Shown here: in pieces, positions 1 to 64,000 of the stretch
Numbering within the stretch: position 1 is the stretch's first letter
Layout of the letters: each line of letters starts with the position of its first letter
Origin: an uncultured Eubacteriales bacterium
GTDB taxonomy: Bacteria; Bacillota; Clostridia; Christensenellales; CAG-138
Assembly (NCBI GenBank): GCA_900540495.1
Contig: UQGA01000001.1
Coordinates: 170,535-234,534 of the forward strand
Length of the DNA: 64,000 nt
Reading direction: 5' to 3'
The notes under the pieces: generated by a model
Database searches by the model: none
Seen by the model: only the letters and a program-made list of their open reading frames with translations
What the model was told of the DNA's origin: nothing
Program-made: the position numbers and the translations under genes

Positions 1-2
1 TG

Positions 3-833
3 CTCACGCCGGTCAACTTCCTGTTCTCACTGTGGAAAAAGCTGTTGAAAAAGGCGTTCCATACCAAAGACGAACCCGGCATGACGGAAGAGGAGCTGCT
101 CACCATTGTGGAGGAAGCCGAGCAGGACGGCGCCATCAATGAAGAGGACAGCGAACTGATCCACAGCGTGATCGACTTCAACGACCTCAAGGTAAACGAC
201 GTCCTGACGCCACGGGTGGACATCGTTGGCGTCGCGCTCGACGACGGGCAGGACAGAATCGCCCGGACCTTCCTGCAATCCGGCTATTCCCGCCTGCCGG
301 TCTACCGGGAAACCGTCGACCGGATCGTCGGCGTCCTGAACGAAAAGGACTTCTTCAACGGCTTGATGGGGGAAGGCCGCGTCGATGTGGAGGCGCTCAT
401 GCAGCCGCCGCTGTTCGTCCCGCCGTCGGCGCGCATCAGCAACGTGCTGCGGCTTTTGCAGCGCAAGAAGACGCATCTTGCCGTGGTGCCCGACGAATAC
501 GGCGGTACGTTCGGCATCGTCACGATGGAGGATATTCTCGAAGAGCTGGTGGGCGAGATCTGGGACGAACACGATGACATCGTTGAGGATATCGTCCAAA
601 CCGGCGTGGATACCTGGCAGGTCAACGGGCTTGCCGAGCTGGATAAGCTGTTCGGCCGCCTCGGAATGGAGCGCGACGATACGGAAGCCGTCACGGTCGG
701 CGGCTGGATCATGGAGCGATTGGGCCGCATCCCGCAGACGGGCGACGGCTTTGCCTGCGGCAGGCTTCATGTCACGGTGGACCGGACCCACGAGCGCCGC
801 GTGACGCAGGCCACCGTGCGCATCCTCCCCTGA
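3..833 (+). CDS. Hemolysin-family (TlyC/CorC-like) protein, C-terminal part with CBS pair and CorC_HlyC domain; 5' end lies outside the window
   Basis: Frame 3 is open from the window edge (LTPVNFLFSLWKK...) to TGA 831-833. CBS-like segments are present (VLTPRVDIVGV..., THLAVVPDEYGGTFGIVTMEDILEELVGEIWDE). A C-terminal transporter-associated domain follows (VDTWQVNGLAELDKL...GGWIMERLGRIPQTGD). The DUF21 membrane part expected for this family would lie upstream. Confidence 0.8.
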   Translation, partial: LTPVNFLFSLWKKLLKKAFHTKDEPGMTEEELLTIVEEAEQDGAINEEDSELIHSVIDFNDLKVNDVLTPRVDIVGVALDDGQDRIARTFLQSGYSRLPVYRETVDRIVGVLNEKDFFNGLMGEGRVDVEALMQPPLFVPPSARISNVLRLLQRKKTHLAVVPDEYGGTFGIVTMEDILEELVGEIWDEHDDIVEDIVQTGVDTWQVNGLAELDKLFGRLGMERDDTEAVTVGGWIMERLGRIPQTGDGFACGRLHVTVDRTHERRVTQATVRILP

Positions 834-844
834 CGCGGCGGAGC

Positions 845-878
845 AAAAAAACGGCGCCGGGAATCGCTTCCCGGCGCC
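845..878 (-). terminator. Rho-independent terminator of the efp/zinc-ribbon operon between convergent genes
   Basis: GGCGCCGGGAA-tcgc-TTCCCGGCGCC (11-bp perfect stem, 853-878), followed on the minus strand by GTTTTTTTGC. The stem could also stall the plus-strand CBS-gene transcript. Confidence 0.7.
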
Positions 879-895
879 GCCGCTTATCGAACGGT

Positions 896-1294
896 TCAGT
901 CCTCGTCCTCTGTCTCGTCCTCGTCTGCACAGCACAGGTCGATTTCGACCGGCTCGTTGCAATGCGGGCAGATAAGGCCATCCTCGGAATCGAGCATATC
1001 CTCGTCAAAGTAGATCGTCTCGCCGCACGACGGGCAGATGACCTCCATGAAATCATCGGCGGAGGGGCCCTCGTCAAAGAGCACGCCGTTCACTTCCTCA
1101 AGCTCCTCATACAGCTCGTCCACGCAGTCGGACAGGTCGTCCAACGACTCGCCCTGCTCCTCCAACTCTTCGGAGATGGCGCCCAGCGCGTCGATGATGC
1201 CGCGCAGGAGCTTGCCCTGCTTATCCTCCTCGGTGACGCCCAGCCCATCGGCCAGGCCGTCCAGATAGGCGACCTTTTCTGAGATATAGCTCAT
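896..1294 (-). CDS. Small highly acidic zinc-ribbon protein of unknown function
   Basis: ATG 1294 has GGAGG 8 nt upstream. The 132-aa product has CPSCG...CPHCN (four-Cys ribbon) and a D/E-rich tail (ADEDETEDED). As far as I recall it resembles clostridial 'CD1247 N-terminal domain' proteins found next to efp. Confidence 0.7.
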   Translation of the reverse strand: MSYISEKVAYLDGLADGLGVTEEDKQGKLLRGIIDALGAISEELEEQGESLDDLSDCVDELYEELEEVNGVLFDEGPSADDFMEVICPSCGETIYFDEDMLDSEDGLICPHCNEPVEIDLCCADEDETEDED

Positions 1295-1333
1295 ATCGGG
1301 ATCCTCCTTGCTAAATTGCTCTGAAAAGCGGCG

Positions 1334-1891
1334 TTAGACGCGCTCCATATATTCGCCGGTACGGGTGTCCACACGGATGCGGTCGCCCTCGTTGACGAAC
1401 AGCGGGACGTTGATCTTGTACCCGGTTTCCAGCTCTGCCGGCTTGGTGGTGCCGGTGGCGGTATCGCCGCGCACGCCGGGTTCGGTGTGCGTGACCGTGA
1501 GCTCCACAAAGTTCGGCGCCTCGACGGAGAACGGCGCGCCCTTAAAGAAGCGGACCTTGACGTTCTCGTTCTCCACGATGAAGTCGATGGCGTCCTCCAC
1601 CTGATCGTGATTGAGCGGGATCTGCTCGTACGTTTCCACATCCATGAAATAGTACAGCTGGCCGTCGTTATAGAGGTACTGCATCTCCCTCGTCTCGATG
1701 TGGGCGTTGGGATACTTGTCCGTCGGGCTGAACGTGCGCTCGAGCACTGCGCCCGTCATCACGTTCTTGAGGCGGGTGCGCACGAACGCCGCGCCCTTGC
1801 CCGGCTTCACGTGCTGAAAGTCCGCGATGGACCACACCTGCCCGTCGATCTCAACGGTCATGCCCTTGCGAAAATCGCCTGCCATAATCAT
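1334..1891 (-). CDS. efp: Translation elongation factor P
   Basis: 185 aa. The sequence [16 protein letters not shown]...[19 protein letters not shown] is near-canonical EF-P, including the KPGKG loop. GGAGGA lies 9 nt upstream of the ATG. Confidence 0.97.
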
Positions 1892-1923
1892 AGTTCTGGA
1901 TCCTCCCCATCATTGTTTGCTTG

Positions 1924-2991
1924 TCAGGAAACCATCAGCAGCTCCTTGGGGGAACTGACAAGATCGATATACCCGCTTTCCGTAACCACGCAGCAGTCCT
2001 CGATGCGGACGCCGCAAAGCCCTTCCACATAGATGCCCGGCTCGATCGTGATGGTCATGCCGGGAGCGAACACCGTCTCCGAACGCACGGAAGCGCGTGG
2101 CTCCTCGTGGATCTCGAGACCAAACCCATGGCCCAGACTGTGTCCAAAGCACGCTCCATAGCCCCGGGCCGTGATATAATCCCGTGCAACGGCGTCCAGC
2201 GCACGGCCCGTCACGCCCGCACGCAGCGCGGCAAGCGCACGCTCATGCGCCTCCAGCACGATGTCATAGATGCGGCGGCACTCGTCGCTCGCATGGCCGA
2301 CGGCAAACGTGCGCGTCATATCGGAATGATAGCCATCCGCCATGCAGCCGAAGTCCAGCACCACCAGATCCCCCGCCTGCAGGCGGCGGTCGGATGGCAC
2401 GGCATGGCACATGGCCCCGTTGGGGCCGGACCCCACGATCGGATCAAACGACGGCCCCTCGCTGCCGAGCTTTGCCCCGATGTAGTTGAGCTCGGCCACC
2501 ACCTCGCGCTCCGTCATGCCGGCATGGACGCGGGGCAGCAGCTCCGCAAACGAGCGGTCGGCAAGCTGCTGGGCCCGGCGCAGGCTCTCGATCTCGGCCG
2601 GGGACTTGACCATGCGCAGGGTCGAGAGCGGCCGTTGGAACGGGACAAGCGCAACGGGCAGCGCCGCGAGCCGCTCGCGTCCGGCCACCGTCATCACATC
2701 CGCCTCAAAACCGCAGCGGCGGCAGCCATCGCGCAACAGGACGGCGCCCAGCTCGTCCGCAAGGCCGGCCGGGTCGCACTCGATGATCTCATATCCGCTC
2801 GTCTGCTCGCCGGCCTGGATCGTATATCGGAAGTCGGTGAACAGGCAGCAGGATCGCCCCGTGATGAGCAACGTGGCGTCCGCGCTGGTAAAGCCGGAAA
2901 AGTAGCGGATGCTCGCCAGACCGCTGACCAGCGCGCAATCCAACCCGTCCTGCGCCAGCGAAGCCCGCAACCGCTCGATCCGATCCTTCAT
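1924..2991 (-). CDS. Xaa-Pro aminopeptidase/dipeptidase, M24B family
   Basis: 355 aa. A creatinase-like N-domain is followed by pita-bread metal-ligand motifs (DFGCMADGYHSDMTRTF, GHSLGHGFGLEIHEEP, IEPGIY). It sits directly upstream of efp, as in Bacillus. Confidence 0.9.
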   Translation of the reverse strand: MKDRIERLRASLAQDGLDCALVSGLASIRYFSGFTSADATLLITGRSCCLFTDFRYTIQAGEQTSGYEIIECDPAGLADELGAVLLRDGCRRCGFEADVMTVAGRERLAALPVALVPFQRPLSTLRMVKSPAEIESLRRAQQLADRSFAELLPRVHAGMTEREVVAELNYIGAKLGSEGPSFDPIVGSGPNGAMCHAVPSDRRLQAGDLVVLDFGCMADGYHSDMTRTFAVGHASDECRRIYDIVLEAHERALAALRAGVTGRALDAVARDYITARGYGACFGHSLGHGFGLEIHEEPRASVRSETVFAPGMTITIEPGIYVEGLCGVRIEDCCVVTESGYIDLVSSPKELLMVS

Positions 2992-3017
2992 AGCACGGCA
3001 ACCTCCATAACTTGTTT

Positions 3018-3046
3018 ATTGTACCATACAAAGGCGGCGACAACAA
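3018..3046 (-). promoter_or_regulatory. Sigma-A promoter of pepP-efp
   Basis: Minus strand TTGTTG-17 nt-TACAAT with an extended -10 (TGgTACAAT). Confidence 0.45.
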
Positions 3047-3054
3047 GCCCCGCA

Positions 3055-4545
3055 CTATAATTTGTGATATAGCAGGTTTTTCGCCTCATACTGCGGCTCG
3101 CAGGTAAAGTTGATGCCGAGCCGGCGGTACGTCGCGCTGTCCACGCGGGAGAGGAGGACGCTGGAGTGCGCCTCCGCGTCCCGCAACTTGTCCAACTGCT
3201 TCATCGCATGCGCGGCGGTGGGGTTGGTGGCCGCACAGATGGAGAGCGCAATGAGGATTTCGTCGCTGTGCAGACGCGGATTCCGGCTGCCGAGATGGCG
3301 GGTCTTGAGCCGCTGGATGGGCTCGATTACGATGGGCGAGATGAGGTCGATCGCATCGTGGATGCCGCCCAGCGTCTTGAGCGCATTGAGCAGCGCGGCG
3401 GCGGACGCGCCGAGAAGTTCCGTGGTCCTGCCCGTGACGATCGTCCCGTCCGACAGTTCGATGGCCATGGCAGGCAACCCCGTCTCTTCCGCGCGCGCAA
3501 GCGCGCGCGCGACGACCGGCCGGTCCTCCGGCGAGGCGCCGCAACGGTTCATGATATATTCCGATCGGATCTCCTGATCCGGCGGCAACAGCCCGCGCTT
3601 GCACCCGCACAGCGCCGCATAGTACCGGCGGATGATCTCCTGCCGGGCGGCGGCGCACACCGCCTCGTCGTCGAAGATGCAGTAGCCCGCCATGTTCACG
3701 CCCATATCCGTCGGCGACCGATACGGGGATGCGCCGGAGATGCGTTCAAAGATGGCGTTGAGCACCGGGAAGGATTCCACGTCGCGGTTATAGTTGACCG
3801 TCGTCACGCCGTAGGCCTCGAGATGAAACGGATCGATCATGTTCACATCATCAAGATCGGTCGTGGCGGCCTCATAGGCCAGATTGACCGGATGCCTCAA
3901 CGGCAGGTTCCAAATGGGGAACGTCTCAAACTTGGCGTACCCGGCCTTGACGCCGCGCCGGTTTTCGTGATACAGCTGCGACAGGCACACGGCAAGCTTG
4001 CCGCTGCCAGGCCCCGGCGCCGTGACAACCACGAGCGGCCGCGTCGTTTCGATATAATCGTTCTTGCCAAACCCCTCGTCGCTCACGATCAGGGGCACGT
4101 TGGCAGGGTACCCGGCGATGGGATAATGCCGGTAGACGCGCACGCCAAGGCCCGTGAGCCGGTCGGCAAAGGCGTCCGCCCCCGCCTGCCCGCCGTAGCG
4201 CGTGATGACGACGCCTCCGACGAGCAGCCCCTGCTGACGGAACGCGTCGATCAGGCGGAGCACCTCGGCGTCGTACGCAATGTCGAGGTCGCCGCGCACC
4301 TTGTTGCGCTCGATGTCGCCGGCATGGATGGCGAGGATGATCTCCGCGTCGTCGCGCAACGTCCGAAGCATATTGATCTTGCTGTCCGGCAGGAAGCCGG
4401 GCAACACCCGCGCCGCGTGGTAATCGTCGAATAGCTTGCCGCCAAATTCCAGATAGAGCTTGTCCCCAAACTGCGCAATGCGTTCCCGAATCCGCTCGGA
4501 CTGCATGCGGACATACTTGTCATTGTCAAAACCAATCCGCTTCAT
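3055..4545 (-). CDS. DUF1846 / UPF0371 family protein
   Basis: Track ORF 3055..4671 was trimmed to ATG 4545 (MKRIGFDNDKYVRMQSERI...), the N-terminus typical of this family. The upstream in-frame extension runs into the 3' end of sigK. Confidence 0.85.
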   Translation of the reverse strand: MKRIGFDNDKYVRMQSERIRERIAQFGDKLYLEFGGKLFDDYHAARVLPGFLPDSKINMLRTLRDDAEIILAIHAGDIERNKVRGDLDIAYDAEVLRLIDAFRQQGLLVGGVVITRYGGQAGADAFADRLTGLGVRVYRHYPIAGYPANVPLIVSDEGFGKNDYIETTRPLVVVTAPGPGSGKLAVCLSQLYHENRRGVKAGYAKFETFPIWNLPLRHPVNLAYEAATTDLDDVNMIDPFHLEAYGVTTVNYNRDVESFPVLNAIFERISGASPYRSPTDMGVNMAGYCIFDDEAVCAAARQEIIRRYYAALCGCKRGLLPPDQEIRSEYIMNRCGASPEDRPVVARALARAEETGLPAMAIELSDGTIVTGRTTELLGASAAALLNALKTLGGIHDAIDLISPIVIEPIQRLKTRHLGSRNPRLHSDEILIALSICAATNPTAAHAMKQLDKLRDAEAHSSVLLSRVDSATYRRLGINFTCEPQYEAKNLLYHKL

Positions 4546-4551
4546 GCGAAA

Positions 4552-4581
4552 AGTATAGCATTTTGCCGCACCCATTGGCAA
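4552..4581 (-). promoter_or_regulatory. Sigma-A promoter abutting the DUF1846 start codon
   Basis: Minus strand TTGCCA-18 nt-TATACT, then only 6 nt (tttcgc) before ATG 4545. No SD is present. Confidence 0.45.
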
Positions 4582-4606
4582 GACGCAGTCGGACGCAATT
4601 TTTGCG

Positions 4607-5293
4607 CTACCGCCGCTCCCGCAGCGCCGCGTTGAGCTTGGCGAGCGCCCGCTTTTCAATCCGGGATACATAGCTTCTGGAGATGCCGAGCAGTTCCGCG
4701 ACCTCGCGCTGCGCCATGTGATAGGCGCCGAAGAGGCCGAAGCGCAGTCGGATAACGACGAACTCGCGCTCGGTCAATGCGCTCCGCATGGCGGCGCGGA
4801 TGCGTTCCGTGTCGAGCCGCGCCTGTACCTCGTCGACCACGGCGTCCGGATCGGTTCCCAGCACGTCGAGCAGCGTCACGTCGTTGCCATCGTTATCGAC
4901 GCCCACGGCGTCGCTGAGCGAAATCTCCGCCACCTGTTTGCGCTCGGCGCGCAGGCTCATGAGGATCTCGTTCTCCACGCACCGGCTCGCATAGGCGGAG
5001 AGTGCATAGCCGCGGTTGAGGTCGAACGTGGACACGGCCTTGATGAGGCCGATGGCGCCGATGGAAATGAGGTCGTCGATGTCGCGCCCGGTGCGGACGT
5101 ATTTCTTGGCGATGTGCGCCACAAGGCGCAGATTGTGCGCAATCAGGCGCTCCCGCGCCTCCTCCGAGCCGGCCGCGGCGGCGGCCAGACAGCGGCGCTC
5201 CTCCTCGGGCGGCAACGGCTCCGGAAACGACGAACCATTGCGCACGTACGCCGCAAAGAAGAACAGGTCGCAAAGGATCTCGAACAGCTGCAT
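4607..5293 (-). CDS. sigK: Sporulation sigma factor pro-sigma-K, uninterrupted
   Basis: The pro-sequence-type N-terminus LFFFAAYVRNGSSFPEPLPPEEE parallels B. subtilis VSYVKNNAFPQPLS. Region 2 is HNLRLVAHIAKKY...DLISIGAIGLIKA and region 4.2 is GISRSYVSRIEKRAL. Start is set at ATG 5293 (SD GGGGGTGG); the track start 5308 is a GTG. Confidence 0.85.
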   Translation of the reverse strand: MQLFEILCDLFFFAAYVRNGSSFPEPLPPEEERRCLAAAAAGSEEARERLIAHNLRLVAHIAKKYVRTGRDIDDLISIGAIGLIKAVSTFDLNRGYALSAYASRCVENEILMSLRAERKQVAEISLSDAVGVDNDGNDVTLLDVLGTDPDAVVDEVQARLDTERIRAAMRSALTEREFVVIRLRFGLFGAYHMAQREVAELLGISRSYVSRIEKRALAKLNAALRERR

Positions 5294-5392
5294 GCGCGCC
5301 ACCCCCACGCATACAGCTTATGCGGGACACCCCCGTGCCATGCGCCAAAAAACGACGGGTTGCGCCATCGGCCGCCGGCCGGGAACGCCGGG

Positions 5393-5429
5393 CAGAAACA
5401 AGCGCATGGGCCGCGGGCGGCCCATGCGC
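5393..5429 (-). terminator. Rho-independent terminator after mltG
   Basis: Minus strand GCGCATGGGCCG-cccg-CGGCCCATGCGC (12-bp perfect stem), followed by TTGTTTCT. Confidence 0.75.
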
Positions 5430-5460
5430 AAGAAATTTGACAGACAGACGGGCTGAACGA

Positions 5461-6642
5461 TTACGGCCAGTACTGCCGGTATTCCAGCACGTGCTGCTGA
5501 TGCTCCTCGTACGTCTTGTCGAACACAAGCGCATAGTCGTGCGTCACCGTGCCGTCCGGGTTGGTCACCTGCAGCTTGCCGTTGCAGAAGTACAGATAGC
5601 CTTCCTCGAGGAACTCCTCGTTCGGGTACAGCGCCGCCTCGATCGCCAGCTTGCCCGGGTTGCTGATCGGACCGACGGGCAGGCCGCTGTTGCGATACGT
5701 ATTGTACGGGGAATCGGTCGCCAGCTCGGCCTCGGTGAAGGTATATTTGCGCACGTTCAGCTCATAGGACAGGCTGGCGCAGGACTCGAGCCGCATGCCG
5801 GCATCGAGGCGGTTGTGGAATACGGCAGAAACCTTGGCAAAGTCCGTCTCGACCTGCGCTTCGCGCTCGATGAGCGACGCGAGCGTAACAACCTCGTCCA
5901 TGGTCATGCCCAGCTCCTGCGCGCGCGCCAGATACTCGTCGGTGAACACCTCGTTGAACCGGTTGAGCATCTTGATGATGATGGAATCCACGGAGGCGTC
6001 CACATAGATCTCGTACGTGTCGGGGAACAGATATCCCTCGAGCAGGTAACGACGTCCGTCCGACGACTCCGGCAGGAAGGTGAAGCCCTCCAGCCCGGTG
6101 CGGTCAAGGCAAGCATCCGTAAACGTCGCCGGATCGTCGATCACTCCCAGCTCCACGAGGGTATTGGCGATGTCCGAAACGGTATATCCCTCCGGGATCA
6201 TCAGCTTGATGGATTCCTTCGGCGGGTTGCCCTCACAGATGATGTCGACGATCTGTTTGAGCGTCATATTGCGCGAGAGGATATAGGTACCCGCCTGCAT
6301 TTTGTTGGCCTTGCCGACAAAATCAACATAGACCTTGAACGCCGCGATGCTCGGGATCAGCCCCTCCTCGTCCTCCCCCCGGGCGTTATACAGGATCTGC
6401 GCGATGGTGCTGGCGGAAGAGGACTTCGGGATGACAACCTCGATGGGCGTCGCGTCGTTCACGTCGACCGGGTTGATATAGTTGGACAACACGTAATTGA
6501 CCGTGAACCGGGCGGCAAAGTATACGATGACCACGCTCACCAGCAGCACGACAGGCTGGCGCACGGTGCGCCACATCCTGCGCAACCGGCGCTGTTTCGG
6601 GGTCAGGCCCTTTCGGTTGTTCTGCGTCGTACCCATAGGCAT
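5461..6642 (-). CDS. mltG: Endolytic murein transglycosylase MltG (YceG-like)
   Basis: An N-terminal TM helix (VVLLVSVVIVYFAARF) is followed by YceG motifs (LEGYLFPDTYEI, ASLIEREA, SPYNTYRNSGLPVGPISNPG). The start could instead be ATG 6636 (see the leaderless finding). Confidence 0.9.
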   Translation of the reverse strand: MPMGTTQNNRKGLTPKQRRLRRMWRTVRQPVVLLVSVVIVYFAARFTVNYVLSNYINPVDVNDATPIEVVIPKSSSASTIAQILYNARGEDEEGLIPSIAAFKVYVDFVGKANKMQAGTYILSRNMTLKQIVDIICEGNPPKESIKLMIPEGYTVSDIANTLVELGVIDDPATFTDACLDRTGLEGFTFLPESSDGRRYLLEGYLFPDTYEIYVDASVDSIIIKMLNRFNEVFTDEYLARAQELGMTMDEVVTLASLIEREAQVETDFAKVSAVFHNRLDAGMRLESCASLSYELNVRKYTFTEAELATDSPYNTYRNSGLPVGPISNPGKLAIEAALYPNEEFLEEGYLYFCNGKLQVTNPDGTVTHDYALVFDKTYEEHQQHVLEYRQYWP

Positions 6643-6671
6643 AGTATAGCAAGCCCTGCGCCGAAGCGCAA
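6643..6671 (-). promoter_or_regulatory. Possible internal promoter abutting the mltG start region
   Basis: Minus strand TTGCGC-17 nt-TATACT. The -10 box is immediately followed by ATGCCTATG, so the second ATG (6636) lies 6 nt after it. Confidence 0.35.
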
Positions 6672-6673
6672 GC

Positions 6674-7015
6674 TCACCCCTCCAGCGCGCTGAGGTCGAC
6701 GTCTATCGCTTCGGCAAGAATCTTGTAGACGTCGCCCAGCATCCGGTTCATGCGGTACTCCGCCATGAGGAAGGCGGAGGCGTCCTTATCGAGCTGCAAC
6801 ACCTCGCCCACCTTGCGCAGACGCTCCATCAGCTCGTCGTCCTTGTCGCCCTTGAGCACGGCAGCCTGCGCGCGCATCTGAAGCTTGTGGTACTCGGCGA
6901 TGAGCGCCTTGGTCGTGTCGTTGGCCATGGCCGCTTCGCGCGTTTTCTCATATTCCTGGTATTCATCGCTCGCCTTCAACTCCGCCGCGAGCGTCCTTGC
7001 CGTATCGTAGACCAT
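6674..7015 (-). CDS. ylbF: YlbF/YmcA-family regulatory protein (UPF0342)
   Basis: Track ORF trimmed to ATG 7015, with GAGGAGGG 7 nt upstream. The 113-aa helical protein (AELKASDEYQEYEKTREAAMANDTTKALIAEYHKLQ...) matches the family pattern. Confidence 0.75.
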   Translation of the reverse strand: MVYDTARTLAAELKASDEYQEYEKTREAAMANDTTKALIAEYHKLQMRAQAAVLKGDKDDELMERLRKVGEVLQLDKDASAFLMAEYRMNRMLGDVYKILAEAIDVDLSALEG

Positions 7016-7031
7016 GCGTATTCCCTCCTCT

Positions 7032-8678
7032 TCAGATCTCCAAAATAATCGGCACCAGCATCGGCGTGCGCTTCGTCCTGCTCTTGAGCAGCGACTTGAG
7101 CTTTTGCCGGATGCCGTTCTTAATGGCCGCATATTCCGACTTCTGCGCCCCTTCAAACCGTTGCGCCTCCTCCGAAAGAAGCGCCACGGCCTCCTCGATG
7201 AGCGCCTCGGACTCGCGCATGTACACAAAGCCGCGCGAGATGATCTCCGGTGCGGCGAGCAGCCGCCCCGTTTCTACATCGAGCACGATGACGGCCACCA
7301 CAAGGCCGTCCTGCGAGAGCAGTCGGCGATCCTTGAGCACCACGTCGTCGATGTCTCCGATCCCGTCCACCATGACGCCGCCCGCCTGCACGCTGCCCGT
7401 GATGCGCCCGCGCCTTGCGGTCAGCTCGATCACATCGCCGCACTCGGCGCGGAAAATGTTTTCCTCCGGAATGCCCATTTCCCGCGCGAGCTGCCCGTGC
7501 ATGAACAGATGCCGGTATTCCCCGTGTACCGGGATGAAAAAGCGCGGCTTGGTCAACTGCATCATCAACCGGAGCTCCTCCCGGCAGGCGTGGCCGGATA
7601 CATGCACGTCCGCCATCTGGTTGTAAATGACCATCGCGCCCTTCTGGAACAGGTTGTTGATCACGCGCGAGACGCCCTTCTCGTTGCCGGGGATGGCGGA
7701 GGCGGAAATGATGACCGTATCGCCCGCGCCGATGTTGAGCCGGTGCGTCGCCGTCGCCATGCGAAACAGGCCGCTCATCGGCTCGCCCTGGCTGCCCGTG
7801 GTGAACACGCAGATCTGGTCGTCCCGGTACCGCTTGAGCTGATCCACGTTGACGATGCGGTCCGCCGGTATCTTCAGGTAGCCCAGCTTCATGGCGATCT
7901 GCACGACCTGTTCCATGCTGCGCCCCTGGAAGCACAGCACGCGTCCGTGCGAGATGGCCACATCCGCGACCTGCTGGATGCGATATACGTTGGAAGCAAA
8001 CGACGCGACGATCACGCGGCCCTGCGCCGCCTCAAAATAGTGTTCAAACGTCGCGCCCAGCTCCCGCTCGGACTGCGTATATCCCTGCCGCTCGATGTTC
8101 GTGCTGTCCGACAGCAGCGCCAGCACGCCGCGCGAGCCGTAATGCGCAAAGCGGTTGATGTCGATGGGTTCTCCGTCGATGGGCGTGAAGTCCACCTTGA
8201 AATCGCCCGTGTGGATCACCGTGCCGATGGGGGTGTTGATGGCCAGCGCAATCGCTCCCGCGATGGAATGCCCGGTTTTGATGAACTCGATCTTAAAGCA
8301 GCCCAGCTCCACCCGGTCCCCCGGCTTGATTGTCACGAGCCGCCGATCCTTGACGCTCATCTCCTCCAGCTTGTGCTCGATGAGCGCAACGGTAAAGCTC
8401 GTCCCGTAGACGGGTACGTCGAACTCCCGCAGCGCATACGGCAGCGCGCCGATGTGGTCCTCGTGTCCGTGCGTGATCAGAAAGCCGCGCAGCCGGGCGG
8501 CGTTTTCCGAAAGGTAGGTCATGTCCGGTATGACCACGTCGATGCCCGGCATGTCCTCATCCGGGAAGATCAGGCCGCAGTCCACAACGATCATGTCGTT
8601 GCCGTACTCGAGCACGGTCATGTTCTTCCCGATTTCTCCCACCCCGCCGAGCGGGATGATCTTCAGTTTCCCTGCCAT
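7032..8678 (-). CDS. rnj: Ribonuclease J
   Basis: 548 aa starting MAGKLKIIPLGGVGEIGKNM. It has the metallo-beta-lactamase HxHxDH motif (ITHGHEDHIGALP), a beta-CASP domain and the RNase J C-terminal domain. Confidence 0.95.
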   Translation of the reverse strand: MAGKLKIIPLGGVGEIGKNMTVLEYGNDMIVVDCGLIFPDEDMPGIDVVIPDMTYLSENAARLRGFLITHGHEDHIGALPYALREFDVPVYGTSFTVALIEHKLEEMSVKDRRLVTIKPGDRVELGCFKIEFIKTGHSIAGAIALAINTPIGTVIHTGDFKVDFTPIDGEPIDINRFAHYGSRGVLALLSDSTNIERQGYTQSERELGATFEHYFEAAQGRVIVASFASNVYRIQQVADVAISHGRVLCFQGRSMEQVVQIAMKLGYLKIPADRIVNVDQLKRYRDDQICVFTTGSQGEPMSGLFRMATATHRLNIGAGDTVIISASAIPGNEKGVSRVINNLFQKGAMVIYNQMADVHVSGHACREELRLMMQLTKPRFFIPVHGEYRHLFMHGQLAREMGIPEENIFRAECGDVIELTARRGRITGSVQAGGVMVDGIGDIDDVVLKDRRLLSQDGLVVAVIVLDVETGRLLAAPEIISRGFVYMRESEALIEEAVALLSEEAQRFEGAQKSEYAAIKNGIRQKLKSLLKSRTKRTPMLVPIILEI

Positions 8679-8690
8679 GTCTCCTCCCCG

Positions 8691-9512
8691 TCAATCCGCA
8701 TAGAAGAACGAATTGCCGCCAATGGTCTGATAAAAAGTCTTGTCGCCCCAAACCTCGCCGAGCCGTTCCGCCCGGAAAAACAGCACCCCGGACGGCACGT
8801 TCGTATTGCCGTTGACGAACACATCCCGTGCATATTCGACGATCTCGTCAGGCGGTTCCGTCGATTCAAACGAACTGCCGTTGACCACCGAAAACTGGCT
8901 CTTGCGGTAGACCTCCGTGGTAATGGACGTCTCGCCGCCGCCGAAGCTTGCGGATTTGCAGCGGTTGTAGATCACGCTCAGCACGGCGCGGTACGCCGCT
9001 TCTCCCTTTCCCTTGGCCTCCAGGTAAGCGACCTTTGCCGCAAGCACCAGCTCCGCTTCCAAACCGGAGGCGGGGGTATCATCCTCATCCGGTACCGGCT
9101 CGGGGCTCGGTTTCTCCGTCGGCTCGGGGGTTGACTCCACCGGTTTCGGGGTGATCGCCGGCTCTTCGGTCGGCGTTGCCGTGGGTTTGGCTGTGGGCTT
9201 CGCGGTCGGTTTGGCGGTCGGTTTGGCCGTGGATTTGGCATCCCCCGAATCCTCCGCCGTCGGCGCCGGATCATCCGGTGCCGTGCTCGGCGAGGCGGTC
9301 GGCTCGGCCGTCGGCTCGGCCGTCGGTTCCGGCGTCGGCGTCGGGGCTTCCGGCGTCGGCGTCGGCGCGCTCAGTACGACCGACACTTCATCGTTCTCCA
9401 GCGCCAGCGCAATACGCTCAATCGCCGGAATGCGCGGCGCGCTCGTGCACGCGCACATCATCAACATACACAGAAGGCAACATGTCAAAATGATCCATCG
9501 ATACCGTTTCAT
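8691..9512 (-). CDS. Cell-wall hydrolase (SleB/CwlJ-type Hydrolase_2 domain) with signal peptide/possible lipobox and a long Pro/Thr/Ala/Glu-rich linker
   Basis: The N-terminus MKRYRWIILTCCLLCMLMMCACTSA looks like a signal peptide. The linker carries (EPTA)3 and (AKPT)4 repeats. The C-terminal ~110 aa (AKVAYLEAKGKGEAAYRAVLSVIYNR...FYQTIGGNSFFY) resemble the SleB catalytic domain. Confidence 0.75.
   Translation of the reverse strand: MKRYRWIILTCCLLCMLMMCACTSAPRIPAIERIALALENDEVSVVLSAPTPTPEAPTPTPEPTAEPTAEPTASPSTAPDDPAPTAEDSGDAKSTAKPTAKPTAKPTAKPTATPTEEPAITPKPVESTPEPTEKPSPEPVPDEDDTPASGLEAELVLAAKVAYLEAKGKGEAAYRAVLSVIYNRCKSASFGGGETSITTEVYRKSQFSVVNGSSFESTEPPDEIVEYARDVFVNGNTNVPSGVLFFRAERLGEVWGDKTFYQTIGGNSFFYAD
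9181..9240 (-). repeat. Five tandem 12-nt in-frame repeats encoding AK(S/P)T units inside the hydrolase linker
   Basis: Plus-strand reading: gtgggtttggct / gtgggcttcgcg / gtcggtttggcg / gtcggtttggcc / gtggatttggca. The flanking 9120-9375 is similarly low-complexity (EPTA, PTPE units). Confidence 0.85.
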
Positions 9513-9564
9513 GAATCGCTCTCCTTCCGGGCGATCCGCATTTTACATCCACTCCGTCGCCCGA

Positions 9565-10959
9565 TCACAGGATATACTTATGTATATCCTCATCGGTAAA
9601 TTCTTGCCGCAGCCGCTCGTTCACATACGCAGCATCGACAACCATATCGATCACCGGATGCTGACCGTTGGCATTGAACGAAACGTCGTCGAGCAGGTTC
9701 TCCAATACAGTATGCAGGCGGCGGGCGCCGATGTTCTCCGTGTTCTCATTGGCGAGGAACGCATAGCGGGCGATCTCGTCCAACGCCTCGTCGGTAAACG
9801 TCAGGTGGACGTTATCCGCCGACAGCAACGCCGCATACTGCTTGGTCACGGCGTTCTCCGGCTGCGTCAGAATCGCCTTAAAGTCCGCCTGCGACAGATC
9901 GTTGAGCTTCACGCGGATGGGAAAGCGTCCCTGCAACTCCGGGATTAGATCCGTGACCTTGGCCGTGTGGAACGCGCCGGCGGCGATGAACAGAATATAG
10001 TCCGTCTTGACCGGGCCGTACTTGGTGGAGACGGTCGATCCCTCGACGATGGGCAGGATATCCCGCTGCACGCCCTCGCGCGACACGTCCGGCCCGCCCA
10101 TGTTGCGGCCGCCGGCGATTTTATCGATCTCGTCGATGAAGATGATGCCGTCCTGTTCCGCCCGCTGCAGCGCGTCGCGCGTCACATCGTCCATGTCCAC
10201 GCGCTTTTCCGACTCCTGCTGGATGAGAACCCGGCGTGCTTCCGACACCGGCAGCTTGCGCCGTTTCGTCTTTTTGGGAAGAATGCCGCCCAGCATGTCG
10301 CCAAGGTTCATGTCGATCCCGACGGCGAGCATCGCATCGTTTGCGGGCGTGCGTTCCTCCACCTCGATCTCCACGAGCACATGCTCCAACTGGCCGGCGC
10401 GCAACTGCTGCAGCACCCTGTCCCGCTCGGACTGGAAGGCGCGCTTTTCCTCCTCGCTCATTGCGGGCTCCTTTTCCTTCTGCTCCGACGCGCCGGCAAA
10501 GAGCAACTGCAGCGGGTTGACGGCCGGCTGCCGCTCGCTCTTCTTCATGGGGACGAGCAGCTCCACGAGCCGCTGCTCCGCCGCCGCTTCCGCCACGAGG
10601 CGCACCTCCTCCATGCGTTGCGCCTTGCAGATTCGGATGGCCGCCTCCACGAGGTCGCGGATCATGGATTCCACATCGCGTCCGACGTAGCCCACCTCGG
10701 TAAACTTGGTCGCCTCCACCTTGACAAACGGCGCGTCGACGAGCTTGGCAAGCCGCCGGGCAATCTCCGTCTTGCCCACGCCGGTCGGCCCCATCATGAT
10801 GATATTCTTCGGGGTGATCTCCTCGCGCAGTTCCGGCGACAGGCAGCTGCGGCGGTAACGGTTGCGCAGCGCCACAGCCACGGCCCGTTTTGCGCGATCC
10901 TGCCCGACGATATATCTGTCGAGCGCCTCCACGATCTCCCGCGGCGTAAGCATGTTCAT
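9565..10959 (-). CDS. hslU: ATP-dependent protease ATPase subunit HslU
   Basis: 464 aa with Walker [16 protein letters not shown] and Walker [11 protein letters not shown]. The start overlaps the hslV stop (ATGA). Confidence 0.97.
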
Positions 10960-11495
10960 GCCTCCACCTCCTCGACAACGAGATTGCCGTTGGTATAAAT
11001 ACAGATATCGCCCGCAATCCTGAGGGACCGCTCGGCGATCTCCCGTGCGGACAAGTCCGTGTTCTGGCGAAGCGCCTTGGCGGCGGCCAACGCGTACATG
11101 CCGCCGGAACCGATGGCGGCAATGCCGTCATCCGGATCGATGACCTCGCCGGTGCCGGAGAGAATCAGCAGCTCCCTGCCGTCCGTGGCGATGAGGAGCG
11201 CCTCGAGCTTGTGCATGATCTTGTCGCTGCGCCAGTCCTGTGCGAGCGAAACCGCCGCGCGCGTGAGCGCCCCGCTGTACTGCTCCAGCTTCTGCTCAAA
11301 CCGTTCGCAGAGCGAAAAGGCGTCCGCCACGGTGCCGGCAAACCCGACCACGACCCGGTCGTGGTAAATGCGGCGCACCTTGCGCGCATGCGCCTTCATG
11401 ACGTTCGCGTTGTTCATCGTTACCTGTCCGTCGCCTGCCACGGCACAGCGGCCGTCCTTGCGCACGGCGAGGATTGTCGTTCCGCGAAGCTCCAT
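10956..11495 (-). CDS. hslV: ATP-dependent protease subunit HslV
   Basis: [26 protein letters not shown] gives the N-terminal Thr nucleophile context. ATG 11495 has GGAGGG 10 nt upstream; the track start 11513 is a TTG. Confidence 0.93.
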
Positions 11496-11540
11496 TCGAT
11501 GTCGACCCTCCAATATCCTCGGTCATTTTTCCTATTCTAA

Positions 11541-11568
11541 CATAAAACCGGGCGAAAATCGCCCGGTT
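11541..11568 (-). terminator. Rho-independent terminator after trmFO
   Basis: Minus strand: AACCGGGCG-atttt-CGCCCGGTT (9-bp stem beginning at the TAA stop), followed by TTTATGTT. Confidence 0.7.
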
Positions 11569-12866
11569 TACAAAGACGTTTTCAATTCTTTTACGATTTG
11601 GAGGGCGCGCTGCGCCATCGCCAGATATCGTTCGCGCTTGCCGCGCGGCGGCGACGGCAACGGTTCCATAATGCCGAACGTCACGTTCATCGGCTGGAAA
11701 TCGCCGCCCGCATAGCCGGAGACATAGTGCGCAAGGGCCCCGATGGCCGTCGTGCGCGGCACGTCCACAGGCGGCAGACCAAGTCGCTGACGCGCCAGCG
11801 CCGCGCCGGCGAGCAGCCCGCTCGCGGCCGACTCCACATACCCCTCCACGCCCGTAATCTGCCCCGCAAAGTACAGGCCGGGATGCGCCAGCATCTGATA
11901 GCGGCTGTCGAGCAGGCTGGGGCTGGGCAGGAACGTGTTGCGGTGCATCACGCCATAGCGCACATACTCGGCGTTTGCAAGGCCGGGGATCATGCCGAAC
12001 ACACGGCGCTGCTCGGAAAATTTCAAATTGGTCTGGAATCCGACGATATTCCACAGCGTGCCGGCGGCATCGTCCTGCCGCAACTGTACCACGGCAAACG
12101 GGCGACGCCCGTCGCGCAGGAGCCCCACCGGTTTCATCGGTCCGTAGGCAAGTGTCAGCTCGCCGCGCCTTGCCATGGCCTCCACGGGCATGCAGCCCTC
12201 GAATACCCGCGGCGTTTCAAACGTGTGCAACGGCACGGTCTGTGCGCTCACAAGCGCGCGGTAGAACGCAAAATACTCCTCCCGCGTCATCGGGCAGTTG
12301 AGATAATCGGCCCCGCGGTCGTACCGCGAAGCGCGAAACGCGACGGTATGGTCGATGGAATCGTACGTGACGACCGGGGCGGCCGCATCATAAAAATGAA
12401 GCCCGCCGCCCACCAGCGCGGCAATGCGCGAGGAAAGCGCCTCCGATGTGAGCGGCCCGGTGGCGATGATCGCGGGCGGCTTCGGCAGTTCGGTGATCTC
12501 GCCCGTGTGGACGGTGATGCGCGGGTTTTCCAGGATGGCCTGCGTCACCATGCGGGAAAAGCCCTCCCGATCCACCGCAAGCGCGCCGCCCGCGGGCACG
12601 CGCGTCGCATCCGCACAGCGCAGGATCAGCGAGTCGAGCGCGCGCATCTCCTCCTTGAGCAGCCCCACCGCATTCTCCAGCCGGTCGGAGCGCAGGGAGT
12701 TGGAGCAGACGAGTTCGGCAAACCCGTCGCCGCGATGCGCGGGCGTGCGCTTCTCCGGCTTCATCTCATACAGATCGACGCAAATGCCGTGGCGGGCCAA
12801 ACGGTCGGCCGCCTCGCAGCCGGCCAGGCCCGCGCCGACGACGGCGACGCGCGGCGCGTCACTCAT
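11568..12866 (-). CDS. trmFO: Methylenetetrahydrofolate-tRNA-(uracil54-C5)-methyltransferase TrmFO (Gid)
   Basis: 432 aa with FAD motif [12 protein letters not shown] and [12 protein letters not shown]. It is positioned after topA, as in Bacillus. Confidence 0.95.
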
Positions 12867-14958
12867 CCTGTTTCTCCCGTCTGCCGCGCCGGATAAAATC
12901 GCACGCGCGGTTCATGCAGGCGATATACGTGCCGTTGCGTCCGACGCGCTGCACGAGCAGCGATCCGCACTTGGGGCAGTGCTCGTTGATGGGCTTGTCC
13001 CACGACACGAAATCGCACTCCGGATATCGCTCGCAGCCATAGAACGCGCGTTTGGCCCCCTTCTTGCTCCTGCGCTTGATGAGCGCCGCGCCGCATTTGG
13101 GGCATGGCACGTCGAGCTTTTCCACGATTGGCTTGGTATTCCTGCAGGCCGGATAGTTGGGACAGGCAAGAAACTCGCCGTAGCGCCCCAGCTTGTACAC
13201 CATCATGGCGCCACATTTATCACACGGCACGTCGGAAACGCGGTCCGGCAGGCGCACGGCTTCGCGCTCGAGCGCCTCGGAAACGCTTTTCTCGAACGGG
13301 CCATAAAAGCGGGAGAGCATGTTCGTCCACTCGACCTCGCCCTCCTCCACGCCGTCGAGCTGCTGCTCCATGCCGGCGGTGAAGGAGATGTCCACGATGT
13401 TCGGGAAGTTCCTGCACATCCAGTCGTTCACGATCACGCCCAGCTCCGTCGGGTGCAGCAGTTTCTTTTCGCGCGCGATATAACCCCGATCGATGATCGT
13501 GGAGATCGTGGGCGCATAGGTGCTTGGACGGCCGATGCCCTTCTCCTCAAGCGTTTTGACAAGCGTGGCCTCGGTATACCGCGGCGGCGGCTGCGTAAAC
13601 CGCTGCTCGCTCTCCGCCCTGATCTGCCGGAACGCATCGCCCTCGGCGATGGGCGGCAGCGCGACCTCCTTTTCCGGCACGTCGTCCCGCCCCTCGGTAT
13701 ACACCGCGGTGAAGCCGTCGAACAGTACGCGCGACCCGTTCGCCTTGAACGTACAGCCGTTGACGTCGAACGTGACGGCCGTGGTCGCCAGGTGCGCCTC
13801 CGCCATCTGGCTGGCAAGAAAGCGCTCGTAGACGAGTTTATACAGCCGATACTGGTCGCTCGAGAGATACGCCTTCAGCTCGGCCGGCGTATTCCCGATA
13901 TCGGTCGGCCGAATGGCCTCGTGCGCATCCTGCGCGCCGGAACGGCCGCGGTATACGTTCGGCTTGGCCGGCAGATACGCCTTGCCGTAGCGCGCCTCGA
14001 TGTGGGCAAGCGCCGCCCGCTGCGCCTCGTCCGCCACGCGCACCGAATCGGTACGGATATAGGAGATGAGGCCGACCGGGCCGCGATTGCCGATGTCGAC
14101 GCCCTCATAGAGCTGCTGGGCGACCACCATCGTCCGCTTGGTCGTAAAGTTCAGCTTGCGCGCCGCCTCCTGTTGCAGGCTGCTCGTGGTGAACGGCGGC
14201 GCCGCGTGGCGGGTCTTCTCGCTTTCCCTGACCTCGACGGCGGTAAAGGGCCTGTCCTGGATGCGCGCAAGCACGGCCTGCGTGTCCGCCTCCGTGCGCA
14301 ACTCGCGCTTCTTGCCGTTTTCGCCAAAATAGCGCGCCTCAAAGGTCTTCTTTCCATCGCCCGTGCCAAGCGTGGCGGTGACAAGCCAGTATTCCTCCGG
14401 CTCGAACGCCTCGATCTCGCGCTCCCGATCGCAGATGATGCGCACCGCGACCGACTGCACCCGGCCGCCGGAGAGGCCCTTGCGGACCTTTTTCCAGAGC
14501 ACCTCGCTGATCTCGTAGCCCACCAGCCGGTCGAGCACACGGCGCGCCTGCTGGGCGTTGACCAGCCGCATGTCGATGGGGCGCACGTTGCGGATGGAGT
14601 TCTTCACCGCGCTGGATGTGATCTCGTTGAACACGATGCGGCACTTGCTCGTCTCATCGAGCTTGAGCACATGCGCCAGATGCCACGAAATGGCCTCGCC
14701 CTCGCGGTCAGGGTCGGTGGCAAGATAGATTTTCGACGCGCTCTTGGCTTCCTTTCTGATGCGCTCAAGCACATCGCCGCGGCCGCGCAGCGTGATGTAC
14801 CGCGGTGCAAAATCATGCGCGGTATCCACGCCGAGCTGGCTCTTGGGCAGGTCGCGCACATGTCCGTTGGACGCGACCACCCGGTACCGGCTGCCCAGAA
14901 ATTTCCCTATCGTTTTCGCCTTTGCGGGCGACTCCACAATGACAAGCGCATCCGCCAT
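12859..14958 (-). CDS. topA: DNA topoisomerase I
   Basis: Contains TOPRIM ([18 protein letters not shown]), the active-site Tyr region ([10 protein letters not shown]) and three C-terminal CxxC...CxxC zinc ribbons. ATG 14958 has GGGAGGG upstream; the track start 14976 is an extension. Confidence 0.97.
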
Positions 14959-14979
14959 GCCAGACGTCCCTCCCAACGT

Positions 14980-16140
14980 TCAATCCTCCGTCAACGCGAC
15001 GTTCAACGCGTCCAACGCGTACAACCGCCCGGACAGCGGCTTAATTATTCCCGAAAACTGCAATCCTGTCAAGAGCGAGTTTAACTCGCCCACCGGAATC
15101 GACAATTCCTCCGCCAGATCGTCAAAGCTGCGCTCGCCGCGCGCAAGCGCATCGCACACCGCCCGTTCCCCCGCCTGCAGCGAAGAACGGGGAATGCGCT
15201 TGACGCCATGCGCAAACGCATCGTATTCGTCCGCAAGCTCGAATTCCTCCAGTACATCCCCGACGCAGAACACGGGCTTGGCCTCGCCGCGCTGAATCAT
15301 GCGGTTGGCGCCCACGCTCTGCAGATCCGTAATGCGGCCCGGCACGGCGAACACCTCCCGTCCCTGGTCGAGCGCATATCCGGCGGTGATCGACGTGCCG
15401 CTGCGCTCCCCGGCCTCCACGACGAGCACGCCGCGCGCCATGCCGCTGATGATGCGGTTGCGGATGGGGAAATTTTCCCTGAGCGGTCGCGTGCCGGGCA
15501 AAAACTCCGTTACCACCGCGCCGCGCGCGGCAATCTGTTCGTACAGTTCGCGGTGGGAGGCCGGATATACCACGTCAATGCCGGAGCCGAGCACGGCGAC
15601 CGTCGGATACGGAGATTCCTCGCAACCGAGCGCACCGCGCGCCGCGCATCCGTCGATGCCCTCCGCCATGCCGGATATGATGGTGCCGCCCGCCGCCGCC
15701 AGTTCGCGTGCGAAGAGCTGCGCCACATCGCGTCCATACTGCGTGCACCGGCGCGAACCGACGACGGCCAACGGCAGGCGCATATCGCCCCGCAGCCGGC
15801 CGCGGTAAAACAGCAGGGGCGGCGCATCCGAAATCTCTCTGAGCAGCGCCGGATAATCCTCGTCGTCCAGCAGGCAGACGCCCACGCCGTGCTGGGCGAG
15901 CCATGCCTCATACCGGTCGAGAAAGCCGTCCTGCGCCGCGCGCAGCAGGCGCTCGGCCACGGGTTCCGGCAGAGCGGATATGGCGGCGCGCGAAGCGTGT
16001 GCAGCCAGGCGGTATGCCTCCGAAAGCTCCGGCAGCCGAGCGGCCGTCTGCCGGAACTGCCGTGCGCTGCCCGATACGCCGTAATGCAGCCAGAGCCACA
16101 GCCGGCGGCGTTCCTCCGTTGCACAAGCGGCGGTGCTCAT
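14980..16140 (-). CDS. dprA: DNA-processing protein DprA (Smf)
   Basis: DprA Rossmann-like core ([43 protein letters not shown]). ATG 16140 overlaps the comM stop (ATGA), so the track ORF was trimmed. Confidence 0.9.
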
Positions 16141-17657
16141 CGCACGTTCATGTCGAGGCTCCTGTACTGGATCGCCTCGGCGTAATGCCGTTCCAAAATG
16201 GCCTCGCTCCCCTCGAGATCCGCAATCGTGCGCGCGACCTTCAGAATGCGCTGATAGGCGCGCGCGGACAGGCGCAACTGGGCAAACGCCTGCCGGAGCA
16301 GCCGCTCCGACGCACCCTGCGGCGAACAATAGGCGCGCACCTGTTGTGTGTTCATCTGCGCGTTACAAAGAATGCCCTCTTCGTCAAACCGGGCGCGCTG
16401 GCGTGCCCGCGCGGCGTTCACACGCGCGCGCACGGCGCTCGACGGCTCGCCCCTGGCGCGGTCGGACAGCTCACGATACCCCACCTCCGGCATCTCGATA
16501 TGGATATCGATGCGGTCCAGCAGCGGGCCGGACACGCGCGCCCGGTAGCGCTGGATCTGAGCCGCCGTACAGCGGCACGGCTGCGTGCGCGAACCCGCGT
16601 TGCCGCAGGGGCAGGGGTTCATCGCCGCAACGAGCATGAACTCCGCCGGGTAGGTGACCGTAGCGGCGATGCGGCTGACGGTCACCGTCCCATCCTCAAG
16701 CGGCTGGCGCAGCGCCTCCAGCACGTCCCGCTGAAACTCCGGCAGCTCGTCAAGAAACAGCACGCCGAGATGCGCAAGGCTGATCTCGCCCGGCATCGCG
16801 CGCGTGCCGCCGCCCACGAGCGCCGGCGCCGAAGCGCCGTGATGCGGCGCGCGGAACGGCCGCTCCATGACCACGCCCTTCCCCGCCGTCAGCCCGGACA
16901 CGGAGTGGATCTTCGTAATCTCGAGCGCCTCGCCGAGCGTCAGTTCCGGCAGGATGGAGGGAATGCTGCGCGCGAGCATGGTTTTGCCGGAACCCGGCGT
17001 ACCGATCATGAGCATGTTGTGCCCGCCCGCCACGGCGATCTCCGCCGCGCGCTTTGCGCCCTGCTGGCCCTTGATTTCCGAAAAATCCGAACCATAGGTC
17101 AGCTCTGCGGCGCTCCAGGTGCGCACCGGGCATGGCTCGATGCGCTGCACGCCGCGCAGATGCGCCACCAGCTCGCCGAGCGAACCGACCGGCAGCACCT
17201 CCAGATCCGACAGATACGCCACCTCCGCCGCGTTGCCCGCCGGCACCGCGATCGTACGGCAGCCGCCGCCATACGCGCTGAGCGCCATCGGGAGCACGCC
17301 GGCAACCGGGCGCACCGTCCCATCGAGCGCAAGCTCGCCAAGAATGACAAGCCCGTCGGCAGCGCCGGGCGGGATCTGTCCGGAGGCGGCCAGCAGCGCG
17401 ACGGCGATGGGCAGATCGTACACGGCGCCCTCCTTGCGCATGCCGGCGGGCGCAAGGCTGATCGTGATATGCGCGGTGGGAAAGCTGAAGCCGGAATTGC
17501 GCACGGCGGCGCGCACGCGCTCGCGCGATTCGCGCACGGCGGCGTCCGGCAACCCGACCGTGTCATAAGCCGGCAGTCCGCCGGAAAGATCCGCCTCCAC
17601 CGTCACCGGAAAGCCGGCGACGCCGCAAAGGCCATGGCTCGTCACGCTTGCAAGCAC
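16137..17657 (-). CDS. comM: YifB/ComM-family Mg-chelatase-like AAA+ ATPase
   Basis: Lon-like N-domain, Walker [16 protein letters not shown] and Walker [12 protein letters not shown]. The start codon is GTG 17657, preceded by GGGAAGGGAGGG. Confidence 0.92.
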
Positions 17658-17660
17658 CGG

Positions 17661-18143
17661 TCACGCCCTCCCTTCCCCGCCGGCACTGCGGAACACAAAC
17701 AGGCGGTTCCCGATAAAATTGACCACGATCGCCACGGGTGTGGCGATGAGTTTGCAGACCGTATCGCCCTTGACAAATGAGGCAAGGAACGCCGGTATCC
17801 ACGAAGCGACCCAGGCATCCGAAATGGCCAGCACGTTGCGGCAGAACCAGATGGCCGCAAGCGACACGCCAAGCGACACAAGGTTGACCAGCAGGAACGT
17901 GACGACCTCCCGCGCGCTGCGCGTGCGCGTATCCCGAAACGTCCAACTGCTGTTCCAAAGATAGCTGTTGGCCACGCCGCAACAGTATCCGACGATCTGC
18001 GCCAGATATGTCCAGCCCACCAGCAGGTTGAACGCCTGGAACACGAGGAAATCGACCAGCGTGTTGAACACGCCCACCACGGCGAACTTGATGAACTGCA
18101 CGGCCGTGCTCCTGGCGCCGTCCTGCGCCGGTTCATGCGCCAT
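17661..18143 (-). CDS. GtrA-family membrane protein (putative polyprenyl-phosphate-sugar flippase)
   Basis: 160 aa with four TM segments. FIKFAVVGVFNTLVDFLVF...ANSYLWNSSWTF is typical of the GtrA/GtcA family. It overlaps the upstream glycosyltransferase stop by 11 nt. Confidence 0.85.
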   Translation of the reverse strand: MAHEPAQDGARSTAVQFIKFAVVGVFNTLVDFLVFQAFNLLVGWTYLAQIVGYCCGVANSYLWNSSWTFRDTRTRSAREVVTFLLVNLVSLGVSLAAIWFCRNVLAISDAWVASWIPAFLASFVKGDTVCKLIATPVAIVVNFIGNRLFVFRSAGGEGRA

Positions 18144-21100
18144 ACATCAGCCCCCCTCCCGGCAGGCACTTGATGATCTTCGCCCACCATGCGGGGATCG
18201 GAAGCCCCGACAGCCCCGGATACAGCAGAACGAACAGCGCCGCCGCCACGCCGAGCCAGATCCATTTCACCCTGCCGAGCCGCGGATACCGCTCCTCCAG
18301 CCGCTCGAGCAGATATACCGCCGCCATGAGAATAAACGGTACCGTGGTAAAGAAATGATAGATGAACGTGCATCGCGGCACGAGCACCCACGGCAGATAG
18401 TTCGCCAGTATGCCGACGCAGATGATCTGCAACGCCCGGTCCGGCCGGATGCGGCGGGTAACGCGCAGCCCGAGCAGGATCGGCGCCGCGACCGCCCCCA
18501 CCCACCAGACGGCCGGGTTGCCGGAGGCCGTCAACGTGGAGACGGTGCCGGCGGCGCTATCGTTACCGGAGTAGTACCACATGGGGCGCAGCGTGAACGG
18601 CCACTGCCACCAGGCGGACTGGTACGGATGCGTGGCCGTCAGGCCGCTGTGATAATCGTACATGAACTCCTGATAGCGCCAGAGCGTGGAGAACGCCTCC
18701 CGCAATCCATACCCCTGCGTCGAGCCGGCCTCGTAGATATAGTACGGCAGATAGGCGCAAAAATAGATGGTAAACGGGATGAGCAGGAAAAACAGGCAGC
18801 ACCAGAGCAACGTGAACAGCACGTTTCGCCAGTAACCCATGGCCAACTGGCGCTCCCGCTCCGAACCGCAGAGCAACCGCCCGCGCTCCCGGTAGCGGGC
18901 GATCAGCGAACCGAAGAACAGCACCGCCAGCCCGCCGCCGGCATAGATGCACGTCCACTTGCTCGCCGCGCCGAGACCGAAGAACAGGCCGGAGAGCGCA
19001 AGCGGCCGGAGGGTCCTCTTCCATCCATCCGCATAGAAGTTCATCGTGATGTATTCGTACATGAAGTAATACATCAGCAGAATGAAGAACACGGCGTACA
19101 CGTCGATGGTGGCGATGCGCGTCTGCGTAAAGTGCATGAAATCGACCGCAAACAGCGCCGTGCACAGGAACGCATAGGTGGTCTTCCTGAACAGCCGCTT
19201 GCCGAACAGGTACAGCACCGGCAGCATCGCCACGCCCACAAGCGCGCCCATGATGCGCCAGCCGAATGGATTCATCCCGAAAATCGCTATGCCGATGGAG
19301 ATGATGAGCTTGCCCAGCGGCGGATGCGAGTTCTCATACGGGGCAAGGTTGTGCAGGTGTTCGTAAGCCGTGCGCGCATGATACAGCTCGTCGAAATACA
19401 TGCCGTTGAAATACGACGGCGATTCCGGTACGGTATCCTGCTCGTCGAGCAGCGCCGCCTGCGTGCCGACGGGGTCCACCACGCGCGCCTCAATCAGTTC
19501 GCCCGCTTCGTCAAAGAAGGCGATCTCATTGATGTTCAGGCTGTTGCCCACGCATTGCAGCGTGAGCGTACGCGCGGTAAAGCCCGTTTCCACGCGTTGC
19601 CAGCGGAACATGTTGTCATAGAGCTGCTCATACTGCTCCTCATGTCCGTCGTCGGCGCGCAGCAGCATGAGCCCATCGTTCTGAATATTGCCATATACCC
19701 AGTATTCGCTGACGGTCGTTTCCTCCGCAAACGCGATGGTGACGATCTCGCCGGTAGACTGCGGCGTCCAATTCGTTTCCGGCGCCGAGAGCGTCCCGAG
19801 GTTCACAAGCGAAACCGCGCCGTACAGCAGCGTCACCGCCAGCATAAGGATCGTATCGCGCCGGGTGAGATGCAGGCGGTTGTCCGTCGGCTCCAGAGGC
19901 TGCATCGGTTCCGGCTGCTCAAAAACGGGCTGCCAGCCGCCCGCCGCAGCGCCGCGAGCCGCCGCCGGAACCGGTCCGTGAATGTTACCGCGCACGAGGA
20001 TGTCGATCGAGATCCAGACCAGATACAGACAGGCGAGCACCATCATCGCAGAGCCAAAACGCGTGAGCGCGTCGTAGGCAGCCCCGCGCAACTCCATCCG
20101 GTTGATGATGTAGATTGCACCCAGCAGGTTGATCAGCAGCGGCACCGTGACCGCCCCGAAGGCGATGAGAAGCCGGCGGTCCCGCTCATACAGATAGGCC
20201 ATGAGCAGCAGCAGCAGAGCGGGGAACAGATACCGCTCGTGCATGTAATGGCCGAACGTGAAGATGACCATAAGCATACATGCCGCCGCCAGATACAGCG
20301 CCCCCTCCCGCCGCTTGCATGCGCGCAGCGCCGAGAGCGTCAGCCGCTCTTCGCCCGCCGGCAGCACAAGGAACGAGCGCAGGAACAGGAACGCGCCGAG
20401 CAGCACCGCGGCCCCGATAAAGACGGGCCCCAGAATGGAATACGGCACGCCCAGCACGGGGCTCTCCACCGGCGCCCAGTTGAGCCCGAGCAGTGCCGGG
20501 AAGTTGTACGCCTCAATGGTCGCATACGGGTAGGAGCTGATCGTGTTCAGATAGCGGTCCACAAGATAGAACAGGTCCTGATCGCCCTTGAACGGCAACG
20601 AGCCGACGAACAGCACCAGCAGCGCCGCCAGTACCGCCAGCGCCGTGCGCAGCAGACGCTTCTTCCAGTCCGCGGAAACGACGATCAATGCCAGATATGC
20701 CACCGCCAGGATCGGGCCGAACATGAGCGCCTGCGGCTTGAACAGGATGGCAAGCCCGAACACCGCGCCCGCAAGGATCAGCCGATCCGCCCAGAGCAGA
20801 TAGATCGCCCCGACAATGCCGAGCGTGAGCAGCGAGTCAATCTGCCCCCACGCGCCGGAGATAAACATGGCCGCCGGGTTAAAGGCGAGAACCGCGCACA
20901 GCACGAGCGCAAACGATTCGCGCATGCCCCGCCGGCGGGCAATGCGATACACCAGATAGGCCGATGCGAGATCCGCAATGGTCGCGGGCAGCTTGAACAG
21001 GAACACCATGCCCGCGCTGCCGTAGGACAGGTTCAGCACGCGGCACAGCCAGGAGATCGCGCCACACACATACATATAGCCCGGCGGATAGTCCGCAAAT

Positions 21101-22005
21101 ATGCCGGACGTATAGAAATTGGACATGCCGTTGGTCAGCACGGCGTTGCCCCAGGCCATGAAGCAGTTGATGTCGGTCGGGTGCCCGACAAAGATGAGCG
21201 ACAGCAGCAGCCGCAGCGCGAATGCGCCCGCCATGACCGCGGCGAGGATGGGGATGGGCCGCGCGGGTTCCCGAATCGCTTCCGCCTCGTTGCGCAAGAC
21301 GCGCCCATACAACAGGGCATAGAGTGCAAGCGTCAGCAGGCCGGTCAGCACGATGGCTGCGAACACAAGGTTGGACGGCGCCGCCGCATCCGTATCGGTG
21401 GCGCCGGACGCCACCGTGCCGGTCAGCGCAAGATCGATGATGGTGCCGGACGCCACCTCATCGCACGCATACAGCGAAACGTCCCGGAACCAGGCGACGC
21501 CGCTGCTCTCCATGCCGTAGCCGCCCAGCCGCAGCGCCACGCGCAGCGTCGTCTGTTCCGCACCGGTGCGCACATACAGCGTCAATTCCGTCCAGTCGGA
21601 CGTGCCGACGGCGCTCTCGGAATAACAGTACGTGCCGTCAAGGTCGTAATTGTCGATCGACAGATTGGCGCCCTGCCCGCCGACAACCTCCTCCGTCCGC
21701 ACGGCAGCGCGCAGGCGATACACGGTATCCGGCTCCACCGTCACGTCCTGACAGACGCGCGCGTCGTTGCCGGACGTGTTGTCCAGCCGAATGGCGGCGC
21801 CCGCCTCCGTCTCCTCCAGCCGCGCCTGGACGCCGGCCTCCTCGTATGCCTGCAGCGCCCATCCCACCGGCAACTCGAGCAGATCGGAGGCATCCGAAAA
21901 ATCGCCGTTGTAGATGAGATCCTCCCCGGCAAGATGGTCGCCGTCCGCCAGCGCGGCGGCGGGCAACAGGCAGCATATGAGTAGGAACGCAAAAAACTTT
22001 CGCAT
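18133..22005 (-). CDS. Very large polytopic glycosyltransferase: signal anchor, CBM-like domain, ALG6/Gpi18-like GT-C module, discoidin-like insert and a GT39 (PMT-type) GT-C module
   Basis: 1290 codons from ATG 22005 (MRKFFAFLLICCLLPAAALA). Motifs seen are ADYPPGYMY, FKPQALMF and GHYMHERYLFP in module 1, and YFDELYHARTAYEHL plus a PMT-like C-terminal TM bundle in module 2. The domain names are recognition-level calls only. Confidence 0.8.
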   Translation of the reverse strand: MRKFFAFLLICCLLPAAALADGDHLAGEDLIYNGDFSDASDLLELPVGWALQAYEEAGVQARLEETEAGAAIRLDNTSGNDARVCQDVTVEPDTVYRLRAAVRTEEVVGGQGANLSIDNYDLDGTYCYSESAVGTSDWTELTLYVRTGAEQTTLRVALRLGGYGMESSGVAWFRDVSLYACDEVASGTIIDLALTGTVASGATDTDAAAPSNLVFAAIVLTGLLTLALYALLYGRVLRNEAEAIREPARPIPILAAVMAGAFALRLLLSLIFVGHPTDINCFMAWGNAVLTNGMSNFYTSGIFADYPPGYMYVCGAISWLCRVLNLSYGSAGMVFLFKLPATIADLASAYLVYRIARRRGMRESFALVLCAVLAFNPAAMFISGAWGQIDSLLTLGIVGAIYLLWADRLILAGAVFGLAILFKPQALMFGPILAVAYLALIVVSADWKKRLLRTALAVLAALLVLFVGSLPFKGDQDLFYLVDRYLNTISSYPYATIEAYNFPALLGLNWAPVESPVLGVPYSILGPVFIGAAVLLGAFLFLRSFLVLPAGEERLTLSALRACKRREGALYLAAACMLMVIFTFGHYMHERYLFPALLLLLMAYLYERDRRLLIAFGAVTVPLLINLLGAIYIINRMELRGAAYDALTRFGSAMMVLACLYLVWISIDILVRGNIHGPVPAAARGAAAGGWQPVFEQPEPMQPLEPTDNRLHLTRRDTILMLAVTLLYGAVSLVNLGTLSAPETNWTPQSTGEIVTIAFAEETTVSEYWVYGNIQNDGLMLLRADDGHEEQYEQLYDNMFRWQRVETGFTARTLTLQCVGNSLNINEIAFFDEAGELIEARVVDPVGTQAALLDEQDTVPESPSYFNGMYFDELYHARTAYEHLHNLAPYENSHPPLGKLIISIGIAIFGMNPFGWRIMGALVGVAMLPVLYLFGKRLFRKTTYAFLCTALFAVDFMHFTQTRIATIDVYAVFFILLMYYFMYEYITMNFYADGWKRTLRPLALSGLFFGLGAASKWTCIYAGGGLAVLFFGSLIARYRERGRLLCGSERERQLAMGYWRNVLFTLLWCCLFFLLIPFTIYFCAYLPYYIYEAGSTQGYGLREAFSTLWRYQEFMYDYHSGLTATHPYQSAWWQWPFTLRPMWYYSGNDSAAGTVSTLTASGNPAVWWVGAVAAPILLGLRVTRRIRPDRALQIICVGILANYLPWVLVPRCTFIYHFFTTVPFILMAAVYLLERLEERYPRLGRVKWIWLGVAAALFVLLYPGLSGLPIPAWWAKIIKCLPGGGLMYGA

Positions 22006-22057
22006 ACAACAACCTTCTTCTATCGGGTCTGCCGTGTCAGCAAATTTCTTCCAGACC

Positions 22058-22086
22058 AATATAGCATAGACAAAACGGATGCGCAA
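22058..22086 (-). promoter_or_regulatory. Possible sigma-A promoter in front of the glycosyltransferase gene
   Basis: Minus strand TTGCGC-17 nt-TATATT, directly after the yraN stop. The -35 box is weak. Confidence 0.3.
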
Positions 22087-22437
22087 TCAACCTGAAAAAG
22101 CGTTCACAATATGTTGAATCTTCCCCTCCGGCAGATAGACCTCCACCACATCGAAGCGCGCCGGGGCCATGCCGCAACGGCATTGTTGCAGATATGCCGC
22201 CGCGGCAAGCCGAAGATTGCGCTGCTTGTCCCGTCCGACCGCCATGGCCGGCGTGCCGAACGCCGTGTTCGTGCGGGTCTTCACCTCCACAAACACGAGG
22301 CAATCCCCGTCGCGCAGGATCAGGTCGATCTCGTGGCGCCCATGCCGGTAGTTGCGGCATACCAGGCGGTAGCCGCACCGCCGCAGATACCGCAGCGCCA
22401 GCCGTTCGCCACGCCGCCCCACCTCCGCCGCGCTCAT
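22087..22437 (-). CDS. yraN: YraN-family (UPF0102) endonuclease-like protein
   Basis: 116 aa: RGERLALRYLRRCGYRLVCRNYR...EIDLILRDGDCLVFVEVKTR. The start overlaps the rnhB stop (ATGA). Confidence 0.88.
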   Translation of the reverse strand: MSAAEVGRRGERLALRYLRRCGYRLVCRNYRHGRHEIDLILRDGDCLVFVEVKTRTNTAFGTPAMAVGRDKQRNLRLAAAAYLQQCRCGMAPARFDVVEVYLPEGKIQHIVNAFSG

Positions 22438-23060
22438 AGGAACTTCCGGATGAACGAGCGCCGGTGCAGCGGGCAGGGGCCGTACGCGCGCAGCGCCGCG
22501 ATATGCTCCGCCGTGCCGTACCCCTTGTTGCGCCGGAACCCGTAGGCGGGGTACAGCGCATCCTGCTCGATCATGTACCGGTCGCGTGAAACCTTGGCCA
22601 GGATGGACGCCGCCGCGATGGAATAGGACAGCGCATCCCCGTGCACGAGCGGATGCTGCCTTGCCGGCAGATTCAGTCCCGTCATGGCGTCGATCAGCAC
22701 GTCCGTCACCGGCACGCCGATGGCGGCGAACGCCCGTTCAAACCCACGCCGGGTGGCCTCGAGGATGTTGATCTCGTCGATCACCTCCGGCTCCACCCAC
22801 GAAAGCGACCAGGCGGAGGCGTGCGCCGCCAGCGCCGCAAACACGGACTCGCGGCGCTTTTCGGAAAGCTTTTTGGAGTCGTTCACATACGGTACAAGCG
22901 GCTCCGGCGGCATGACGGCGCAACAGACGACCACCGGCCCCGCCAGCGGGCCGCGCCCCACCTCGTCCATGCCGGCAAGCACGCAGCCGGGCCTGTCCCA
23001 AAAGACACGGTCGCGCGCGGATATGGCCAGCAGCCGTTCCGTTTCAGGTTGTCTCGGCAT
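22434..23060 (-). CDS. rnhB: Ribonuclease HII
   Basis: Track ORF trimmed to ATG 23060, which has GGAGGGGGAG upstream. Motifs seen: AGMDEVGRGPLAGPVV, NDSKKLS and ASILAKVSRD. Confidence 0.92.
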   Translation of the reverse strand: MPRQPETERLLAISARDRVFWDRPGCVLAGMDEVGRGPLAGPVVVCCAVMPPEPLVPYVNDSKKLSEKRRESVFAALAAHASAWSLSWVEPEVIDEINILEATRRGFERAFAAIGVPVTDVLIDAMTGLNLPARQHPLVHGDALSYSIAAASILAKVSRDRYMIEQDALYPAYGFRRNKGYGTAEHIAALRAYGPCPLHRRSFIRKFL

Positions 23061-23952
23061 GGCTCTCCCCCTCCGGCGTTTCCAACGTGATGCGGCCAAT
23101 GCGGCCGGCACGAAATTCATCCAGCACGACATGCGCCGCGCGCTCGATATCCGGTTCGCGCCCGGGCAGGAAAAACGAGCGGCACGCGCACACGGCGGGC
23201 AGAAGCGACTCCGCCGCCATCCCGGGCGCAAGGCCCGGATAACGGGCCGCGACCGCGGCCGGCTGCATGGCCAAAAGCTCCGCAAGCAACGATGCGGCAA
23301 GGGATTCGGTGTCCATGATCTCGTCGCGGATTGAGCCGAGATAGGCCAGGTGCCTTGCGTAACGCTGCACGGCCAGTTTCGGCCAGAGCAGGCCAGGCGT
23401 GTCCATCAGTTCGAGGTGCGGCGTGATGCGCACCCACTGCTTGCCGCGCGTGATCCCCGGCCTGTCCCCGACCTGCGCGCGCGCCTGTCCCGCAATGCGG
23501 TTGATAAACGTGGATTTGCCGACGTTGGGAATGCCCGCGACGAGCACGCGCACGACCTTGTTGACGCCCTTTTCGCGCATTTTGGCCACGCGCGGGGCGG
23601 CCGCCTGTTCGATCAGCGCAACGGCCTGTTTTTTCCCCGCGCCGGCCGTGGATACGACGGCCTCGGCCAGCAACCCCTGCGCGCGCAAATACGCGACCCA
23701 CGCGCGGTTCGCCTCCGGGTCGGCAAGATCGCTCTTGTTGAGCAGGACAACGCGCGCCTTGCCTTGAAACAGGGCCGCAAAATCCGGGTTCCTTGTGGCC
23801 GCAGGCGCGCGTGCATCGACGAGCTCCACGACCACGTCGATGAGCTTCAGGTCTTCCTGTAATTGGCGCCGCGCACGGGCCATGTGGCCCGGATACCAGT
23901 TGATCGGTGCGGCGGTGCGCTCCGCCTCCCGTCCGTCAAGCTCCGTTGCCAT
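23044..23952 (-). CDS. ylqF: Ribosome biogenesis GTPase YlqF/RbgA (circularly permuted)
   Basis: Track ORF trimmed to ATG 23952 (SD GGAAGGAAGG). INWYPGHMARA is present, and G4 NKSDL precedes G1 GIPNVGKSTFINR and G3 DTPG. Confidence 0.92.
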   Translation of the reverse strand: MATELDGREAERTAAPINWYPGHMARARRQLQEDLKLIDVVVELVDARAPAATRNPDFAALFQGKARVVLLNKSDLADPEANRAWVAYLRAQGLLAEAVVSTAGAGKKQAVALIEQAAAPRVAKMREKGVNKVVRVLVAGIPNVGKSTFINRIAGQARAQVGDRPGITRGKQWVRITPHLELMDTPGLLWPKLAVQRYARHLAYLGSIRDEIMDTESLAASLLAELLAMQPAAVAARYPGLAPGMAAESLLPAVCACRSFFLPGREPDIERAAHVVLDEFRAGRIGRITLETPEGESHAETT

Positions 23953-24001
23953 ACAAACCTTCCTTCCCGGCTGGCGGCCCCGAGGCGGCCCGCCTGGTGC
24001 T

Positions 24002-24031
24002 ATTATACATGAGCCGCTCGCGCCCTGTAAA
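24002..24031 (-). promoter_or_regulatory. Sigma-A-type promoter for the ylqF-rnhB-yraN... operon
   Basis: Minus strand TTTACA-18 nt-TATAAT, located just downstream of the rplS terminator. Confidence 0.5.
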
Positions 24032-24066
24032 GCGGCCGAACCGCCAGGCGCGGCCCCGTGCGGCGC

Positions 24067-24095
24067 AAAAAGGCCCGGCACCCTGAGGCGCCGGG
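24067..24095 (-). terminator. Rho-independent terminator after rplS
   Basis: Minus strand CCCGGCGCC-tcag-GGTGCCGGG (9 bp with one G-U pair), followed by CCTTTTTGCG. Confidence 0.75.
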
Positions 24096-24118
24096 TCCTG
24101 CAAGCCGAAAGGCTTCGC

Positions 24119-24478
24119 TCACTTGTTCTTGTCCACGATGCGCTCGCGCACCTTGGCGGCCTTGCCCGCGCGATCGCGCAGGTAAAACAGCTTGGCGCGG
24201 CGCACGACGCCGTGACGCACCACCTCAACGCGCCCGATGCGGGGGCTGTGATACGGGAATGTCCTCTCGACGCCGATGCCGTACGAAATGCGGCGAACCG
24301 TAAACGACTTGCGCACGCCGCCGCCCTGAATCTTGATGACGACGCCCTCAAAGTTCTGAAGGCGCTCGCGGTTGCCCTCGACAACCTTGACGAACACGCG
24401 CACCGTGTCGCCCACCTGCAGCTCGGGCAGATCCGTACGGAGCTGTTCTTTCTCGAGCTCTCTAATGATGTCCGACAT
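24119..24478 (-). CDS. rplS: 50S ribosomal protein L19
   Basis: [48 protein letters not shown]... is canonical L19. ATG 24478 has a GAGGAGG SD. Confidence 0.97.
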
Positions 24479-24556
24479 GAAAATGATCCTCCTCACAATA
24501 CTGATGGGCGTTCATATCCAAAGCCGAACAGCGGACCGCCCACTGTCACGGGTGCG
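24479..24556 (-). promoter_or_regulatory. ~78-nt structured 5' leader of rplS (candidate L19 autoregulatory leader)
   Basis: Lies between the -10 box and the SD. It contains GGGCG...CGCCC and CCG-ctgtt-CGG pairings. An L19 leader element is known in Firmicutes, but identity here is not verified. Confidence 0.3.
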
Positions 24557-24585
24557 ATTATACCACAAGGGTCACCCGAATGCAA
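24557..24585 (-). promoter_or_regulatory. Strong sigma-A promoter dedicated to rplS
   Basis: Minus strand TTGCAT-17 nt-TATAAT with an extended -10 (TGgTATAAT). Confidence 0.6.
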
Positions 24586-24616
24586 GCCCTGATTTTCTGC
24601 GCCTCTCCGGTGTTTT

Positions 24617-25336
24617 TCAGGGCTTTTTTGCCTGTGCGCCGCCCGCCGTTCGGCCATGGGAGCCAAGCAGTTCCGGACGCATCGACTGCGTCTTTTGCAG
24701 CGCCTGTGCGCGCCGCCAGGCGGCGATGTTGGCATGGTGCCCGGAGAGCAGCACCTCCGGCACCGCCATGCCGCGAAACACGGCCGGGCGCGTATACTGC
24801 GGGTATTCGAGCAATCCCTCGCCCGCGTGCGACTCCTCCTCCGCGCTCTCGACGCTGCCGAGCACGCCCGGTACGAACCGGCTCACGCAGTCGATGAGCA
24901 CCATTGCCGGCAGTTCGCCGCCGGTGAGCACATAGTCCCCGATGGAGAGCTCCTCGTCGATGACCGCCGACACGCGCTCGTCCACGCCCTCGTAGTGCCC
25001 GCACAGCAGGATGAGCCGCGGCTCGGCCGCCAGCTCCCGCGCCCGTTCCGGGGTGAGCAGGCGACCGCGCGGCGAAAGCAGGATGCGCCTGCCGGGGCGC
25101 GGGTCGAGCGCGCACACATGCGCCATGCAGTCGAAGATCGGCTGCGCCATCATCACGAGTCCGGCGCCGCCGCCAAACGGATAGTCGTCCGCCTTGTTGT
25201 GCCGGTTGTCGGTATAGGCCCGGATGTCGTGCAGAAAAAACTCCAGCAACCCGGCGTCCGCCGCACGGCCGAGCATGCTCGCGCCCAGCACGCCGCCGAA
25301 CATCTCCGGAAAGAGCGTCAGCACGTCAATCCTCAA
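24617..25336 (-). CDS. trmD: tRNA (guanine37-N1)-methyltransferase TrmD
   Basis: (M)[17 protein letters not shown]... is the canonical TrmD N-terminus. The start is placed at TTG 25336, 9 nt after GAGGGAGG. The track start 25345 is also a TTG but abuts the SD. Confidence 0.9.
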
Positions 25337-25850
25337 ACAGCCCAACCTCCCTCAATACAGCCGCATCGAACACGATGCGCTTGTGCGCAACGTCCACCAG
25401 CGAGAGCACCCGCTTGAGCGCCGGCACCATGAGCCTGCCGTTCTCAATCTCGTACACGTCGTTGCTGCCGGTCTCCAGCACGTCGGTCACGCGTCCAAAA
25501 CGCGCGCCCTCGGTATCGAAGGTTTCGCAGCCAATGAGATCCGCCACAAAATACGTATCCGGCGGCAGCGGGATCGCATGGGCCCGATCCACGCAGAGGT
25601 AGCGCCCGCGCAACGCCTCCGCCGCCTCGCAGGAATCGACCCCGCCGATGTGCAGCACAACCGCATTGGGCAGCAGCCGCACATGGGAAAGCGCGACGGG
25701 GCGATAGCCCCCGCCCCGCTCCTCCAGATACGCTTCCTGCATGCCGCGAAACCGCTCCGGCACATCCGTCGTCGGGATGAGCTTCACGTCGCCGCGCACG
25801 CCATGCGCGCGCACAACCTGCCCAATGCGCAGATATTGCTCGCTGTTCAA
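25326..25850 (-). CDS. rimM: 16S rRNA processing protein RimM
   Basis: (M)[33 protein letters not shown] is the family N-terminus. The start is TTG 25850, overlapping the TGA of the KH gene (TTGA). The track ORF to 25991 reads through that gene. Confidence 0.8.
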
Positions 25851-26074
25851 ACGATCTCCACCATGTACTTGCCGTTGTCCCGTGCGGACGCCGCCTTGAC
25901 AACCGTGCGGATGGCCTTGGCAATGCGTCCCTGTTTGCCGATGACCTTGCCCATATCGCCGGGCGCGACGTGGAGCTCGATCACGGTGCAATCGCCGTCC
26001 TGCTTGGTTTCGACCTGCACCGCATCCGGATCGTCCACGAGGCTTTTTGCGATAAACCTGACCAGTTCGTCCAT
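25847..26074 (-). CDS. ylqC: KH-domain RNA-binding protein (YlqC/UPF0109)
   Basis: 75 aa with a GKVIGKQGRIAKAIRTV GXXG loop. The rpsP-ylqC-rimM-trmD order is conserved. Confidence 0.92.
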   Translation of the reverse strand: MDELVRFIAKSLVDDPDAVQVETKQDGDCTVIELHVAPGDMGKVIGKQGRIAKAIRTVVKAASARDNGKYMVEIV

Positions 26075-26085
26075 TCTATGGTTCC

Positions 26086-26328
26086 TCAGTCAAGCGCGCC
26101 GCTCTTCTTGAGCAGAGCCCGGACGGTATCGGTCGGCTGCGCGCCGTTCTTGATCCAGTGCGTCGCGCGCTCGTTGTTCACCTTGAGTTCCGCCGGATCG
26201 GTCAGCGGGTTGTAATAGCCGAGCTCCTCCAAAAACGCGCCGTCGCGCGGGGCACGGGAATCCGCCACGATGATGCGGTAAAAAGGAGCCTTCTTTGCGC
26301 CCATTCTGCGCAGTCTGATCTTCAACAT
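26086..26328 (-). CDS. rpsP: 30S ribosomal protein S16
   Basis: [30 protein letters not shown]... is canonical S16, with a GGAGGA SD. Confidence 0.97.
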
Positions 26329-26394
26329 TGTGCTTTTTCCTCCAACTGGTTGTGATGGTGTCTATTTCGAAAACGGCGTCGCCGTTATTCGCGC

Positions 26395-27732
26395 CTAAAA
26401 GCCGAACGGAAAACCGCCACGGCGTCCACGCTTGAAGCGCCCGCCCGCCATCTGCTTCATAAGCTTGCGTGAAGCGGCGAACTGGTTCATCAGCCGGTTG
26501 ACCTCCTGCACGCTCGTCCCACTGCCGCGCGCAATGCGCCGGCGGCGGCTGGCGTTGAGAATGTCGGGATTGGCGCGCTCCCGCTTCGTCATGGAACAGA
26601 TGATGGCCCGCGTGCGCGCCATGGCCTTCTCATCCACCTGCAGGTTGCCAAGCTGCCCGGCGCTCACCCCCGGCAACATGGCCAGAATATCCTGCATGGA
26701 GCCCATGTTTTTGAGCTGGTCAAGCTGCTCCAGAAAATCGTCCAGCGTGAAGGCGTCCGTTCGGAGTTTGTTGAGCTGTTCGACCGCCTTCTTCTCGTCA
26801 AACGCGGTCTGCGCCTTCTCGATGAGCGACAGCACATCGCCCATGCCGAGGATGCGCGAGGCCATGCGGTCCGGGTGAAAGGTCTCCAGATCGCCGAGCT
26901 TTTCGCCCACGCCGGCGAGCTTGATGGGCTTGCCGGTCACCGCCCGCACCGACAGCGCCGCGCCGCCGCGGGTATCGCCGTCGAGCTTGGTGAGCACCAC
27001 GCCGCTGAGCTCCACGGTCTCGTTGAAGGTCCTGGCGACGTTCACCGCGTCCTGGCCGGTCATGGCGTCCACGACCAGCAGGACCTCGCTGGGGTTCACT
27101 GCGTTGCGGATGCGCCCCAGCTCGTCCATCATGTCCGCATCGATGTGCAGCCGGCCCGCCGTATCGATGATCAGCACGTCGCAAAAGTCGTGCCGCGCCT
27201 TCTCCACGGCCAGTCGTGCCGTCTCCACCGGATCGGCCTGCCCCCGTTCAAACACGGGTACGCCCGCCTGCGCGCCCACAATCCGCAGCTGGTCGATCGC
27301 CGCCGGGCGATAGATGTCGCAAGCGGCGAGCATGGGCGTTTTGCCGTACTGCTTTTTGAGCATCAGCGCCAGCTTGCCGCACATGGTCGTCTTCCCGGCG
27401 CCCTGCAAGCCGGCCATCAGAAAGACCGCCGGCTTCACGCTGCCAAACTCGAGCCGCGCGCTGCCGCCGCCCATGAGCTTTGTCAGCTCCTCGTTCACGA
27501 TCTTGATCACCTGCTGCCCCGGCGTGAGGCTCTCAAGCACCTCCGCCCCGACAGCCCGATCGGTCACCGTCTTCACAAAGTCCTTGACGACGAGAAAGTT
27601 GACATCCGCCTCGAGCAGCGCAAGTCGGATTTCGCGCATCGCGTCGCGCACGTCCTTCTCGCTCAGCTTGCCGCGGCCGGTGAGCTTTTTGAATACGCCC
27701 TGCAGTTTTGCCGAAATGCCCTCAAACGCCAT
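26395..27732 (-). CDS. ffh: Signal recognition particle protein Ffh
   Basis: Track ORF trimmed to ATG 27732 (MAFEGISAKLQGVFKKL). The NG domain has GLQGAGKTT, DTAGR and TKLDGDTRGG. A Met-rich M domain follows. Confidence 0.96.
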   Translation of the reverse strand: MAFEGISAKLQGVFKKLTGRGKLSEKDVRDAMREIRLALLEADVNFLVVKDFVKTVTDRAVGAEVLESLTPGQQVIKIVNEELTKLMGGGSARLEFGSVKPAVFLMAGLQGAGKTTMCGKLALMLKKQYGKTPMLAACDIYRPAAIDQLRIVGAQAGVPVFERGQADPVETARLAVEKARHDFCDVLIIDTAGRLHIDADMMDELGRIRNAVNPSEVLLVVDAMTGQDAVNVARTFNETVELSGVVLTKLDGDTRGGAALSVRAVTGKPIKLAGVGEKLGDLETFHPDRMASRILGMGDVLSLIEKAQTAFDEKKAVEQLNKLRTDAFTLDDFLEQLDQLKNMGSMQDILAMLPGVSAGQLGNLQVDEKAMARTRAIICSMTKRERANPDILNASRRRRIARGSGTSVQEVNRLMNQFAASRKLMKQMAGGRFKRGRRGGFPFGF

Positions 27733-28078
27733 CGTCGTCCTCCAGTATTGCGGCCGCCCGCCGCAGTCCCTCCAGCAGCGCCGCGCGCTGCGCCATATCC
27801 GCCGGCAATGTGTCTGCAACGCCGCGCAGGGCGCGAAGCTGCGCCTCGAGCCGCTGCGTGAGGCGCAACAGCCCCAGCTTCTGCTCCATCGCGCGCAACT
27901 GCCGTTCCGCGCGGACGATCCCGTCCCGCACGCCCTGCCGGGAGATGCCCTCGCGCTCGGCGATTTCGCCAAGGGAGAGGTTTTCGTTGGCATAGGCGTC
28001 CACCAGCGCGCGTTGCCGCCCGGTAAGAAGCGCGCCGTAAAAGTCCAGCAGGCGCCCCAGTTCGATCACACGGTCCAT
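27722..28078 (-). CDS. ylxM: YlxM (UPF0122) putative HTH protein of the SRP operon
   Basis: 118 aa: LLDFYGALLTGRQRALVDAYANENLSLGEIAEREGISRQGV is sigma-70 region-4-like. It lies immediately upstream of ffh. Confidence 0.88.
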   Translation of the reverse strand: MDRVIELGRLLDFYGALLTGRQRALVDAYANENLSLGEIAEREGISRQGVRDGIVRAERQLRAMEQKLGLLRLTQRLEAQLRALRGVADTLPADMAQRAALLEGLRRAAAILEDDDGV

Positions 28079-28119
28079 TGCGGCCTCCCTGTAAAGGTAA
28101 ATGCCTTTACACTTAGGAT

Positions 28120-28147
28120 ATTATAAGGGTTTCGCCGCAAATGTCAA
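28120..28147 (-). promoter_or_regulatory. Sigma-A promoter of the ylxM-ffh-rpsP... operon
   Basis: Minus strand TTGACA-16 nt-TATAAT. It is followed by a 7-bp hairpin (GTAAAGG-cattta-CCTTTAC) just before the SD. Confidence 0.5.
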
Positions 28148-28210
28148 GCGGAAACCGCATATTTGCCGCAAACGGCGGAAAGAAGCCGCCCCAAACCGCA
28201 CGCCGGCCAT

Positions 28211-28244
28211 GAAAACGGCGTGGCGGCAACCCCCGCCACGCCGT
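28211..28244 (-). terminator. Rho-independent terminator after ftsY
   Basis: Minus strand ACGGCGTGGCGG-gggttg-CCGCCACGCCGT (12-bp perfect stem), followed by TTTTC. Confidence 0.7.
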
Positions 28245-28260
28245 CCGGATGGACGATCGT

Positions 28261-29169
28261 TCAAAACAGAGCGGCGGCAAACGCATCCGGGTCGAACGGG
28301 CGCAGATCGTCGATCTGTTCGCCCACGCCCACGAAGCGCACCGGCAGGCCGAGCGCATCGGCAACCGCCACAACCACGCCGCCCTTGGCCGTGCCGTCAA
28401 GTTTGGTAAGGATCACGCCGGTCAGCCCCGCCGCCTCCGCAAAGCCGCGCGCCTGCGCGACGGCGTTCTGCCCCGTGGTCGCGTCGAGCACGAGCAGCGT
28501 TTCACACGGCACGTCCGGCAGCTCGCGGCCGATGACGCGGCGCATCTTGGCCAGCTCGTTCATCAGGTTGGACCGGTTGTGCAGACGCCCCGCCGTATCG
28601 CAGATGAGCAGGTCGCACCCCTTTGCCCGGCCGGAGGCGATTGCGTCGAACACGACGGCGGAGGGGTCCGCCCCTTCTCCATGGCGCACCATCGGCACAT
28701 CCGCGCGGCGCGCCCACTCGCCGAGCTGTTCGGCGGCGGCGGCCCGGAACGTATCGCCTGCGGCGAGCATGGGGCGGCGCCCCTGCTCCCGGTAGCAATG
28801 CGCGATCTTGCCAATGGACGTCGTCTTGCCCACGCCGTTGACCCCCACGATGAGCAACGCCGCAGGCCCGGCATCCGCGGCAAACGGCGCCGCCGGGCGG
28901 ACGGCGTCTGCCACGAGCCGGATGAGCGCTTCGCGCGCGGCGGGGCGTTCAACGATGTGCGCCTCCTTCACCAGCCCGCGCAGCGCGTCGAGCAGTTTTT
29001 CGGCCGTGTCCATGCCCATGTCGGCAAGGATCATGCCCTCCTCCAGCTCCTCAAAGAACGCCTCGTTCACGCGCTCGTCCGCGCGGAACAGGCCGGAAAA
29101 TACGCCCTCGCGCGTGCGGCCCAGGCCCGCGCGCAGTTTCTCAAAAAACGACTTTTTTCCCTGCTCCAT
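28261..29169 (-). CDS. ftsY: Signal recognition particle receptor FtsY
   Basis: Track ORF trimmed to ATG 29169 (SD GGAGGAAG). Motifs seen: GVNGVGKTTSIGKIA, DTAGRLH and TKLDGTAKGG. Confidence 0.95.
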   Translation of the reverse strand: MEQGKKSFFEKLRAGLGRTREGVFSGLFRADERVNEAFFEELEEGMILADMGMDTAEKLLDALRGLVKEAHIVERPAAREALIRLVADAVRPAAPFAADAGPAALLIVGVNGVGKTTSIGKIAHCYREQGRRPMLAAGDTFRAAAAEQLGEWARRADVPMVRHGEGADPSAVVFDAIASGRAKGCDLLICDTAGRLHNRSNLMNELAKMRRVIGRELPDVPCETLLVLDATTGQNAVAQARGFAEAAGLTGVILTKLDGTAKGGVVVAVADALGLPVRFVGVGEQIDDLRPFDPDAFAAALF

Positions 29170-29213
29170 GTCTTCCTCCGCCGCCAGACCGGCGGTCCGT
29201 TCCGTTTGCCCGT

Positions 29214-32200
29214 TCAGCCGGCTGCCTCGCCGAAGCGCGCGGAGACGATCTTGCTGACGCCGCGCTCCTCCATCGAGACCCCATAGAGCGAATCGCAAAC
29301 CTCCATGCTCCCCTTGCGGTGCGTGATGAGGATGAACTGCGTTTCGCCGGAATACGATTTGAGATACTCCGCAAACCGCGAAACGTTGACCTCGTCGAGC
29401 GAGGACTCGATCTCGTCAAGAATACAGAAGGCGGGCGGTTTGAGTTGCAGCATCGCAAACAGCAGCGCAATGGTCGTCAGCGCCCGCTCGCCGCCGGACA
29501 GGAGCGAGAGCAACTGCAGCTTCTTGCCCGGCGGCTGCGCGATGATGTCGATGTCGCAGCCGAGCACGTCGCTGCGGTCCGCAAGGCGCAGCTCCGCATG
29601 GCCGCCGCCGAACAGCTCGGCAAACACGCGCCCGAAATTCTCCTGAATGGCGTTGAACTGCCGCTCAAACTCGTTCTGCATGGTCCCGGTCAACTCCGCG
29701 ATGAGCGTTTCCAGATCCTCCTTGGCATGGCGCAGATCCGCGCACTGGCCCGAGAGCGCCTCGTGCCGCTCGGATACAGCGCGATAGTCCTCAATGGAGG
29801 AAAGGTTCACATCGCCCATCTCGCGCAACTCCTCCCGGATCGCACGCACGCGCGCGCCGGCAGGGCCGACGGCGATCTCGTGTTGCAGGGGAAGCGCGTT
29901 TTCATAGGTGAGCTCATACTCCTCCCAGATGCGGTCCTGCATGGCGGCAAGCTCCATCTCGCTGCGGCTCTTCTGCAGCTCCTGCCGGTGCCTGCGCTCA
30001 CCCACATCGCGCAACGATTCGAGCGCCTGCTCGCGCCGCTGCCGGAGCTCGGAGAGCGACTCGGCGCAGGCCGCGCGCTCCTCCTCCAGCCTGCGCTGGG
30101 CTTCCTTCTGTTCGCCCGTTTCCCGCTGCTCCCGCTGCACGCTCCGCTGCATCGCGGCCAGGCGCTCCTCCATCTCCCGGAGCTGCCCGTCCGCGCGGGC
30201 AATCGCCCCATCATGCCGCTCGATCTCGCGGCAGGCATCCCCGTGTTCGGCGGTCAGGCGCCGCCGCTCCGCTTCCACGGCGTCCTGCTCCTTCTGCAGC
30301 GCCACCAGCCGCACCTTCTGGGCGGTCAGTTCCTGCGAAGCCGCCTCGCGCGCGGCGCGCTTCTGCGTCAGCGCCGCCTGCGCGCGCTGCACATCCTCGC
30401 GGGACGCCGCATTGCCGGATTCGATATCGTGCTGCAGCGCCGTCGCTTCCTCGCGCTGGCGGCCGATATCCGCAAGGTTCTCCACAAGCTGCTGCAACTC
30501 CAGCTCCAGCCGGTCGCCCTGCTCGCCGCTGCGCTCGCAATCGCGCGCTATGATATCCAGTTTTTCGCTCTGCCGCGTAAGCGCCAGCTCCCGCTCGTGC
30601 AGTTCCGTGCGGAACGCCTCCGCCTGCATCTCCGCAAGCAGCATTTCCCTGCCCAGCGCATCTGCCGATGCGGCGAGCGCCTTGAGCTGCTTCTCCTTCT
30701 CGGACAGCGTCTGTTGCAACTCCTTGAGTTCCCGCTCGCGCCCGAGCAGGGACAGGGTGCGCTTCTGCCGGCTGCCGCCGCTCATGGCGCCGCCGGTGCT
30801 GATGATGTCGCCCTCCAGCGTGGCGATATGAACTGCGCCGCCGGTCCGCTTCTTGAGCGCAATGCCCGCCGCAAGATCCTCCACGATGGCCGTCCGGCCC
30901 AGCAGGTATTCCAGCACCGGGCGCATGGGGGCGTCGCAATCGACCAGTTCCGATGCAAGCCCCAGGCAGCCCTCCGCATGCAACTGCGCGCGCTCGCGCT
31001 CGCCCAGCGGCGTGCTGTGCAGCAGCGCCACCGGCAACAGCGTGGCGCGCCCGTAATCCTTGCGGCGCAGGTATTCGATCACATAGCGCGCATCCTCCGC
31101 CGTCGGGGTAACGATGTTCTGCAGGGAGGACCCGAGCGCCATCGTCACCGCCGTTTCAAAACGCTTCGGCACCCGGATGAGTTCCGCAACCACGCCGATG
31201 ATGGATGCGGCAAGGCGGTCGTCGCGCGCCGCATCGTCCATGATGTTGCGGATGCTCGCATAATATCCCTCGCGCGAACGCACCATCTCCTGCAGCAGGC
31301 GCAGCCGCGAGCGCACGCTGCCCAGCTCCTGCTCCAGCGCATGCCGGGCCTCCACCGTTTCGGCGTGCCGGCCGGCCAGCGACGCACGGTTCTGCTGCGC
31401 CTCGTCGAGATGTGCCGCCGCTTCGTCGCGCGCGGCGGTCAACGCGGCAAGCGCATCCTGCGCCTCCCTTCGCTCGGCCTCCAGCGCGTCGGCCTCGTCC
31501 GTCCGCTCCTGCTGGCGCTTGCGGATCTCCTCCATGCGCTCGGCAAGGGCGGCGGCCATCGCGTCAAAGCGGGACAGACCGCTCTTGGCGTCGGCCAGGC
31601 GGTTCATCGCCTCCATGATCGCATTCTTCTGCTCCTCGAGCGCGCGTTCGGCTTCGGCAAGCGCCGCATCCTGCGCGGCAAGCGCGGCCTCCGCTGCCGC
31701 CACATCGCGCGCAAGCTGCGCATGGGCGGCGGCCGCCGCCTCATCGGACGACATGCCGGCAAGCGTCGCCGCCAGCTCGTCCCGCCGGGCCGTCATCTCG
31801 TCCCGCGCGCGCGCCGCCCCCTCGCGCTCGGCCTGCATGTGTTCGCGGCGCTCCAGCAGCACGTTGTATTCGCCCACGTGCGCTTCCACGCCGGAAAGCG
31901 CGGCGATGAGCGCGTTCTGCTGCTGCATGAGCGCGGCGTCCATCTCCGACAAACGCTGCTCGAGCGCAGCCGTCTCCTCCTGCAATTCGTCGGAGAGCGC
32001 CTCGTCGCGCGCCTGTTCCGCCGACAGGGCCGCCAGCGTTTCGCCAAGCGCGGCAAGGCGCTCCTGCGCGCGCGAATACTGGTGCAGGAACAGGTTGATC
32101 TCAAGGTCGCGCAGCTCGTCCCGCAGCTTCAGGTAAGCCCGCGCGGCGGCGCTCTGCTGCTCAAGCGGCGCAAGCCGGTCGGTCAGTTCCGACAGGATGT

Positions 32201-32777
32201 CCTCCAGCCGCTCCAGATTCTTCTCCGTATGCTCGAGCTTGCGGACCGCCTCCTCCTTGCGCACGCGATAGCGCATGACGCCGGCCGCCTCCTCGAGCGC
32301 GGCGCGCCGCTCGTTCGATTTGTTGGACAGGATCTCATCCACGCGTCCCTGCCCGATGATGGAATATCCGTCCCGGCCAACGCCGGTGTCCCGGAACAGC
32401 TCGACGATATCCTTCAGCCGGCAGGCGTTGCGGTTGATGCAGTACTCGCTCTCGCCGCTGCGGTACACGCGGCGCGTGACGGCCACCTCGGCATACGGCA
32501 CGTTGAGCTTGCCGTCGCCGTTGTCGAACGTAAGCGTCACCTCGCAAAACGCCTGCGCACGGCGCTGCTGCGTGCCGCTGAAAATCACGTCCTCCATGCG
32601 CGTACCGCGAAGAGCGCGCGCATTCTGCTCGCCCAGCACCCAGCGCACCGCATCCGCGATGTTGCTCTTGCCGCTGCCATTGGGGCCGATCACCGCCGTA
32701 ATGCCGTCGCCAAATACCAGCTCCGTCCTTCTGGCGAAGGACTTGAACCCGTTGATCTCCAGTTTTGTCAGCCGCAT
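29214..32777 (-). CDS. smc: Chromosome segregation protein SMC
   Basis: 1187 aa with Walker A GPNGSGKSNIADA, long Ala/Glu/Arg coiled coils around a hinge, signature LSGGERAL and Walker B ILDEIES. Confidence 0.97.
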   Translation of the reverse strand: MRLTKLEINGFKSFARRTELVFGDGITAVIGPNGSGKSNIADAVRWVLGEQNARALRGTRMEDVIFSGTQQRRAQAFCEVTLTFDNGDGKLNVPYAEVAVTRRVYRSGESEYCINRNACRLKDIVELFRDTGVGRDGYSIIGQGRVDEILSNKSNERRAALEEAAGVMRYRVRKEEAVRKLEHTEKNLERLEDILSELTDRLAPLEQQSAAARAYLKLRDELRDLEINLFLHQYSRAQERLAALGETLAALSAEQARDEALSDELQEETAALEQRLSEMDAALMQQQNALIAALSGVEAHVGEYNVLLERREHMQAEREGAARARDEMTARRDELAATLAGMSSDEAAAAAHAQLARDVAAAEAALAAQDAALAEAERALEEQKNAIMEAMNRLADAKSGLSRFDAMAAALAERMEEIRKRQQERTDEADALEAERREAQDALAALTAARDEAAAHLDEAQQNRASLAGRHAETVEARHALEQELGSVRSRLRLLQEMVRSREGYYASIRNIMDDAARDDRLAASIIGVVAELIRVPKRFETAVTMALGSSLQNIVTPTAEDARYVIEYLRRKDYGRATLLPVALLHSTPLGERERAQLHAEGCLGLASELVDCDAPMRPVLEYLLGRTAIVEDLAAGIALKKRTGGAVHIATLEGDIISTGGAMSGGSRQKRTLSLLGRERELKELQQTLSEKEKQLKALAASADALGREMLLAEMQAEAFRTELHERELALTRQSEKLDIIARDCERSGEQGDRLELELQQLVENLADIGRQREEATALQHDIESGNAASREDVQRAQAALTQKRAAREAASQELTAQKVRLVALQKEQDAVEAERRRLTAEHGDACREIERHDGAIARADGQLREMEERLAAMQRSVQREQRETGEQKEAQRRLEEERAACAESLSELRQRREQALESLRDVGERRHRQELQKSRSEMELAAMQDRIWEEYELTYENALPLQHEIAVGPAGARVRAIREELREMGDVNLSSIEDYRAVSERHEALSGQCADLRHAKEDLETLIAELTGTMQNEFERQFNAIQENFGRVFAELFGGGHAELRLADRSDVLGCDIDIIAQPPGKKLQLLSLLSGGERALTTIALLFAMLQLKPPAFCILDEIESSLDEVNVSRFAEYLKSYSGETQFILITHRKGSMEVCDSLYGVSMEERGVSKIVSARFGEAAG

Positions 32778-33505
32778 GGCGCATCCTCCCCCGCCTCCGA
32801 CGCTTCTCCACGCGCCAATGCCTGCAGCGCCCGCTCGGCCGCCTGCTGGCCGGCGCTCTGCTTGGTCCCGCCCTCGCCGCGACCGATCTCACGCTCGCCG
32901 AGCAGCACGCGCATGGTAAAGGCCTTGCTGTGATCCGGCCCGGCCGCGGCGACGAGCTCGTACCGGAGCTTGCCGATATGCCGTTTTTGCACGTATTCCT
33001 GCAGGCGGGTTTTGAAATCCCGATCCTGTGCAGCCACGGCCTCGCGTTCGAGATGCCGTACGATATGTTCGTTGACAAACGCGCGCGCACACGGCAGCCC
33101 GCCGTCCAGATACACCGCGCCGATGAGCGCCTCCAGCGCATCGGACACGACGGACGGCTTGTCGCGCCCGCCGGACCGTTCCTCGCCGTGGCCCAGCCGC
33201 AACGCATCCGCAAGGCCGATATGCTGCGCCGCAAGGAACAGCGCGCTCTCACACACGAGCCGCGCGCGGCGGCGCGTCATCGCACCCTCATCCATGGCGG
33301 GCGTGGCGGCATACAGCCGTTCGCTCACACAGAGCTCCAGCACCGCGTCCCCCAGGAACTCGAGCCGCTCGTTGTGCGCGGCGCTCTCGCCATCGCCCTT
33401 GACAAAGGACGAATGCGTCAACGCCGTCATCAACAGCTGGATGTCGCCAAATGAATACCCGATCCCCCGTTGCACGCGCTCCAGCAGCTCTTCCCAATGC
33501 TCCAA
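32768..33505 (-). CDS. rnc: Ribonuclease III
   Basis: Signature NERLEFLGDAVLEL and a C-terminal dsRBD. No in-frame ATG is available, so the start is placed at TTG 33505, 6 nt after GGGGAGGG. The track start 33610 overlaps acpP. Confidence 0.85.
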   Translation of the reverse strand: MEHWEELLERVQRGIGYSFGDIQLLMTALTHSSFVKGDGESAAHNERLEFLGDAVLELCVSERLYAATPAMDEGAMTRRRARLVCESALFLAAQHIGLADALRLGHGEERSGGRDKPSVVSDALEALIGAVYLDGGLPCARAFVNEHIVRHLEREAVAAQDRDFKTRLQEYVQKRHIGKLRYELVAAAGPDHSKAFTMRVLLGEREIGRGEGGTKQSAGQQAAERALQALARGEASEAGEDAPCG

Positions 33506-33527
33506 ACCGATTCCCTCCCCATTCTGT

Positions 33528-33558
33528 GAAAACGCCCGCACCGATTGGATGCGGGCGT
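33528..33558 (-). terminator. Terminator/attenuator hairpin between acpP and rnc
   Basis: Minus strand ACGCCCGCA-tccaatcgg-TGCGGGCGT (9 bp), followed by TTTTC. Only ~22 nt, containing the SD, separate it from the rnc start. Confidence 0.55.
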
Positions 33559-33575
33559 CCCGTCTAAGCAACTGC

Positions 33576-33800
33576 TCAGCGCTTCTCCAGGAAATTGACG
33601 ATATCCGCAACGGTCTGCACCTTGGGCAGATCCTCGTCGGGGATCTCCACGTCGAACTCCTGCTCGAGGTCCATGACCAGCTCCACGATGTCCAGCGAAT
33701 CGGCCTTCAGATCGTCGATAAGACGGCTTTCCATGGAGATGGCTCCCGGATCGATGCCCAACTGGCGGGCGATGATCTCGCACACTTTATCAAAATACAT
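33576..33800 (-). CDS. acpP: Acyl carrier protein
   Basis: [21 protein letters not shown]...[16 protein letters not shown] carries the DSLD phosphopantetheine site. ATG 33800 follows GGGAGAAGG; the track start 33824 is less well placed. Confidence 0.93.
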
Positions 33801-33903
33801 GTCCTTCTCCCTCTCATTCTCCATAAATCGATATCGTTATGAGTCCGGCAGGCGCCTCAGACGCGCTGCAACGGAGTTATTTTATATGAAGCGGACGATA
33901 ATG

Positions 33904-34905
33904 TCAATCCTCGGCCGGCAAAGCGGCGAGCGCGTCCGCAATGCGCGCCGTAACGCCGCCCATGACGAAGCGCTCCGCCTGCAGGAGCGCGTTTTCAAAC
34001 GCGCGCGCATTGGAGCTGCCGTGCGCCTTGATAACGCCCCCCTTCACGCCGAGCAGCGGCGCCCCGCCATGCTCGGTGTAATCGAGCGCATGTTTGAGCT
34101 TGCGCAGCGCCGGCCGGGCCAGCGCAGCGCCCGCCTTTGTGCGCAGCGAGGAAACAAGGCCCTCGCGCAACATGGCCATCATGGCGGCCGCCGTGCCCTC
34201 GATGCCCTTGAGCAGCACGTTGCCGTCGAACCCGTCGCACACCAGCACGTCCACCCCGCCCATAAGCGCGTCGCGCGCCTCGCAGTTGCCGGCAAAGCGC
34301 ACCGGGGTTTCCAGCAGCAGCGCATGGGCGGCGCGGGTCAGCTCGTTCCCCTTTTCGGCTTCCGCGCCATTGTTGAGCAGCCCCACGCGCGGGGCCTCTA
34401 CCCCCTGCACGCAGGCCATATACGCCGCGCCCATCAGCGCAAATTGTTGCAGATAAACGGGCTTGCAATCCGTATTGGCGCCGCCGTCGAGCAGCAGCAC
34501 ATGACCGCCCGTCACCGTCGGCAACAGCGGCGCAAGCGCCGGGCGTTTGACGCCGTCGATGCGGCGGATGATGAGCGTTGCAGCCGTGAGCAGCGCGCCC
34601 GTGTTCCCGGCCGATACGACGCATTCGGCCTCCCCGTCCGCCACAGCGCGCACGGCGCGCACCAGCGAGGAATCCGTCTTGGCCCGGATGGCGCGCGTGG
34701 GCGACTCGTCGCAGCCGATCACCTCGCTCGTGGGCACCGCCCGGAGCCGCGCTGCGGCCTCGCCGGCGGCGCAGCGAACGGCGCGCTCGTCGCCAAAGAG
34801 CAGGAGTTCCGTATCCGGCAAAAGGCGCTTGAGCGCCAGCAGGCAGCCCTCGATCACCGCATCCGGCGCGTGATCTCCCCCCATGACATCCACGGCTATC
34901 TTCAT
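33904..34905 (-). CDS. plsX: Phosphate acyltransferase PlsX
   Basis: Track ORF trimmed to ATG 34905 (MKIAVDVMGGDHAPDAVIEG), the canonical PlsX N-terminus, with a GGGAGGGAA SD. Confidence 0.95.
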   Translation of the reverse strand: MKIAVDVMGGDHAPDAVIEGCLLALKRLLPDTELLLFGDERAVRCAAGEAAARLRAVPTSEVIGCDESPTRAIRAKTDSSLVRAVRAVADGEAECVVSAGNTGALLTAATLIIRRIDGVKRPALAPLLPTVTGGHVLLLDGGANTDCKPVYLQQFALMGAAYMACVQGVEAPRVGLLNNGAEAEKGNELTRAAHALLLETPVRFAGNCEARDALMGGVDVLVCDGFDGNVLLKGIEGTAAAMMAMLREGLVSSLRTKAGAALARPALRKLKHALDYTEHGGAPLLGVKGGVIKAHGSSNARAFENALLQAERFVMGGVTARIADALAALPAED

Positions 34906-35010
34906 CAGCGTGTTCCCTCCCGAAAGGAATCTCTCAACGGAAAAAAGACCCTCACCCGCGGGATGAAAGTCTCTGTGCAAAGGACGGGCGCAAAGAACCG
35001 GCGCGCACGA

Positions 35011-35211
35011 TTACGCGTTCTTCTTTTCCTTTGCGTCCATGTCGATGACAAGCTTGCCATCGTAATACCCACAGCTCTTGCAGACGGTATGCGACGGCTT
35101 GAGCGCGTGGCACTGCGGGCACTCCGTCAGGTTCGGCTGCTCCAGCTTGAAGTTGTTCGCCCTGCGCGAATCCCGCCTGGCCTTTGAAGTTTTTCTCTTG
35201 GGTACGGCCAT
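35011..35211 (-). CDS. rpmF: 50S ribosomal protein L32
   Basis: MAVPKRKTSKARRDSRRAN... with CPQC...CKSCG. The SD is AAGGAGGTG. Confidence 0.96.
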   Translation of the reverse strand: MAVPKRKTSKARRDSRRANNFKLEQPNLTECPQCHALKPSHTVCKSCGYYDGKLVIDMDAKEKKNA

Positions 35212-35223
35212 GATCCCACCTCC

Positions 35224-35727
35224 TTACTGATCGTTTCCAAAGTCGTGCAGCGCGGCGAACGCCCCGATGGGGCGCGCCGGCGTACAGGCACAGGCCGTAT
35301 GGTTGCGGTTGACGCCGCAAACGGGGCACAGCCCCTTGCAGTCCGGCCGGCAGACGCTCGCCAGCGGCAGTTGCAGGAACAGGTTGTCCATTACCGCCTG
35401 CGCGAGCGAAAGAACGCTGCCCTCATACGGGTAGCTCTCATCCTCCGGCCCCAATTCGGAAGCCTTGACAAACCGCTCCGAGAAGTCGAACGCCAGCGGC
35501 TCCGAGAACGGCTCGTTGCAACGGGCGCAGACCGAATGCAACCGGGTCTGCACCGTGCCGTCCACCAGAACGGCCTTCCCGTCGAACACATACCGACCGG
35601 CGACCGACAGCGGCGTCTCAAACGCCACCATGCGCCCGCCGAACGACTGCAGGCCGACCGGCTCCTCCAGCGCAAAGGAGAACGATTCGCCCGGCTGCTT
35701 GAGCGCAGATGCGATCTGCAGTTCCAT
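35224..35727 (-). CDS. yceD: YceD-family (DUF177) protein
   Basis: Start at ATG 35727 (MELQIAS...), 7 nt after GGAGG. The C-terminal Cys cluster (CRPDCKGLCPVCGVNRNHTACAC) is typical, and the gene lies upstream of rpmF as in most bacteria. Confidence 0.88.
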   Translation of the reverse strand: MELQIASALKQPGESFSFALEEPVGLQSFGGRMVAFETPLSVAGRYVFDGKAVLVDGTVQTRLHSVCARCNEPFSEPLAFDFSERFVKASELGPEDESYPYEGSVLSLAQAVMDNLFLQLPLASVCRPDCKGLCPVCGVNRNHTACACTPARPIGAFAALHDFGNDQ

Positions 35728-35757
35728 AGGCATTCCTCCAAAATACGACCATCGATT

Positions 35758-35786
35758 ATTGTATCGAGTGCGCCGGCGTTTGTCAA
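35758..35786 (-). promoter_or_regulatory. Sigma-A promoter of the yceD-rpmF-plsX-acpP operon
   Basis: Minus strand TTGACA-17 nt-TACAAT. Confidence 0.55.
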
Positions 35787-35870
35787 CAGCAATTCTGTCC
35801 CAAATGCCGCGAAAACGCCGAAATAACGCATTGGCGGCCGCTCGGTCCATTCGGACGCGCCGGTGGCGCA

Positions 35871-35897
35871 TAAAAACGAATCGGGCCTTCCGGCCCG
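35871..35897 (-). terminator. Terminator after the DivIVA-like gene
   Basis: Minus strand CGGGCC-ggaa-GGCCCG, followed by ATTCGTTTTTA. Confidence 0.5.
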
Positions 35898-35933
35898 CAT
35901 CTGCTCCTTCCCCGGCACGCCGTCGCTTGCGCG

Positions 35934-36656
35934 TCAGGCTGTTTCCTGCGGCGCCTTTGCCTCCGCAGATTCCGCCGAGTTCCCGGCTGCCGCTGCATCC
36001 GCCGGGGGTTCCTGCGCCGCAGCCGCTGTTTCATCGGCGTCGGCATCGGTTTCCGCCCCCTGCGGCGCTGTCTCGGCCGCCCCGGCAACCGCTTCGGCGT
36101 CCTCCTGAAACGCTTCTGCGGCGTCGCCGGCCGCTTCGGCGTCCTCCTGAAACGCTTCCCCTGCGTCGCCGGCCGCATCCGGCGCCCGGCCCGTGGCCTC
36201 CTCCGCCGCGGCAGGGGAATCCTCCGCCGCAGCCTCCGGCTCTGCCGCCCCGTCCCCGGCTGCTCCGTCCGCCGTCTCGGCCTGCGGCGCCGCGTCATAC
36301 AGCTCGTATTCCTCGAGCACCTGCGCCTCGCCCGCCGCCTCCGGCGCCGGCTCCTCTTCGGCATCCGCCGGGGGGACGATCGGATTGACGTGCATCGCGC
36401 GCGTGCGCGGCGCAGCGGCGCGCCGCACCGCCTCGACCGATTCGCGCAACTGCCTGTCCGCATCGCCGGCAATGTCGTCAAACTGCTCGAGCTCGCGCAG
36501 GAGGTATTCCATCGCGGTCAGCATCTCCTGCCGCTCCCGCTCGTAGACCTCCATCTGCTCGATGATCTCGTCCAGGAAATAGTCCACCTCGCGCATGTCG
36601 TAGCCCATGAACGCACGGGAGAATTCCTTCTTGACGATGTCCTCAATGCCGGTCAT
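35934..36656 (-). CDS. DivIVA-domain protein with a long acidic Ala/Glu/Asp-rich tail
   Basis: The N-terminal ~60 aa (IVKKEFSRAFMGYDMREVDYFLDEIIEQMEVYERE) form the DivIVA lipid-binding/coiled-coil start. The remaining ~170 aa are low complexity. Confidence 0.85.
   Translation of the reverse strand: MTGIEDIVKKEFSRAFMGYDMREVDYFLDEIIEQMEVYERERQEMLTAMEYLLRELEQFDDIAGDADRQLRESVEAVRRAAAPRTRAMHVNPIVPPADAEEEPAPEAAGEAQVLEEYELYDAAPQAETADGAAGDGAAEPEAAAEDSPAAAEEATGRAPDAAGDAGEAFQEDAEAAGDAAEAFQEDAEAVAGAAETAPQGAETDADADETAAAAQEPPADAAAAGNSAESAEAKAPQETA
36089..36172 (-). repeat. Two tandem 42-nt in-frame repeats inside the DivIVA-like tail
   Basis: Units 36089-36130 and 36131-36172 differ only at 4 nt (tgcg vs ccct). 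They encode AGDA(A/G)EAFQEDAEA twice. Confidence 0.9.
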
Positions 36657-36671
36657 GCTGTGTCACCGCGC

Positions 36672-37157
36672 CTACATATCGTATTCGTCCTCGCCGTTGC
36701 CCACCACGTCGTAGTTGTTGGGCGCCACGACGAAGATGCCGCGGGAGATCTTGGACATGGTGCCGTTGAGCGCATAGACGGCGCCGGAGAGGAAGTCCAG
36801 TATGCGCTGGGCGCACTCGATCTCCAGCTCCTCCATGTTGACGATGACGGGCTTGCGATTCTTGATGTTGTCGATGATGTTCTGCGTATCCTCATAGCTC
36901 ACGGGATGATAGACGATCATCTTCATGCCGCCGGATACGGGCAGGCCGCCCGCCTGATGCTGTTGCGCACGGTCATGCTGGGCGCGTCGGGCGGGTGCGG
37001 ATGCGGGTGCAGCCGACGATCGGTTGTTGAAGTCTACGACATTGTCGTTCCCCCGGCGAGCCGGCGGCTCGTCGCGGTAGTAGTTGTCCTCATCGTCGAT
37101 ATCGTCCGTCTCCTCGATGCCGATGAAGTCCAGAAATTTGTTGTACAGGCTCGCCAT
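36672..37157 (-). CDS. sepF: Cell division protein SepF
   Basis: 161 aa. The N-terminal MASLYNKFLDFIGI membrane-targeting helix is followed by a conserved C-domain (VYHPVSYEDTQNIIDNIKNRKPVIVNMEEL...RILDFLSGAVYALNG). Confidence 0.93.
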   Translation of the reverse strand: MASLYNKFLDFIGIEETDDIDDEDNYYRDEPPARRGNDNVVDFNNRSSAAPASAPARRAQHDRAQQHQAGGLPVSGGMKMIVYHPVSYEDTQNIIDNIKNRKPVIVNMEELEIECAQRILDFLSGAVYALNGTMSKISRGIFVVAPNNYDVVGNGEDEYDM

Positions 37158-37210
37158 CCTGTCCCCTCCGATCCAAAAAGTGATACGTTATCCCCCGCCA
37201 TGCGAAGGGA

Positions 37211-37951
37211 TCAAGCCTGATTCGTCCGGCGTGCGCCGAAGATGCCCGTGCCGATGCGCACCATCGTGGCCCCTTCCAGAATGGCCGCCTCGAAATCATG
37301 GGTCATGCCCATGGAGAGCTCCGTCAAGGGGAGCTCCGGGTGCCCGGCCTTCGCCTGTTCCAGCAGGCCGCGCAACGCCGCAAAATACGGGCGCACCGCA
37401 TCCGGCTCCGGAAGGGCCGGCGGCACGCACATAAAACCGCGCACGCGCAGATTCGCCATTGCGGCCGTCTCATCCAGCAGGCGGAGCGCTTCATCCACGA
37501 CTACGCCGCCCTTTTGCGCCTCCGCGCCGACATTGACCTGCAACAGCACCTCCTGCACCACGCCGAGCGCTTCGGCACGGCGCTGGAGCTGTTGCGCCAA
37601 CGGCAACCGGTCAACCGAATGAATGAGTGCCGCCGCGCCACAAACGTATTTTATCTTATTCGTTTGGAGTTGTCCAATAAAATGAGCCCTGCAACCGTGC
37701 TGTTCAAAAAAAGTTAACTTTTCCGAAAACTCCTGCGCGCGGTTTTCGCCCGCATCGCGCACCCCTGCCTCCAAAGCATGCGCGATGCGCGCCGGCTCGA
37801 CAAACTTGGTGACGGCGATCAGCCGGACATCCTCCTCCCGCCGGCCGGCGATGGCGCAGGCGCGCGCCATGCGCGCACGCACCTCCTGCAAACGCGCCTG
37901 AATGTCCGCCCGGTCGGCAAGCTCCGTTACCGCATATCCCGTTTCGCTCAT
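37211..37951 (-). CDS. yggS: YggS/YlmE-family pyridoxal-phosphate homeostasis protein
   Basis: Motifs: LIAVTKF (PLP Lys), GENRAQE, HFIGQLQTNKIKY and ELSMGMTHDFE. Confidence 0.93.
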   Translation of the reverse strand: MSETGYAVTELADRADIQARLQEVRARMARACAIAGRREEDVRLIAVTKFVEPARIAHALEAGVRDAGENRAQEFSEKLTFFEQHGCRAHFIGQLQTNKIKYVCGAAALIHSVDRLPLAQQLQRRAEALGVVQEVLLQVNVGAEAQKGGVVVDEALRLLDETAAMANLRVRGFMCVPPALPEPDAVRPYFAALRGLLEQAKAGHPELPLTELSMGMTHDFEAAILEGATMVRIGTGIFGARRTNQA

Positions 37952-39141
37952 GGTTTGATGACCTTCTGTCCCGATACGAGCGCATCGCCCGCGTTCCGCG
38001 GCGTCACGACGGCGTTGTCCTCATCCGCTGCCAGGACGTTTACCGCAATCCGATAACTCGTATCGCCGCTTTCAACCTCCAGCATCGGCACGCCCTCCTC
38101 GAACCAGATCGCATCCACCGGCACCATGACCCCCTGCGCCGAACGGGTCACGGTCGCCTTTACGGTTCGCACGTCGAGGAAGTTCCCGATGTCCACGTTG
38201 AACTCCAGGATGTTGACCACGCTGGACGTGGTGACGATCGGTTCAAGCGCCGTTGCCTGATAGGTCAGCGTCGAATAATCGTCGAAGACGACGTAGTACT
38301 GCTCCCCGGCCACGGTGCGCATGGGGTCGTCGCCGTCGGTGAGGAACGCCAGATACCACCGCGTGTTCTGCACCAGGCGGTAAAGCGGTGTTTCCGTGGT
38401 TGAAGCGGTGGCGCTGGCCGTGTTGCCGCCGCTCAACACGCTTTTGAGCAGCGATGCGTTGATGGTATCCAGTTGCGCGGCGTTGAGCACGCGTTCATAG
38501 CCGTCGAAGTAGAAGCTGATGACCCCGGGGCCGGCGGAATTGACGATGTCCCGGGTCCAGTTGGTCAGCGCCGTCTCCTGTTCGGTCAGGCTGTTGTAAA
38601 GCGAGGTCAGCGTCCCGTCCGCCTGCACGTTTGCCTGCAGGTAGGTCGCACGCTCGGCCTGCAGGTTTTTGAGCGACTGTTCGAGCGCGAGCATATCGTA
38701 GGCGCCGTCGCCGCGCGCGCACTCCCGGATCTGCGCTTCCACGGCTGCAATGCTATTCTCGATCTCGGTCAGCCCGGCGGCGGCGTCCGCGCCGATCACG
38801 CTCTTCTGATACTCATAGATCTCGCGCTGCAGGCGCAGCAACGTCACCATGCTCTCGTCCTGATAGCCGCGCTTGAATACCTGCGCGATCTGCGCGCCGG
38901 TCTGCACGGTCTGCCCCTCGACGACGGAAAAGATGATCTTTTCATACGCTTCCGTATAGACGGTGGACTCGTCCCGCACGATGGCGCCGGAGGTCTGGAT
39001 GGTGCCCGTCACATCGCCATAGCGCGCCTCGGCATACCCGCCCCTGCGCACGACCAGCACGATGGCCAGTGCCAGGAAGCCGATCATCCCGAGCACCAGC
39101 AGGAAAAACCTGCCGCGAAAGCGCACCCGCTGCCTTGCCAT
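37948..39141 (-). CDS. Single-pass membrane protein with HlyD/membrane-fusion-like architecture (tentative)
   Basis: ATG 39141 lies 1 nt after the upstream stop. One N-terminal TM helix (FFLLVLGMIGFLALAIVLVV) is followed by a barrel-sandwich-like segment, a predicted coiled coil (LALEQSLKNLQAERATYLQ) and a beta-rich C-terminus. No transporter partner is adjacent. Confidence 0.5.
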   Translation of the reverse strand: MARQRVRFRGRFFLLVLGMIGFLALAIVLVVRRGGYAEARYGDVTGTIQTSGAIVRDESTVYTEAYEKIIFSVVEGQTVQTGAQIAQVFKRGYQDESMVTLLRLQREIYEYQKSVIGADAAAGLTEIENSIAAVEAQIRECARGDGAYDMLALEQSLKNLQAERATYLQANVQADGTLTSLYNSLTEQETALTNWTRDIVNSAGPGVISFYFDGYERVLNAAQLDTINASLLKSVLSGGNTASATASTTETPLYRLVQNTRWYLAFLTDGDDPMRTVAGEQYYVVFDDYSTLTYQATALEPIVTTSSVVNILEFNVDIGNFLDVRTVKATVTRSAQGVMVPVDAIWFEEGVPMLEVESGDTSYRIAVNVLAADEDNAVVTPRNAGDALVSGQKVIKP

Positions 39142-39142
39142 A

Positions 39143-39499
39143 TTACTCGACCTCATACCCTTTCTTCTCCGAACGGCCGTATTGCCGGTCGAAGTTCTCG
39201 CGGTTCTTTTCCACATACCGGGCGAACAGCTCGTCCGCGTCCATGCCGCTGCGCAGGCACAGGCTCACGAAGAAATGGAGCACGTCCACAAGCTCCTCCT
39301 TGAGCGCCGGCTCGTCGATGGGGCGGCTGTTCTTCCACCACTTGAAGTTGGATTCGTCCAGCACCTCGGCAAGCTCGGAAAGCGTCGCAAGGATGGTCTT
39401 CTGAATCCATTCCTCCTGGGTAAAGTGCAGGCCGCGCCGGCGCTCGATGTCGTCGTTGAGCGCCTTCTGCATCGCAAAGATCCTCTCCAGCTTGTCCAT
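39143..39499 (-). CDS. All-alpha NTP pyrophosphohydrolase of the dimeric-dUTPase (dUTPase_2)-like family
   Basis: Track ORF trimmed to ATG 39499 (SD GAGGAG). The 118-aa sequence has ATLSELAEVLDESNFKWWK...EELVDVLHFFVSL...KNRENFDRQ, which matches the family pattern as I remember it. Confidence 0.6.
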   Translation of the reverse strand: MDKLERIFAMQKALNDDIERRRGLHFTQEEWIQKTILATLSELAEVLDESNFKWWKNSRPIDEPALKEELVDVLHFFVSLCLRSGMDADELFARYVEKNRENFDRQYGRSEKKGYEVE

Positions 39500-39537
39500 G
39501 TCCCGATCCGCTCCTCTCTTCGCGCGCCGCGCGCCGC

Positions 39538-40797
39538 CTACCGCAGCGCCGCCAGCAGCGCGTCGCGCCGGTCTTCCACGCGGCCGACAAACGAAGCGCA
39601 CATCTGCGACTCGTCGAGCACGCGGGGAATGATCTGCATGATATCCTCTATTGTAACACATTCGATGCGGTTTAGGGTATCCTCCAGGCGATATTCCCTT
39701 CCCTGCAGCAGCGCCACCTTGCCGATCACGTTCATCAGCGCGCCGCTGCCCTCCATGCCGAGCAGATAGCTGCCCCGCAACTGCGCCTTGCACCGCTCGA
39801 ATTCCTCCCGTTCCACCCCGCGCCGCCGCAGCCGGTCAAGCTCCTCGCGCATGAGCGACACGACCTCCACGGCCTGTCCCTCGCCCGTGCCCGCATACAG
39901 CGCAAACGCGCCGGTCGAAGCATAGAACACCGGATAGGAATAGATCGAGTAGGCCAGTCCTCGCTGTTCACGGATGCTCTGGAACAGGCGCGAACTCATG
40001 CTGCCGCCGATGATGTTCGACAGGATGGCGAGCGGGTACTGCCCGTCCGATTCGCGCGCAAAGCCGGGCAACATCAGCGTCAGATGCACCTGCTCGATAT
40101 CTTTTTGCAGGCACTCCGCGCGCGCGCCGCCCGGATAGGCGCAGGTAAGCGGCGGCGCAGCCTCCCCGCCGGCGGGCAAATCCAGCTTGTCCTTGAGTAT
40201 CGCCGTCAGCTCGTCCTCCGAAAACCGGCCTGCGCAGGCGACGACCGTATTGGCGGCCGTGTAATGCGCGCTGCGATAAGCCAGCAGCTTCTCCCGATCG
40301 AACGCCGCCACGCTCTCGCGCGTGCCGAGGATGGGCCGGGCGAGCGGATCGTCCCCGAAGAACAGGGCGTTGGCGCGCTCCGCCGTCAGATCCTCCGGAG
40401 AGTCCTCCGTCATCAGGATCTCCTCGGTGATGACGCGCTTCTCCCGCTCCAGCTCGTCCACATCGAACGAAGCGCGAAATGCGATGTCCGACAGCACGTC
40501 CACCGCAAGGGGCAGGTCCTCGTCGAGCACCTTTGCGTAGAAACAGGTACACTCCTTGGAGGTAAACGCATTGAGGCTGCCGCCCACCGCGTCCATCTCC
40601 ACAGCGATCTGCTCCGCCGTGCGCGTAGGCGTGCCCTTGAACGCCATGTGCTCGATAAAGTGGGAGGCGCCGCCCTCGTCGCCGCCCTCGCGCACCGAGC
40701 CCGTGTTGACCCAGATGCCGACGGAAACGGAGCGAACATGATCCATCCGCTCCATCGCCGCACGAACGCCATTGTCCAGTTTTTGAATCTTCGTCAT
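39538..40797 (-). CDS. M16-family zinc peptidase (MlpA/YmxG-like)
   Basis: Inverted zinc motif HFIEHMAFKGT. 419 aa. It sits after a ylxY-like gene downstream of pnp, as in B. subtilis (pnpA-ylxY-mlpA). Confidence 0.88.
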   Translation of the reverse strand: MTKIQKLDNGVRAAMERMDHVRSVSVGIWVNTGSVREGGDEGGASHFIEHMAFKGTPTRTAEQIAVEMDAVGGSLNAFTSKECTCFYAKVLDEDLPLAVDVLSDIAFRASFDVDELEREKRVITEEILMTEDSPEDLTAERANALFFGDDPLARPILGTRESVAAFDREKLLAYRSAHYTAANTVVACAGRFSEDELTAILKDKLDLPAGGEAAPPLTCAYPGGARAECLQKDIEQVHLTLMLPGFARESDGQYPLAILSNIIGGSMSSRLFQSIREQRGLAYSIYSYPVFYASTGAFALYAGTGEGQAVEVVSLMREELDRLRRRGVEREEFERCKAQLRGSYLLGMEGSGALMNVIGKVALLQGREYRLEDTLNRIECVTIEDIMQIIPRVLDESQMCASFVGRVEDRRDALLAALR

Positions 40798-41507
40798 ACC
40801 TTCTCCTTGCCGTATAAAACCTCGCCGACGGTTGCCACGGCGTACCCCTGCTCGGCCGCCGCATCCAGAATCGCAGGCAGCGCCTCCACCGCCGCGGCGG
40901 TCGGCTGGAACAATACTATGCTTCCATCAAACAGCCGCTCCGATGCACGGGCGGCGATCTCCTCCGCGCTTCCGCGCGCCGAGAGCAGATCGCACGAGCA
41001 GAGCACGTGCGTCAGGTCCAGCTCGTCGGCCACGCGCAGCGACACGGCCCGGTCGCGCAGGCCGGAATAGTAATACGTCGGGCGCACACCGGTCGCCGAC
41101 GAGATGACGGCGGCGGACGCCTCCAGATCGGATCGGATCAGCGTCTCGTCTCCGTCGAGCATCGGCATATACCCCATCGTGCCGATCTCATGCCCGTCCT
41201 CAGCCATGCGATGCAGCACCGACTCGTTGCGCCGCGCCCATTCGCCGCTGACAAAGAAGGTGATGCGCACGTCGCGCTCCCGCAACAGGTCGAGCATGTC
41301 CGACAAGGCCCCGGCATCCCAGCTCACCGCACATTCCAGCGCCACCATCCCGTTGCCGTTGCCCCGGTAAATCGTGCCGGACGACAGCGCGGCTATGGCA
41401 TCGTCCCCGATCCCCGTACCGGTCACCACATACAGCAGCACGATCATCAACAGAATAAAGATGTTGACGGCATTCATCAACCCGTCCACGCAACGCTCCC
41501 TGCTCAT
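40794..41507 (-). CDS. Polysaccharide deacetylase family protein (YlxY-like, probably sporulation-associated)
   Basis: ATG 41507 lies 5 nt after GGAGG. A TM helix is followed by a NodB-type domain (VALECAVSWDAG..., RITFFVSGEWA, DGHEIGTMGY). The stop overlaps the M16 start (ATGA). Confidence 0.82.
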   Translation of the reverse strand: MSRERCVDGLMNAVNIFILLMIVLLYVVTGTGIGDDAIAALSSGTIYRGNGNGMVALECAVSWDAGALSDMLDLLRERDVRITFFVSGEWARRNESVLHRMAEDGHEIGTMGYMPMLDGDETLIRSDLEASAAVISSATGVRPTYYYSGLRDRAVSLRVADELDLTHVLCSCDLLSARGSAEEIAARASERLFDGSIVLFQPTAAAVEALPAILDAAAEQGYAVATVGEVLYGKEKV

Positions 41508-41535
41508 ACGCACCTCCATAGCTTTGGTATGGTTC

Positions 41536-41564
41536 AGCGTATGCGGCCGGGTGGCCGGTTATGC
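41536..41564 (-). promoter_or_regulatory. Sigma-E-like (mother-cell) promoter upstream of the deacetylase gene
   Basis: Minus strand GCATAAC-14 nt-CATACGCT, compared with the B. subtilis sigma-E consensus kmATAww-14-CATACAnT. A ~20-nt leader carries the SD. Confidence 0.4.
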
Positions 41565-41593
41565 AAAGGGGCGCAGCCGGTAAGCTGCGCCCC
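41563..41593 (-). terminator. Rho-independent terminator after pnp
   Basis: Minus strand GGGGCGCAGC-ttaccg-GCTGCGCCCC (10-bp perfect stem), followed by TTTGCAT. Confidence 0.7.
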
Positions 41594-41611
41594 GGTCGCT
41601 CCCGGGAACGG

Positions 41612-43708
41612 TTACTGCTGGTCGGGTGGCAGCAGATCCTTGCGGGTCAGGCTGATTTTGCCCGTCTGCTTGTCGATGTCGATGACGCGCACAAGGAGCT
41701 GGTCGCCCAGCTGCACCACGTCCTCCACCTTCTCCACGCGCTTGTTGGCAAGGCGCGAAATGTGGAGCAGGCCATCCTTGCCCGGCGTGAGGTTGACGAA
41801 CGCGCCGAACTTCTGGATGTTGACCACGGTGCCAAGATAGACGTCGCCCACCTCGATATCCTTGACGATGCCGTCGATGATGCGCTTGGCCTCTGCCGCG
41901 GCCGCCGCATCCGGCGAGGCGATATACACGGTGCCGTCGTCCTCGATGTCGATCTTCACGCCCGTGTCGGCAATGATCTTGTTGATCGTCTTGCCGCCGC
42001 TGCCGATGACATCCCGGATCTTGTCCGGATGGATGGTAAATGTGAGGATACGCGGCGCATACGGCGAGAGCTCGGCGCGCGGCTCGCGGATGGTCTCCAT
42101 CATCTTGTCCAGGATGAAGAGGCGGCCGCGGCGCGCCTGTTCCAGCGCGCGGGTCAGGATCTCGCGGTCGATGCCCTTGATCTTGATATCCATCTGGATG
42201 GCGGTGATGCCTTCGCGCGTACCGGCCACCTTGAAGTCCATATCACCCAGGAAATCCTCAAGGCCCTGGATATCGGTCATGATCGCAATGTTACCGTTCG
42301 CCTCATCCTTGATGAGGCCCATGGCCACGCCCGCAACCGGCTTCTTGATCGGGACGCCCGCATCCATCAACGCCAGCGTGCTCGCGCAGATGGAGGCCTG
42401 CGAAGTGGACCCGTTCGAACTGATGACCTCGGACACGAGCCGCATGCAGTACGGGAACTCCGCCTCGCTCGGCAGCATGGGTTCGAGCGCGCGCTCCGCC
42501 AGCGCACCGTGGCCGATTTCACGGCGGCCCGGACTGCGCATCGGGCGCGTTTCGCCCACGCTGTAGGGGGGCATGTTGTACTGGTGCATGTACCGCTTGC
42601 TGTCCTCAAGCCCGATGCCGTCGAGGATCTGCGCCTCGCGGATGGTGCCGAGCGTCGCAACGGTCATCACCTGCGTCTGGCCGCGGGTAAACACGGCGCT
42701 GCCATGCGTGCGGCCCAAAATGCCGACCTCGCTCCAGATGGGGCGAATCTCATCGAGCGCACGGCCATCCGGGCGGATGTGGCGGTTGATGATCTTGTCG
42801 CGCACGATCTCCTTGGTGATGTTGTACAGAATGGCATCGATATCCTTTGCAGAATCCGGATACGCCTCGGCAAACGCCGCGACGGTCTCCTCCTTGACCT
42901 GCTGGCTGCGGTTCTCGCGCTCATAGCGGTCGAACGTATCGAGCGACCACTCCACCTTGTCAAACGCATAGGCGCGCACTTCCTCGGTCAGCTTCTCGTC
43001 CGGATGGTAGATGTTCACCTCCATCTTGGGCTTGCCGATCTCGGCCTGAATCCCCTCGATGAACGCGACGATCTTCTTGATCTCCTCATGCGCAAACAGA
43101 ATCGCGCCGAGCATCTCGTCCTCGGTGACCTCCTTGGCGCCCGCCTCGACCATCATGACTGCATCGCGCGTGCCGGCGACCGTGAGGCTCAGGCGGCTCT
43201 TTTCGCGCTGCTCGCAGTTCGGGTTCAGGATATACTCGCCATCCACCAGCGCGACGCTGACCGCGCCGGTCGGCCCGGCAAACGGAGCGTTGCTGATGGA
43301 GAGGGCGATGGACGAGCCGTTCATGGCGACCACATCCGGCGCGACGTCCTGCTCCACGGAGAGGACGGTGGCAATGACCTGCACGTCGTTGTAGAACCCC
43401 TTGGGGAACAGCGGGCGCAGCGGCCGGTCGATCAGGCGCGACGTGAGCACCGCCTTCTCGGAGGGACGGCCCTCGCGCTTGATGAAGCCGCCGGGGATCT
43501 TGCCGACCGAATACAGCTTCTCCTCAAATTCCACGCTCAGCGGCAGGAAATCCACCCCGTCGCGCGGCGCTTTGGCGACGGTGGCGCACACGAGCACCGC
43601 GGTATCGCCGCAGCGCACGAGGCAGGACCCGCCCGCCTGCTCGGCATACTTGCCGGTTTCGACGGTCCATTTGCGGCCGCCGATCTCCGTTTCAAACGTT
43701 CTCTGCAT
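41612..43708 (-). CDS. pnp: Polyribonucleotide nucleotidyltransferase (PNPase)
   Basis: 698 aa with two RNase PH domains, a KH domain ([10 protein letters not shown]) and an S1 domain ([19 protein letters not shown]). Confidence 0.97.
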
Positions 43709-43786
43709 TGTGTTTGTTTGCTCCTTCTCTTTCCTTTATCTTCATGTTCATACAACCATTATCAGGAACCTGACGGCGTTAACGCC

Positions 43787-43817
43787 GAAAAAAAGAAAGG
43801 CGGGTTCCCTCCCCGCC
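43787..43817 (-). terminator. Terminator/attenuator between rpsO and pnp
   Basis: Minus strand GGCGGG-gagggaa-CCCGCC, followed by TTTCTTTTTTT. Confidence 0.65.
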
Positions 43818-43824
43818 CCTCTCT

Positions 43825-44079
43825 TTACTTTCTCAGGTTCAAGCTTGCAAGGATCGCACGGTAGCGCTCGATGTCCTTTTCCTTGAGGTAGTTGAGCAGC
43901 CCCCGGCGCTGGCCGACCATCTTCAGCAGGCCGCGGCGGGAATGGTGATCCTTCTTGTGGAGCTTCAGATGCTCGTTGAGATGGTTGATGCGCTCGGTCA
44001 GCAGCGCGATCTGCACCTCGGGGGAGCCGGTGTCGCCCTCATGCAAGGCATACTTTTCGATGATTTCCTGTTTGGTCAT
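43825..44079 (-). CDS. rpsO: 30S ribosomal protein S15
   Basis: [45 protein letters not shown] is canonical S15. Confidence 0.97.
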
Positions 44080-44168
44080 GGTTTTTTCCTCCGTTCCTTT
44101 CCTATCCCCGGCAACAGAGTAATGCGTCGGAGAATCGCAAAACCATGTAGCCGGTTCACAGTCAGATT

Positions 44169-44197
44169 ATTATATCACGCCCGATGCCGCTTGTAAA
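44169..44197 (-). promoter_or_regulatory. Sigma-A promoter of rpsO
   Basis: Minus strand TTTACA-17 nt-TATAAT, about 85 nt upstream of the ATG. Confidence 0.6.
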
Positions 44198-44273
44198 CAG
44201 GAAAATGCGGGCGTCCGCCGCGCAATGCGGCGGTCGCCGGGCGTTGCGCCCCTCGCGGGGAAAGCGGTTCATT

Positions 44274-44795
44274 CTACCCGATGGGGGCCGATCTGTCAAG
44301 TCCCCCGCCGGTTCCCGCCCAGTATGCCGCCGCTTCCTCCCGCGAGCGGAACACCGTGACGCTGCGCCCGGCGCGATACCGCGCCAGCAACGCGTAAATC
44401 CGGGGCAGTTGTTCCTGCGGGAACGCTTCGATCCATTGGCGGAACGACTCGTCAAAGGTCGTTTCCACCCAGGGCAGATCCGGCCGCTCGCTGCCGATGC
44501 GCGCCGCCGCGCCAGCAAGGCAGACCGACGTCGGATAGTCCAGCAGAAACACCGTATCGCACGCCGAAAGGCGCATCTCCAGCGTGCGCAGATAGTTCCC
44601 GTCGATGATCCAGGCCTCCTGCGCAAGCACCTCTTGCAACCGTGCGTCAAACGTCTCGCGGGACACGGTCGTCCTGTCCGGCAGGTGCCAGAGCAGATCC
44701 AGATAAAAAAGCGGCAACCCGGTCGTCGCGCTCAGCCTGCGCGCGAACGTGCTTTTCCCGGCGCCGGGGCATCCGATGACGACGACCTTGCGCAT
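44274..44795 (-). CDS. P-loop NTPase of the adenylate-kinase/topology-modulation (FlaR-like) type
   Basis: MRKVVVIGCPGAGKSTFARRL is a Walker A at the extreme N-terminus. 173 aa. The SD is AAAGGAGAG. Confidence 0.7.
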   Translation of the reverse strand: MRKVVVIGCPGAGKSTFARRLSATTGLPLFYLDLLWHLPDRTTVSRETFDARLQEVLAQEAWIIDGNYLRTLEMRLSACDTVFLLDYPTSVCLAGAAARIGSERPDLPWVETTFDESFRQWIEAFPQEQLPRIYALLARYRAGRSVTVFRSREEAAAYWAGTGGGLDRSAPIG

Positions 44796-44819
44796 GGCCT
44801 CTCTCCTTTCCGATGCTCT

Positions 44820-45713
44820 TCAGCCGTCCAGCAGTTCCCTCGCCCGCGCCACATCGCCCGCGATACGCGCCGCCAGCGCCTGCTCGTTGGGAAAGCGGTG
44901 CTCCCCGCGCAGGCGCTCATAAAAATCCACGGCCAGCGGCGCGCCATACAGGTCGCCGGAAAAATCGATGACATGCGTTTCGACGGTGACGCGGTCGCCA
45001 TGCACCGTGGGGTTCGTACCCACATTCGTAACGGCGGGCATCGCCCGGTCGCCGATGATCGCCCGCGCGGCGTATACGCCGGAAAGCGGCAGCACCGCGT
45101 CCGCATACGGCACGATGTTGGCCGTCGGAAAGCCGAAGCGGCGCCCGTTCTGCCGGTTGGGAACGACCTGCCCGGACAGCCGGTACGGCCGGCCGAGCAG
45201 CGCCCGCGCAGCCGCTACGTCGCCCTCGCGCTCAAGCAGCAGGCGGATGCGCGTGCTGGACACCGGCTCGTCCTGATAGCGCACGGGCGGCAGCACCTGC
45301 ACCGCAAAGCCATGCTCCATGCCAAGCCGGCGCAATGTCTCCGGCGTGCCGCAGGCATGGTCGCCGAACGTATAGTTGTACCCGACAACAAGCCCCGCGA
45401 TCGTCCAGAGGGACGAAAGGCGCTCGATGAACTGCTCCGGCGTGCTGTGCGCAAGCGCCGCGTCAAACCGCTCCATGACGACCTGCTCCATACCGGCATC
45501 GACCAACAGGGCGCGGCGCGCCGATGCGTCCGTGAGCAGGCGCGCCCGCCCGCCGAGCACCGAAAGCGGGTGATTTTCAAACGTATAGGCCACTGCGGTT
45601 GCGCCGAGCCGCCTCGCCAGCGCCACCGTTTCCGCAAGCAGCGCCCGGTGGCCGATGTGTACGCCGTCAAACATGCCGAGCGCGACGACGGCGCGCGTCT
45701 TTTCCTGTGTCAT
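44820..45713 (-). CDS. ribF: Bifunctional riboflavin kinase / FAD synthetase
   Basis: Track ORF trimmed to ATG 45713. Motifs seen: ALGMFDGVHIGHRAL (FMN adenylyltransferase), GFPTANI and PTVHGDRVTVETHVIDFSGDLYG (kinase). Confidence 0.93.
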   Translation of the reverse strand: MTQEKTRAVVALGMFDGVHIGHRALLAETVALARRLGATAVAYTFENHPLSVLGGRARLLTDASARRALLVDAGMEQVVMERFDAALAHSTPEQFIERLSSLWTIAGLVVGYNYTFGDHACGTPETLRRLGMEHGFAVQVLPPVRYQDEPVSSTRIRLLLEREGDVAAARALLGRPYRLSGQVVPNRQNGRRFGFPTANIVPYADAVLPLSGVYAARAIIGDRAMPAVTNVGTNPTVHGDRVTVETHVIDFSGDLYGAPLAVDFYERLRGEHRFPNEQALAARIAGDVARARELLDG

Positions 45714-45723
45714 AAGACCTGCC

Positions 45724-46602
45724 CTACCCCCGATCCTCCTCATACAGATGCACCGCAAGGCGCGCCGAGCGCGCTTCCACGCGCCCTGCGCCCAGAAACA
45801 CGCCGCCGGCATACAGCCGCACGGCCCCGTCCGGCGCATCCACCGCAGTGGGCAGGCCGTTCATCGCGCTTGCACGGCGGTGCGCGCCGAGATCCAGCCG
45901 CGGCAGAAAGGCAAGCGCCTCCTCGCACGGCACGACCGCTTTGGCCAGCGTACCCGCAGCGCGCATGGCCTCCAGCTCCGGCACGGAATAGGACTGCTCC
46001 ACCGAGAACGGGCCGGAGGCAGTGCGCAGCAGAAAGGACATGTGCGCCGGCACGCCAAGCTGCGCGCCGATATCGGCGCACAGTGTGCGCACATAGGTGC
46101 CGCGCGAGCAGCGCACGCGCAGCAAAAAGCGGTTGGGCGCCGTCTGGCAAAGCAGGTCCAGCGCAAAAACGGTCGCCTGACGAACCCGCTCCGGCACGGC
46201 CTCCCCGGCACGCGCAAGGTCGTACATCTTGCGGCCGTTGACCTTGAGGGCGGAAAAGGCCGGGGCCGTTTGCTCGATCCGGCCAAGAAAGCCGGGCAGC
46301 GCATCCGACAGCATGTCCCGGGAAACCACGCGCGAAGAGCGCGAGAGCACGGCGCCCGCCGCGTCCTGCGTATCGGTCGCCGCGCCAAAGGCGATCTCCG
46401 CCACGTACGTCTTCTCCTTGTCCACGAGATAATCGAACAGCCGCGTGGCCCGACCGATGCAGACGGGCAACACCCCGGCGGCGCCGGGGTCGAGCGTGCC
46501 GGTGTGGCCGGCGCGCTTTTCCGAAAAAATGCGTCGCACGTCGTACACCGCGTTGCTCGAGGTCATGCCGGGCGCTTTGAGCAGCACGACGACGCCGTCC
46601 AT
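45724..46602 (-). CDS. truB: tRNA pseudouridine(55) synthase TruB
   Basis: Track ORF trimmed to ATG 46602. MDGVVVLLKAPGMTSSNAV...GHTGTLDPGAAGVLPVCIG contains the catalytic Asp motif. Confidence 0.94.
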   Translation of the reverse strand: MDGVVVLLKAPGMTSSNAVYDVRRIFSEKRAGHTGTLDPGAAGVLPVCIGRATRLFDYLVDKEKTYVAEIAFGAATDTQDAAGAVLSRSSRVVSRDMLSDALPGFLGRIEQTAPAFSALKVNGRKMYDLARAGEAVPERVRQATVFALDLLCQTAPNRFLLRVRCSRGTYVRTLCADIGAQLGVPAHMSFLLRTASGPFSVEQSYSVPELEAMRAAGTLAKAVVPCEEALAFLPRLDLGAHRRASAMNGLPTAVDAPDGAVRLYAGGVFLGAGRVEARSARLAVHLYEEDRG

Positions 46603-47564
46603 CAGCGCGCCTCCTCGGCGGGCAGCGCCTCGCGCGCAGCGGCGAGGACGGCCGCGGCGGCCGCTTCCAGCGGCCCCGGCAGCACGCATCCGGCCGCAAA
46701 CCAATGCCCGCCGCCGCCAAAGCGGCTGGCGATCCGGCTCACGTTCGCAACGCGCTTGCCGCGCAGGCTCACCTGCACGGTCCCGGACTTCTGCTCGCGC
46801 AACAGCGCCGCGATCTCGACCGTATCGATATCCCGCAACAGGTCGATGAGCCCCTCCGCATCCGCCCCGGTCGCGCCGCAGGCGGCAAAATCCTCCAGCG
46901 AAAGCGTGGACACGGCGATGCGCCCGCCCGCATGCAGCGCGCAGCGGGCGACGGTGCGCGCCTCCAGCAGCCGCTTGCGGTACGGCACGGTGCGAAAGAG
47001 CCGCCGGTTCAGCTCCGGCAGATCGATGCCGCGCTCCAGCAACTCCGCCGCGATGCGGAACGTCTGCGGCGAAGCGTTGGAATACGAAAAATTCCCCGTG
47101 TCCGTCGTCAGCGCCACATAAAGCAACGAGGCGGCTTCCACATCGATCTCCACGGGCAGGCGCGACAACAACCGGTAGACGAGCTCGCCGGTCGCGCCGA
47201 CGGGCTCCACCCAGTTCACCTCTGCAAAGGCGTCGTTCGTGCCATGATGGTCGATGTTGAGCGTATGGGCCGCCCCGTCAAACAGCGCGGCGCAGGCCCC
47301 CAGCCGGCGCTTGTCCGCGCAGTCAACGGTGACGACCGCCCCGGTCTGCCGCGCAAGGTCCGGTTTTTGCACTTCGTCCGCATGGGGGCAGAAGCGGTAG
47401 GCCGCCGGCACCTCGTCCGCACAGACGACCTGCGCGCGCTTGCCCATGCGCAAGAGCGCGTGAAAAAGCGCCAGCGAGGACCCCAGCGTGTCCCCGTCTG
47501 GCGAAATGTGTGCAATCAACGTGAAATCATCCTGCGTCTGTAAAAAGCGTACCGCGTTATCCAT
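46602..47564 (-). CDS. nrnA: DHH/DHHA1 phosphoesterase (NrnA-type oligoribonuclease/pAp phosphatase)
   Basis: Track ORF trimmed to ATG 47564. Motifs seen: HISPDGDTLGS, NIDHHGTN and GGGGHWFAAG. Confidence 0.88.
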   Translation of the reverse strand: MDNAVRFLQTQDDFTLIAHISPDGDTLGSSLALFHALLRMGKRAQVVCADEVPAAYRFCPHADEVQKPDLARQTGAVVTVDCADKRRLGACAALFDGAAHTLNIDHHGTNDAFAEVNWVEPVGATGELVYRLLSRLPVEIDVEAASLLYVALTTDTGNFSYSNASPQTFRIAAELLERGIDLPELNRRLFRTVPYRKRLLEARTVARCALHAGGRIAVSTLSLEDFAACGATGADAEGLIDLLRDIDTVEIAALLREQKSGTVQVSLRGKRVANVSRIASRFGGGGHWFAAGCVLPGPLEAAAAAVLAAAREALPAEEAR

Positions 47565-47925
47565 CCTCGTCCGGCTCCTTGTTGATGTGGAGCTGCTGCA
47601 AAATCTCCGAAATATGGACGCTGTAGGCAATGGAATCGTCGAGCACGAACCGCAACGACGGCACGCGCCGGATCGTCATGCGCTGCCCCACTTCGCGCGC
47701 GATGAACCCGGCCGCATGATTGAGCGCCTCCACGGTATCGTGCCGGGCGCGCTCCCTGCGGTCGTACACGGAAACGCGCACCGTCGCATAGCGCAGGTCG
47801 CGCGTGATCTCCACGCCGGTAAGCGTCGTCATGTCCGAAAGGCGGGGGTCCTTCAACTCCCGGAGGACCCCGCTGATCGTCTTTTTCAGTTCCTCATTCA
47901 TCCTGTCGCCGCGTATGGCGGACAT
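47557..47925 (-). CDS. rbfA: Ribosome-binding factor A
   Basis: RMNEELKKTISGVLRELKDPRL...VEITRDLRYATVRVSV...IRRVPSLRFVLDDS is the typical RbfA pattern. Confidence 0.93.
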   Translation of the reverse strand: MSAIRGDRMNEELKKTISGVLRELKDPRLSDMTTLTGVEITRDLRYATVRVSVYDRRERARHDTVEALNHAAGFIAREVGQRMTIRRVPSLRFVLDDSIAYSVHISEILQQLHINKEPDEDG

Positions 47926-47945
47926 GGGAATCCCTCCGTTTCGCG

Positions 47946-50570
47946 TTACCGCTGCACTTCTTCCATGACGAAGGCTTCGATGACGTCGCCCTCCTGCAGG
48001 TCGTTGAAATTCTCAATGCCGACGCCGCACTCGAACCCGGTCGCCACCTCGCGCACATCGTCCTTGAAGCGTTTGAGCGAAGCGATCTTGCCCTCGTGGA
48101 TGACGATGCCGTCGCGCACGACGCGCACCTGCGCGTTGCGCGTCAGCTTGCCGTCCTGCACATACGAACCGGCAATCGTCCCCACGCCGGAAACCTTGAA
48201 CGTGCTGCGCACCGCCGCGCGGCCCAGCTCCACCTCGCGGAACACGGGCTTGAACAGGCCCTTCATGGCGTTCTCCACATCCTCGATGGCGTTGTAGATG
48301 ACGCGATAGGTGCGCACATCGACGTTTTCGCGCTCGGCAGTGGTGCGCGCCGTCGCATCCGGCCGGACGTTGAAGCCGATGACGATGGCGTTGGAGGCCG
48401 AGGCGAACATGACGTCCGACCCGGTGATCGCGCCGACGCCGCCATGGATGCACTTGACGCGCACCTCATCGTTGGACAGCTTCTCCAGCGCCTGCCGCAC
48501 GGCTTCGACCGAGCCCTGCACGTCGGCCTTGATGACGATGTTGAGGTCCTTGAGCTCGCCCTCCGCCATCTGGCTGAACAGATCGTCGAGCGAAACCTTG
48601 CTGAGATTCTTGACCTGCGCCGCCTTGAGCTTGTCGCGCCGCTCTTCCACGACCTGGCGGGAGAGCTTGTCGATTTCAACAACGTTCAGAATGTCGCCCG
48701 CATCCGGCACCTCGTTGAAGCCCAACACCTCGACCGGCATGGACGGCCCGGCCTCGGCCACCACGCGTCCGCGGTCGTCCATCATGGCGCGCACACGGCC
48801 GTACGCCATGCCCGCCACGATCGTATCCCCACGCCTGAGCGTGCCGTTCTGCACGAGTACGGTGGCGATCGGGCCGCGGCCCTTGTCCAGCTTGGCCTCG
48901 ATGATGGTACCCTTGGCCAGCCGTTTCGGATTGGCCTTGAGCTCGAGCACATCCGCCTGCAGCAGCACCATCTCCAAAAGGGTGTCGAGATTCATCTGCG
49001 TCTTGGCCGATACCGGCACGCAGATCGTATCGCCTCCCCATTCCTCGCTGACGAGGCCATGCTCCGTCAGCTGCTGCTTCACGCGCTCGGGGTCCGCCTC
49101 CGGGCGATCCATCTTGTTGATCGCCACGATGATGGGCACGTTTGCCGCCTTGGCGTGGTTGATCGCCTCCACGGTCTGCGGCATGATACCGTCGTCCGCA
49201 GCGACGACCAGGATGACGATATCCGTCACCTGCGCGCCGCGCGCGCGCATGGAGGTGAAGGCCTCGTGGCCCGGCGTGTCGATGAAGGTGATCCTGCGGT
49301 TGTTGCACAGCACGGTGTAAGCGCCGATGTGCTGGGTGATGCCGCCGGCCTCGCCCTCGGTCACGCTGCTGTTACGGATCGCGTCCAGCAGCGACGTCTT
49401 GCCGTGGTCGACATGGCCCATGATCGTGACCACGGGCGGCCGCTCCACCAGCTGCGAGGGATCGTCCGCCTCGTCCGCGCTGTCGCTGAGCACCTCTTCA
49501 AAGGACTTGCTCAACCGCTGTTCCAGCTCGATGTTGTACTCCGAGGCGATGAGTTCGCACGTGTCAAAATCGATCTCCTGATTGATCGTCGCCATGATGC
49601 CGAGCAGGAACAGCTTTTTGATAATCTCAGCCGCCGGCTTCCCGATCTTCTCCGAAAGTTCCTTGACGGATATCATTTCCGTGGTGATCACCGCTTTCTC
49701 GATCACGACCGGCTCCGGGCGGTGGACGGGCTGCTGCTTGCCGCGCTTGACCTTGCGGTTGCCGAACACGCCGTCGTCCTCCCAGTTGCGCACATCCGGC
49801 CCGGTTTCCTTCTGGATCGCCTTTTTGTTCTTAGCCTTTTTGTCCGTATCGTAGCTGCGCTGGTGCGCGCTGCGATTCGGGTCAAAGTTGCTCACGCGCT
49901 CCTTGCCTGGCGTCGGCACAGCGACAAACGCCGCCGCATTGCGGCCGCCGCCCTGCTGTGCGCGCTGCTGATAGCCGCCCTGCTGTGGGCGCTGCTGGTA
50001 GCCGCCCTGCTGTGAGCGCTGCTGATAGCCGCTCTGCTGCGGGCGCTGCTGATAACCGCCCTGCTGCGGGCGCTGCTGGTAGCCGCCCTGCTGCGGGCGG
50101 CGCGCCGGTTGTGCGGCAGAGCCGTCGATCACGTGCGCCTCGTAGCCGCCGCTGCGGCGGGCGGCCGGTTTCTCGTTTGATTGCGGCGCCTCCGGCTCCT
50201 CATTAGCGCCCGGCGCTTCGACCGGCTGTTCCGGGGCAGATCCGGCTGTCGCCGCCGCTGTCCCGGCCGCTGCGGGTTCCTCCGCGACAGGAACGGTTTC
50301 CTCCTCCGGTTCGTCTACGCCGCCCACGTGTACGGCGAGATCCTTGTCGGAGGCCAGCACGGAGCGCAGGCGCTCCTGCCGCTCCCGCTCGAGGCGTTCG
50401 CGGCGCTCCTGCTCCTCCTTTTCGATCATATCCTTCTCCGCGGCTTTCACGCTGACCAGCAGCTCCGCAACGGCCGCCTGCGCGGCGGCGATGCGCTCAA
50501 GCAGTCCGCTTACATCGCCCTGCAACTGCTTTGCCGCTTCCAAATAACCCTTATTCGCCATACTGATCAT
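47946..50570 (-). CDS. infB: Translation initiation factor IF-2
   Basis: 874 aa. The GTPase domain has [17 protein letters not shown] and NKMD. The N-terminal region is Gln-rich and repetitive. An alternative start at ATG 50561 has better SD spacing. Confidence 0.96.
49947..50100 (-). repeat. About 5.7 tandem 27-nt in-frame repeats in the infB N-terminal region (GGYQQRPQQ units)
   Basis: Units begin at 49947, 49974, 50001, 50028, 50055 and 50082 (plus strand gccgccctgctgtgNgcgctgctgRta) with a few substitutions each. Confidence 0.9.
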
Positions 50571-50910
50571 GCCCCCGATCGTTTGGTATGGACGCCGGAG
50601 CGCCCTGCGCCGCAGCCTGCCCGGCCGCGCGCCTTATCATGTCTGCAAATCCCTGATCCGTCACCGCGGCGACGATCCGCCCCGGCCTGCCGACGGCTTC
50701 GCCGAGCCCTTCCACGGGCAGCAGCGGAATGCCACGTCCCGCACAGAGGCCCTCATAACGCCCGCGCGTCGCTGCGGATGCGCTTACGTCGAGCAATACC
50801 AGCTTTGCATCGCCCGCACGCACGAGCTTCTCCGCCACAAAACTGCCGGACCGGCACCGCCCCGCCTTCATGCAGAGCCCGACGGCGTCATGCACCCGCC
50901 GATTCGTCAT
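50551..50910 (-). CDS. ylxQ: L7Ae/L30e-family RNA-binding protein YlxQ
   Basis: Track ORF trimmed to ATG 50910. [30 protein letters not shown] is the family motif. The nusA-ylxR-ylxQ-infB position is conserved. Confidence 0.85.
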
Positions 50911-51163
50911 GCAGCGCCTCTTTGAGCGATGCGAGCACGTCCCCGTCGAGCTTCGCCTCAAGCGCCCGCTCCAGCGCGCGCGTTTTAACCGCACGGTTGA
51001 GGCACTCGGTCGAAGCGCACAGATACGCCCCGCGTCCGTTTGCGCGGCCCGTCGTATCCAGCCGGACGTCTCCCTCCGGCGTACGGACGATGCGGACCAG
51101 CTCCTTTTTCGGGCGCATCTGGCGGCAGGCCACGCACATGCGCATCGGCGTCTTCTTCGGCAA
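50888..51163 (-). CDS. ylxR: YlxR (DUF448) RNA-binding protein
   Basis: (M)[25 protein letters not shown]...GRGAYLC is the family core. The start codon is TTG 51163, 8 nt after GGAGG and 3 nt after the nusA stop. Confidence 0.88.
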
Positions 51164-51166
51164 GCG

Positions 51167-52258
51167 TTACGCCTCCGTTTCCCCGGTCTCGACGCGATCC
51201 TCCTGGAAGATGGCGTCCATCGCTTCCTCGGCCTGGGTCTGGCTCTTGATGTCGATCTTCCAGCCGGTCAGTTTGGCCGCAAGGCGCGCGTTCTGCCCCT
51301 CCTTGCCGATGGCCAGCGAAAGCTGCGCATCCGGAACAATGACCTTGGCCGCCTTCTCGTCTTCATTTATATAGACCATGAGCACCTTGGCGGGGCTCAG
51401 CGCCTTGGCGATGTAGACGGCGGAATCGGAATCCCACTCGATGATGTCGATCTTCTCGTTGTGCAGTTCGTTGACGATGCGCTCCACGCGCGCGCCGCGC
51501 TGCCCCACGCAGGCGCCGACGGCATCGACCTGCGGGTCGAGCGAATGGACGGCCACCTTGGTGCGGAAACCGGCCTCGCGGGCGATGGACTTGACCTGCA
51601 CCACGCCGTTCTGAATCTCCGGAACCTCCAGCTCAAACAGGCGCTTGACAAGGCCCGGATGCGTGCGCGAAACAAGCACCTGCGGTCCCTTGTTGTCCTT
51701 GCGCACCTCAAGCACATAGACCTTGATGCGGCTGGAATTCTCATACGTTTCGCCCGGGATCATCTCGTTGGCCGTGAGCAGGCCGTCCGTGCGGCCCAGT
51801 TCCACGTAGGCGTTGCCCTTTTCCACGCGCTGCACGATGGCGGTGAGCACCTCGTTCTCCTTTTCGACGTATTCCTCGTAAATCACGCCGCGCTCGGCCT
51901 CGCGGATGCGCTGCACGACGACCTGCTTGGCCGTCTGCGCCGCGATGCGGCCAAAGTCGCGCGTCTTGATCTCCTCCTCCAGCACGTCGCCCAGTTCATA
52001 GAGCGGATTGACCTTTTTGGCGTCCGCCAGGGCAATTTCGTTGTGCGGGTTCTCCACGGTCTCCACCACCGTCTTGGAGGCAAAGATCTGGATGCCGCCC
52101 ACGAGCGGGTCCACCTCCGCACGCACGTTCGCGGAGGTACCGTAATTGCGCTTATACGCCGAGATCAACGCCGCTTCAATGGCGGAGATCAGGACTTCCT
52201 TGCTGATGCCGCGCTCCTTTTCCAAAGCATTGAGCGCCTCGATAAACTCCACATTCAT
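51167..52258 (-). CDS. nusA: Transcription termination/antitermination factor NusA
   Basis: 363 aa with an N-terminal RNAP-binding domain, an S1 domain and two KH domains ([22 protein letters not shown]). Confidence 0.97.
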
Positions 52259-52290
52259 GATCGCATTTCTCCCATTACTATTTTTATCGG

Positions 52291-52746
52291 CTAAAACCTG
52301 ATGTTCGGCCGAACCAGCGCCGTCTCCCGGCGCAGGAACCGCCGCGCCCCGCCGTCCGCCGCCGTAAGTTCAAAGGATTCAGCGTCGAACGAGCGCAGCG
52401 TACCGATCCATTCCTTTTTGCCGTCCTGCGGCGCATAGAGCCGCACGACCAGTTCCTTGCCAAGGTTGCGCGCAAAGTCGGCGTCCTTCTTGAGCGGGCG
52501 ATCCAGCCCGAGCGACGACACGCTGAGGTAGTAGTGCTGCTCGATGGGGTCCGCCTCGTCGAGGATCGGGTCGACCGCACGGCTGACGCGCTCGCAATCG
52601 TTCAGATCAACGCCCCCCTCGCGGTCAATATACAGCGTGAGAACCCAGTTGCCGTGCTCCTTCTGGAACTCCACGTCGCAAAGCGAAAAGCCCATCGCCT
52701 CCACCGTTTCACGCAGAAGCGATTCCACCAGCTCCGTCGTCTTCAA
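52291..52746 (-). CDS. rimP: Ribosome maturation factor RimP
   Basis: (M)[26 protein letters not shown]...[12 protein letters not shown] matches RimP spacing. The start is placed at TTG 52746, 4 nt after AAGGGGGGTG. An alternative ATG at 52791 has no SD. Confidence 0.8.
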
Positions 52747-52791
52747 TTCGCACCCCCCTTTGCTCCCGGGCCGGCGCAACGCGCCACCCAT

Positions 52792-52820
52792 CAAAATGAA
52801 AGAGTGGGTTTCCCCACTCT
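52792..52820 (-). promoter_or_regulatory. Terminator-like hairpin in the rimP-nusA leader (candidate attenuator)
   Basis: Minus strand AGAGTGGG-gaaa-CCCACTCT (8-bp perfect stem), followed by TTCATTTTG. It lies between the predicted promoter and the rimP start. Confidence 0.4.
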
Positions 52821-52849
52821 CTCGACGTGCTCACATACCAACAAACGAT

Positions 52850-52878
52850 AGTATAGCACAGCATCGGCGCCATTGCAA
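52850..52878 (-). promoter_or_regulatory. Sigma-A promoter of the rimP-nusA-infB operon
   Basis: Minus strand TTGCAA-17 nt-TATACT. Confidence 0.55.
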
Positions 52879-52991
52879 GCCCCTTTTCCGGCCGATTGCA
52901 ACCTTTTGTCGGCGTCGCAATCCGGAAAACCGTCCGCTGGCGTCATGTACGGCTGCGCATCCGCCTCTTCCGGGCGTCCGCAGTCGACCGG

Positions 52992-53048
52992 CAAAAATCC
53001 CCCCGCGGCACATGGCAAAACATTTCCGTTTCAACAACGCGCGGGGGG
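52992..53048 (-). terminator. Probable terminator of the accessory ABC/catabolic operon
   Basis: Minus strand CCCCCCGCG-32-nt loop-CGCGGGGGG (9 G-C pairs), followed by ATTTTTGCC, 28 nt after the permease stop. The unusually large loop lowers confidence. Confidence 0.45.
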
Positions 53049-53075
53049 ACGAAGGGGGCGGCAGGACAGCGGATG

Positions 53076-54359
53076 TTATTTTGTACCGCTGCTGATGATT
53101 TTCAACGACTTCTTCCTGTTGGACGACTGGTTCCACGCATAGAGCGCCAGCGAAGCGGCGATGACGCCATAGCTGATGAAGACGCGGAAATACTCGCCGA
53201 TCTGCGCGTCGCTAAACAGATTCAGCCCGGCCAGCGGCATGGTGAAGAACAGGATGTGGAACAGCAGCGCGCCAAGGAACACCTGCCCGATGGTAGCCTT
53301 GCGGATGGACGCGCCGCCGACAAGCAGGGCCGCCACCGAATACATGCCGACCTGCTCGTGGCTCGTATAGGTGTTTACAAGGCCCATGTTCTGCAGATAG
53401 ATGATCTGGCCCCAGGCCGCAAACACGGTGGAGATGATCGTGGCAATCACGCGGGTTCTGGCAACCTTGATACCGGCAGCCGAGGCCACCTGCATGCTGT
53501 TGCCGCAGGTGCGGATATCCTGCCCCAGCTTTGTCCTGCTGATATATACGCTGACCAGACAGACGCAAAAGATGATAAACGCCGTAAACACCGGCACCTG
53601 CACGGTGCAGGCGGCCTGCAGCAGGGGCGGGATGAACAGCAGCAGGCAATAGCCCAGCACGAGACCAGCCGTGGCAATGAGCAACCCTCTGGTCCTGCCC
53701 AACGCCTCGCCAAGGCTCTGCTTTTTGAAAAACAGCCGGCAGGCCGTCGCCCCGGCCGTCACAACCAGCAGCAACAGCATCATCCAAAGCGTGAAATCCA
53801 GAAGCGGGATCTTCAGGACATTGTCCAGCACGTATTTGATATTGTCGTTAAAATCGATCGTGTTTTTCAGGCCGACGCCGCCGCTGAGGATCAGCACGGG
53901 GTTGTCCATCGGGATGATTTTTCCAAAGAGCTTCAGAAACACCAGATCGAAAACGCCCTTGGCAAAATAGCCGATGATCATGCCGGTAATCATCTCCTGC
54001 CCGACCGTCCGGTTAAAGATTCCGCCGGCAAACAGCCCAAATACAAGCGACAGCAGGGTGGCAATCAACATGCAGATCAAGATGCCGCCGGCGCCGCCAA
54101 TACCCCAATGCGTGATGAGGATCAGGCCGATTTGGCCGGCAGCAGCGCCCAGAACGATGGAGAAGTTCAGGCCCATACCGCAAAGAACGGGCATGAGCAG
54201 CGAAAGGACCAGAACGGAGTTGCGGCAAATTCTCGAAATCGTTTCCTGCAGGACAAAGCTTGCGGATTGTCCGGAAAACGCGATGCTGAAGACGCACAGA
54301 ACCGCAAAGATGATCGTGACGATGTTTTTCTTGATAATCGCGCCCACTTTTTCGTTCAT
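53076..54359 (-). CDS. ABC transporter permease (CUT2/Bmp-type), long form
   Basis: Track ORF trimmed to ATG 54359, which overlaps the upstream stop (ATGA). 427 aa, about 10 TM segments. RTKLGQDIRTCGNSMQVASAAGIKV is the conserved cytoplasmic loop of this permease family. Confidence 0.88.
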   Translation of the reverse strand: MNEKVGAIIKKNIVTIIFAVLCVFSIAFSGQSASFVLQETISRICRNSVLVLSLLMPVLCGMGLNFSIVLGAAAGQIGLILITHWGIGGAGGILICMLIATLLSLVFGLFAGGIFNRTVGQEMITGMIIGYFAKGVFDLVFLKLFGKIIPMDNPVLILSGGVGLKNTIDFNDNIKYVLDNVLKIPLLDFTLWMMLLLLVVTAGATACRLFFKKQSLGEALGRTRGLLIATAGLVLGYCLLLFIPPLLQAACTVQVPVFTAFIIFCVCLVSVYISRTKLGQDIRTCGNSMQVASAAGIKVARTRVIATIISTVFAAWGQIIYLQNMGLVNTYTSHEQVGMYSVAALLVGGASIRKATIGQVFLGALLFHILFFTMPLAGLNLFSDAQIGEYFRVFISYGVIAASLALYAWNQSSNRKKSLKIISSGTK

Positions 54360-55396
54360 CTTGCCTTCCCTCCGTCCAGCTTCGTTAATGCGTAAAGAAT
54401 AATGCCATTGCTCACAATCGTGCGCAAAATCTCGGACAGGCTGCTGTCGGAGAGCATTTCGCTTGCTACCGGCAGAGCAATCGTCAGGATGGACTGATAC
54501 AGGATGGCGCCGACGATCACGTTCCCGATGGTCGCCCGCTTGGTCGTCGCTCCGCCGATCAGGATGGCCGATATCGCAGGGTATGCCATCATGATGGGCG
54601 CGTTGTAAAGCTGATAAAAGCCGAAGCTCTGCGAATAAACGAGAATACCGACCGCGCCCAGCACGGTGGAAAGGATGGTTCCCTGCATCCGTACCCGATC
54701 GTTGTCGATGCCGATCGCCGCGCCAAACATGGGATTGCTGCCGCTGCTGCTCATCATGATGCCCGCCTTGCTCCTCACGAAAAGCCACATCACAAGGCAT
54801 AGCAGCGCAACGAGAAGCAGCATGCCGCTCGGGATCGTAATCCCAAACACATCAAACGACCAGAGGTTGTCCAATATCTTTTCGTAGTTTTCCTCCAGCG
54901 TAATGGTGCTCCTTACGCCGCTGCCCATCGCCCAGATGATCTTGCCGTTTTTGAACGGGAGCACCATCCAGGCAATGCACATGAGTGAAATGACCGAAAA
55001 GTTCAGGTAATTGCCGACCATCATCTCGGAACCCCGCATCCGATTCAGCAGCAGGCCATAGCCATACCCGGCCGCCAGCGCCATGACGATGGCCATGAGG
55101 CAGGCTGCCAGGAAGCCGGCCATGCCGGTCATGCCGATCTCCACCGTAATCAGACCGGAGAGCAGCCCGAATACGATGCCGATGGGCAGGCCGAAGTTCA
55201 GGCCGATGCCGCTCTGGATCGCCGGCAACATGGCAAGGACAAAAATCGCATTCATCCCGATTCGCACAAGCGAATTGGACAGCAATGTCGCTACGCTCAT
55301 GCCCTGAAGCGACGCGGCAACCAGCAGGACGATCAAAAATACAATGATAATCCACTGCGACAGGCCGAGCCCGAGAATCTTGTTTTCCTTCAGCAT
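54356..55396 (-). CDS. ABC transporter permease (CUT2/Bmp-type)
   Basis: 346 aa and polytopic. The loop RSKAGIMMSSSGSNPMFGAAIGIDNDRV is equivalent to that of the partner permease. The start overlaps the ATPase stop by 7 nt. Confidence 0.88.
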   Translation of the reverse strand: MLKENKILGLGLSQWIIIVFLIVLLVAASLQGMSVATLLSNSLVRIGMNAIFVLAMLPAIQSGIGLNFGLPIGIVFGLLSGLITVEIGMTGMAGFLAACLMAIVMALAAGYGYGLLLNRMRGSEMMVGNYLNFSVISLMCIAWMVLPFKNGKIIWAMGSGVRSTITLEENYEKILDNLWSFDVFGITIPSGMLLLVALLCLVMWLFVRSKAGIMMSSSGSNPMFGAAIGIDNDRVRMQGTILSTVLGAVGILVYSQSFGFYQLYNAPIMMAYPAISAILIGGATTKRATIGNVIVGAILYQSILTIALPVASEMLSDSSLSEILRTIVSNGIILYALTKLDGGKAR

Positions 55397-57000
55397 GATT
55401 CCGCCTCCCCTTCCTCGGCCGGAAGTCTCTGTCCGCTCATCAGCAGGCCAAACTTATGGTCTGCATCATCGGGCTTCAATACGCCGACGATCTTCCCTTC
55501 CGTAACAATCGCAATCCGGTCGCAGACGGAGCGCAGCTCCGCCAGCTCGCTTGAGGTGATCACGACGGTGATCCCACGTTCCCGATTCATCTCGACGAGC
55601 GAGTCCAGTATCTTCTTCTTCGCGCCGATGTCAATCCCGCGCGTAGGCTCCGACACGAACAGGATGCGTGGCTCCATGGAAACGGCGCGCGCGATGCAGA
55701 CCTTCTGCTGGTTCCCGCCGCTCAGGCGGCGCACGAGCTGGTTTGCGCCCGTACAGCGGATATCAAAGGTCTGGATCATCTCCCTTGCAAACTTTCTTCC
55801 GCTCCTGCGGTCGTAAAAGTGCACGCCGCAAATCCTTCTGGTAAAACGATTCTTCACGCGCATGGCCGCAACGGTGATATTGGTTTCGATGGACTGATCC
55901 AGCAGCAGTCCGACGCCACGCCGATCCTCCGACACGAACATGACGCCCTTCTTCAGGGTGGCAAGCGCATCGGACACGTGCAGCTCCTCCCCGTCCAGCC
56001 TGACCACGCCCGCCGTCGGATAAAGCCCGTTGATCCCGTTGGCAATGGCCGCTTTCCCGTGGCCTGCCAGCCCCGCGAAGCCCAGTATCTCGCCTTCCCT
56101 GATGGCAAAGTTGACACGGCGGAGCGCCTCCCCCGGCATATCGACGGAAAAATCCTCAATCTCGATGATCGTTCTGCCCGTCTCCGCATGGTCATGGTCG
56201 TCGCGTCGGGTCAGCTCCACTTCACGCCCCACCATCAGCTCGGAGATGCGGACGGCGGATACTTCCGCCGTCGGGTAACAGCCGATCAACGAGCCGTCGC
56301 GCATGATCGCCACCCGATCGGAATACTTTTTGATCTCATCCAGACGGTGGCTGATAAAGATAAATGAAATGCCCTGCCTGGCGACCGCTTTGACGCAATC
56401 CAGAAACTGACGCGCTTCCTCTTCGGTCAACACGGCCGTCGGCTCGTCCAGCACGATCAGGCGAATATTCTTTTTGTCCAGTTCCCTTGCGATTTCGATG
56501 AACTGCTTGTATCCCACCGGCAGCCTTCCAACCAGCGTCGATACCGGCAGCTGCAACCCCAAACGATCAAGGGTCTGCTCCGAGTCCCGCCGCATAGCCT
56601 CCCGATCCAACAGGGAAAGGTTTCTGCCGAGCACGCGGCTCAGGGCGGTCTGCTTCAGGTTTTCGCGGTTCAGTTTGATGTTCTCGGCAAGATCGTAGCC
56701 GTCGATCAGCATGAATTCCTGATGGACCATGCCGATCCCCTGCCGCATGGCGTCAAACGGCGACTGGATGTGGACCGGTTCGCCGTCGATCAGAACCTCT
56801 CCGGTAAAACCGCCTGTGGAATGAATGACGGGCATGCCGAACAATATGTTCATCAGGGTGGATTTCCCCGCCCCGTTTTCGCCTACGAGCGCAAGGATTT
56901 CCCCCTTCCCGACGTCAATGCTGACATCCCTCAACACGGTATTTCCAAAATACTGTTTGGTAATATTCCGCATTTCCAGGATGCTCTCGCCCTGTCCCAT
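55390..57000 (-). CDS. ABC transporter ATP-binding protein with duplicated NBDs (CUT2-type)
   Basis: ATG 57000 has an AAGGAGG SD. NBD1 has Walker A GENGAGKST but a degenerate signature (LPVGYKQ). NBD2 has a degenerate Walker A (GLAGHGKAA) but a canonical LSGGNQQK. This predicts one consensus and one degenerate ATP site, as is usual for the family. Confidence 0.9.
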   Translation of the reverse strand: MGQGESILEMRNITKQYFGNTVLRDVSIDVGKGEILALVGENGAGKSTLMNILFGMPVIHSTGGFTGEVLIDGEPVHIQSPFDAMRQGIGMVHQEFMLIDGYDLAENIKLNRENLKQTALSRVLGRNLSLLDREAMRRDSEQTLDRLGLQLPVSTLVGRLPVGYKQFIEIARELDKKNIRLIVLDEPTAVLTEEEARQFLDCVKAVARQGISFIFISHRLDEIKKYSDRVAIMRDGSLIGCYPTAEVSAVRISELMVGREVELTRRDDHDHAETGRTIIEIEDFSVDMPGEALRRVNFAIREGEILGFAGLAGHGKAAIANGINGLYPTAGVVRLDGEELHVSDALATLKKGVMFVSEDRRGVGLLLDQSIETNITVAAMRVKNRFTRRICGVHFYDRRSGRKFAREMIQTFDIRCTGANQLVRRLSGGNQQKVCIARAVSMEPRILFVSEPTRGIDIGAKKKILDSLVEMNRERGITVVITSSELAELRSVCDRIAIVTEGKIVGVLKPDDADHKFGLLMSGQRLPAEEGEAESC

Positions 57001-57026
57001 TTCTACCTCCTTCTCCGCCTGCACGT

Positions 57027-58250
57027 TCAACAGAGCCCTCTGGCAGCCGCCAGTTTCCCGAGCGCCCGGCACATGCGGTCAATGGCGTCGGTCGCGCGCT
57101 TATCATCCCAGTAACATCCGATGATCACGCGCAAATGGCCGCTTCCCCTGCTTCCGTACGCCTTTCCGTCATTACAGGCAACCTTTGCTTCCCGAATCAG
57201 GTAGGATACGATCTCCGTGGAATCCCCCAGCGCCGAAACGTCGACCCAGGCCATGAATCCGCTTTCCGGCAGGCGCATGGAAACGCCGGGCACCCTGCTG
57301 AACGCCTCATAGGCGTAGCGTCTTCTGTAATCGTGTTTCCTGTTATAGGCCTCCACAAAGGAAGGGTCACGGAACGCCTCGATGGCGACCAGCTGGGAGA
57401 GCGTGTTGGTCGCGCCAAGCACGTTCACCGCGCCGCCATACAGCACATCCATAATCCTGTCGTCCGCTACGAGATAGCCGACACGAAAACCGGAGAGGCC
57501 CATGCCCTTGGAGATGGAAAACACCGTGACCGTCCGTTCCCACATGCCCGGCAGCGAAGCGAAGGTCACCATCTCCCGTCCGTCAAATATGGTGGATTCA
57601 AAGGCCTGATCGACCACGCAGACAAGATCATGTTTTTCCACAAATGCCGCCAGCTTCTCCAGATCCTCCCGGCAGAACACGGTTGTCGTGGGGTTGTTGG
57701 GGTTGGTCAGCAGGACCATTTTTGTCCTCCCGCTTACGCGAGCCTCAAACGCGTCCATGTCGAGCCGGTAGCCGGCTTCCGCATCCAGGGGAACCGGCAC
57801 CGTGACGCCGCCCAGCAGTTCGGCGTTAAGAAAATTGGAGGGATAGCTCGGGTCCGGTACGAGCACCTCGTCCCCGGCGCAGAGGAAGGGCATCATGGCG
57901 TAGAGCAGGCCGGAATCGGAGCCGGGGGTGATGATGATATTGCGCTCCGGGTCGACATGAAGCGCATTGTCCCGCTCCAGCTTTTTGGCAATCTCCTTCT
58001 TCAGCTCCGTGCTGCCGATGGGCATGGTGTAATGGGAAGGAAAGCCGTTGCGAAGATGCGCAATGGCCGCGTCCATCAGATGCTGAGGAATGGAAGGGTC
58101 CGGATAAAAGGGGTCCGCCCATCCCATCAGCGAAACGCCCTGTGCCTGCAGATCGTTGTAGGCGCTCCCGACATCGGCCTTCGTCACCGTCGAAAAAAGC
58201 CCACCCTCCAGCCTTGCAAACCGGGGATTCATCTTTTGCTTGATTTCCAT
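57027..58250 (-). CDS. Class I/II pyridoxal-phosphate-dependent aminotransferase
   Basis: Track ORF trimmed to ATG 58250. Motifs seen: ITPGSDSGL, LTNPNNPTT and the PLP-lysine motif SISKGMGLSGFRVGY. The start is uncertain because the SD is 13 nt away. Confidence 0.85.
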   Translation of the reverse strand: MEIKQKMNPRFARLEGGLFSTVTKADVGSAYNDLQAQGVSLMGWADPFYPDPSIPQHLMDAAIAHLRNGFPSHYTMPIGSTELKKEIAKKLERDNALHVDPERNIIITPGSDSGLLYAMMPFLCAGDEVLVPDPSYPSNFLNAELLGGVTVPVPLDAEAGYRLDMDAFEARVSGRTKMVLLTNPNNPTTTVFCREDLEKLAAFVEKHDLVCVVDQAFESTIFDGREMVTFASLPGMWERTVTVFSISKGMGLSGFRVGYLVADDRIMDVLYGGAVNVLGATNTLSQLVAIEAFRDPSFVEAYNRKHDYRRRYAYEAFSRVPGVSMRLPESGFMAWVDVSALGDSTEIVSYLIREAKVACNDGKAYGSRGSGHLRVIIGCYWDDKRATDAIDRMCRALGKLAAARGLC

Positions 58251-58317
58251 TTTTACTGCCCTGCTCCTGCAAAGATTGAACGGGGGAGAGAGCGGCTGCT
58301 CCCTCTCCCGTTTGTCG

Positions 58318-59625
58318 TCACCAGTTGTTGAACGTACCGCCGTCCATCCTGAGGCCCTCGGCCACGACATTGAACGCCCGCTCCACGTAGCCGGGCAGCT
58401 CGCTCCAGACCAGCGCGCCGCCCTTTACGACGAGGCTCAGGTTGCGCATGTCGGTCATCTTCTCATCGGGCTTGCCCTTTACCGCAATGATGTCGGCCTC
58501 CAGACCCTCTTTCAGCGTGCCGGTGACATCCTGCAGCCCGCACAGCTCGGCGCCGGTGGCCGTTGCCGCGCGAATGGTTTCCAACGGGCTGAAATCGCCG
58601 TGCGCATTGATCAGCTCCATCTCCAGCACCGTGGCGTTTGTTCCGCGCAGCACGGGGTCGGACGGCACCATATCCGTGCCTACGCACACCTTGACACCAT
58701 GCTTGTGCGCATAGCGGACGGCTGCGCGATGCCCCTCAACGGCGGTCGCCGCCTTTTGGAAGTTGCGCATCGGGAAGCCGTGTTTGGTCATATAATCGAT
58801 GCTGTCTTCCGAGGATACCGCCAGCGTCGGGGTATAGAACTTGCCCTTGTCCGCGATGATCCTGGCCGTTTCTTCGCTCATGGCGTAACCATGCTCTACC
58901 GAGTCCAGGCCGATCAACACAGCGTCCCGAATGGTCGCATCATCGGATAAATGGGCGCAGACCTTTTTGCCGGCCGCATGAACCGCCCAGACGACCGCCT
59001 CAATCTCCTCGTTGGTGACCTGCCGGTCGCAGAGCCCTTCGTGCGCGCCCTCGAGTCCGCCGGTAAGACCCAGTTTAATCATATCCACGCCCTTGGCGAG
59101 CTGTTTGCGCGTTTCCCGCAGAAACTCATCCCTTCCCGAGCACTCGATGGCGCCGTAATCCTCTGAGCCATGCCCACCATGCGCCATGAGCGTCCAGCCG
59201 CAGGTCAGCACGCGCGGCCCCTGCAGCATGCCGATCGACACGGCCTTGCGGATGGCGACGTCAAAATAATCTCCGCCGCCCACGTTGCGCAGCGTGGTCA
59301 CGCCGCAATCCAGCGCCTCTGCCGCGCGGCGGTACGCCTTCAGCGCCCGGAAGGCGGGGCCAAGCGGGTCCAGGCGGAATCCCGCGCCTGGCATTTGCAG
59401 ATCCAAATGGACATGCGTGTTGATCAGGCCGGGCAGAACCGTGTACGCCTTCTTCAGGTCAACAACGCGATCCTCCGGCGTGCTGGACGCCAAAACGGCT
59501 TCGTTGTGCGCCCCGACATAGACGATGCCTCTCTCCTTATTCTCATAGACAAGCATTCCGTCTTCAATCGCCGGTGCACCGGTGCCATCGACAATGCGAG
59601 CATGCGTCAGAAATGTCTTGCTCAT
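58318..59625 (-). CDS. Metal-dependent amidohydrolase (COG1228/imidazolonepropionase-like superfamily member)
   Basis: ATG 59625 follows GGAAGGAG. Motifs seen: LPGLINTHVHLD (HxH), KVCAHLSD, SVEHGY and VCVGTDMV (metal ligands). 435 aa. Confidence 0.85.
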   Translation of the reverse strand: MSKTFLTHARIVDGTGAPAIEDGMLVYENKERGIVYVGAHNEAVLASSTPEDRVVDLKKAYTVLPGLINTHVHLDLQMPGAGFRLDPLGPAFRALKAYRRAAEALDCGVTTLRNVGGGDYFDVAIRKAVSIGMLQGPRVLTCGWTLMAHGGHGSEDYGAIECSGRDEFLRETRKQLAKGVDMIKLGLTGGLEGAHEGLCDRQVTNEEIEAVVWAVHAAGKKVCAHLSDDATIRDAVLIGLDSVEHGYAMSEETARIIADKGKFYTPTLAVSSEDSIDYMTKHGFPMRNFQKAATAVEGHRAAVRYAHKHGVKVCVGTDMVPSDPVLRGTNATVLEMELINAHGDFSPLETIRAATATGAELCGLQDVTGTLKEGLEADIIAVKGKPDEKMTDMRNLSLVVKGGALVWSELPGYVERAFNVVAEGLRMDGGTFNNW

Positions 59626-59651
59626 ACTTTCTCCTTCCATTACGTCCGTCA

Positions 59652-60035
59652 TTACCCTTTGCAGGCAACGACTTCAACCTCTACCAGAATATCCTTGGGG
59701 AGTCTGGAAACCTCAACCGCCGCTCGTGCAGGCAAAACGGCGCCGTTAAAATATGTACCATAGATGCCGTTGACCGTCACAAAGTCGTCCATGTTTTTTA
59801 AAAAGACCGTCGCCTTAACAACACTTTCCATCGTGCAGTCGGCCGCTTCCAGAACCGCTTTGATGTTCTCAAAAACCTGCTTTGCCTGCTCTGAAACACC
59901 GCCGCCAACAATTTCACCCGTTTTCGGGTCTGCCGGTATCTGGCCGGAAACAAAGACCAGATCCCCGGCGCAGACGCCCTGCGAATAGGGCCCAATGGCC
60001 CTGGGGGCGTTGGCTGTTTGAATTACGCTGATCAT
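59652..60035 (-). CDS. ridA: RidA-family reactive enamine/imine deaminase
   Basis: Track ORF trimmed to ATG 60035 (SD AGGAG). APRAIGPYSQGV...VFVSGQIP...ARAAVEVSRLPKDILVEVE is the canonical YjgF/RidA pattern. Confidence 0.92.
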   Translation of the reverse strand: MISVIQTANAPRAIGPYSQGVCAGDLVFVSGQIPADPKTGEIVGGGVSEQAKQVFENIKAVLEAADCTMESVVKATVFLKNMDDFVTVNGIYGTYFNGAVLPARAAVEVSRLPKDILVEVEVVACKG

Positions 60036-60098
60036 CTTTACTCCTGTTGCTATGGCGAACCCGGCAGTCCGGGGTGTATCGCCATACGTCGTACGCAC

Positions 60099-60129
60099 GT
60101 CCCGATGCAGAGGACCTCCGCATCGGGAC
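60099..60129 (-). promoter_or_regulatory. Intercistronic stem-loop just downstream of the binding-protein gene
   Basis: Minus strand GTCCCGATGC-ggaggtcctct-GCATCGGGAC (10-bp perfect stem), 12 nt after the stop, with no U-tract. Confidence 0.5.
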
Positions 60130-60140
60130 GCATCGGTTTC

Positions 60141-61349
60141 TCAGTAGGTCATGAAGGCGCCCAAGATCATCATATAGTTCTCGAGCGTTGCGCCGGTGTT
60201 GTCCACGCCCTGATTGATGCTCACCTCCGGGCCGACAACCTCCTGCATGGTCTGCACAAACACGTCGTAGTCGAACAGCTCCCCGTTCGTATCGCCGTTG
60301 ATATAATGCACGGCGTAGGCGGCGCCCGCCTTAAGGTTGAGCACCTGCAGGGAGATGGCCCAGTTCCCCGCGCGGCCGGTCATGCCCATCTCGGCCAGTT
60401 TGGCAGAGATCTGCTCCGCGGCATAATCCGCATCGCCCTGATACTCGTCGGGAATCTCAATGCCAAGGGCGCTGGGATAGCCGATGAAGGGGGACGGATC
60501 GTTCGGCATGAGGAAGATACCGCCGTTTTCAAGCACCGTCTTGATCATCGGCTCCACCTGTGCCTGATTGGTACCGAAGAAAGCGGTGTCCTTGCCATAC
60601 TGCTCGATCATCTTCGGCACATCCTCCAGCACGAACTGCTGCGTGCCCGTGGTGCCTGCATCGGAAGTCGGGTCAGGCGTGGTCGCATCGATGAACGTAA
60701 TGCCCAGCTCCTTGGCGCGCTCTTCCATATTGTTGCGGCGCTGGAGCAGCAGCTCAACGGCCATGTGACGCGGGAAGGAGTAGTGCACGATCGTTTTTGC
60801 GCCCATCTCATAGGCTGCCTCGGCAAGCTGATAGCCCTGTTCCGCGATGTCGGTGTTGAACACGACATCCGCCGCCGCAGAGATAACGGAAATATCGTCG
60901 GACGGGGAGCCGGCCCACACCATGATGTCCGGGCGCTGTTCCTTCAGCTTGTCGATCATCGCCGCAAAACCGGCCGGCGTACCCGAAATCAGCAGCGCCT
61001 TGACCTCCGGGTCAGCCGCAACGCTCAGGATCGTGGAAAGCGCGACTTCCTGCTCGGTCGTAAAGTTGTCCGGGAAGGTCACGTGCAGAATGTGGCCGGG
61101 ATACTCCTCGGCAACCATCTCCGCCGCCCGGTACGATTCCTCGCCCTGCGTTACGGTGGACGTCATGATTGCGATCTTCCAGTTCTCGGCATCCTCGGTT
61201 CCGTCGCCATTCGCATCCTGATCAGAATCGGGATTCTGCGCATCGCCGGCGGTTGCCGTGGGATCGGAGTCCTGCTGAACATTGCTGGCCGTACAGCCAA
61301 GCGCGAGCACCATCACGAGTGCAAGCAAGAGAGCCAATACTTTTTTCAT
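60141..61349 (-). CDS. Substrate-binding lipoprotein, periplasmic-binding-protein type I fold (DUF3798-like)
   Basis: MKKVLALLLALVMVLALGC is a lipoprotein signal. An Asp/Gln-rich linker is followed by a ~340-aa PBP-like body. The DUF3798 assignment is from memory of the family (WKIAIMTSTVTQGEE..., FFGTNQAQ) and needs an HMM check. Confidence 0.75.
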   Translation of the reverse strand: MKKVLALLLALVMVLALGCTASNVQQDSDPTATAGDAQNPDSDQDANGDGTEDAENWKIAIMTSTVTQGEESYRAAEMVAEEYPGHILHVTFPDNFTTEQEVALSTILSVAADPEVKALLISGTPAGFAAMIDKLKEQRPDIMVWAGSPSDDISVISAAADVVFNTDIAEQGYQLAEAAYEMGAKTIVHYSFPRHMAVELLLQRRNNMEERAKELGITFIDATTPDPTSDAGTTGTQQFVLEDVPKMIEQYGKDTAFFGTNQAQVEPMIKTVLENGGIFLMPNDPSPFIGYPSALGIEIPDEYQGDADYAAEQISAKLAEMGMTGRAGNWAISLQVLNLKAGAAYAVHYINGDTNGELFDYDVFVQTMQEVVGPEVSINQGVDNTGATLENYMMILGAFMTY

Positions 61350-61408
61350 GTTTTCCTCCTAAAAAATATGGTTTCTTCATAACGATGCACCGTTATGAAA
61401 ACTGGAAA

Positions 61409-62089
61409 TCAAAACGCCTGGAGGCCTTCGATGGCATAGACGCGGACGGGACAGGAATCAAGCCCCTTGATGTAGAGGGGCGCAAAGGAGATGAAGAAGG
61501 TCTCCTGCCGCAGCTCCTCCAGGTTCTTGAGCACCTCCAGGAACGTGATGTTCTTCGCCATGCACACGTCGTGGAACGGCTTCACATCCTCGTTCCGGTT
61601 CTCGATCGAGACCCCGTCCCCAAACCCCACGCACTTTACCTCGTGGTCCACCATCCACTGCGCCGTTTCCCCGTTGACGAACAGCCGCCGGTCCTCCGCC
61701 GTGTTCGTCTTCTCCGTGAACGGGGGCAGCTTGTAGGGCGAGTCCAGGATCACCACGTCCCCGCGCCTTACCTTCTTCCCCAGCACCCGATCGAGCACCT
61801 CCCGCGTGATATACCCGTTGGGCGCCACGCCCTCCACCGTCGCATAGATCCCGCGGCCCAGAAAGTTCGTCAACGGCAGCGCCGCGGCGTCCGGCCAGTT
61901 GTCGTCGTGATGATAGGGACATTCGCAATGGGTCCCCAGATGGCTCGTCAGGTCCATGATCGTGTGGTAGTCCGGGATCGGTCCTCCCGTATTGAACCGG
62001 TACAGGTGACACCGCCGTGTCTCCGTCGCCGGATCCAGATATTTCGTCAGATCGATCACCCGCAGATTCCCCAGCTGATAGACACACAT
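61409..62089 (-). CDS. Cyclase-family (kynurenine formamidase/isatin hydrolase-like) metallohydrolase
   Basis: Track ORF trimmed to ATG 62089 (SD GGAGGG). VIDLTKYL...SHLGTHCECPYH corresponds to the family motif HxGTHxDxPxH, with Asp replaced by Glu. Confidence 0.8.
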   Translation of the reverse strand: MCVYQLGNLRVIDLTKYLDPATETRRCHLYRFNTGGPIPDYHTIMDLTSHLGTHCECPYHHDDNWPDAAALPLTNFLGRGIYATVEGVAPNGYITREVLDRVLGKKVRRGDVVILDSPYKLPPFTEKTNTAEDRRLFVNGETAQWMVDHEVKCVGFGDGVSIENRNEDVKPFHDVCMAKNITFLEVLKNLEELRQETFFISFAPLYIKGLDSCPVRVYAIEGLQAF

Positions 62090-62105
62090 CTTCCCTGTCC
62101 CTCCG

Positions 62106-63026
62106 TCATTTCCACTGTTTCCGTTCTTCCATCGCATGCACCAGCGCAACCGCCATTTCATGATATGGCACGGGTACGCCCGCTTCCTTTGCCGCCGCTA
62201 CCACCGAGCCGGCGATCGTATCCACTTCCGTTCGATTCCCCTGTTGCAGATCCGCATAGATCGACGTATATCCCATCCGTGCGTTCGCCAGAACCTGCTT
62301 GATCTCCTCGATCACCCGCTCGGCCTCGAAAGGTCCCACGCCCAGCGCATTCGCCGTCGCCACCGCCTCGCGGGCCAACCGCTCCATCAGGTCACAGGCA
62401 TGAGGATTCTCCAATATGAACCCCAGCGGCGCCTGCAGGATTCCCGTCAGCGTGCTGGCCGCCGAGTTCAGAAATAGTTTGCTCCAAATCTGGCGGGCCA
62501 CACCGTCTGAAATGGAACATGCAAAACCGCATGCGGTCAGCGTGTCGGCAATGGGCCTGATCCGTTCGCTGTCCCCGCCCAGCAGACCGATGCTCGTCCT
62601 GCCGCTGCCGCCGTGCCGGACATGCCCGTTGCCCAGCAGCGAACTGTTGTGTTGCGTGGTCCCGATGATGACGTGCTCGCGGTCCGCAAACTGCAGCAGC
62701 TTCGACTCGTGCCCCGCGCCGTTTTGCAGCGTCATCACATAGGTCTCCGGTCCGATCAGCCCCCGGTTCGCCTCCAGTGCCGCTATCGTATACATCGATT
62801 TCACAAATACGATGACAAGATCCATCCGATCCAGCCCTGCACACCGGGTCCCGGCTTTGGGATGAAACACCTCGTCCCTGCCCTCGTTGGAGACAACGAC
62901 ACCATCGGCACGGATTTTCTCGACTCTGCTTTGATCGACATCGATCAGAAACACGTCGTTTTGCCGGGATAAATACCCGCCAAACAACATTCCCATTGCC
63001 CCGGCGCCCAATATTGCAATTCGCAT
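62106..63026 (-). CDS. Ketopantoate reductase (PanE/ApbA)-family 2-oxoacid reductase
   Basis: MRIAILGAGAMGMLFGGYL is the Rossmann motif. Also seen: VFVKSMYT, TLQNGAGH and the C-terminal ApbA_C domain (YTSIYADLQQGNRTEVD). First gene of the operon. Confidence 0.85.
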   Translation of the reverse strand: MRIAILGAGAMGMLFGGYLSRQNDVFLIDVDQSRVEKIRADGVVVSNEGRDEVFHPKAGTRCAGLDRMDLVIVFVKSMYTIAALEANRGLIGPETYVMTLQNGAGHESKLLQFADREHVIIGTTQHNSSLLGNGHVRHGGSGRTSIGLLGGDSERIRPIADTLTACGFACSISDGVARQIWSKLFLNSAASTLTGILQAPLGFILENPHACDLMERLAREAVATANALGVGPFEAERVIEEIKQVLANARMGYTSIYADLQQGNRTEVDTIAGSVVAAAKEAGVPVPYHEMAVALVHAMEERKQWK

Positions 63027-63080
63027 ACAAGCTCTCCAACCCATCAGAATTTCGTCGTCAAGTGATTAATAATACATTCG

Positions 63081-63095
63081 ATTGCAGTAATTGCA
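63081..63095 (-). promoter_or_regulatory. Direct repeat ATTGCA-gta-ATTGCA at or just downstream of the operon -10 box (candidate operator)
   Basis: Plus strand attgcagtaattgca. The second copy abuts the -10 hexamer. The inverse heptamer ATGCAAT recurs at 63293-63299, across the regulator start. Confidence 0.3.
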
Positions 63096-63123
63096 TCATA
63101 CCAGTAAAAACTTGTTTTGTCAA
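63095..63123 (-). promoter_or_regulatory. Near-consensus sigma-A promoter of the nine-gene accessory operon
   Basis: Minus strand TTGACA-17 nt-TATGAT, with an A/T-rich UP-like tract further upstream (63124-63170). Confidence 0.6.
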
Positions 63124-63196
63124 TGCACTATTTTAATGTTTTTGAACTATTTTTTCTTCCCTGTTCTTTTTTATTCATTCGTTGCGTTTTCCTCCA

Positions 63197-63225
63197 TTGC
63201 CTTTGCGTTTGTTTTTCGATATACT
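63197..63225 (+). promoter_or_regulatory. Sigma-A promoter of the divergent YheO-like regulator gene
   Basis: Plus strand TTGCCT-17 nt-TATACT, about 60 nt upstream of ATG 63287. Confidence 0.5.
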
Positions 63226-63286
63226 ATATACTGTGATTCGCAAATGTCATTGGAACAAAACAAGGTGAAAACAGGATGGTGTTACT

Positions 63287-63970
63287 ATGAGTATGCAATT
63301 GTGCGAAACCGACAGAGCGATCCTGCAGTCCTACCGCTCCGTTGTCGACGGTCTGGCCGAATTCTGGGGACAGGGCATTGAAATCGTGCTGCACAGCCTT
63401 GAGGATTACGACAAGGCTGCCGTGAAGGTTGTCAACGGCCACTACACCGGGCGCAAAGAGGGCGCCCCGCTGACCGACCTCGCGCTGAGCATGCTGCGCC
63501 AGATTCAGCACAGCGGCGATAACCACAAAAATCTCATCTATGCCAACAAAAGCAAAAGCGGAGCTCCCATCCGCTCGGCGACCCTGCCGATTGTAGGGAA
63601 GCATGGAACGATCATCGGTCTGCTTTGCATCAATTTTTATCTGGACATTCCTCTGCACCTGTTTTTCAACGAATTGTTTGAAGTGGGCTCGGTTGAAAAC
63701 CTGCCGAACGAGACGTTCGCCAGCAGCGCCGACGAGCTGATCGAAACCACGTTGGTAAAAGCCCGTGAGGAGGTCTATGCCAACCGTAGCATCCTTTCCT
63801 CGAATCGTAACAAGGAAATCATAGCAATCCTGCACGACAGGGATATCTTCCGACTCAAGAACGCCGTATCCAAGGTTTCGGAAATGCTGGGCATTTCCCG
63901 CAATACGGTCTATCTGCATCTGCGCAATCTGCAGAACGAAAAAAAGGGAGACGGGCCTTTCTCCTCATAG
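63287..63970 (+). CDS. YheO/DauR-family transcriptional regulator (PAS-like sensor domain plus C-terminal HTH)
   Basis: 227 aa. LQSYRSVVDGLAEFWGQGIEIVLHSLEDYDKAAVKVVNGHYTGRKEGAPLTDLAL is the YheO-like PAS domain. The C-terminal KNAVSKVSEMLGISRNTVYLHLRNL is an HTH. Confidence 0.85.
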   Translation: MSMQLCETDRAILQSYRSVVDGLAEFWGQGIEIVLHSLEDYDKAAVKVVNGHYTGRKEGAPLTDLALSMLRQIQHSGDNHKNLIYANKSKSGAPIRSATLPIVGKHGTIIGLLCINFYLDIPLHLFFNELFEVGSVENLPNETFASSADELIETTLVKAREEVYANRSILSSNRNKEIIAILHDRDIFRLKNAVSKVSEMLGISRNTVYLHLRNLQNEKKGDGPFSS

Positions 63971-64000
63971 TCGTCAGTCGTCGTATTTTGCTGCGCGCCG

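Follow-up and report, generated by a model that had tools for sequence, protein, structure and literature searches.

The nine-gene operon described here, from an uncultured gut Clostridium, is a mosaic of two modules that have separate distributions, and is not a single evolutionary unit. Module A pairs an ApbA/PanE-like reductase with a cyclase-family (PF04199) enzyme; in module B the core is a COG1228-type amidohydrolase and a class-I aminotransferase, to which RidA and a YheO-type regulator may or may not be added; and a DUF3798 binding lipoprotein is encoded with a CUT2-type ABC system. Our preferred interpretation, held with somewhat less than even confidence, is that these would together make up a composite operon that breaks down an amide-linked conjugate of an amino acid. 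A preliminary description of the locus had presented it as one orphan unit, and on both counts we differ, since two metagenome contigs carry the operon at 99-100% identity, orthologous operons occur in further genomes, and the two modules are distributed separately. It had also stated that no characterised pathway is known to have this set of genes and that no ligand is known for DUF3798-type binding proteins; our own searches likewise found neither such a pathway, or a characterised equivalent, nor a DUF3798 ligand.

Within the window, by which we mean the whole 64,000-nucleotide stretch of DNA that was analysed, a six-frame ORF list gives nine successive minus-strand ORFs (53076-63026) and one divergent plus-strand ORF (63287-63970), as previously described, and Pfam and NCBIfam searches bear out all ten of the family assignments made before (Table 1). 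With the likeliest starts, the intergenic gaps are 16, 59, 105, -1, 67, 26, -7 and -4 nt, and most of the genes are preceded by GGAGG-like ribosome-binding sites. The short gaps and overlaps reported earlier hold for the operon overall but are not uniform, with 105 nt separating the binding-protein gene from ridA.

Table 1. Genes and putative signals of the operon and its divergent regulator.
Feature	Coordinates	Strand	Details
ABC permease 2 (BPD_transp_2)	53076..54359	-	~427 aa from MNEKVGAII start
ABC permease 1 (BPD_transp_2)	54356..55396	-	346 aa
CUT2-type ABC ATPase	55390..57000	-	536 aa; two fused nucleotide-binding domains
Module B enzyme 2, class-I PLP aminotransferase	57027..58250	-	407 aa
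Module B enzyme 1, COG1228-type amidohydrolase (Amidohydro_1/3)	58318..59652	-	444 aa
RidA (Rid-family enamine/imine deaminase)	59652..60035	-	127 aa; stop overlaps next start (TAATG)
DUF3798 solute-binding lipoprotein	60141..61349	-	402 aa; PF12683; signal peptide with lipobox LALGC
Module A gene 2, cyclase-family (PF04199) metal-dependent enzyme	61409..62089	-	226 aa; variant motif HLGTHCECPYHH
Module A gene 1, ApbA/PanE-family NAD(P)H 2-oxo-acid reductase	62106..63026	-	306 aa; ApbA + ApbA_C
Divergent YheO-family regulator	63287..63970	+	227 aa; PAS_6 + HTH_22
Putative sigma-70-type promoter-like site	63095..63123	-	TTGACA, 17 nt, TG-extended TATGAT; 11/12 consensus matches
Two very stable hairpins, spacer between binding-protein gene and ridA	60135-60094, 60086-60051	-	no U-tract
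Terminator-like GC-rich hairpin	52988..53050	-	CCCCCCGCG...CGCGGGGGG, then AUUUUUG; 26 nt past last stop codon

The reductase-cyclase pair of module A occurs in more than 500 species, and its independence is apparent from a survey of the cyclase, in which we considered the best 80 genome loci out of at least 520 matching stretches, each with a cyclase identity of 69% or more. ApbA directly adjoins the cyclase in 57 of the 72 evaluable loci among these, in either gene order, a pairing that is not known from described PanE loci. The amidohydrolase and aminotransferase of the window, in contrast, stand alongside the cyclase in only two of the best 80, and more than 95% of loci have the pair but neither an aminotransferase nor an amidohydrolase. 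Because module A lacks an aminotransferase in most genomes, its 2-oxo acid need not come from an amino acid. Its neighbours are mostly LacI (39 of the best 80 loci), DUF386 (29/80), PEP-mutase-family (23/80), small cupin (20/80) and TRAP (16/80) genes or Opp transporters; UxaC (10/80) and a KdgF-like cupin also belong to its usual company, and L172 adds CitMHS/GntP permeases. In type II loci the pair lies amid genes for KDPG aldolase, PfkB, UxaA/B/C, a GDSL esterase and GH28. Such company, and in particular LacI, DUF386, the KdgF-like cupin, UxaC and TRAP, points to carbohydrate-acid-like 2-oxo acids more than to substrates of the kynurenine or hydantoin type.

The module A reductase scores 237 bits against TIGR00745 (apbA_panE, cutoff 141), which is a subfamily model only, and it falls short of every PanE equivalog model (NF005092, for example, at 168 against 500). 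It has the two-domain ApbA fold of PanE and the D-mandelate and D-2-hydroxyacid dehydrogenases, and its closest structures, Thermococcus ketopantoate reductase (5hws, 129 bits) and Enterococcus D-mandelate dehydrogenase (3wfi, 115 bits), match it about equally. The catalytic Lys, Glu and Asn positions of 5hws are kept in the alignment, but identity to these enzymes is only about 30% and pan-gene context is lacking, with no panB, panC or panD in the operon or its flanks.

The cyclase is placed in PF04199 by its score (52.4 bits against a gathering score of 23.1) and by Foldseek, where every match to its model at E <= 0.001 is a PF04199 member (TM 0.49-0.62). Its motif, H50-LGT-H54-C-E56-CPY-H60-H61, departs from the family HxGTHxDxPxH in replacing Asp with Glu and in its flanking Cys; H50, H54, E56, H60 and H61 are invariant across 22 of 22 orthologues, and active PF04199 members with variant motifs exist (PMC5341072). 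The AlphaFold model is poor over residues 26-61, precisely where the motif lies, and since the motif is off-consensus and the model unreliable there, we assume rather than deduce that the chemistry is that of a hydrolase. Isatin hydrolase and kynurenine formamidase (4m8d, 4cob) share with the cyclase the fold and the His-rich metal motif region, but only 13-21% identity, and its HxGTHxExPxH motif with extra Cys residues sets it apart from them. The TIGR03035 arylformamidase equivalog gives 35.4 bits against a cutoff of 223, which does not support an identification as kynurenine formamidase. PF04199 proteins are not just aryl-amide hydrolases, since the family also holds an esterase, a dienelactone hydrolase, a C-C hydrolase and a phosphotriesterase. 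There is a parallel for the pairing in gut and soil anaerobes, including gut Clostridia: in the phloroglucinol cluster of Clostridium scatologenes the gene for the reductase PGR adjoins that for DPGC, a Mn-dependent ring-opening PF04199 enzyme (PMC10470551), so that PF04199 works there in a catabolic pair with a reductase, as it would in the window. However, that reductase is an SDR and not ApbA, the TfD and TAL genes of the cluster are absent from the window, and module A keeps different company (LacI, DUF386 and PEP-mutase genes and transporters).

The core of module B recurs with four transporter types. Orthologues of the amidohydrolase (44-46% identity) and aminotransferase (56-62%) stay together beside a GntP permease in L176, an Opp ABC system in L178 and an unannotated permease in L179. 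RidA accompanies them in both L176 and L179, the latter also having a divergent YheO regulator, which suggests that the enzymes are the constant element and the transporter is exchangeable. L176 also encodes a dihydroorotase/allantoinase-like amidohydrolase. The module B amidohydrolase itself carries an HxH-type metal-binding motif, and its best matches and nearest solved relatives (E 4e-44 to 4e-26) are the L-Arg/L-Lys carboxypeptidase Cc2672 (3mtw), Sgx9260-type Xaa-Pro dipeptidases and ochratoxinase-type amidases; its nearest characterised relatives are carboxypeptidase-type amidases that free a C-terminal L-amino acid. Against the Xaa-Pro dipeptidase equivalog NF051886 it scores 216 bits, below the cutoff of 500. 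The aminotransferase matches PF00155 (Aminotran_1_2, 196 bits) and has the motif SISKGMGLSGFRVGY with the PLP-binding lysine, while RidA scores 173 bits against TIGR00004 (cutoff 106) and retains the conserved Arg of the ...PARAAVEV... segment, as expected of the archetypal Rid subfamily. The best NCBIfam match of the aminotransferase is to a GntC-type PLP cyclodehydratase, at 217.6 bits against an equivalog cutoff of 415, and we treat this as a lead only.

The binding protein (PF12683, 341.6 bits, 4.5e-102) has a sole solved homologue, 3qi7, and an adjacent ABC system whose ATPase best matches the XylG/GguA/RbsA type. A fused double ATPase with two BPD_transp_2 permeases is the arrangement seen in the CUT2 sugar importers Rbs, Xyl and Ggu, but here a DUF3798 protein takes the place of a characterised sugar binder, all sugar-specific equivalog models score below their cutoffs, and the neighbours of DUF3798 genes are amide hydrolases, not sugar kinases or isomerases. 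The ATPase gene follows the DUF3798 gene, in the four-gene set of binding protein, ATPase and two permeases, in 62 of 80 DUF3798 loci. Of 56 DUF3798 loci, 24 have an M24, M20 or amidohydrolase-superfamily gene no more than 7 kb away and in the same orientation, compared with 2 of 45 control loci, and the amide hydrolases found beside these transporters belong to three unrelated families. In L011 a 50%-identical DUF3798 system occurs with an IlvD/EDD sugar-acid dehydratase, an M20 amidase, a PfkB-family kinase and KDPG aldolase.

Where modules A and B do meet, they are arranged in several ways: in the window A precedes B, accompanied by RidA and YheO; in L009 the order is again A-B, but with LacI; and in L014, L015 and L094 it is B-A, also with LacI. 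These three different gene orders argue for a functional link between the modules. L101 has a non-orthologous fourth combination (amidohydrolase, ABC system, DUF3798 binding protein, ProC and ApbA), and in L174 the ApbA-cyclase pair is found with a different aminotransferase, an M20 peptidase, a hydantoinase-like amidohydrolase and an amino-acid-type SBP_bac_3 transporter. The operon with the closest binding-protein orthologue (L007, 73% identity) has the same regulator type, RidA, the amidohydrolase and the aminotransferase, and does without the cyclase and ApbA, which is why we place the cyclase downstream in the pathway.

The composite pathway that we envisage would begin when the CUT2-type ABC system, together with the DUF3798 lipoprotein, took up a compound resembling a dipeptide or an N-acyl-L-amino acid and possibly containing a part like a carbohydrate acid; a plain dipeptide fits poorly, as sugars are what CUT2 ABC systems and LacI regulators usually deal with. 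The COG1228 amidohydrolase would cut the amide to give a free L-alpha-amino acid, which the class-I aminotransferase would convert to a 2-oxo acid while RidA cleared reactive enamine/imine by-products. The separately inherited ApbA-cyclase pair would act on the 2-oxo-acid side, the cyclase hydrolysing or ring-opening a cyclic form or derivative of the acid (a lactone, lactam or similar) and the ApbA-type enzyme reducing the 2-oxo group to a D-2-hydroxy acid, with the whole expressed from a single promoter under the YheO-type regulator. Precedents for the chemistry come from PF04199 members that hydrolyse the alpha-keto-lactam isatin, esters and a dienelactone, isatin hydrolase in particular turning a cyclic alpha-keto amide into a 2-oxo acid, the type of product that an ApbA enzyme could reduce, and from ApbA-family structures, which include 2-oxo-acid reductases. 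We suggest, with low confidence, that the intermediates are 4-hydroxy-2-oxo acids, ketopantoate-like or 2-keto-3-deoxy-sugar-acid-like, compounds that readily cyclise. Module A may be present in this operon because it processes the acyl part of the conjugate, or it may simply be co-regulated. What the analysis shows directly is which genes are there, how they fall into modules, how often they co-occur and to which families they belong; each catalytic step, their sequence and the class of substrate are inferences. The general logic of the preliminary description (amide import, hydrolysis, transamination, RidA, reduction of a 2-oxo acid and YheO-type control) stands, given that the amidohydrolase and aminotransferase travel together, that RidA often and YheO once more accompany module B, and that DUF3798 transporters adjoin amide hydrolases.

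The order of steps first put forward was a different one, with the cyclase initially ring-opening or deformylating an imported lactam or N-formyl compound, the amidohydrolase then releasing the amino acid, and the aminotransferase and PanE-like reductase completing a fermentative redox sink. Kynurenine formamidase and isatin hydrolase do belong to PF04199, and the extra ring-opening amidohydrolases of L176 and of L174, where M20 is also present, show that a route from a cyclic amide via an N-acyl amino acid to the amino acid does occur within this family of neighbourhoods. We nevertheless consider this order quite unlikely, and with it the idea that the two hydrolases jointly release the amino acid, since the cyclase is coupled to ApbA and hardly ever to the amidohydrolase, L007 has the orthologous binding protein, amidohydrolase and aminotransferase yet no cyclase, and the arylformamidase score is far below its cutoff. 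Unlikely too, though with an appreciable chance of being right, is the import of an amino acid bound through an amide to a hydroxy or sugar acid (N-aldonoyl- or N-(2-hydroxyacyl)-amino acids, a class exemplified by pantothenate and N-lactoyl amino acids), the amino-acid half passing to the aminotransferase and RidA and the acid half to module A, in which the cyclase would hydrolyse a lactone or ester and ApbA interconvert 2-hydroxy and 2-oxo forms. The carbohydrate-acid-like company of module A (LacI, DUF386, UxaC and the L172 permeases), the CUT2-type transporter, the LacI regulators of the A+B variants L009 and L094, and the sugar-acid genes and M20 amidase around the L011 system all suit such a substrate, and pantoate, the canonical ApbA product, is the acyl half of pantothenate; but these genes are not linked to any natural compound of that sort, the loci with the module B core only (L176, L178 and L179) do without module A, and the L174 pair sits with an amino-acid-type transporter.

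A more sceptical position is that the modules have no pathway link, module A being a self-contained carbohydrate-acid unit merely co-transcribed with an unrelated amino-acid-conjugate operon, for example a non-homologous counterpart of KduI/KduD or DhuI/DhuD acting on 4-deoxy-5-hexosulose uronate. The known isomerase-reductase pairs for that step are modular and non-homologous (PMC12838403), the surroundings of the pair in type II loci are in keeping with such a unit, and the GC content of the operon region, at 0.54-0.59 against 0.60-0.70 elsewhere in the window, suggests acquired DNA. Three independent A+B gene orders, together with the L101 and L174 combinations, are however hard to attribute to accident, and PF04199 has no known isomerase activity, so that we regard this position as decidedly unlikely. 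A role in the salvage or breakdown of pantothenate-like compounds, in which ApbA would be a genuine ketopantoate reductase and the cyclase would hydrolyse (keto)pantolactone, appears highly improbable. It would account for the TIGR00745 score, the catalytic positions aligned with 5hws and the PEP-mutase-family genes near the pair, that family being of the same superfamily as PanB; against this, TIGR00745 is the subfamily model already mentioned, the PanE equivalog models all fail, panB, panC and panD are absent from the operon, 3wfi scores about as well as 5hws, and a class-I aminotransferase is not of the type known for beta-alanine.

The regulator (PF08348, 1.3e-32; PF13309, 3.1e-15) has the same PAS_6 + HTH_22 architecture as DauR of the Pseudomonas aeruginosa dauBA D-arginine operon, which governs catabolism via imino and keto acids, but the window has no dauA or dauB homologues, and other copies of the enzyme set, unlike this one, are under LacI regulators. 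A shared operator motif for the YheO-type regulator was sought and none was established; orthologues of the regulator, at 47% and 40% identity, adjoin module B genes in L007 and L179. The near-consensus promoter reported earlier is indeed present as a promoter-like site some 70 nt upstream of the ApbA ATG (63026). The terminator-like hairpin is likewise found (-32.6 kcal/mol), although its energy is unexceptional for such a GC-rich context (z only -1.3); the rimP-nusA-infB operon lies downstream of it. Judging from their spacing, the nine genes would be co-transcribed, and the promoter-like site and hairpin are consistent with a single transcript, within which the structured 105-nt spacer may split or modulate expression. 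That spacer folds with an MFE of -51.4 kcal/mol (z = -4.6, with 0 of 200 shuffles equally stable), and its hairpins are probably an RNA-stability or processing element that boosts output of the binding protein.

The nine-gene operon and its divergent YheO-type regulator are real features of the window, and their annotation in the preliminary description is correct. This is borne out by the layout of the reading frames, by the families that Pfam and NCBIfam assign to them, and by the promoter-like site and hairpin at either end of the operon. The likeliest starts leave intergenic gaps of 16, 59, 105, -1, 67, 26, -7 and -4 nt, and most of the genes are preceded by GGAGG-like ribosome-binding sites; the folding energy of the hairpin beyond the last stop codon is unremarkable at this GC content. 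None of the proteins falls outside a known family, and the design as a whole is conventional: a local regulator, catabolic enzymes and an importer that works with a binding protein.

Positions and supporting evidence for the operon, its regulator and neighbouring features in the window
Feature	Position	Strand	Evidence
Nine consecutive ORFs	63026-53076	minus	six-frame ORF list
Gene 1, ApbA/PanE-family reductase		minus	TIGR00745, 237 bits (cutoff 141)
Gene 2, PF04199 'cyclase'		minus	52 bits (cutoff 23)
Gene 3, DUF3798 binding lipoprotein		minus	342 bits; lipobox LALGC (Cys19)
Gene 4, RidA		minus	TIGR00004, above its cutoff
Gene 5, Amidohydro_1/3 protein		minus	Pfam/NCBIfam
Gene 6, class-I aminotransferase		minus	Pfam/NCBIfam
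Gene 7, fused double ABC ATPase		minus	best matches xylose, ribose and multiple-sugar ATPases
Genes 8 and 9, BPD_transp_2 permeases		minus	Pfam/NCBIfam
Divergent regulator	63287-63970	plus	six-frame ORF list; PAS_6 + HTH_22, YheO architecture
Promoter-like site	63123-63095	minus	TTGACA, 17 nt, TG-extended TATGAT; 11/12 matches
Hairpin 3' of last stop codon	53050-52988	minus	GC-rich, short U-run
Two hairpins, binding-protein gene/ridA spacer	60051-60135	minus	no U-tract
Repeats, candidate operator	63085-63107		ATTGCA-containing (gATTGCAgtaATTGCAtcat)
Imperfect inverted partner, candidate operator	63282-63300		19-nt arms, 74% complementary
infB	47946-50570	minus	

The suggestion that the operon is an orphan did not survive comparison. 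It recurs at 99-100% identity on two metagenome contigs (L092, of 310 kb, and L093), the closest genome for the cyclase is that of Candidatus Aphodomonas merdavium (90% identity), and orthologues of the binding protein (65-73% identity) lie in related operons of differing gene content. Two of these loci (L007, L008) combine a YheO regulator, binding protein, RidA, amidohydrolase, aminotransferase and ABC system with neither ApbA nor cyclase; in two others (L009, L010) a LacI regulator is followed by ApbA, cyclase, binding protein, amidohydrolase, aminotransferase and ABC system, with no RidA; and in a further three (L014, L015, L094) LacI precedes binding protein, amidohydrolase, aminotransferase and ABC system, with ApbA and cyclase at the 3' end. 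On L092, beyond the right end of the window, genes for the E1 alpha and beta subunits of a 2-oxo-acid dehydrogenase (4947-6976 of that contig) are convergent with the regulator and are possibly linked to the 2-oxo acid of the operon; further out are a GFO/IDH/MocA oxidoreductase, a phosphomannose-isomerase-like protein and a HAD hydrolase.

The reductase and cyclase, which we call module A, form a remarkably constant pair. The cyclase is at least 73% identical in all 120 database matches listed, and at least 69% identical in each of the best 80 of at least 520 matching stretches in a genome scan, those 80 being used for the locus counts; they come from Oscillospiraceae, Lachnospiraceae, Christensenellaceae, Spirochaetales, Treponema, Anaerolineaceae and one Acidobacteriota MAG. 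Carriers of the module include Lachnospiraceae bacterium M18-1 (L066) and Clostridiaceae bacterium 1XD21-29 (L088). Mean per-column identity across 22 aligned orthologues is 78%, and the motif HLGTHCECPYHH keeps H50, H54, E56, H60 and H61 in every one of them. Of 72 evaluable genome loci, 57 have an ApbA gene directly beside the cyclase on the same strand (31 with ApbA upstream, 30 with it downstream), while orthologues of the window's amidohydrolase lie near the pair in only two of the 80 loci and aminotransferase matches in three. Judging from these neighbourhoods, the cyclase is probably tied functionally to the reductase and not to the amidohydrolase.

The ApbA-cyclase unit serves with many differing uptake systems. 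Within 8 kb of the cyclase in the 80 loci, we found a LacI-family regulator in 39, DUF386 (YhcH/YiaL) in 29, a PEP-mutase/isocitrate-lyase-family gene, often as a tandem pair, in 23, a small cupin in 20, an Opp-type binding protein (SBP_bac_5) in 17, TRAP DctP in 16, UxaC in 10, KDPG aldolase in seven and PfkB in six, with UxaA, UxaB and GH28 occurring occasionally. Genes in the loci were counted by tblastn or phmmer with representative proteins, because crude ORF calling sometimes took antisense frames in GC-rich loci (L001 and L092-94, for example). One locus (L172) runs from GntR through a CitMHS/GntP permease, a PEP-mutase gene and a cupin to cyclase and ApbA; another (L174) begins with ApbA and cyclase, an SBP_bac_3 ABC system, an MppR-like ADC-family gene and a PEP-mutase gene, and continues with an aminotransferase, a cupin, LacI, an M20 peptidase and a hydantoinase-like amidohydrolase. 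The last locus was considered as a source of window orthologues and rejected, its aminotransferase being 26% identical and its amidohydrolase giving no significant match, so that by sequence comparison their roles appear analogous only. In the type I loci (L001, L025-L037, L066, L090) the genes after the pair are usually two divergent PEP-mutase/isocitrate-lyase-family copies in tandem and an Opp-type ABC system under LacI control, making up a conserved cluster of 9-10 genes; for the PEP-mutase-family copies tested, the best NCBIfam match is methylisocitrate lyase, at 82-118 bits against a cutoff of 354.

Module B consists of the amidohydrolase and aminotransferase, with or without RidA and YheO. 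The nearest solved relatives of the amidohydrolase are the Caulobacter L-Arg/L-Lys carboxypeptidase Cc2672, COG1228 Xaa-Pro dipeptidases/prolidases and ochratoxinase-type amidases, all of which act on L-amino acids whose carboxylate is free, cleaving off the attached acyl or aminoacyl group. Its orthologues (44-46% identity) co-occur with those of the aminotransferase (56-62% identity) in three loci that lack module A. The Hungatella sp. locus (L176, 5398-15649) also has RidA, two further amidohydrolases, one of them dihydroorotase/allantoinase-like, a GntP permease, class-I fumarate-hydratase-type subunits and two GntR-family regulators; L179 (1575-15159) has RidA, M20 peptidases, two further amidohydrolases, an Iso_dh-family dehydrogenase, a CitMHS transporter and a divergent YheO regulator (40% identity); and L178 has an Opp ABC system, M24, M20 and M32 peptidases and CodY. 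Co-occurrence with such differing transporters suggests that these enzymes are the constant core and the transporter is interchangeable. Loci of the L176 and L179 type are widespread in the gut, each amidohydrolase being indexed in 85 collection blocks, and their gene sets look like an uncharacterised route from cyclic amide through amino acid to hydroxy-dicarboxylate. Given the separate distributions of modules A and B, the initial interpretation of the operon is partly right, and its view of the genes as a single unit requires a two-module correction.

The DUF3798 family provides a further line of comparison. The same ATPase and two-permease set as in the window lies 3' of the binding-protein gene in 62 of 80 DUF3798 loci, and many of these transporter systems stand alone without attached enzymes. 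Among the enzymes that do accompany them, amide hydrolases are over-represented and fall into three unrelated families (12 loci with M24, nine with M20 and four with the amidohydrolase superfamily, plus three window-type loci). Such neighbours occur in 24 of the 56 DUF3798 loci of at least 8 kb, against 2 of 45 cyclase-anchored control loci, both of the latter being module-B loci. In a human gut locus (L101), DUF386 and LacI are followed by an amidohydrolase (30% identical), an ABC system, a DUF3798 binding protein, ProC and ApbA (50% identical); by its gene content this appears to be one more case in which an ApbA enzyme was joined independently with an amidohydrolase and a DUF3798 transporter. 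As the preliminary description had stated, no ligand is assigned to the family in the literature, where our search found only proteomics or prediction papers; its only solved structure, 3qi7, is unannotated.

Family membership alone constrains the chemistry of the cyclase rather loosely. PF04199 includes amide hydrolases (kynurenine formamidase, isatin hydrolase), a metal-dependent esterase, trans-dienelactone hydrolase (PMC5341072), and dihydrophloroglucinol cyclohydrolase (DPGC), which cleaves a C-C bond and whose gene adjoins a reductase gene in gut Clostridia (PMC10470551). A DPGC identity was rejected because its partner genes were not seen in the loci examined, and identities as kynurenine formamidase, GntC, Xaa-Pro dipeptidase and the PanE equivalog were rejected on unmet NCBIfam cutoffs. 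The AlphaFold model of the cyclase matches only family members (TM 0.5-0.62, 13-21% identity), among them the phosphotriesterase 8f9x; overall pLDDT is 76 and falls below 50 across the catalytic motif, and we therefore draw no active-site conclusions from it. The nearest structures to ApbA are ketopantoate reductase and D-mandelate dehydrogenase (~30% identity), with catalytic positions conserved in the alignment. The best NCBIfam models for the window's aminotransferase and the L174 ADC-like protein are GntC, a gamma-hydroxy-arginine cyclodehydratase (217 against 415 bits), and MppR, whose substrate is a 4-hydroxy-2-oxo acid (136 against 380 bits); scores so far below the cutoffs make these leads only. 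Among the frequent neighbours of the pair, DUF386/YhcH ring-opens N-acetylneuraminate (PMC8141875) and KdgF-type cupins linearise unsaturated uronates (PMC9510102); both work on cyclic forms of 2-oxo sugar acids. Literature searches linking 'cyclase family protein' with '2-dehydropantoate 2-reductase' found nothing, and those on YheO together with RidA found nothing relevant.

The most economical reading of the operon is a feeder-plus-core design, in which the DUF3798/CUT2 system would import an amide-linked amino-acid conjugate, the amidohydrolase would free the L-amino acid, the aminotransferase, with RidA, would convert it to a 2-oxo acid, and the ApbA-cyclase unit would process that acid, or a derivative formed from it by cyclisation; the regulator of the YheO type would presumably sense the substrate or an intermediate. 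The order originally proposed, with the cyclase acting first on the imported compound and the amidohydrolase then releasing the amino acid, is an alternative; the coupling of cyclase to ApbA, and the existence of an operon (L007) without either gene, lead us to place the cyclase downstream. The two modules might also have been juxtaposed by accident, but their meeting in three independent gene orders and two non-orthologous combinations (L101, L174) argues for a functional link. A further alternative is a split substrate, in which the acyl half of the conjugate would pass to module A.

A pantoate role for the pair is a last, less likely alternative. Ketopantoate, the canonical ApbA substrate, is a 4-hydroxy-2-oxo acid, as are 2-keto-3-deoxy sugar acids, and it is tempting to infer that such acids and their lactones are the chemical theme. 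Returning to the feeder-plus-core design, we offer a joint reading tentatively, judging the balance to lie somewhat against it as a whole. Several hundred species of gut and anaerobic-digester bacteria, from Bacillota, Spirochaetota and Anaerolineae, would share a catabolic route not yet described that has the ApbA-cyclase pair at its core, often with PEP-mutase-family, small cupin and DUF386 genes alongside. The PF04199 enzyme would hydrolyse a 2-oxo-acid derivative in cyclic form, or open its ring (the lactone of a 4-hydroxy-2-oxo acid is one example), leaving a product for the PanE-like enzyme to reduce. The ligands of the DUF3798 family would be small molecules with an amide linkage, and the window would hold one feeder branch, from an amino-acid conjugate.

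The interest of the locus lies in a very widespread reductase-hydrolase pair without known substrate that is unusually conserved across phyla (at least 69% in the best 80 loci), in DUF3798 neighbourhood statistics that give a first comparative clue to ligand class, with amide-bonded small molecules as a testable class, and in an amidohydrolase, aminotransferase, RidA and YheO set, conserved in Hungatella and relatives, that lacks an assigned pathway. Working out the function of just one of the three would supply an annotation for hundreds to thousands of gut-metagenome genes, and could also show which diet- or host-derived conjugate these bacteria harvest.

Within the regulatory DNA, inverted and direct repeats in 63027-63300 include ATTGCA-type copies near the -10 box; those overlapping the -10 box of the operon promoter, with the imperfect inverted partner that overlaps the regulator start codon, are a candidate operator. 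Comparison with the regulatory regions of L007 and L179 gave no convincing shared motif. An Rfam scan of 52600-64000 (E <= 0.1) returned no riboswitch or leader family, its only match being a sub-threshold sRNA inside a coding region. The two hairpins in the 105 nt that separate ridA from the binding-protein gene are very stable (total -51.4 kcal/mol, z = -4.6), one stem being long and nearly perfect, and look like an intra-operon RNA stabiliser or processing site favouring expression of the binding protein. GC content is 0.54-0.59 across the operon and regulator (52001-64000) against 0.60-0.70 in 1-52000, which would fit horizontal acquisition of this DNA and its insertion upstream of rimP-nusA-infB, the operon that lies downstream of the nine genes. 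The infB product has an IF-2 N-terminal region with about six near-identical Q/G/Y-rich nonapeptide repeats (GGYQQRPQQ).
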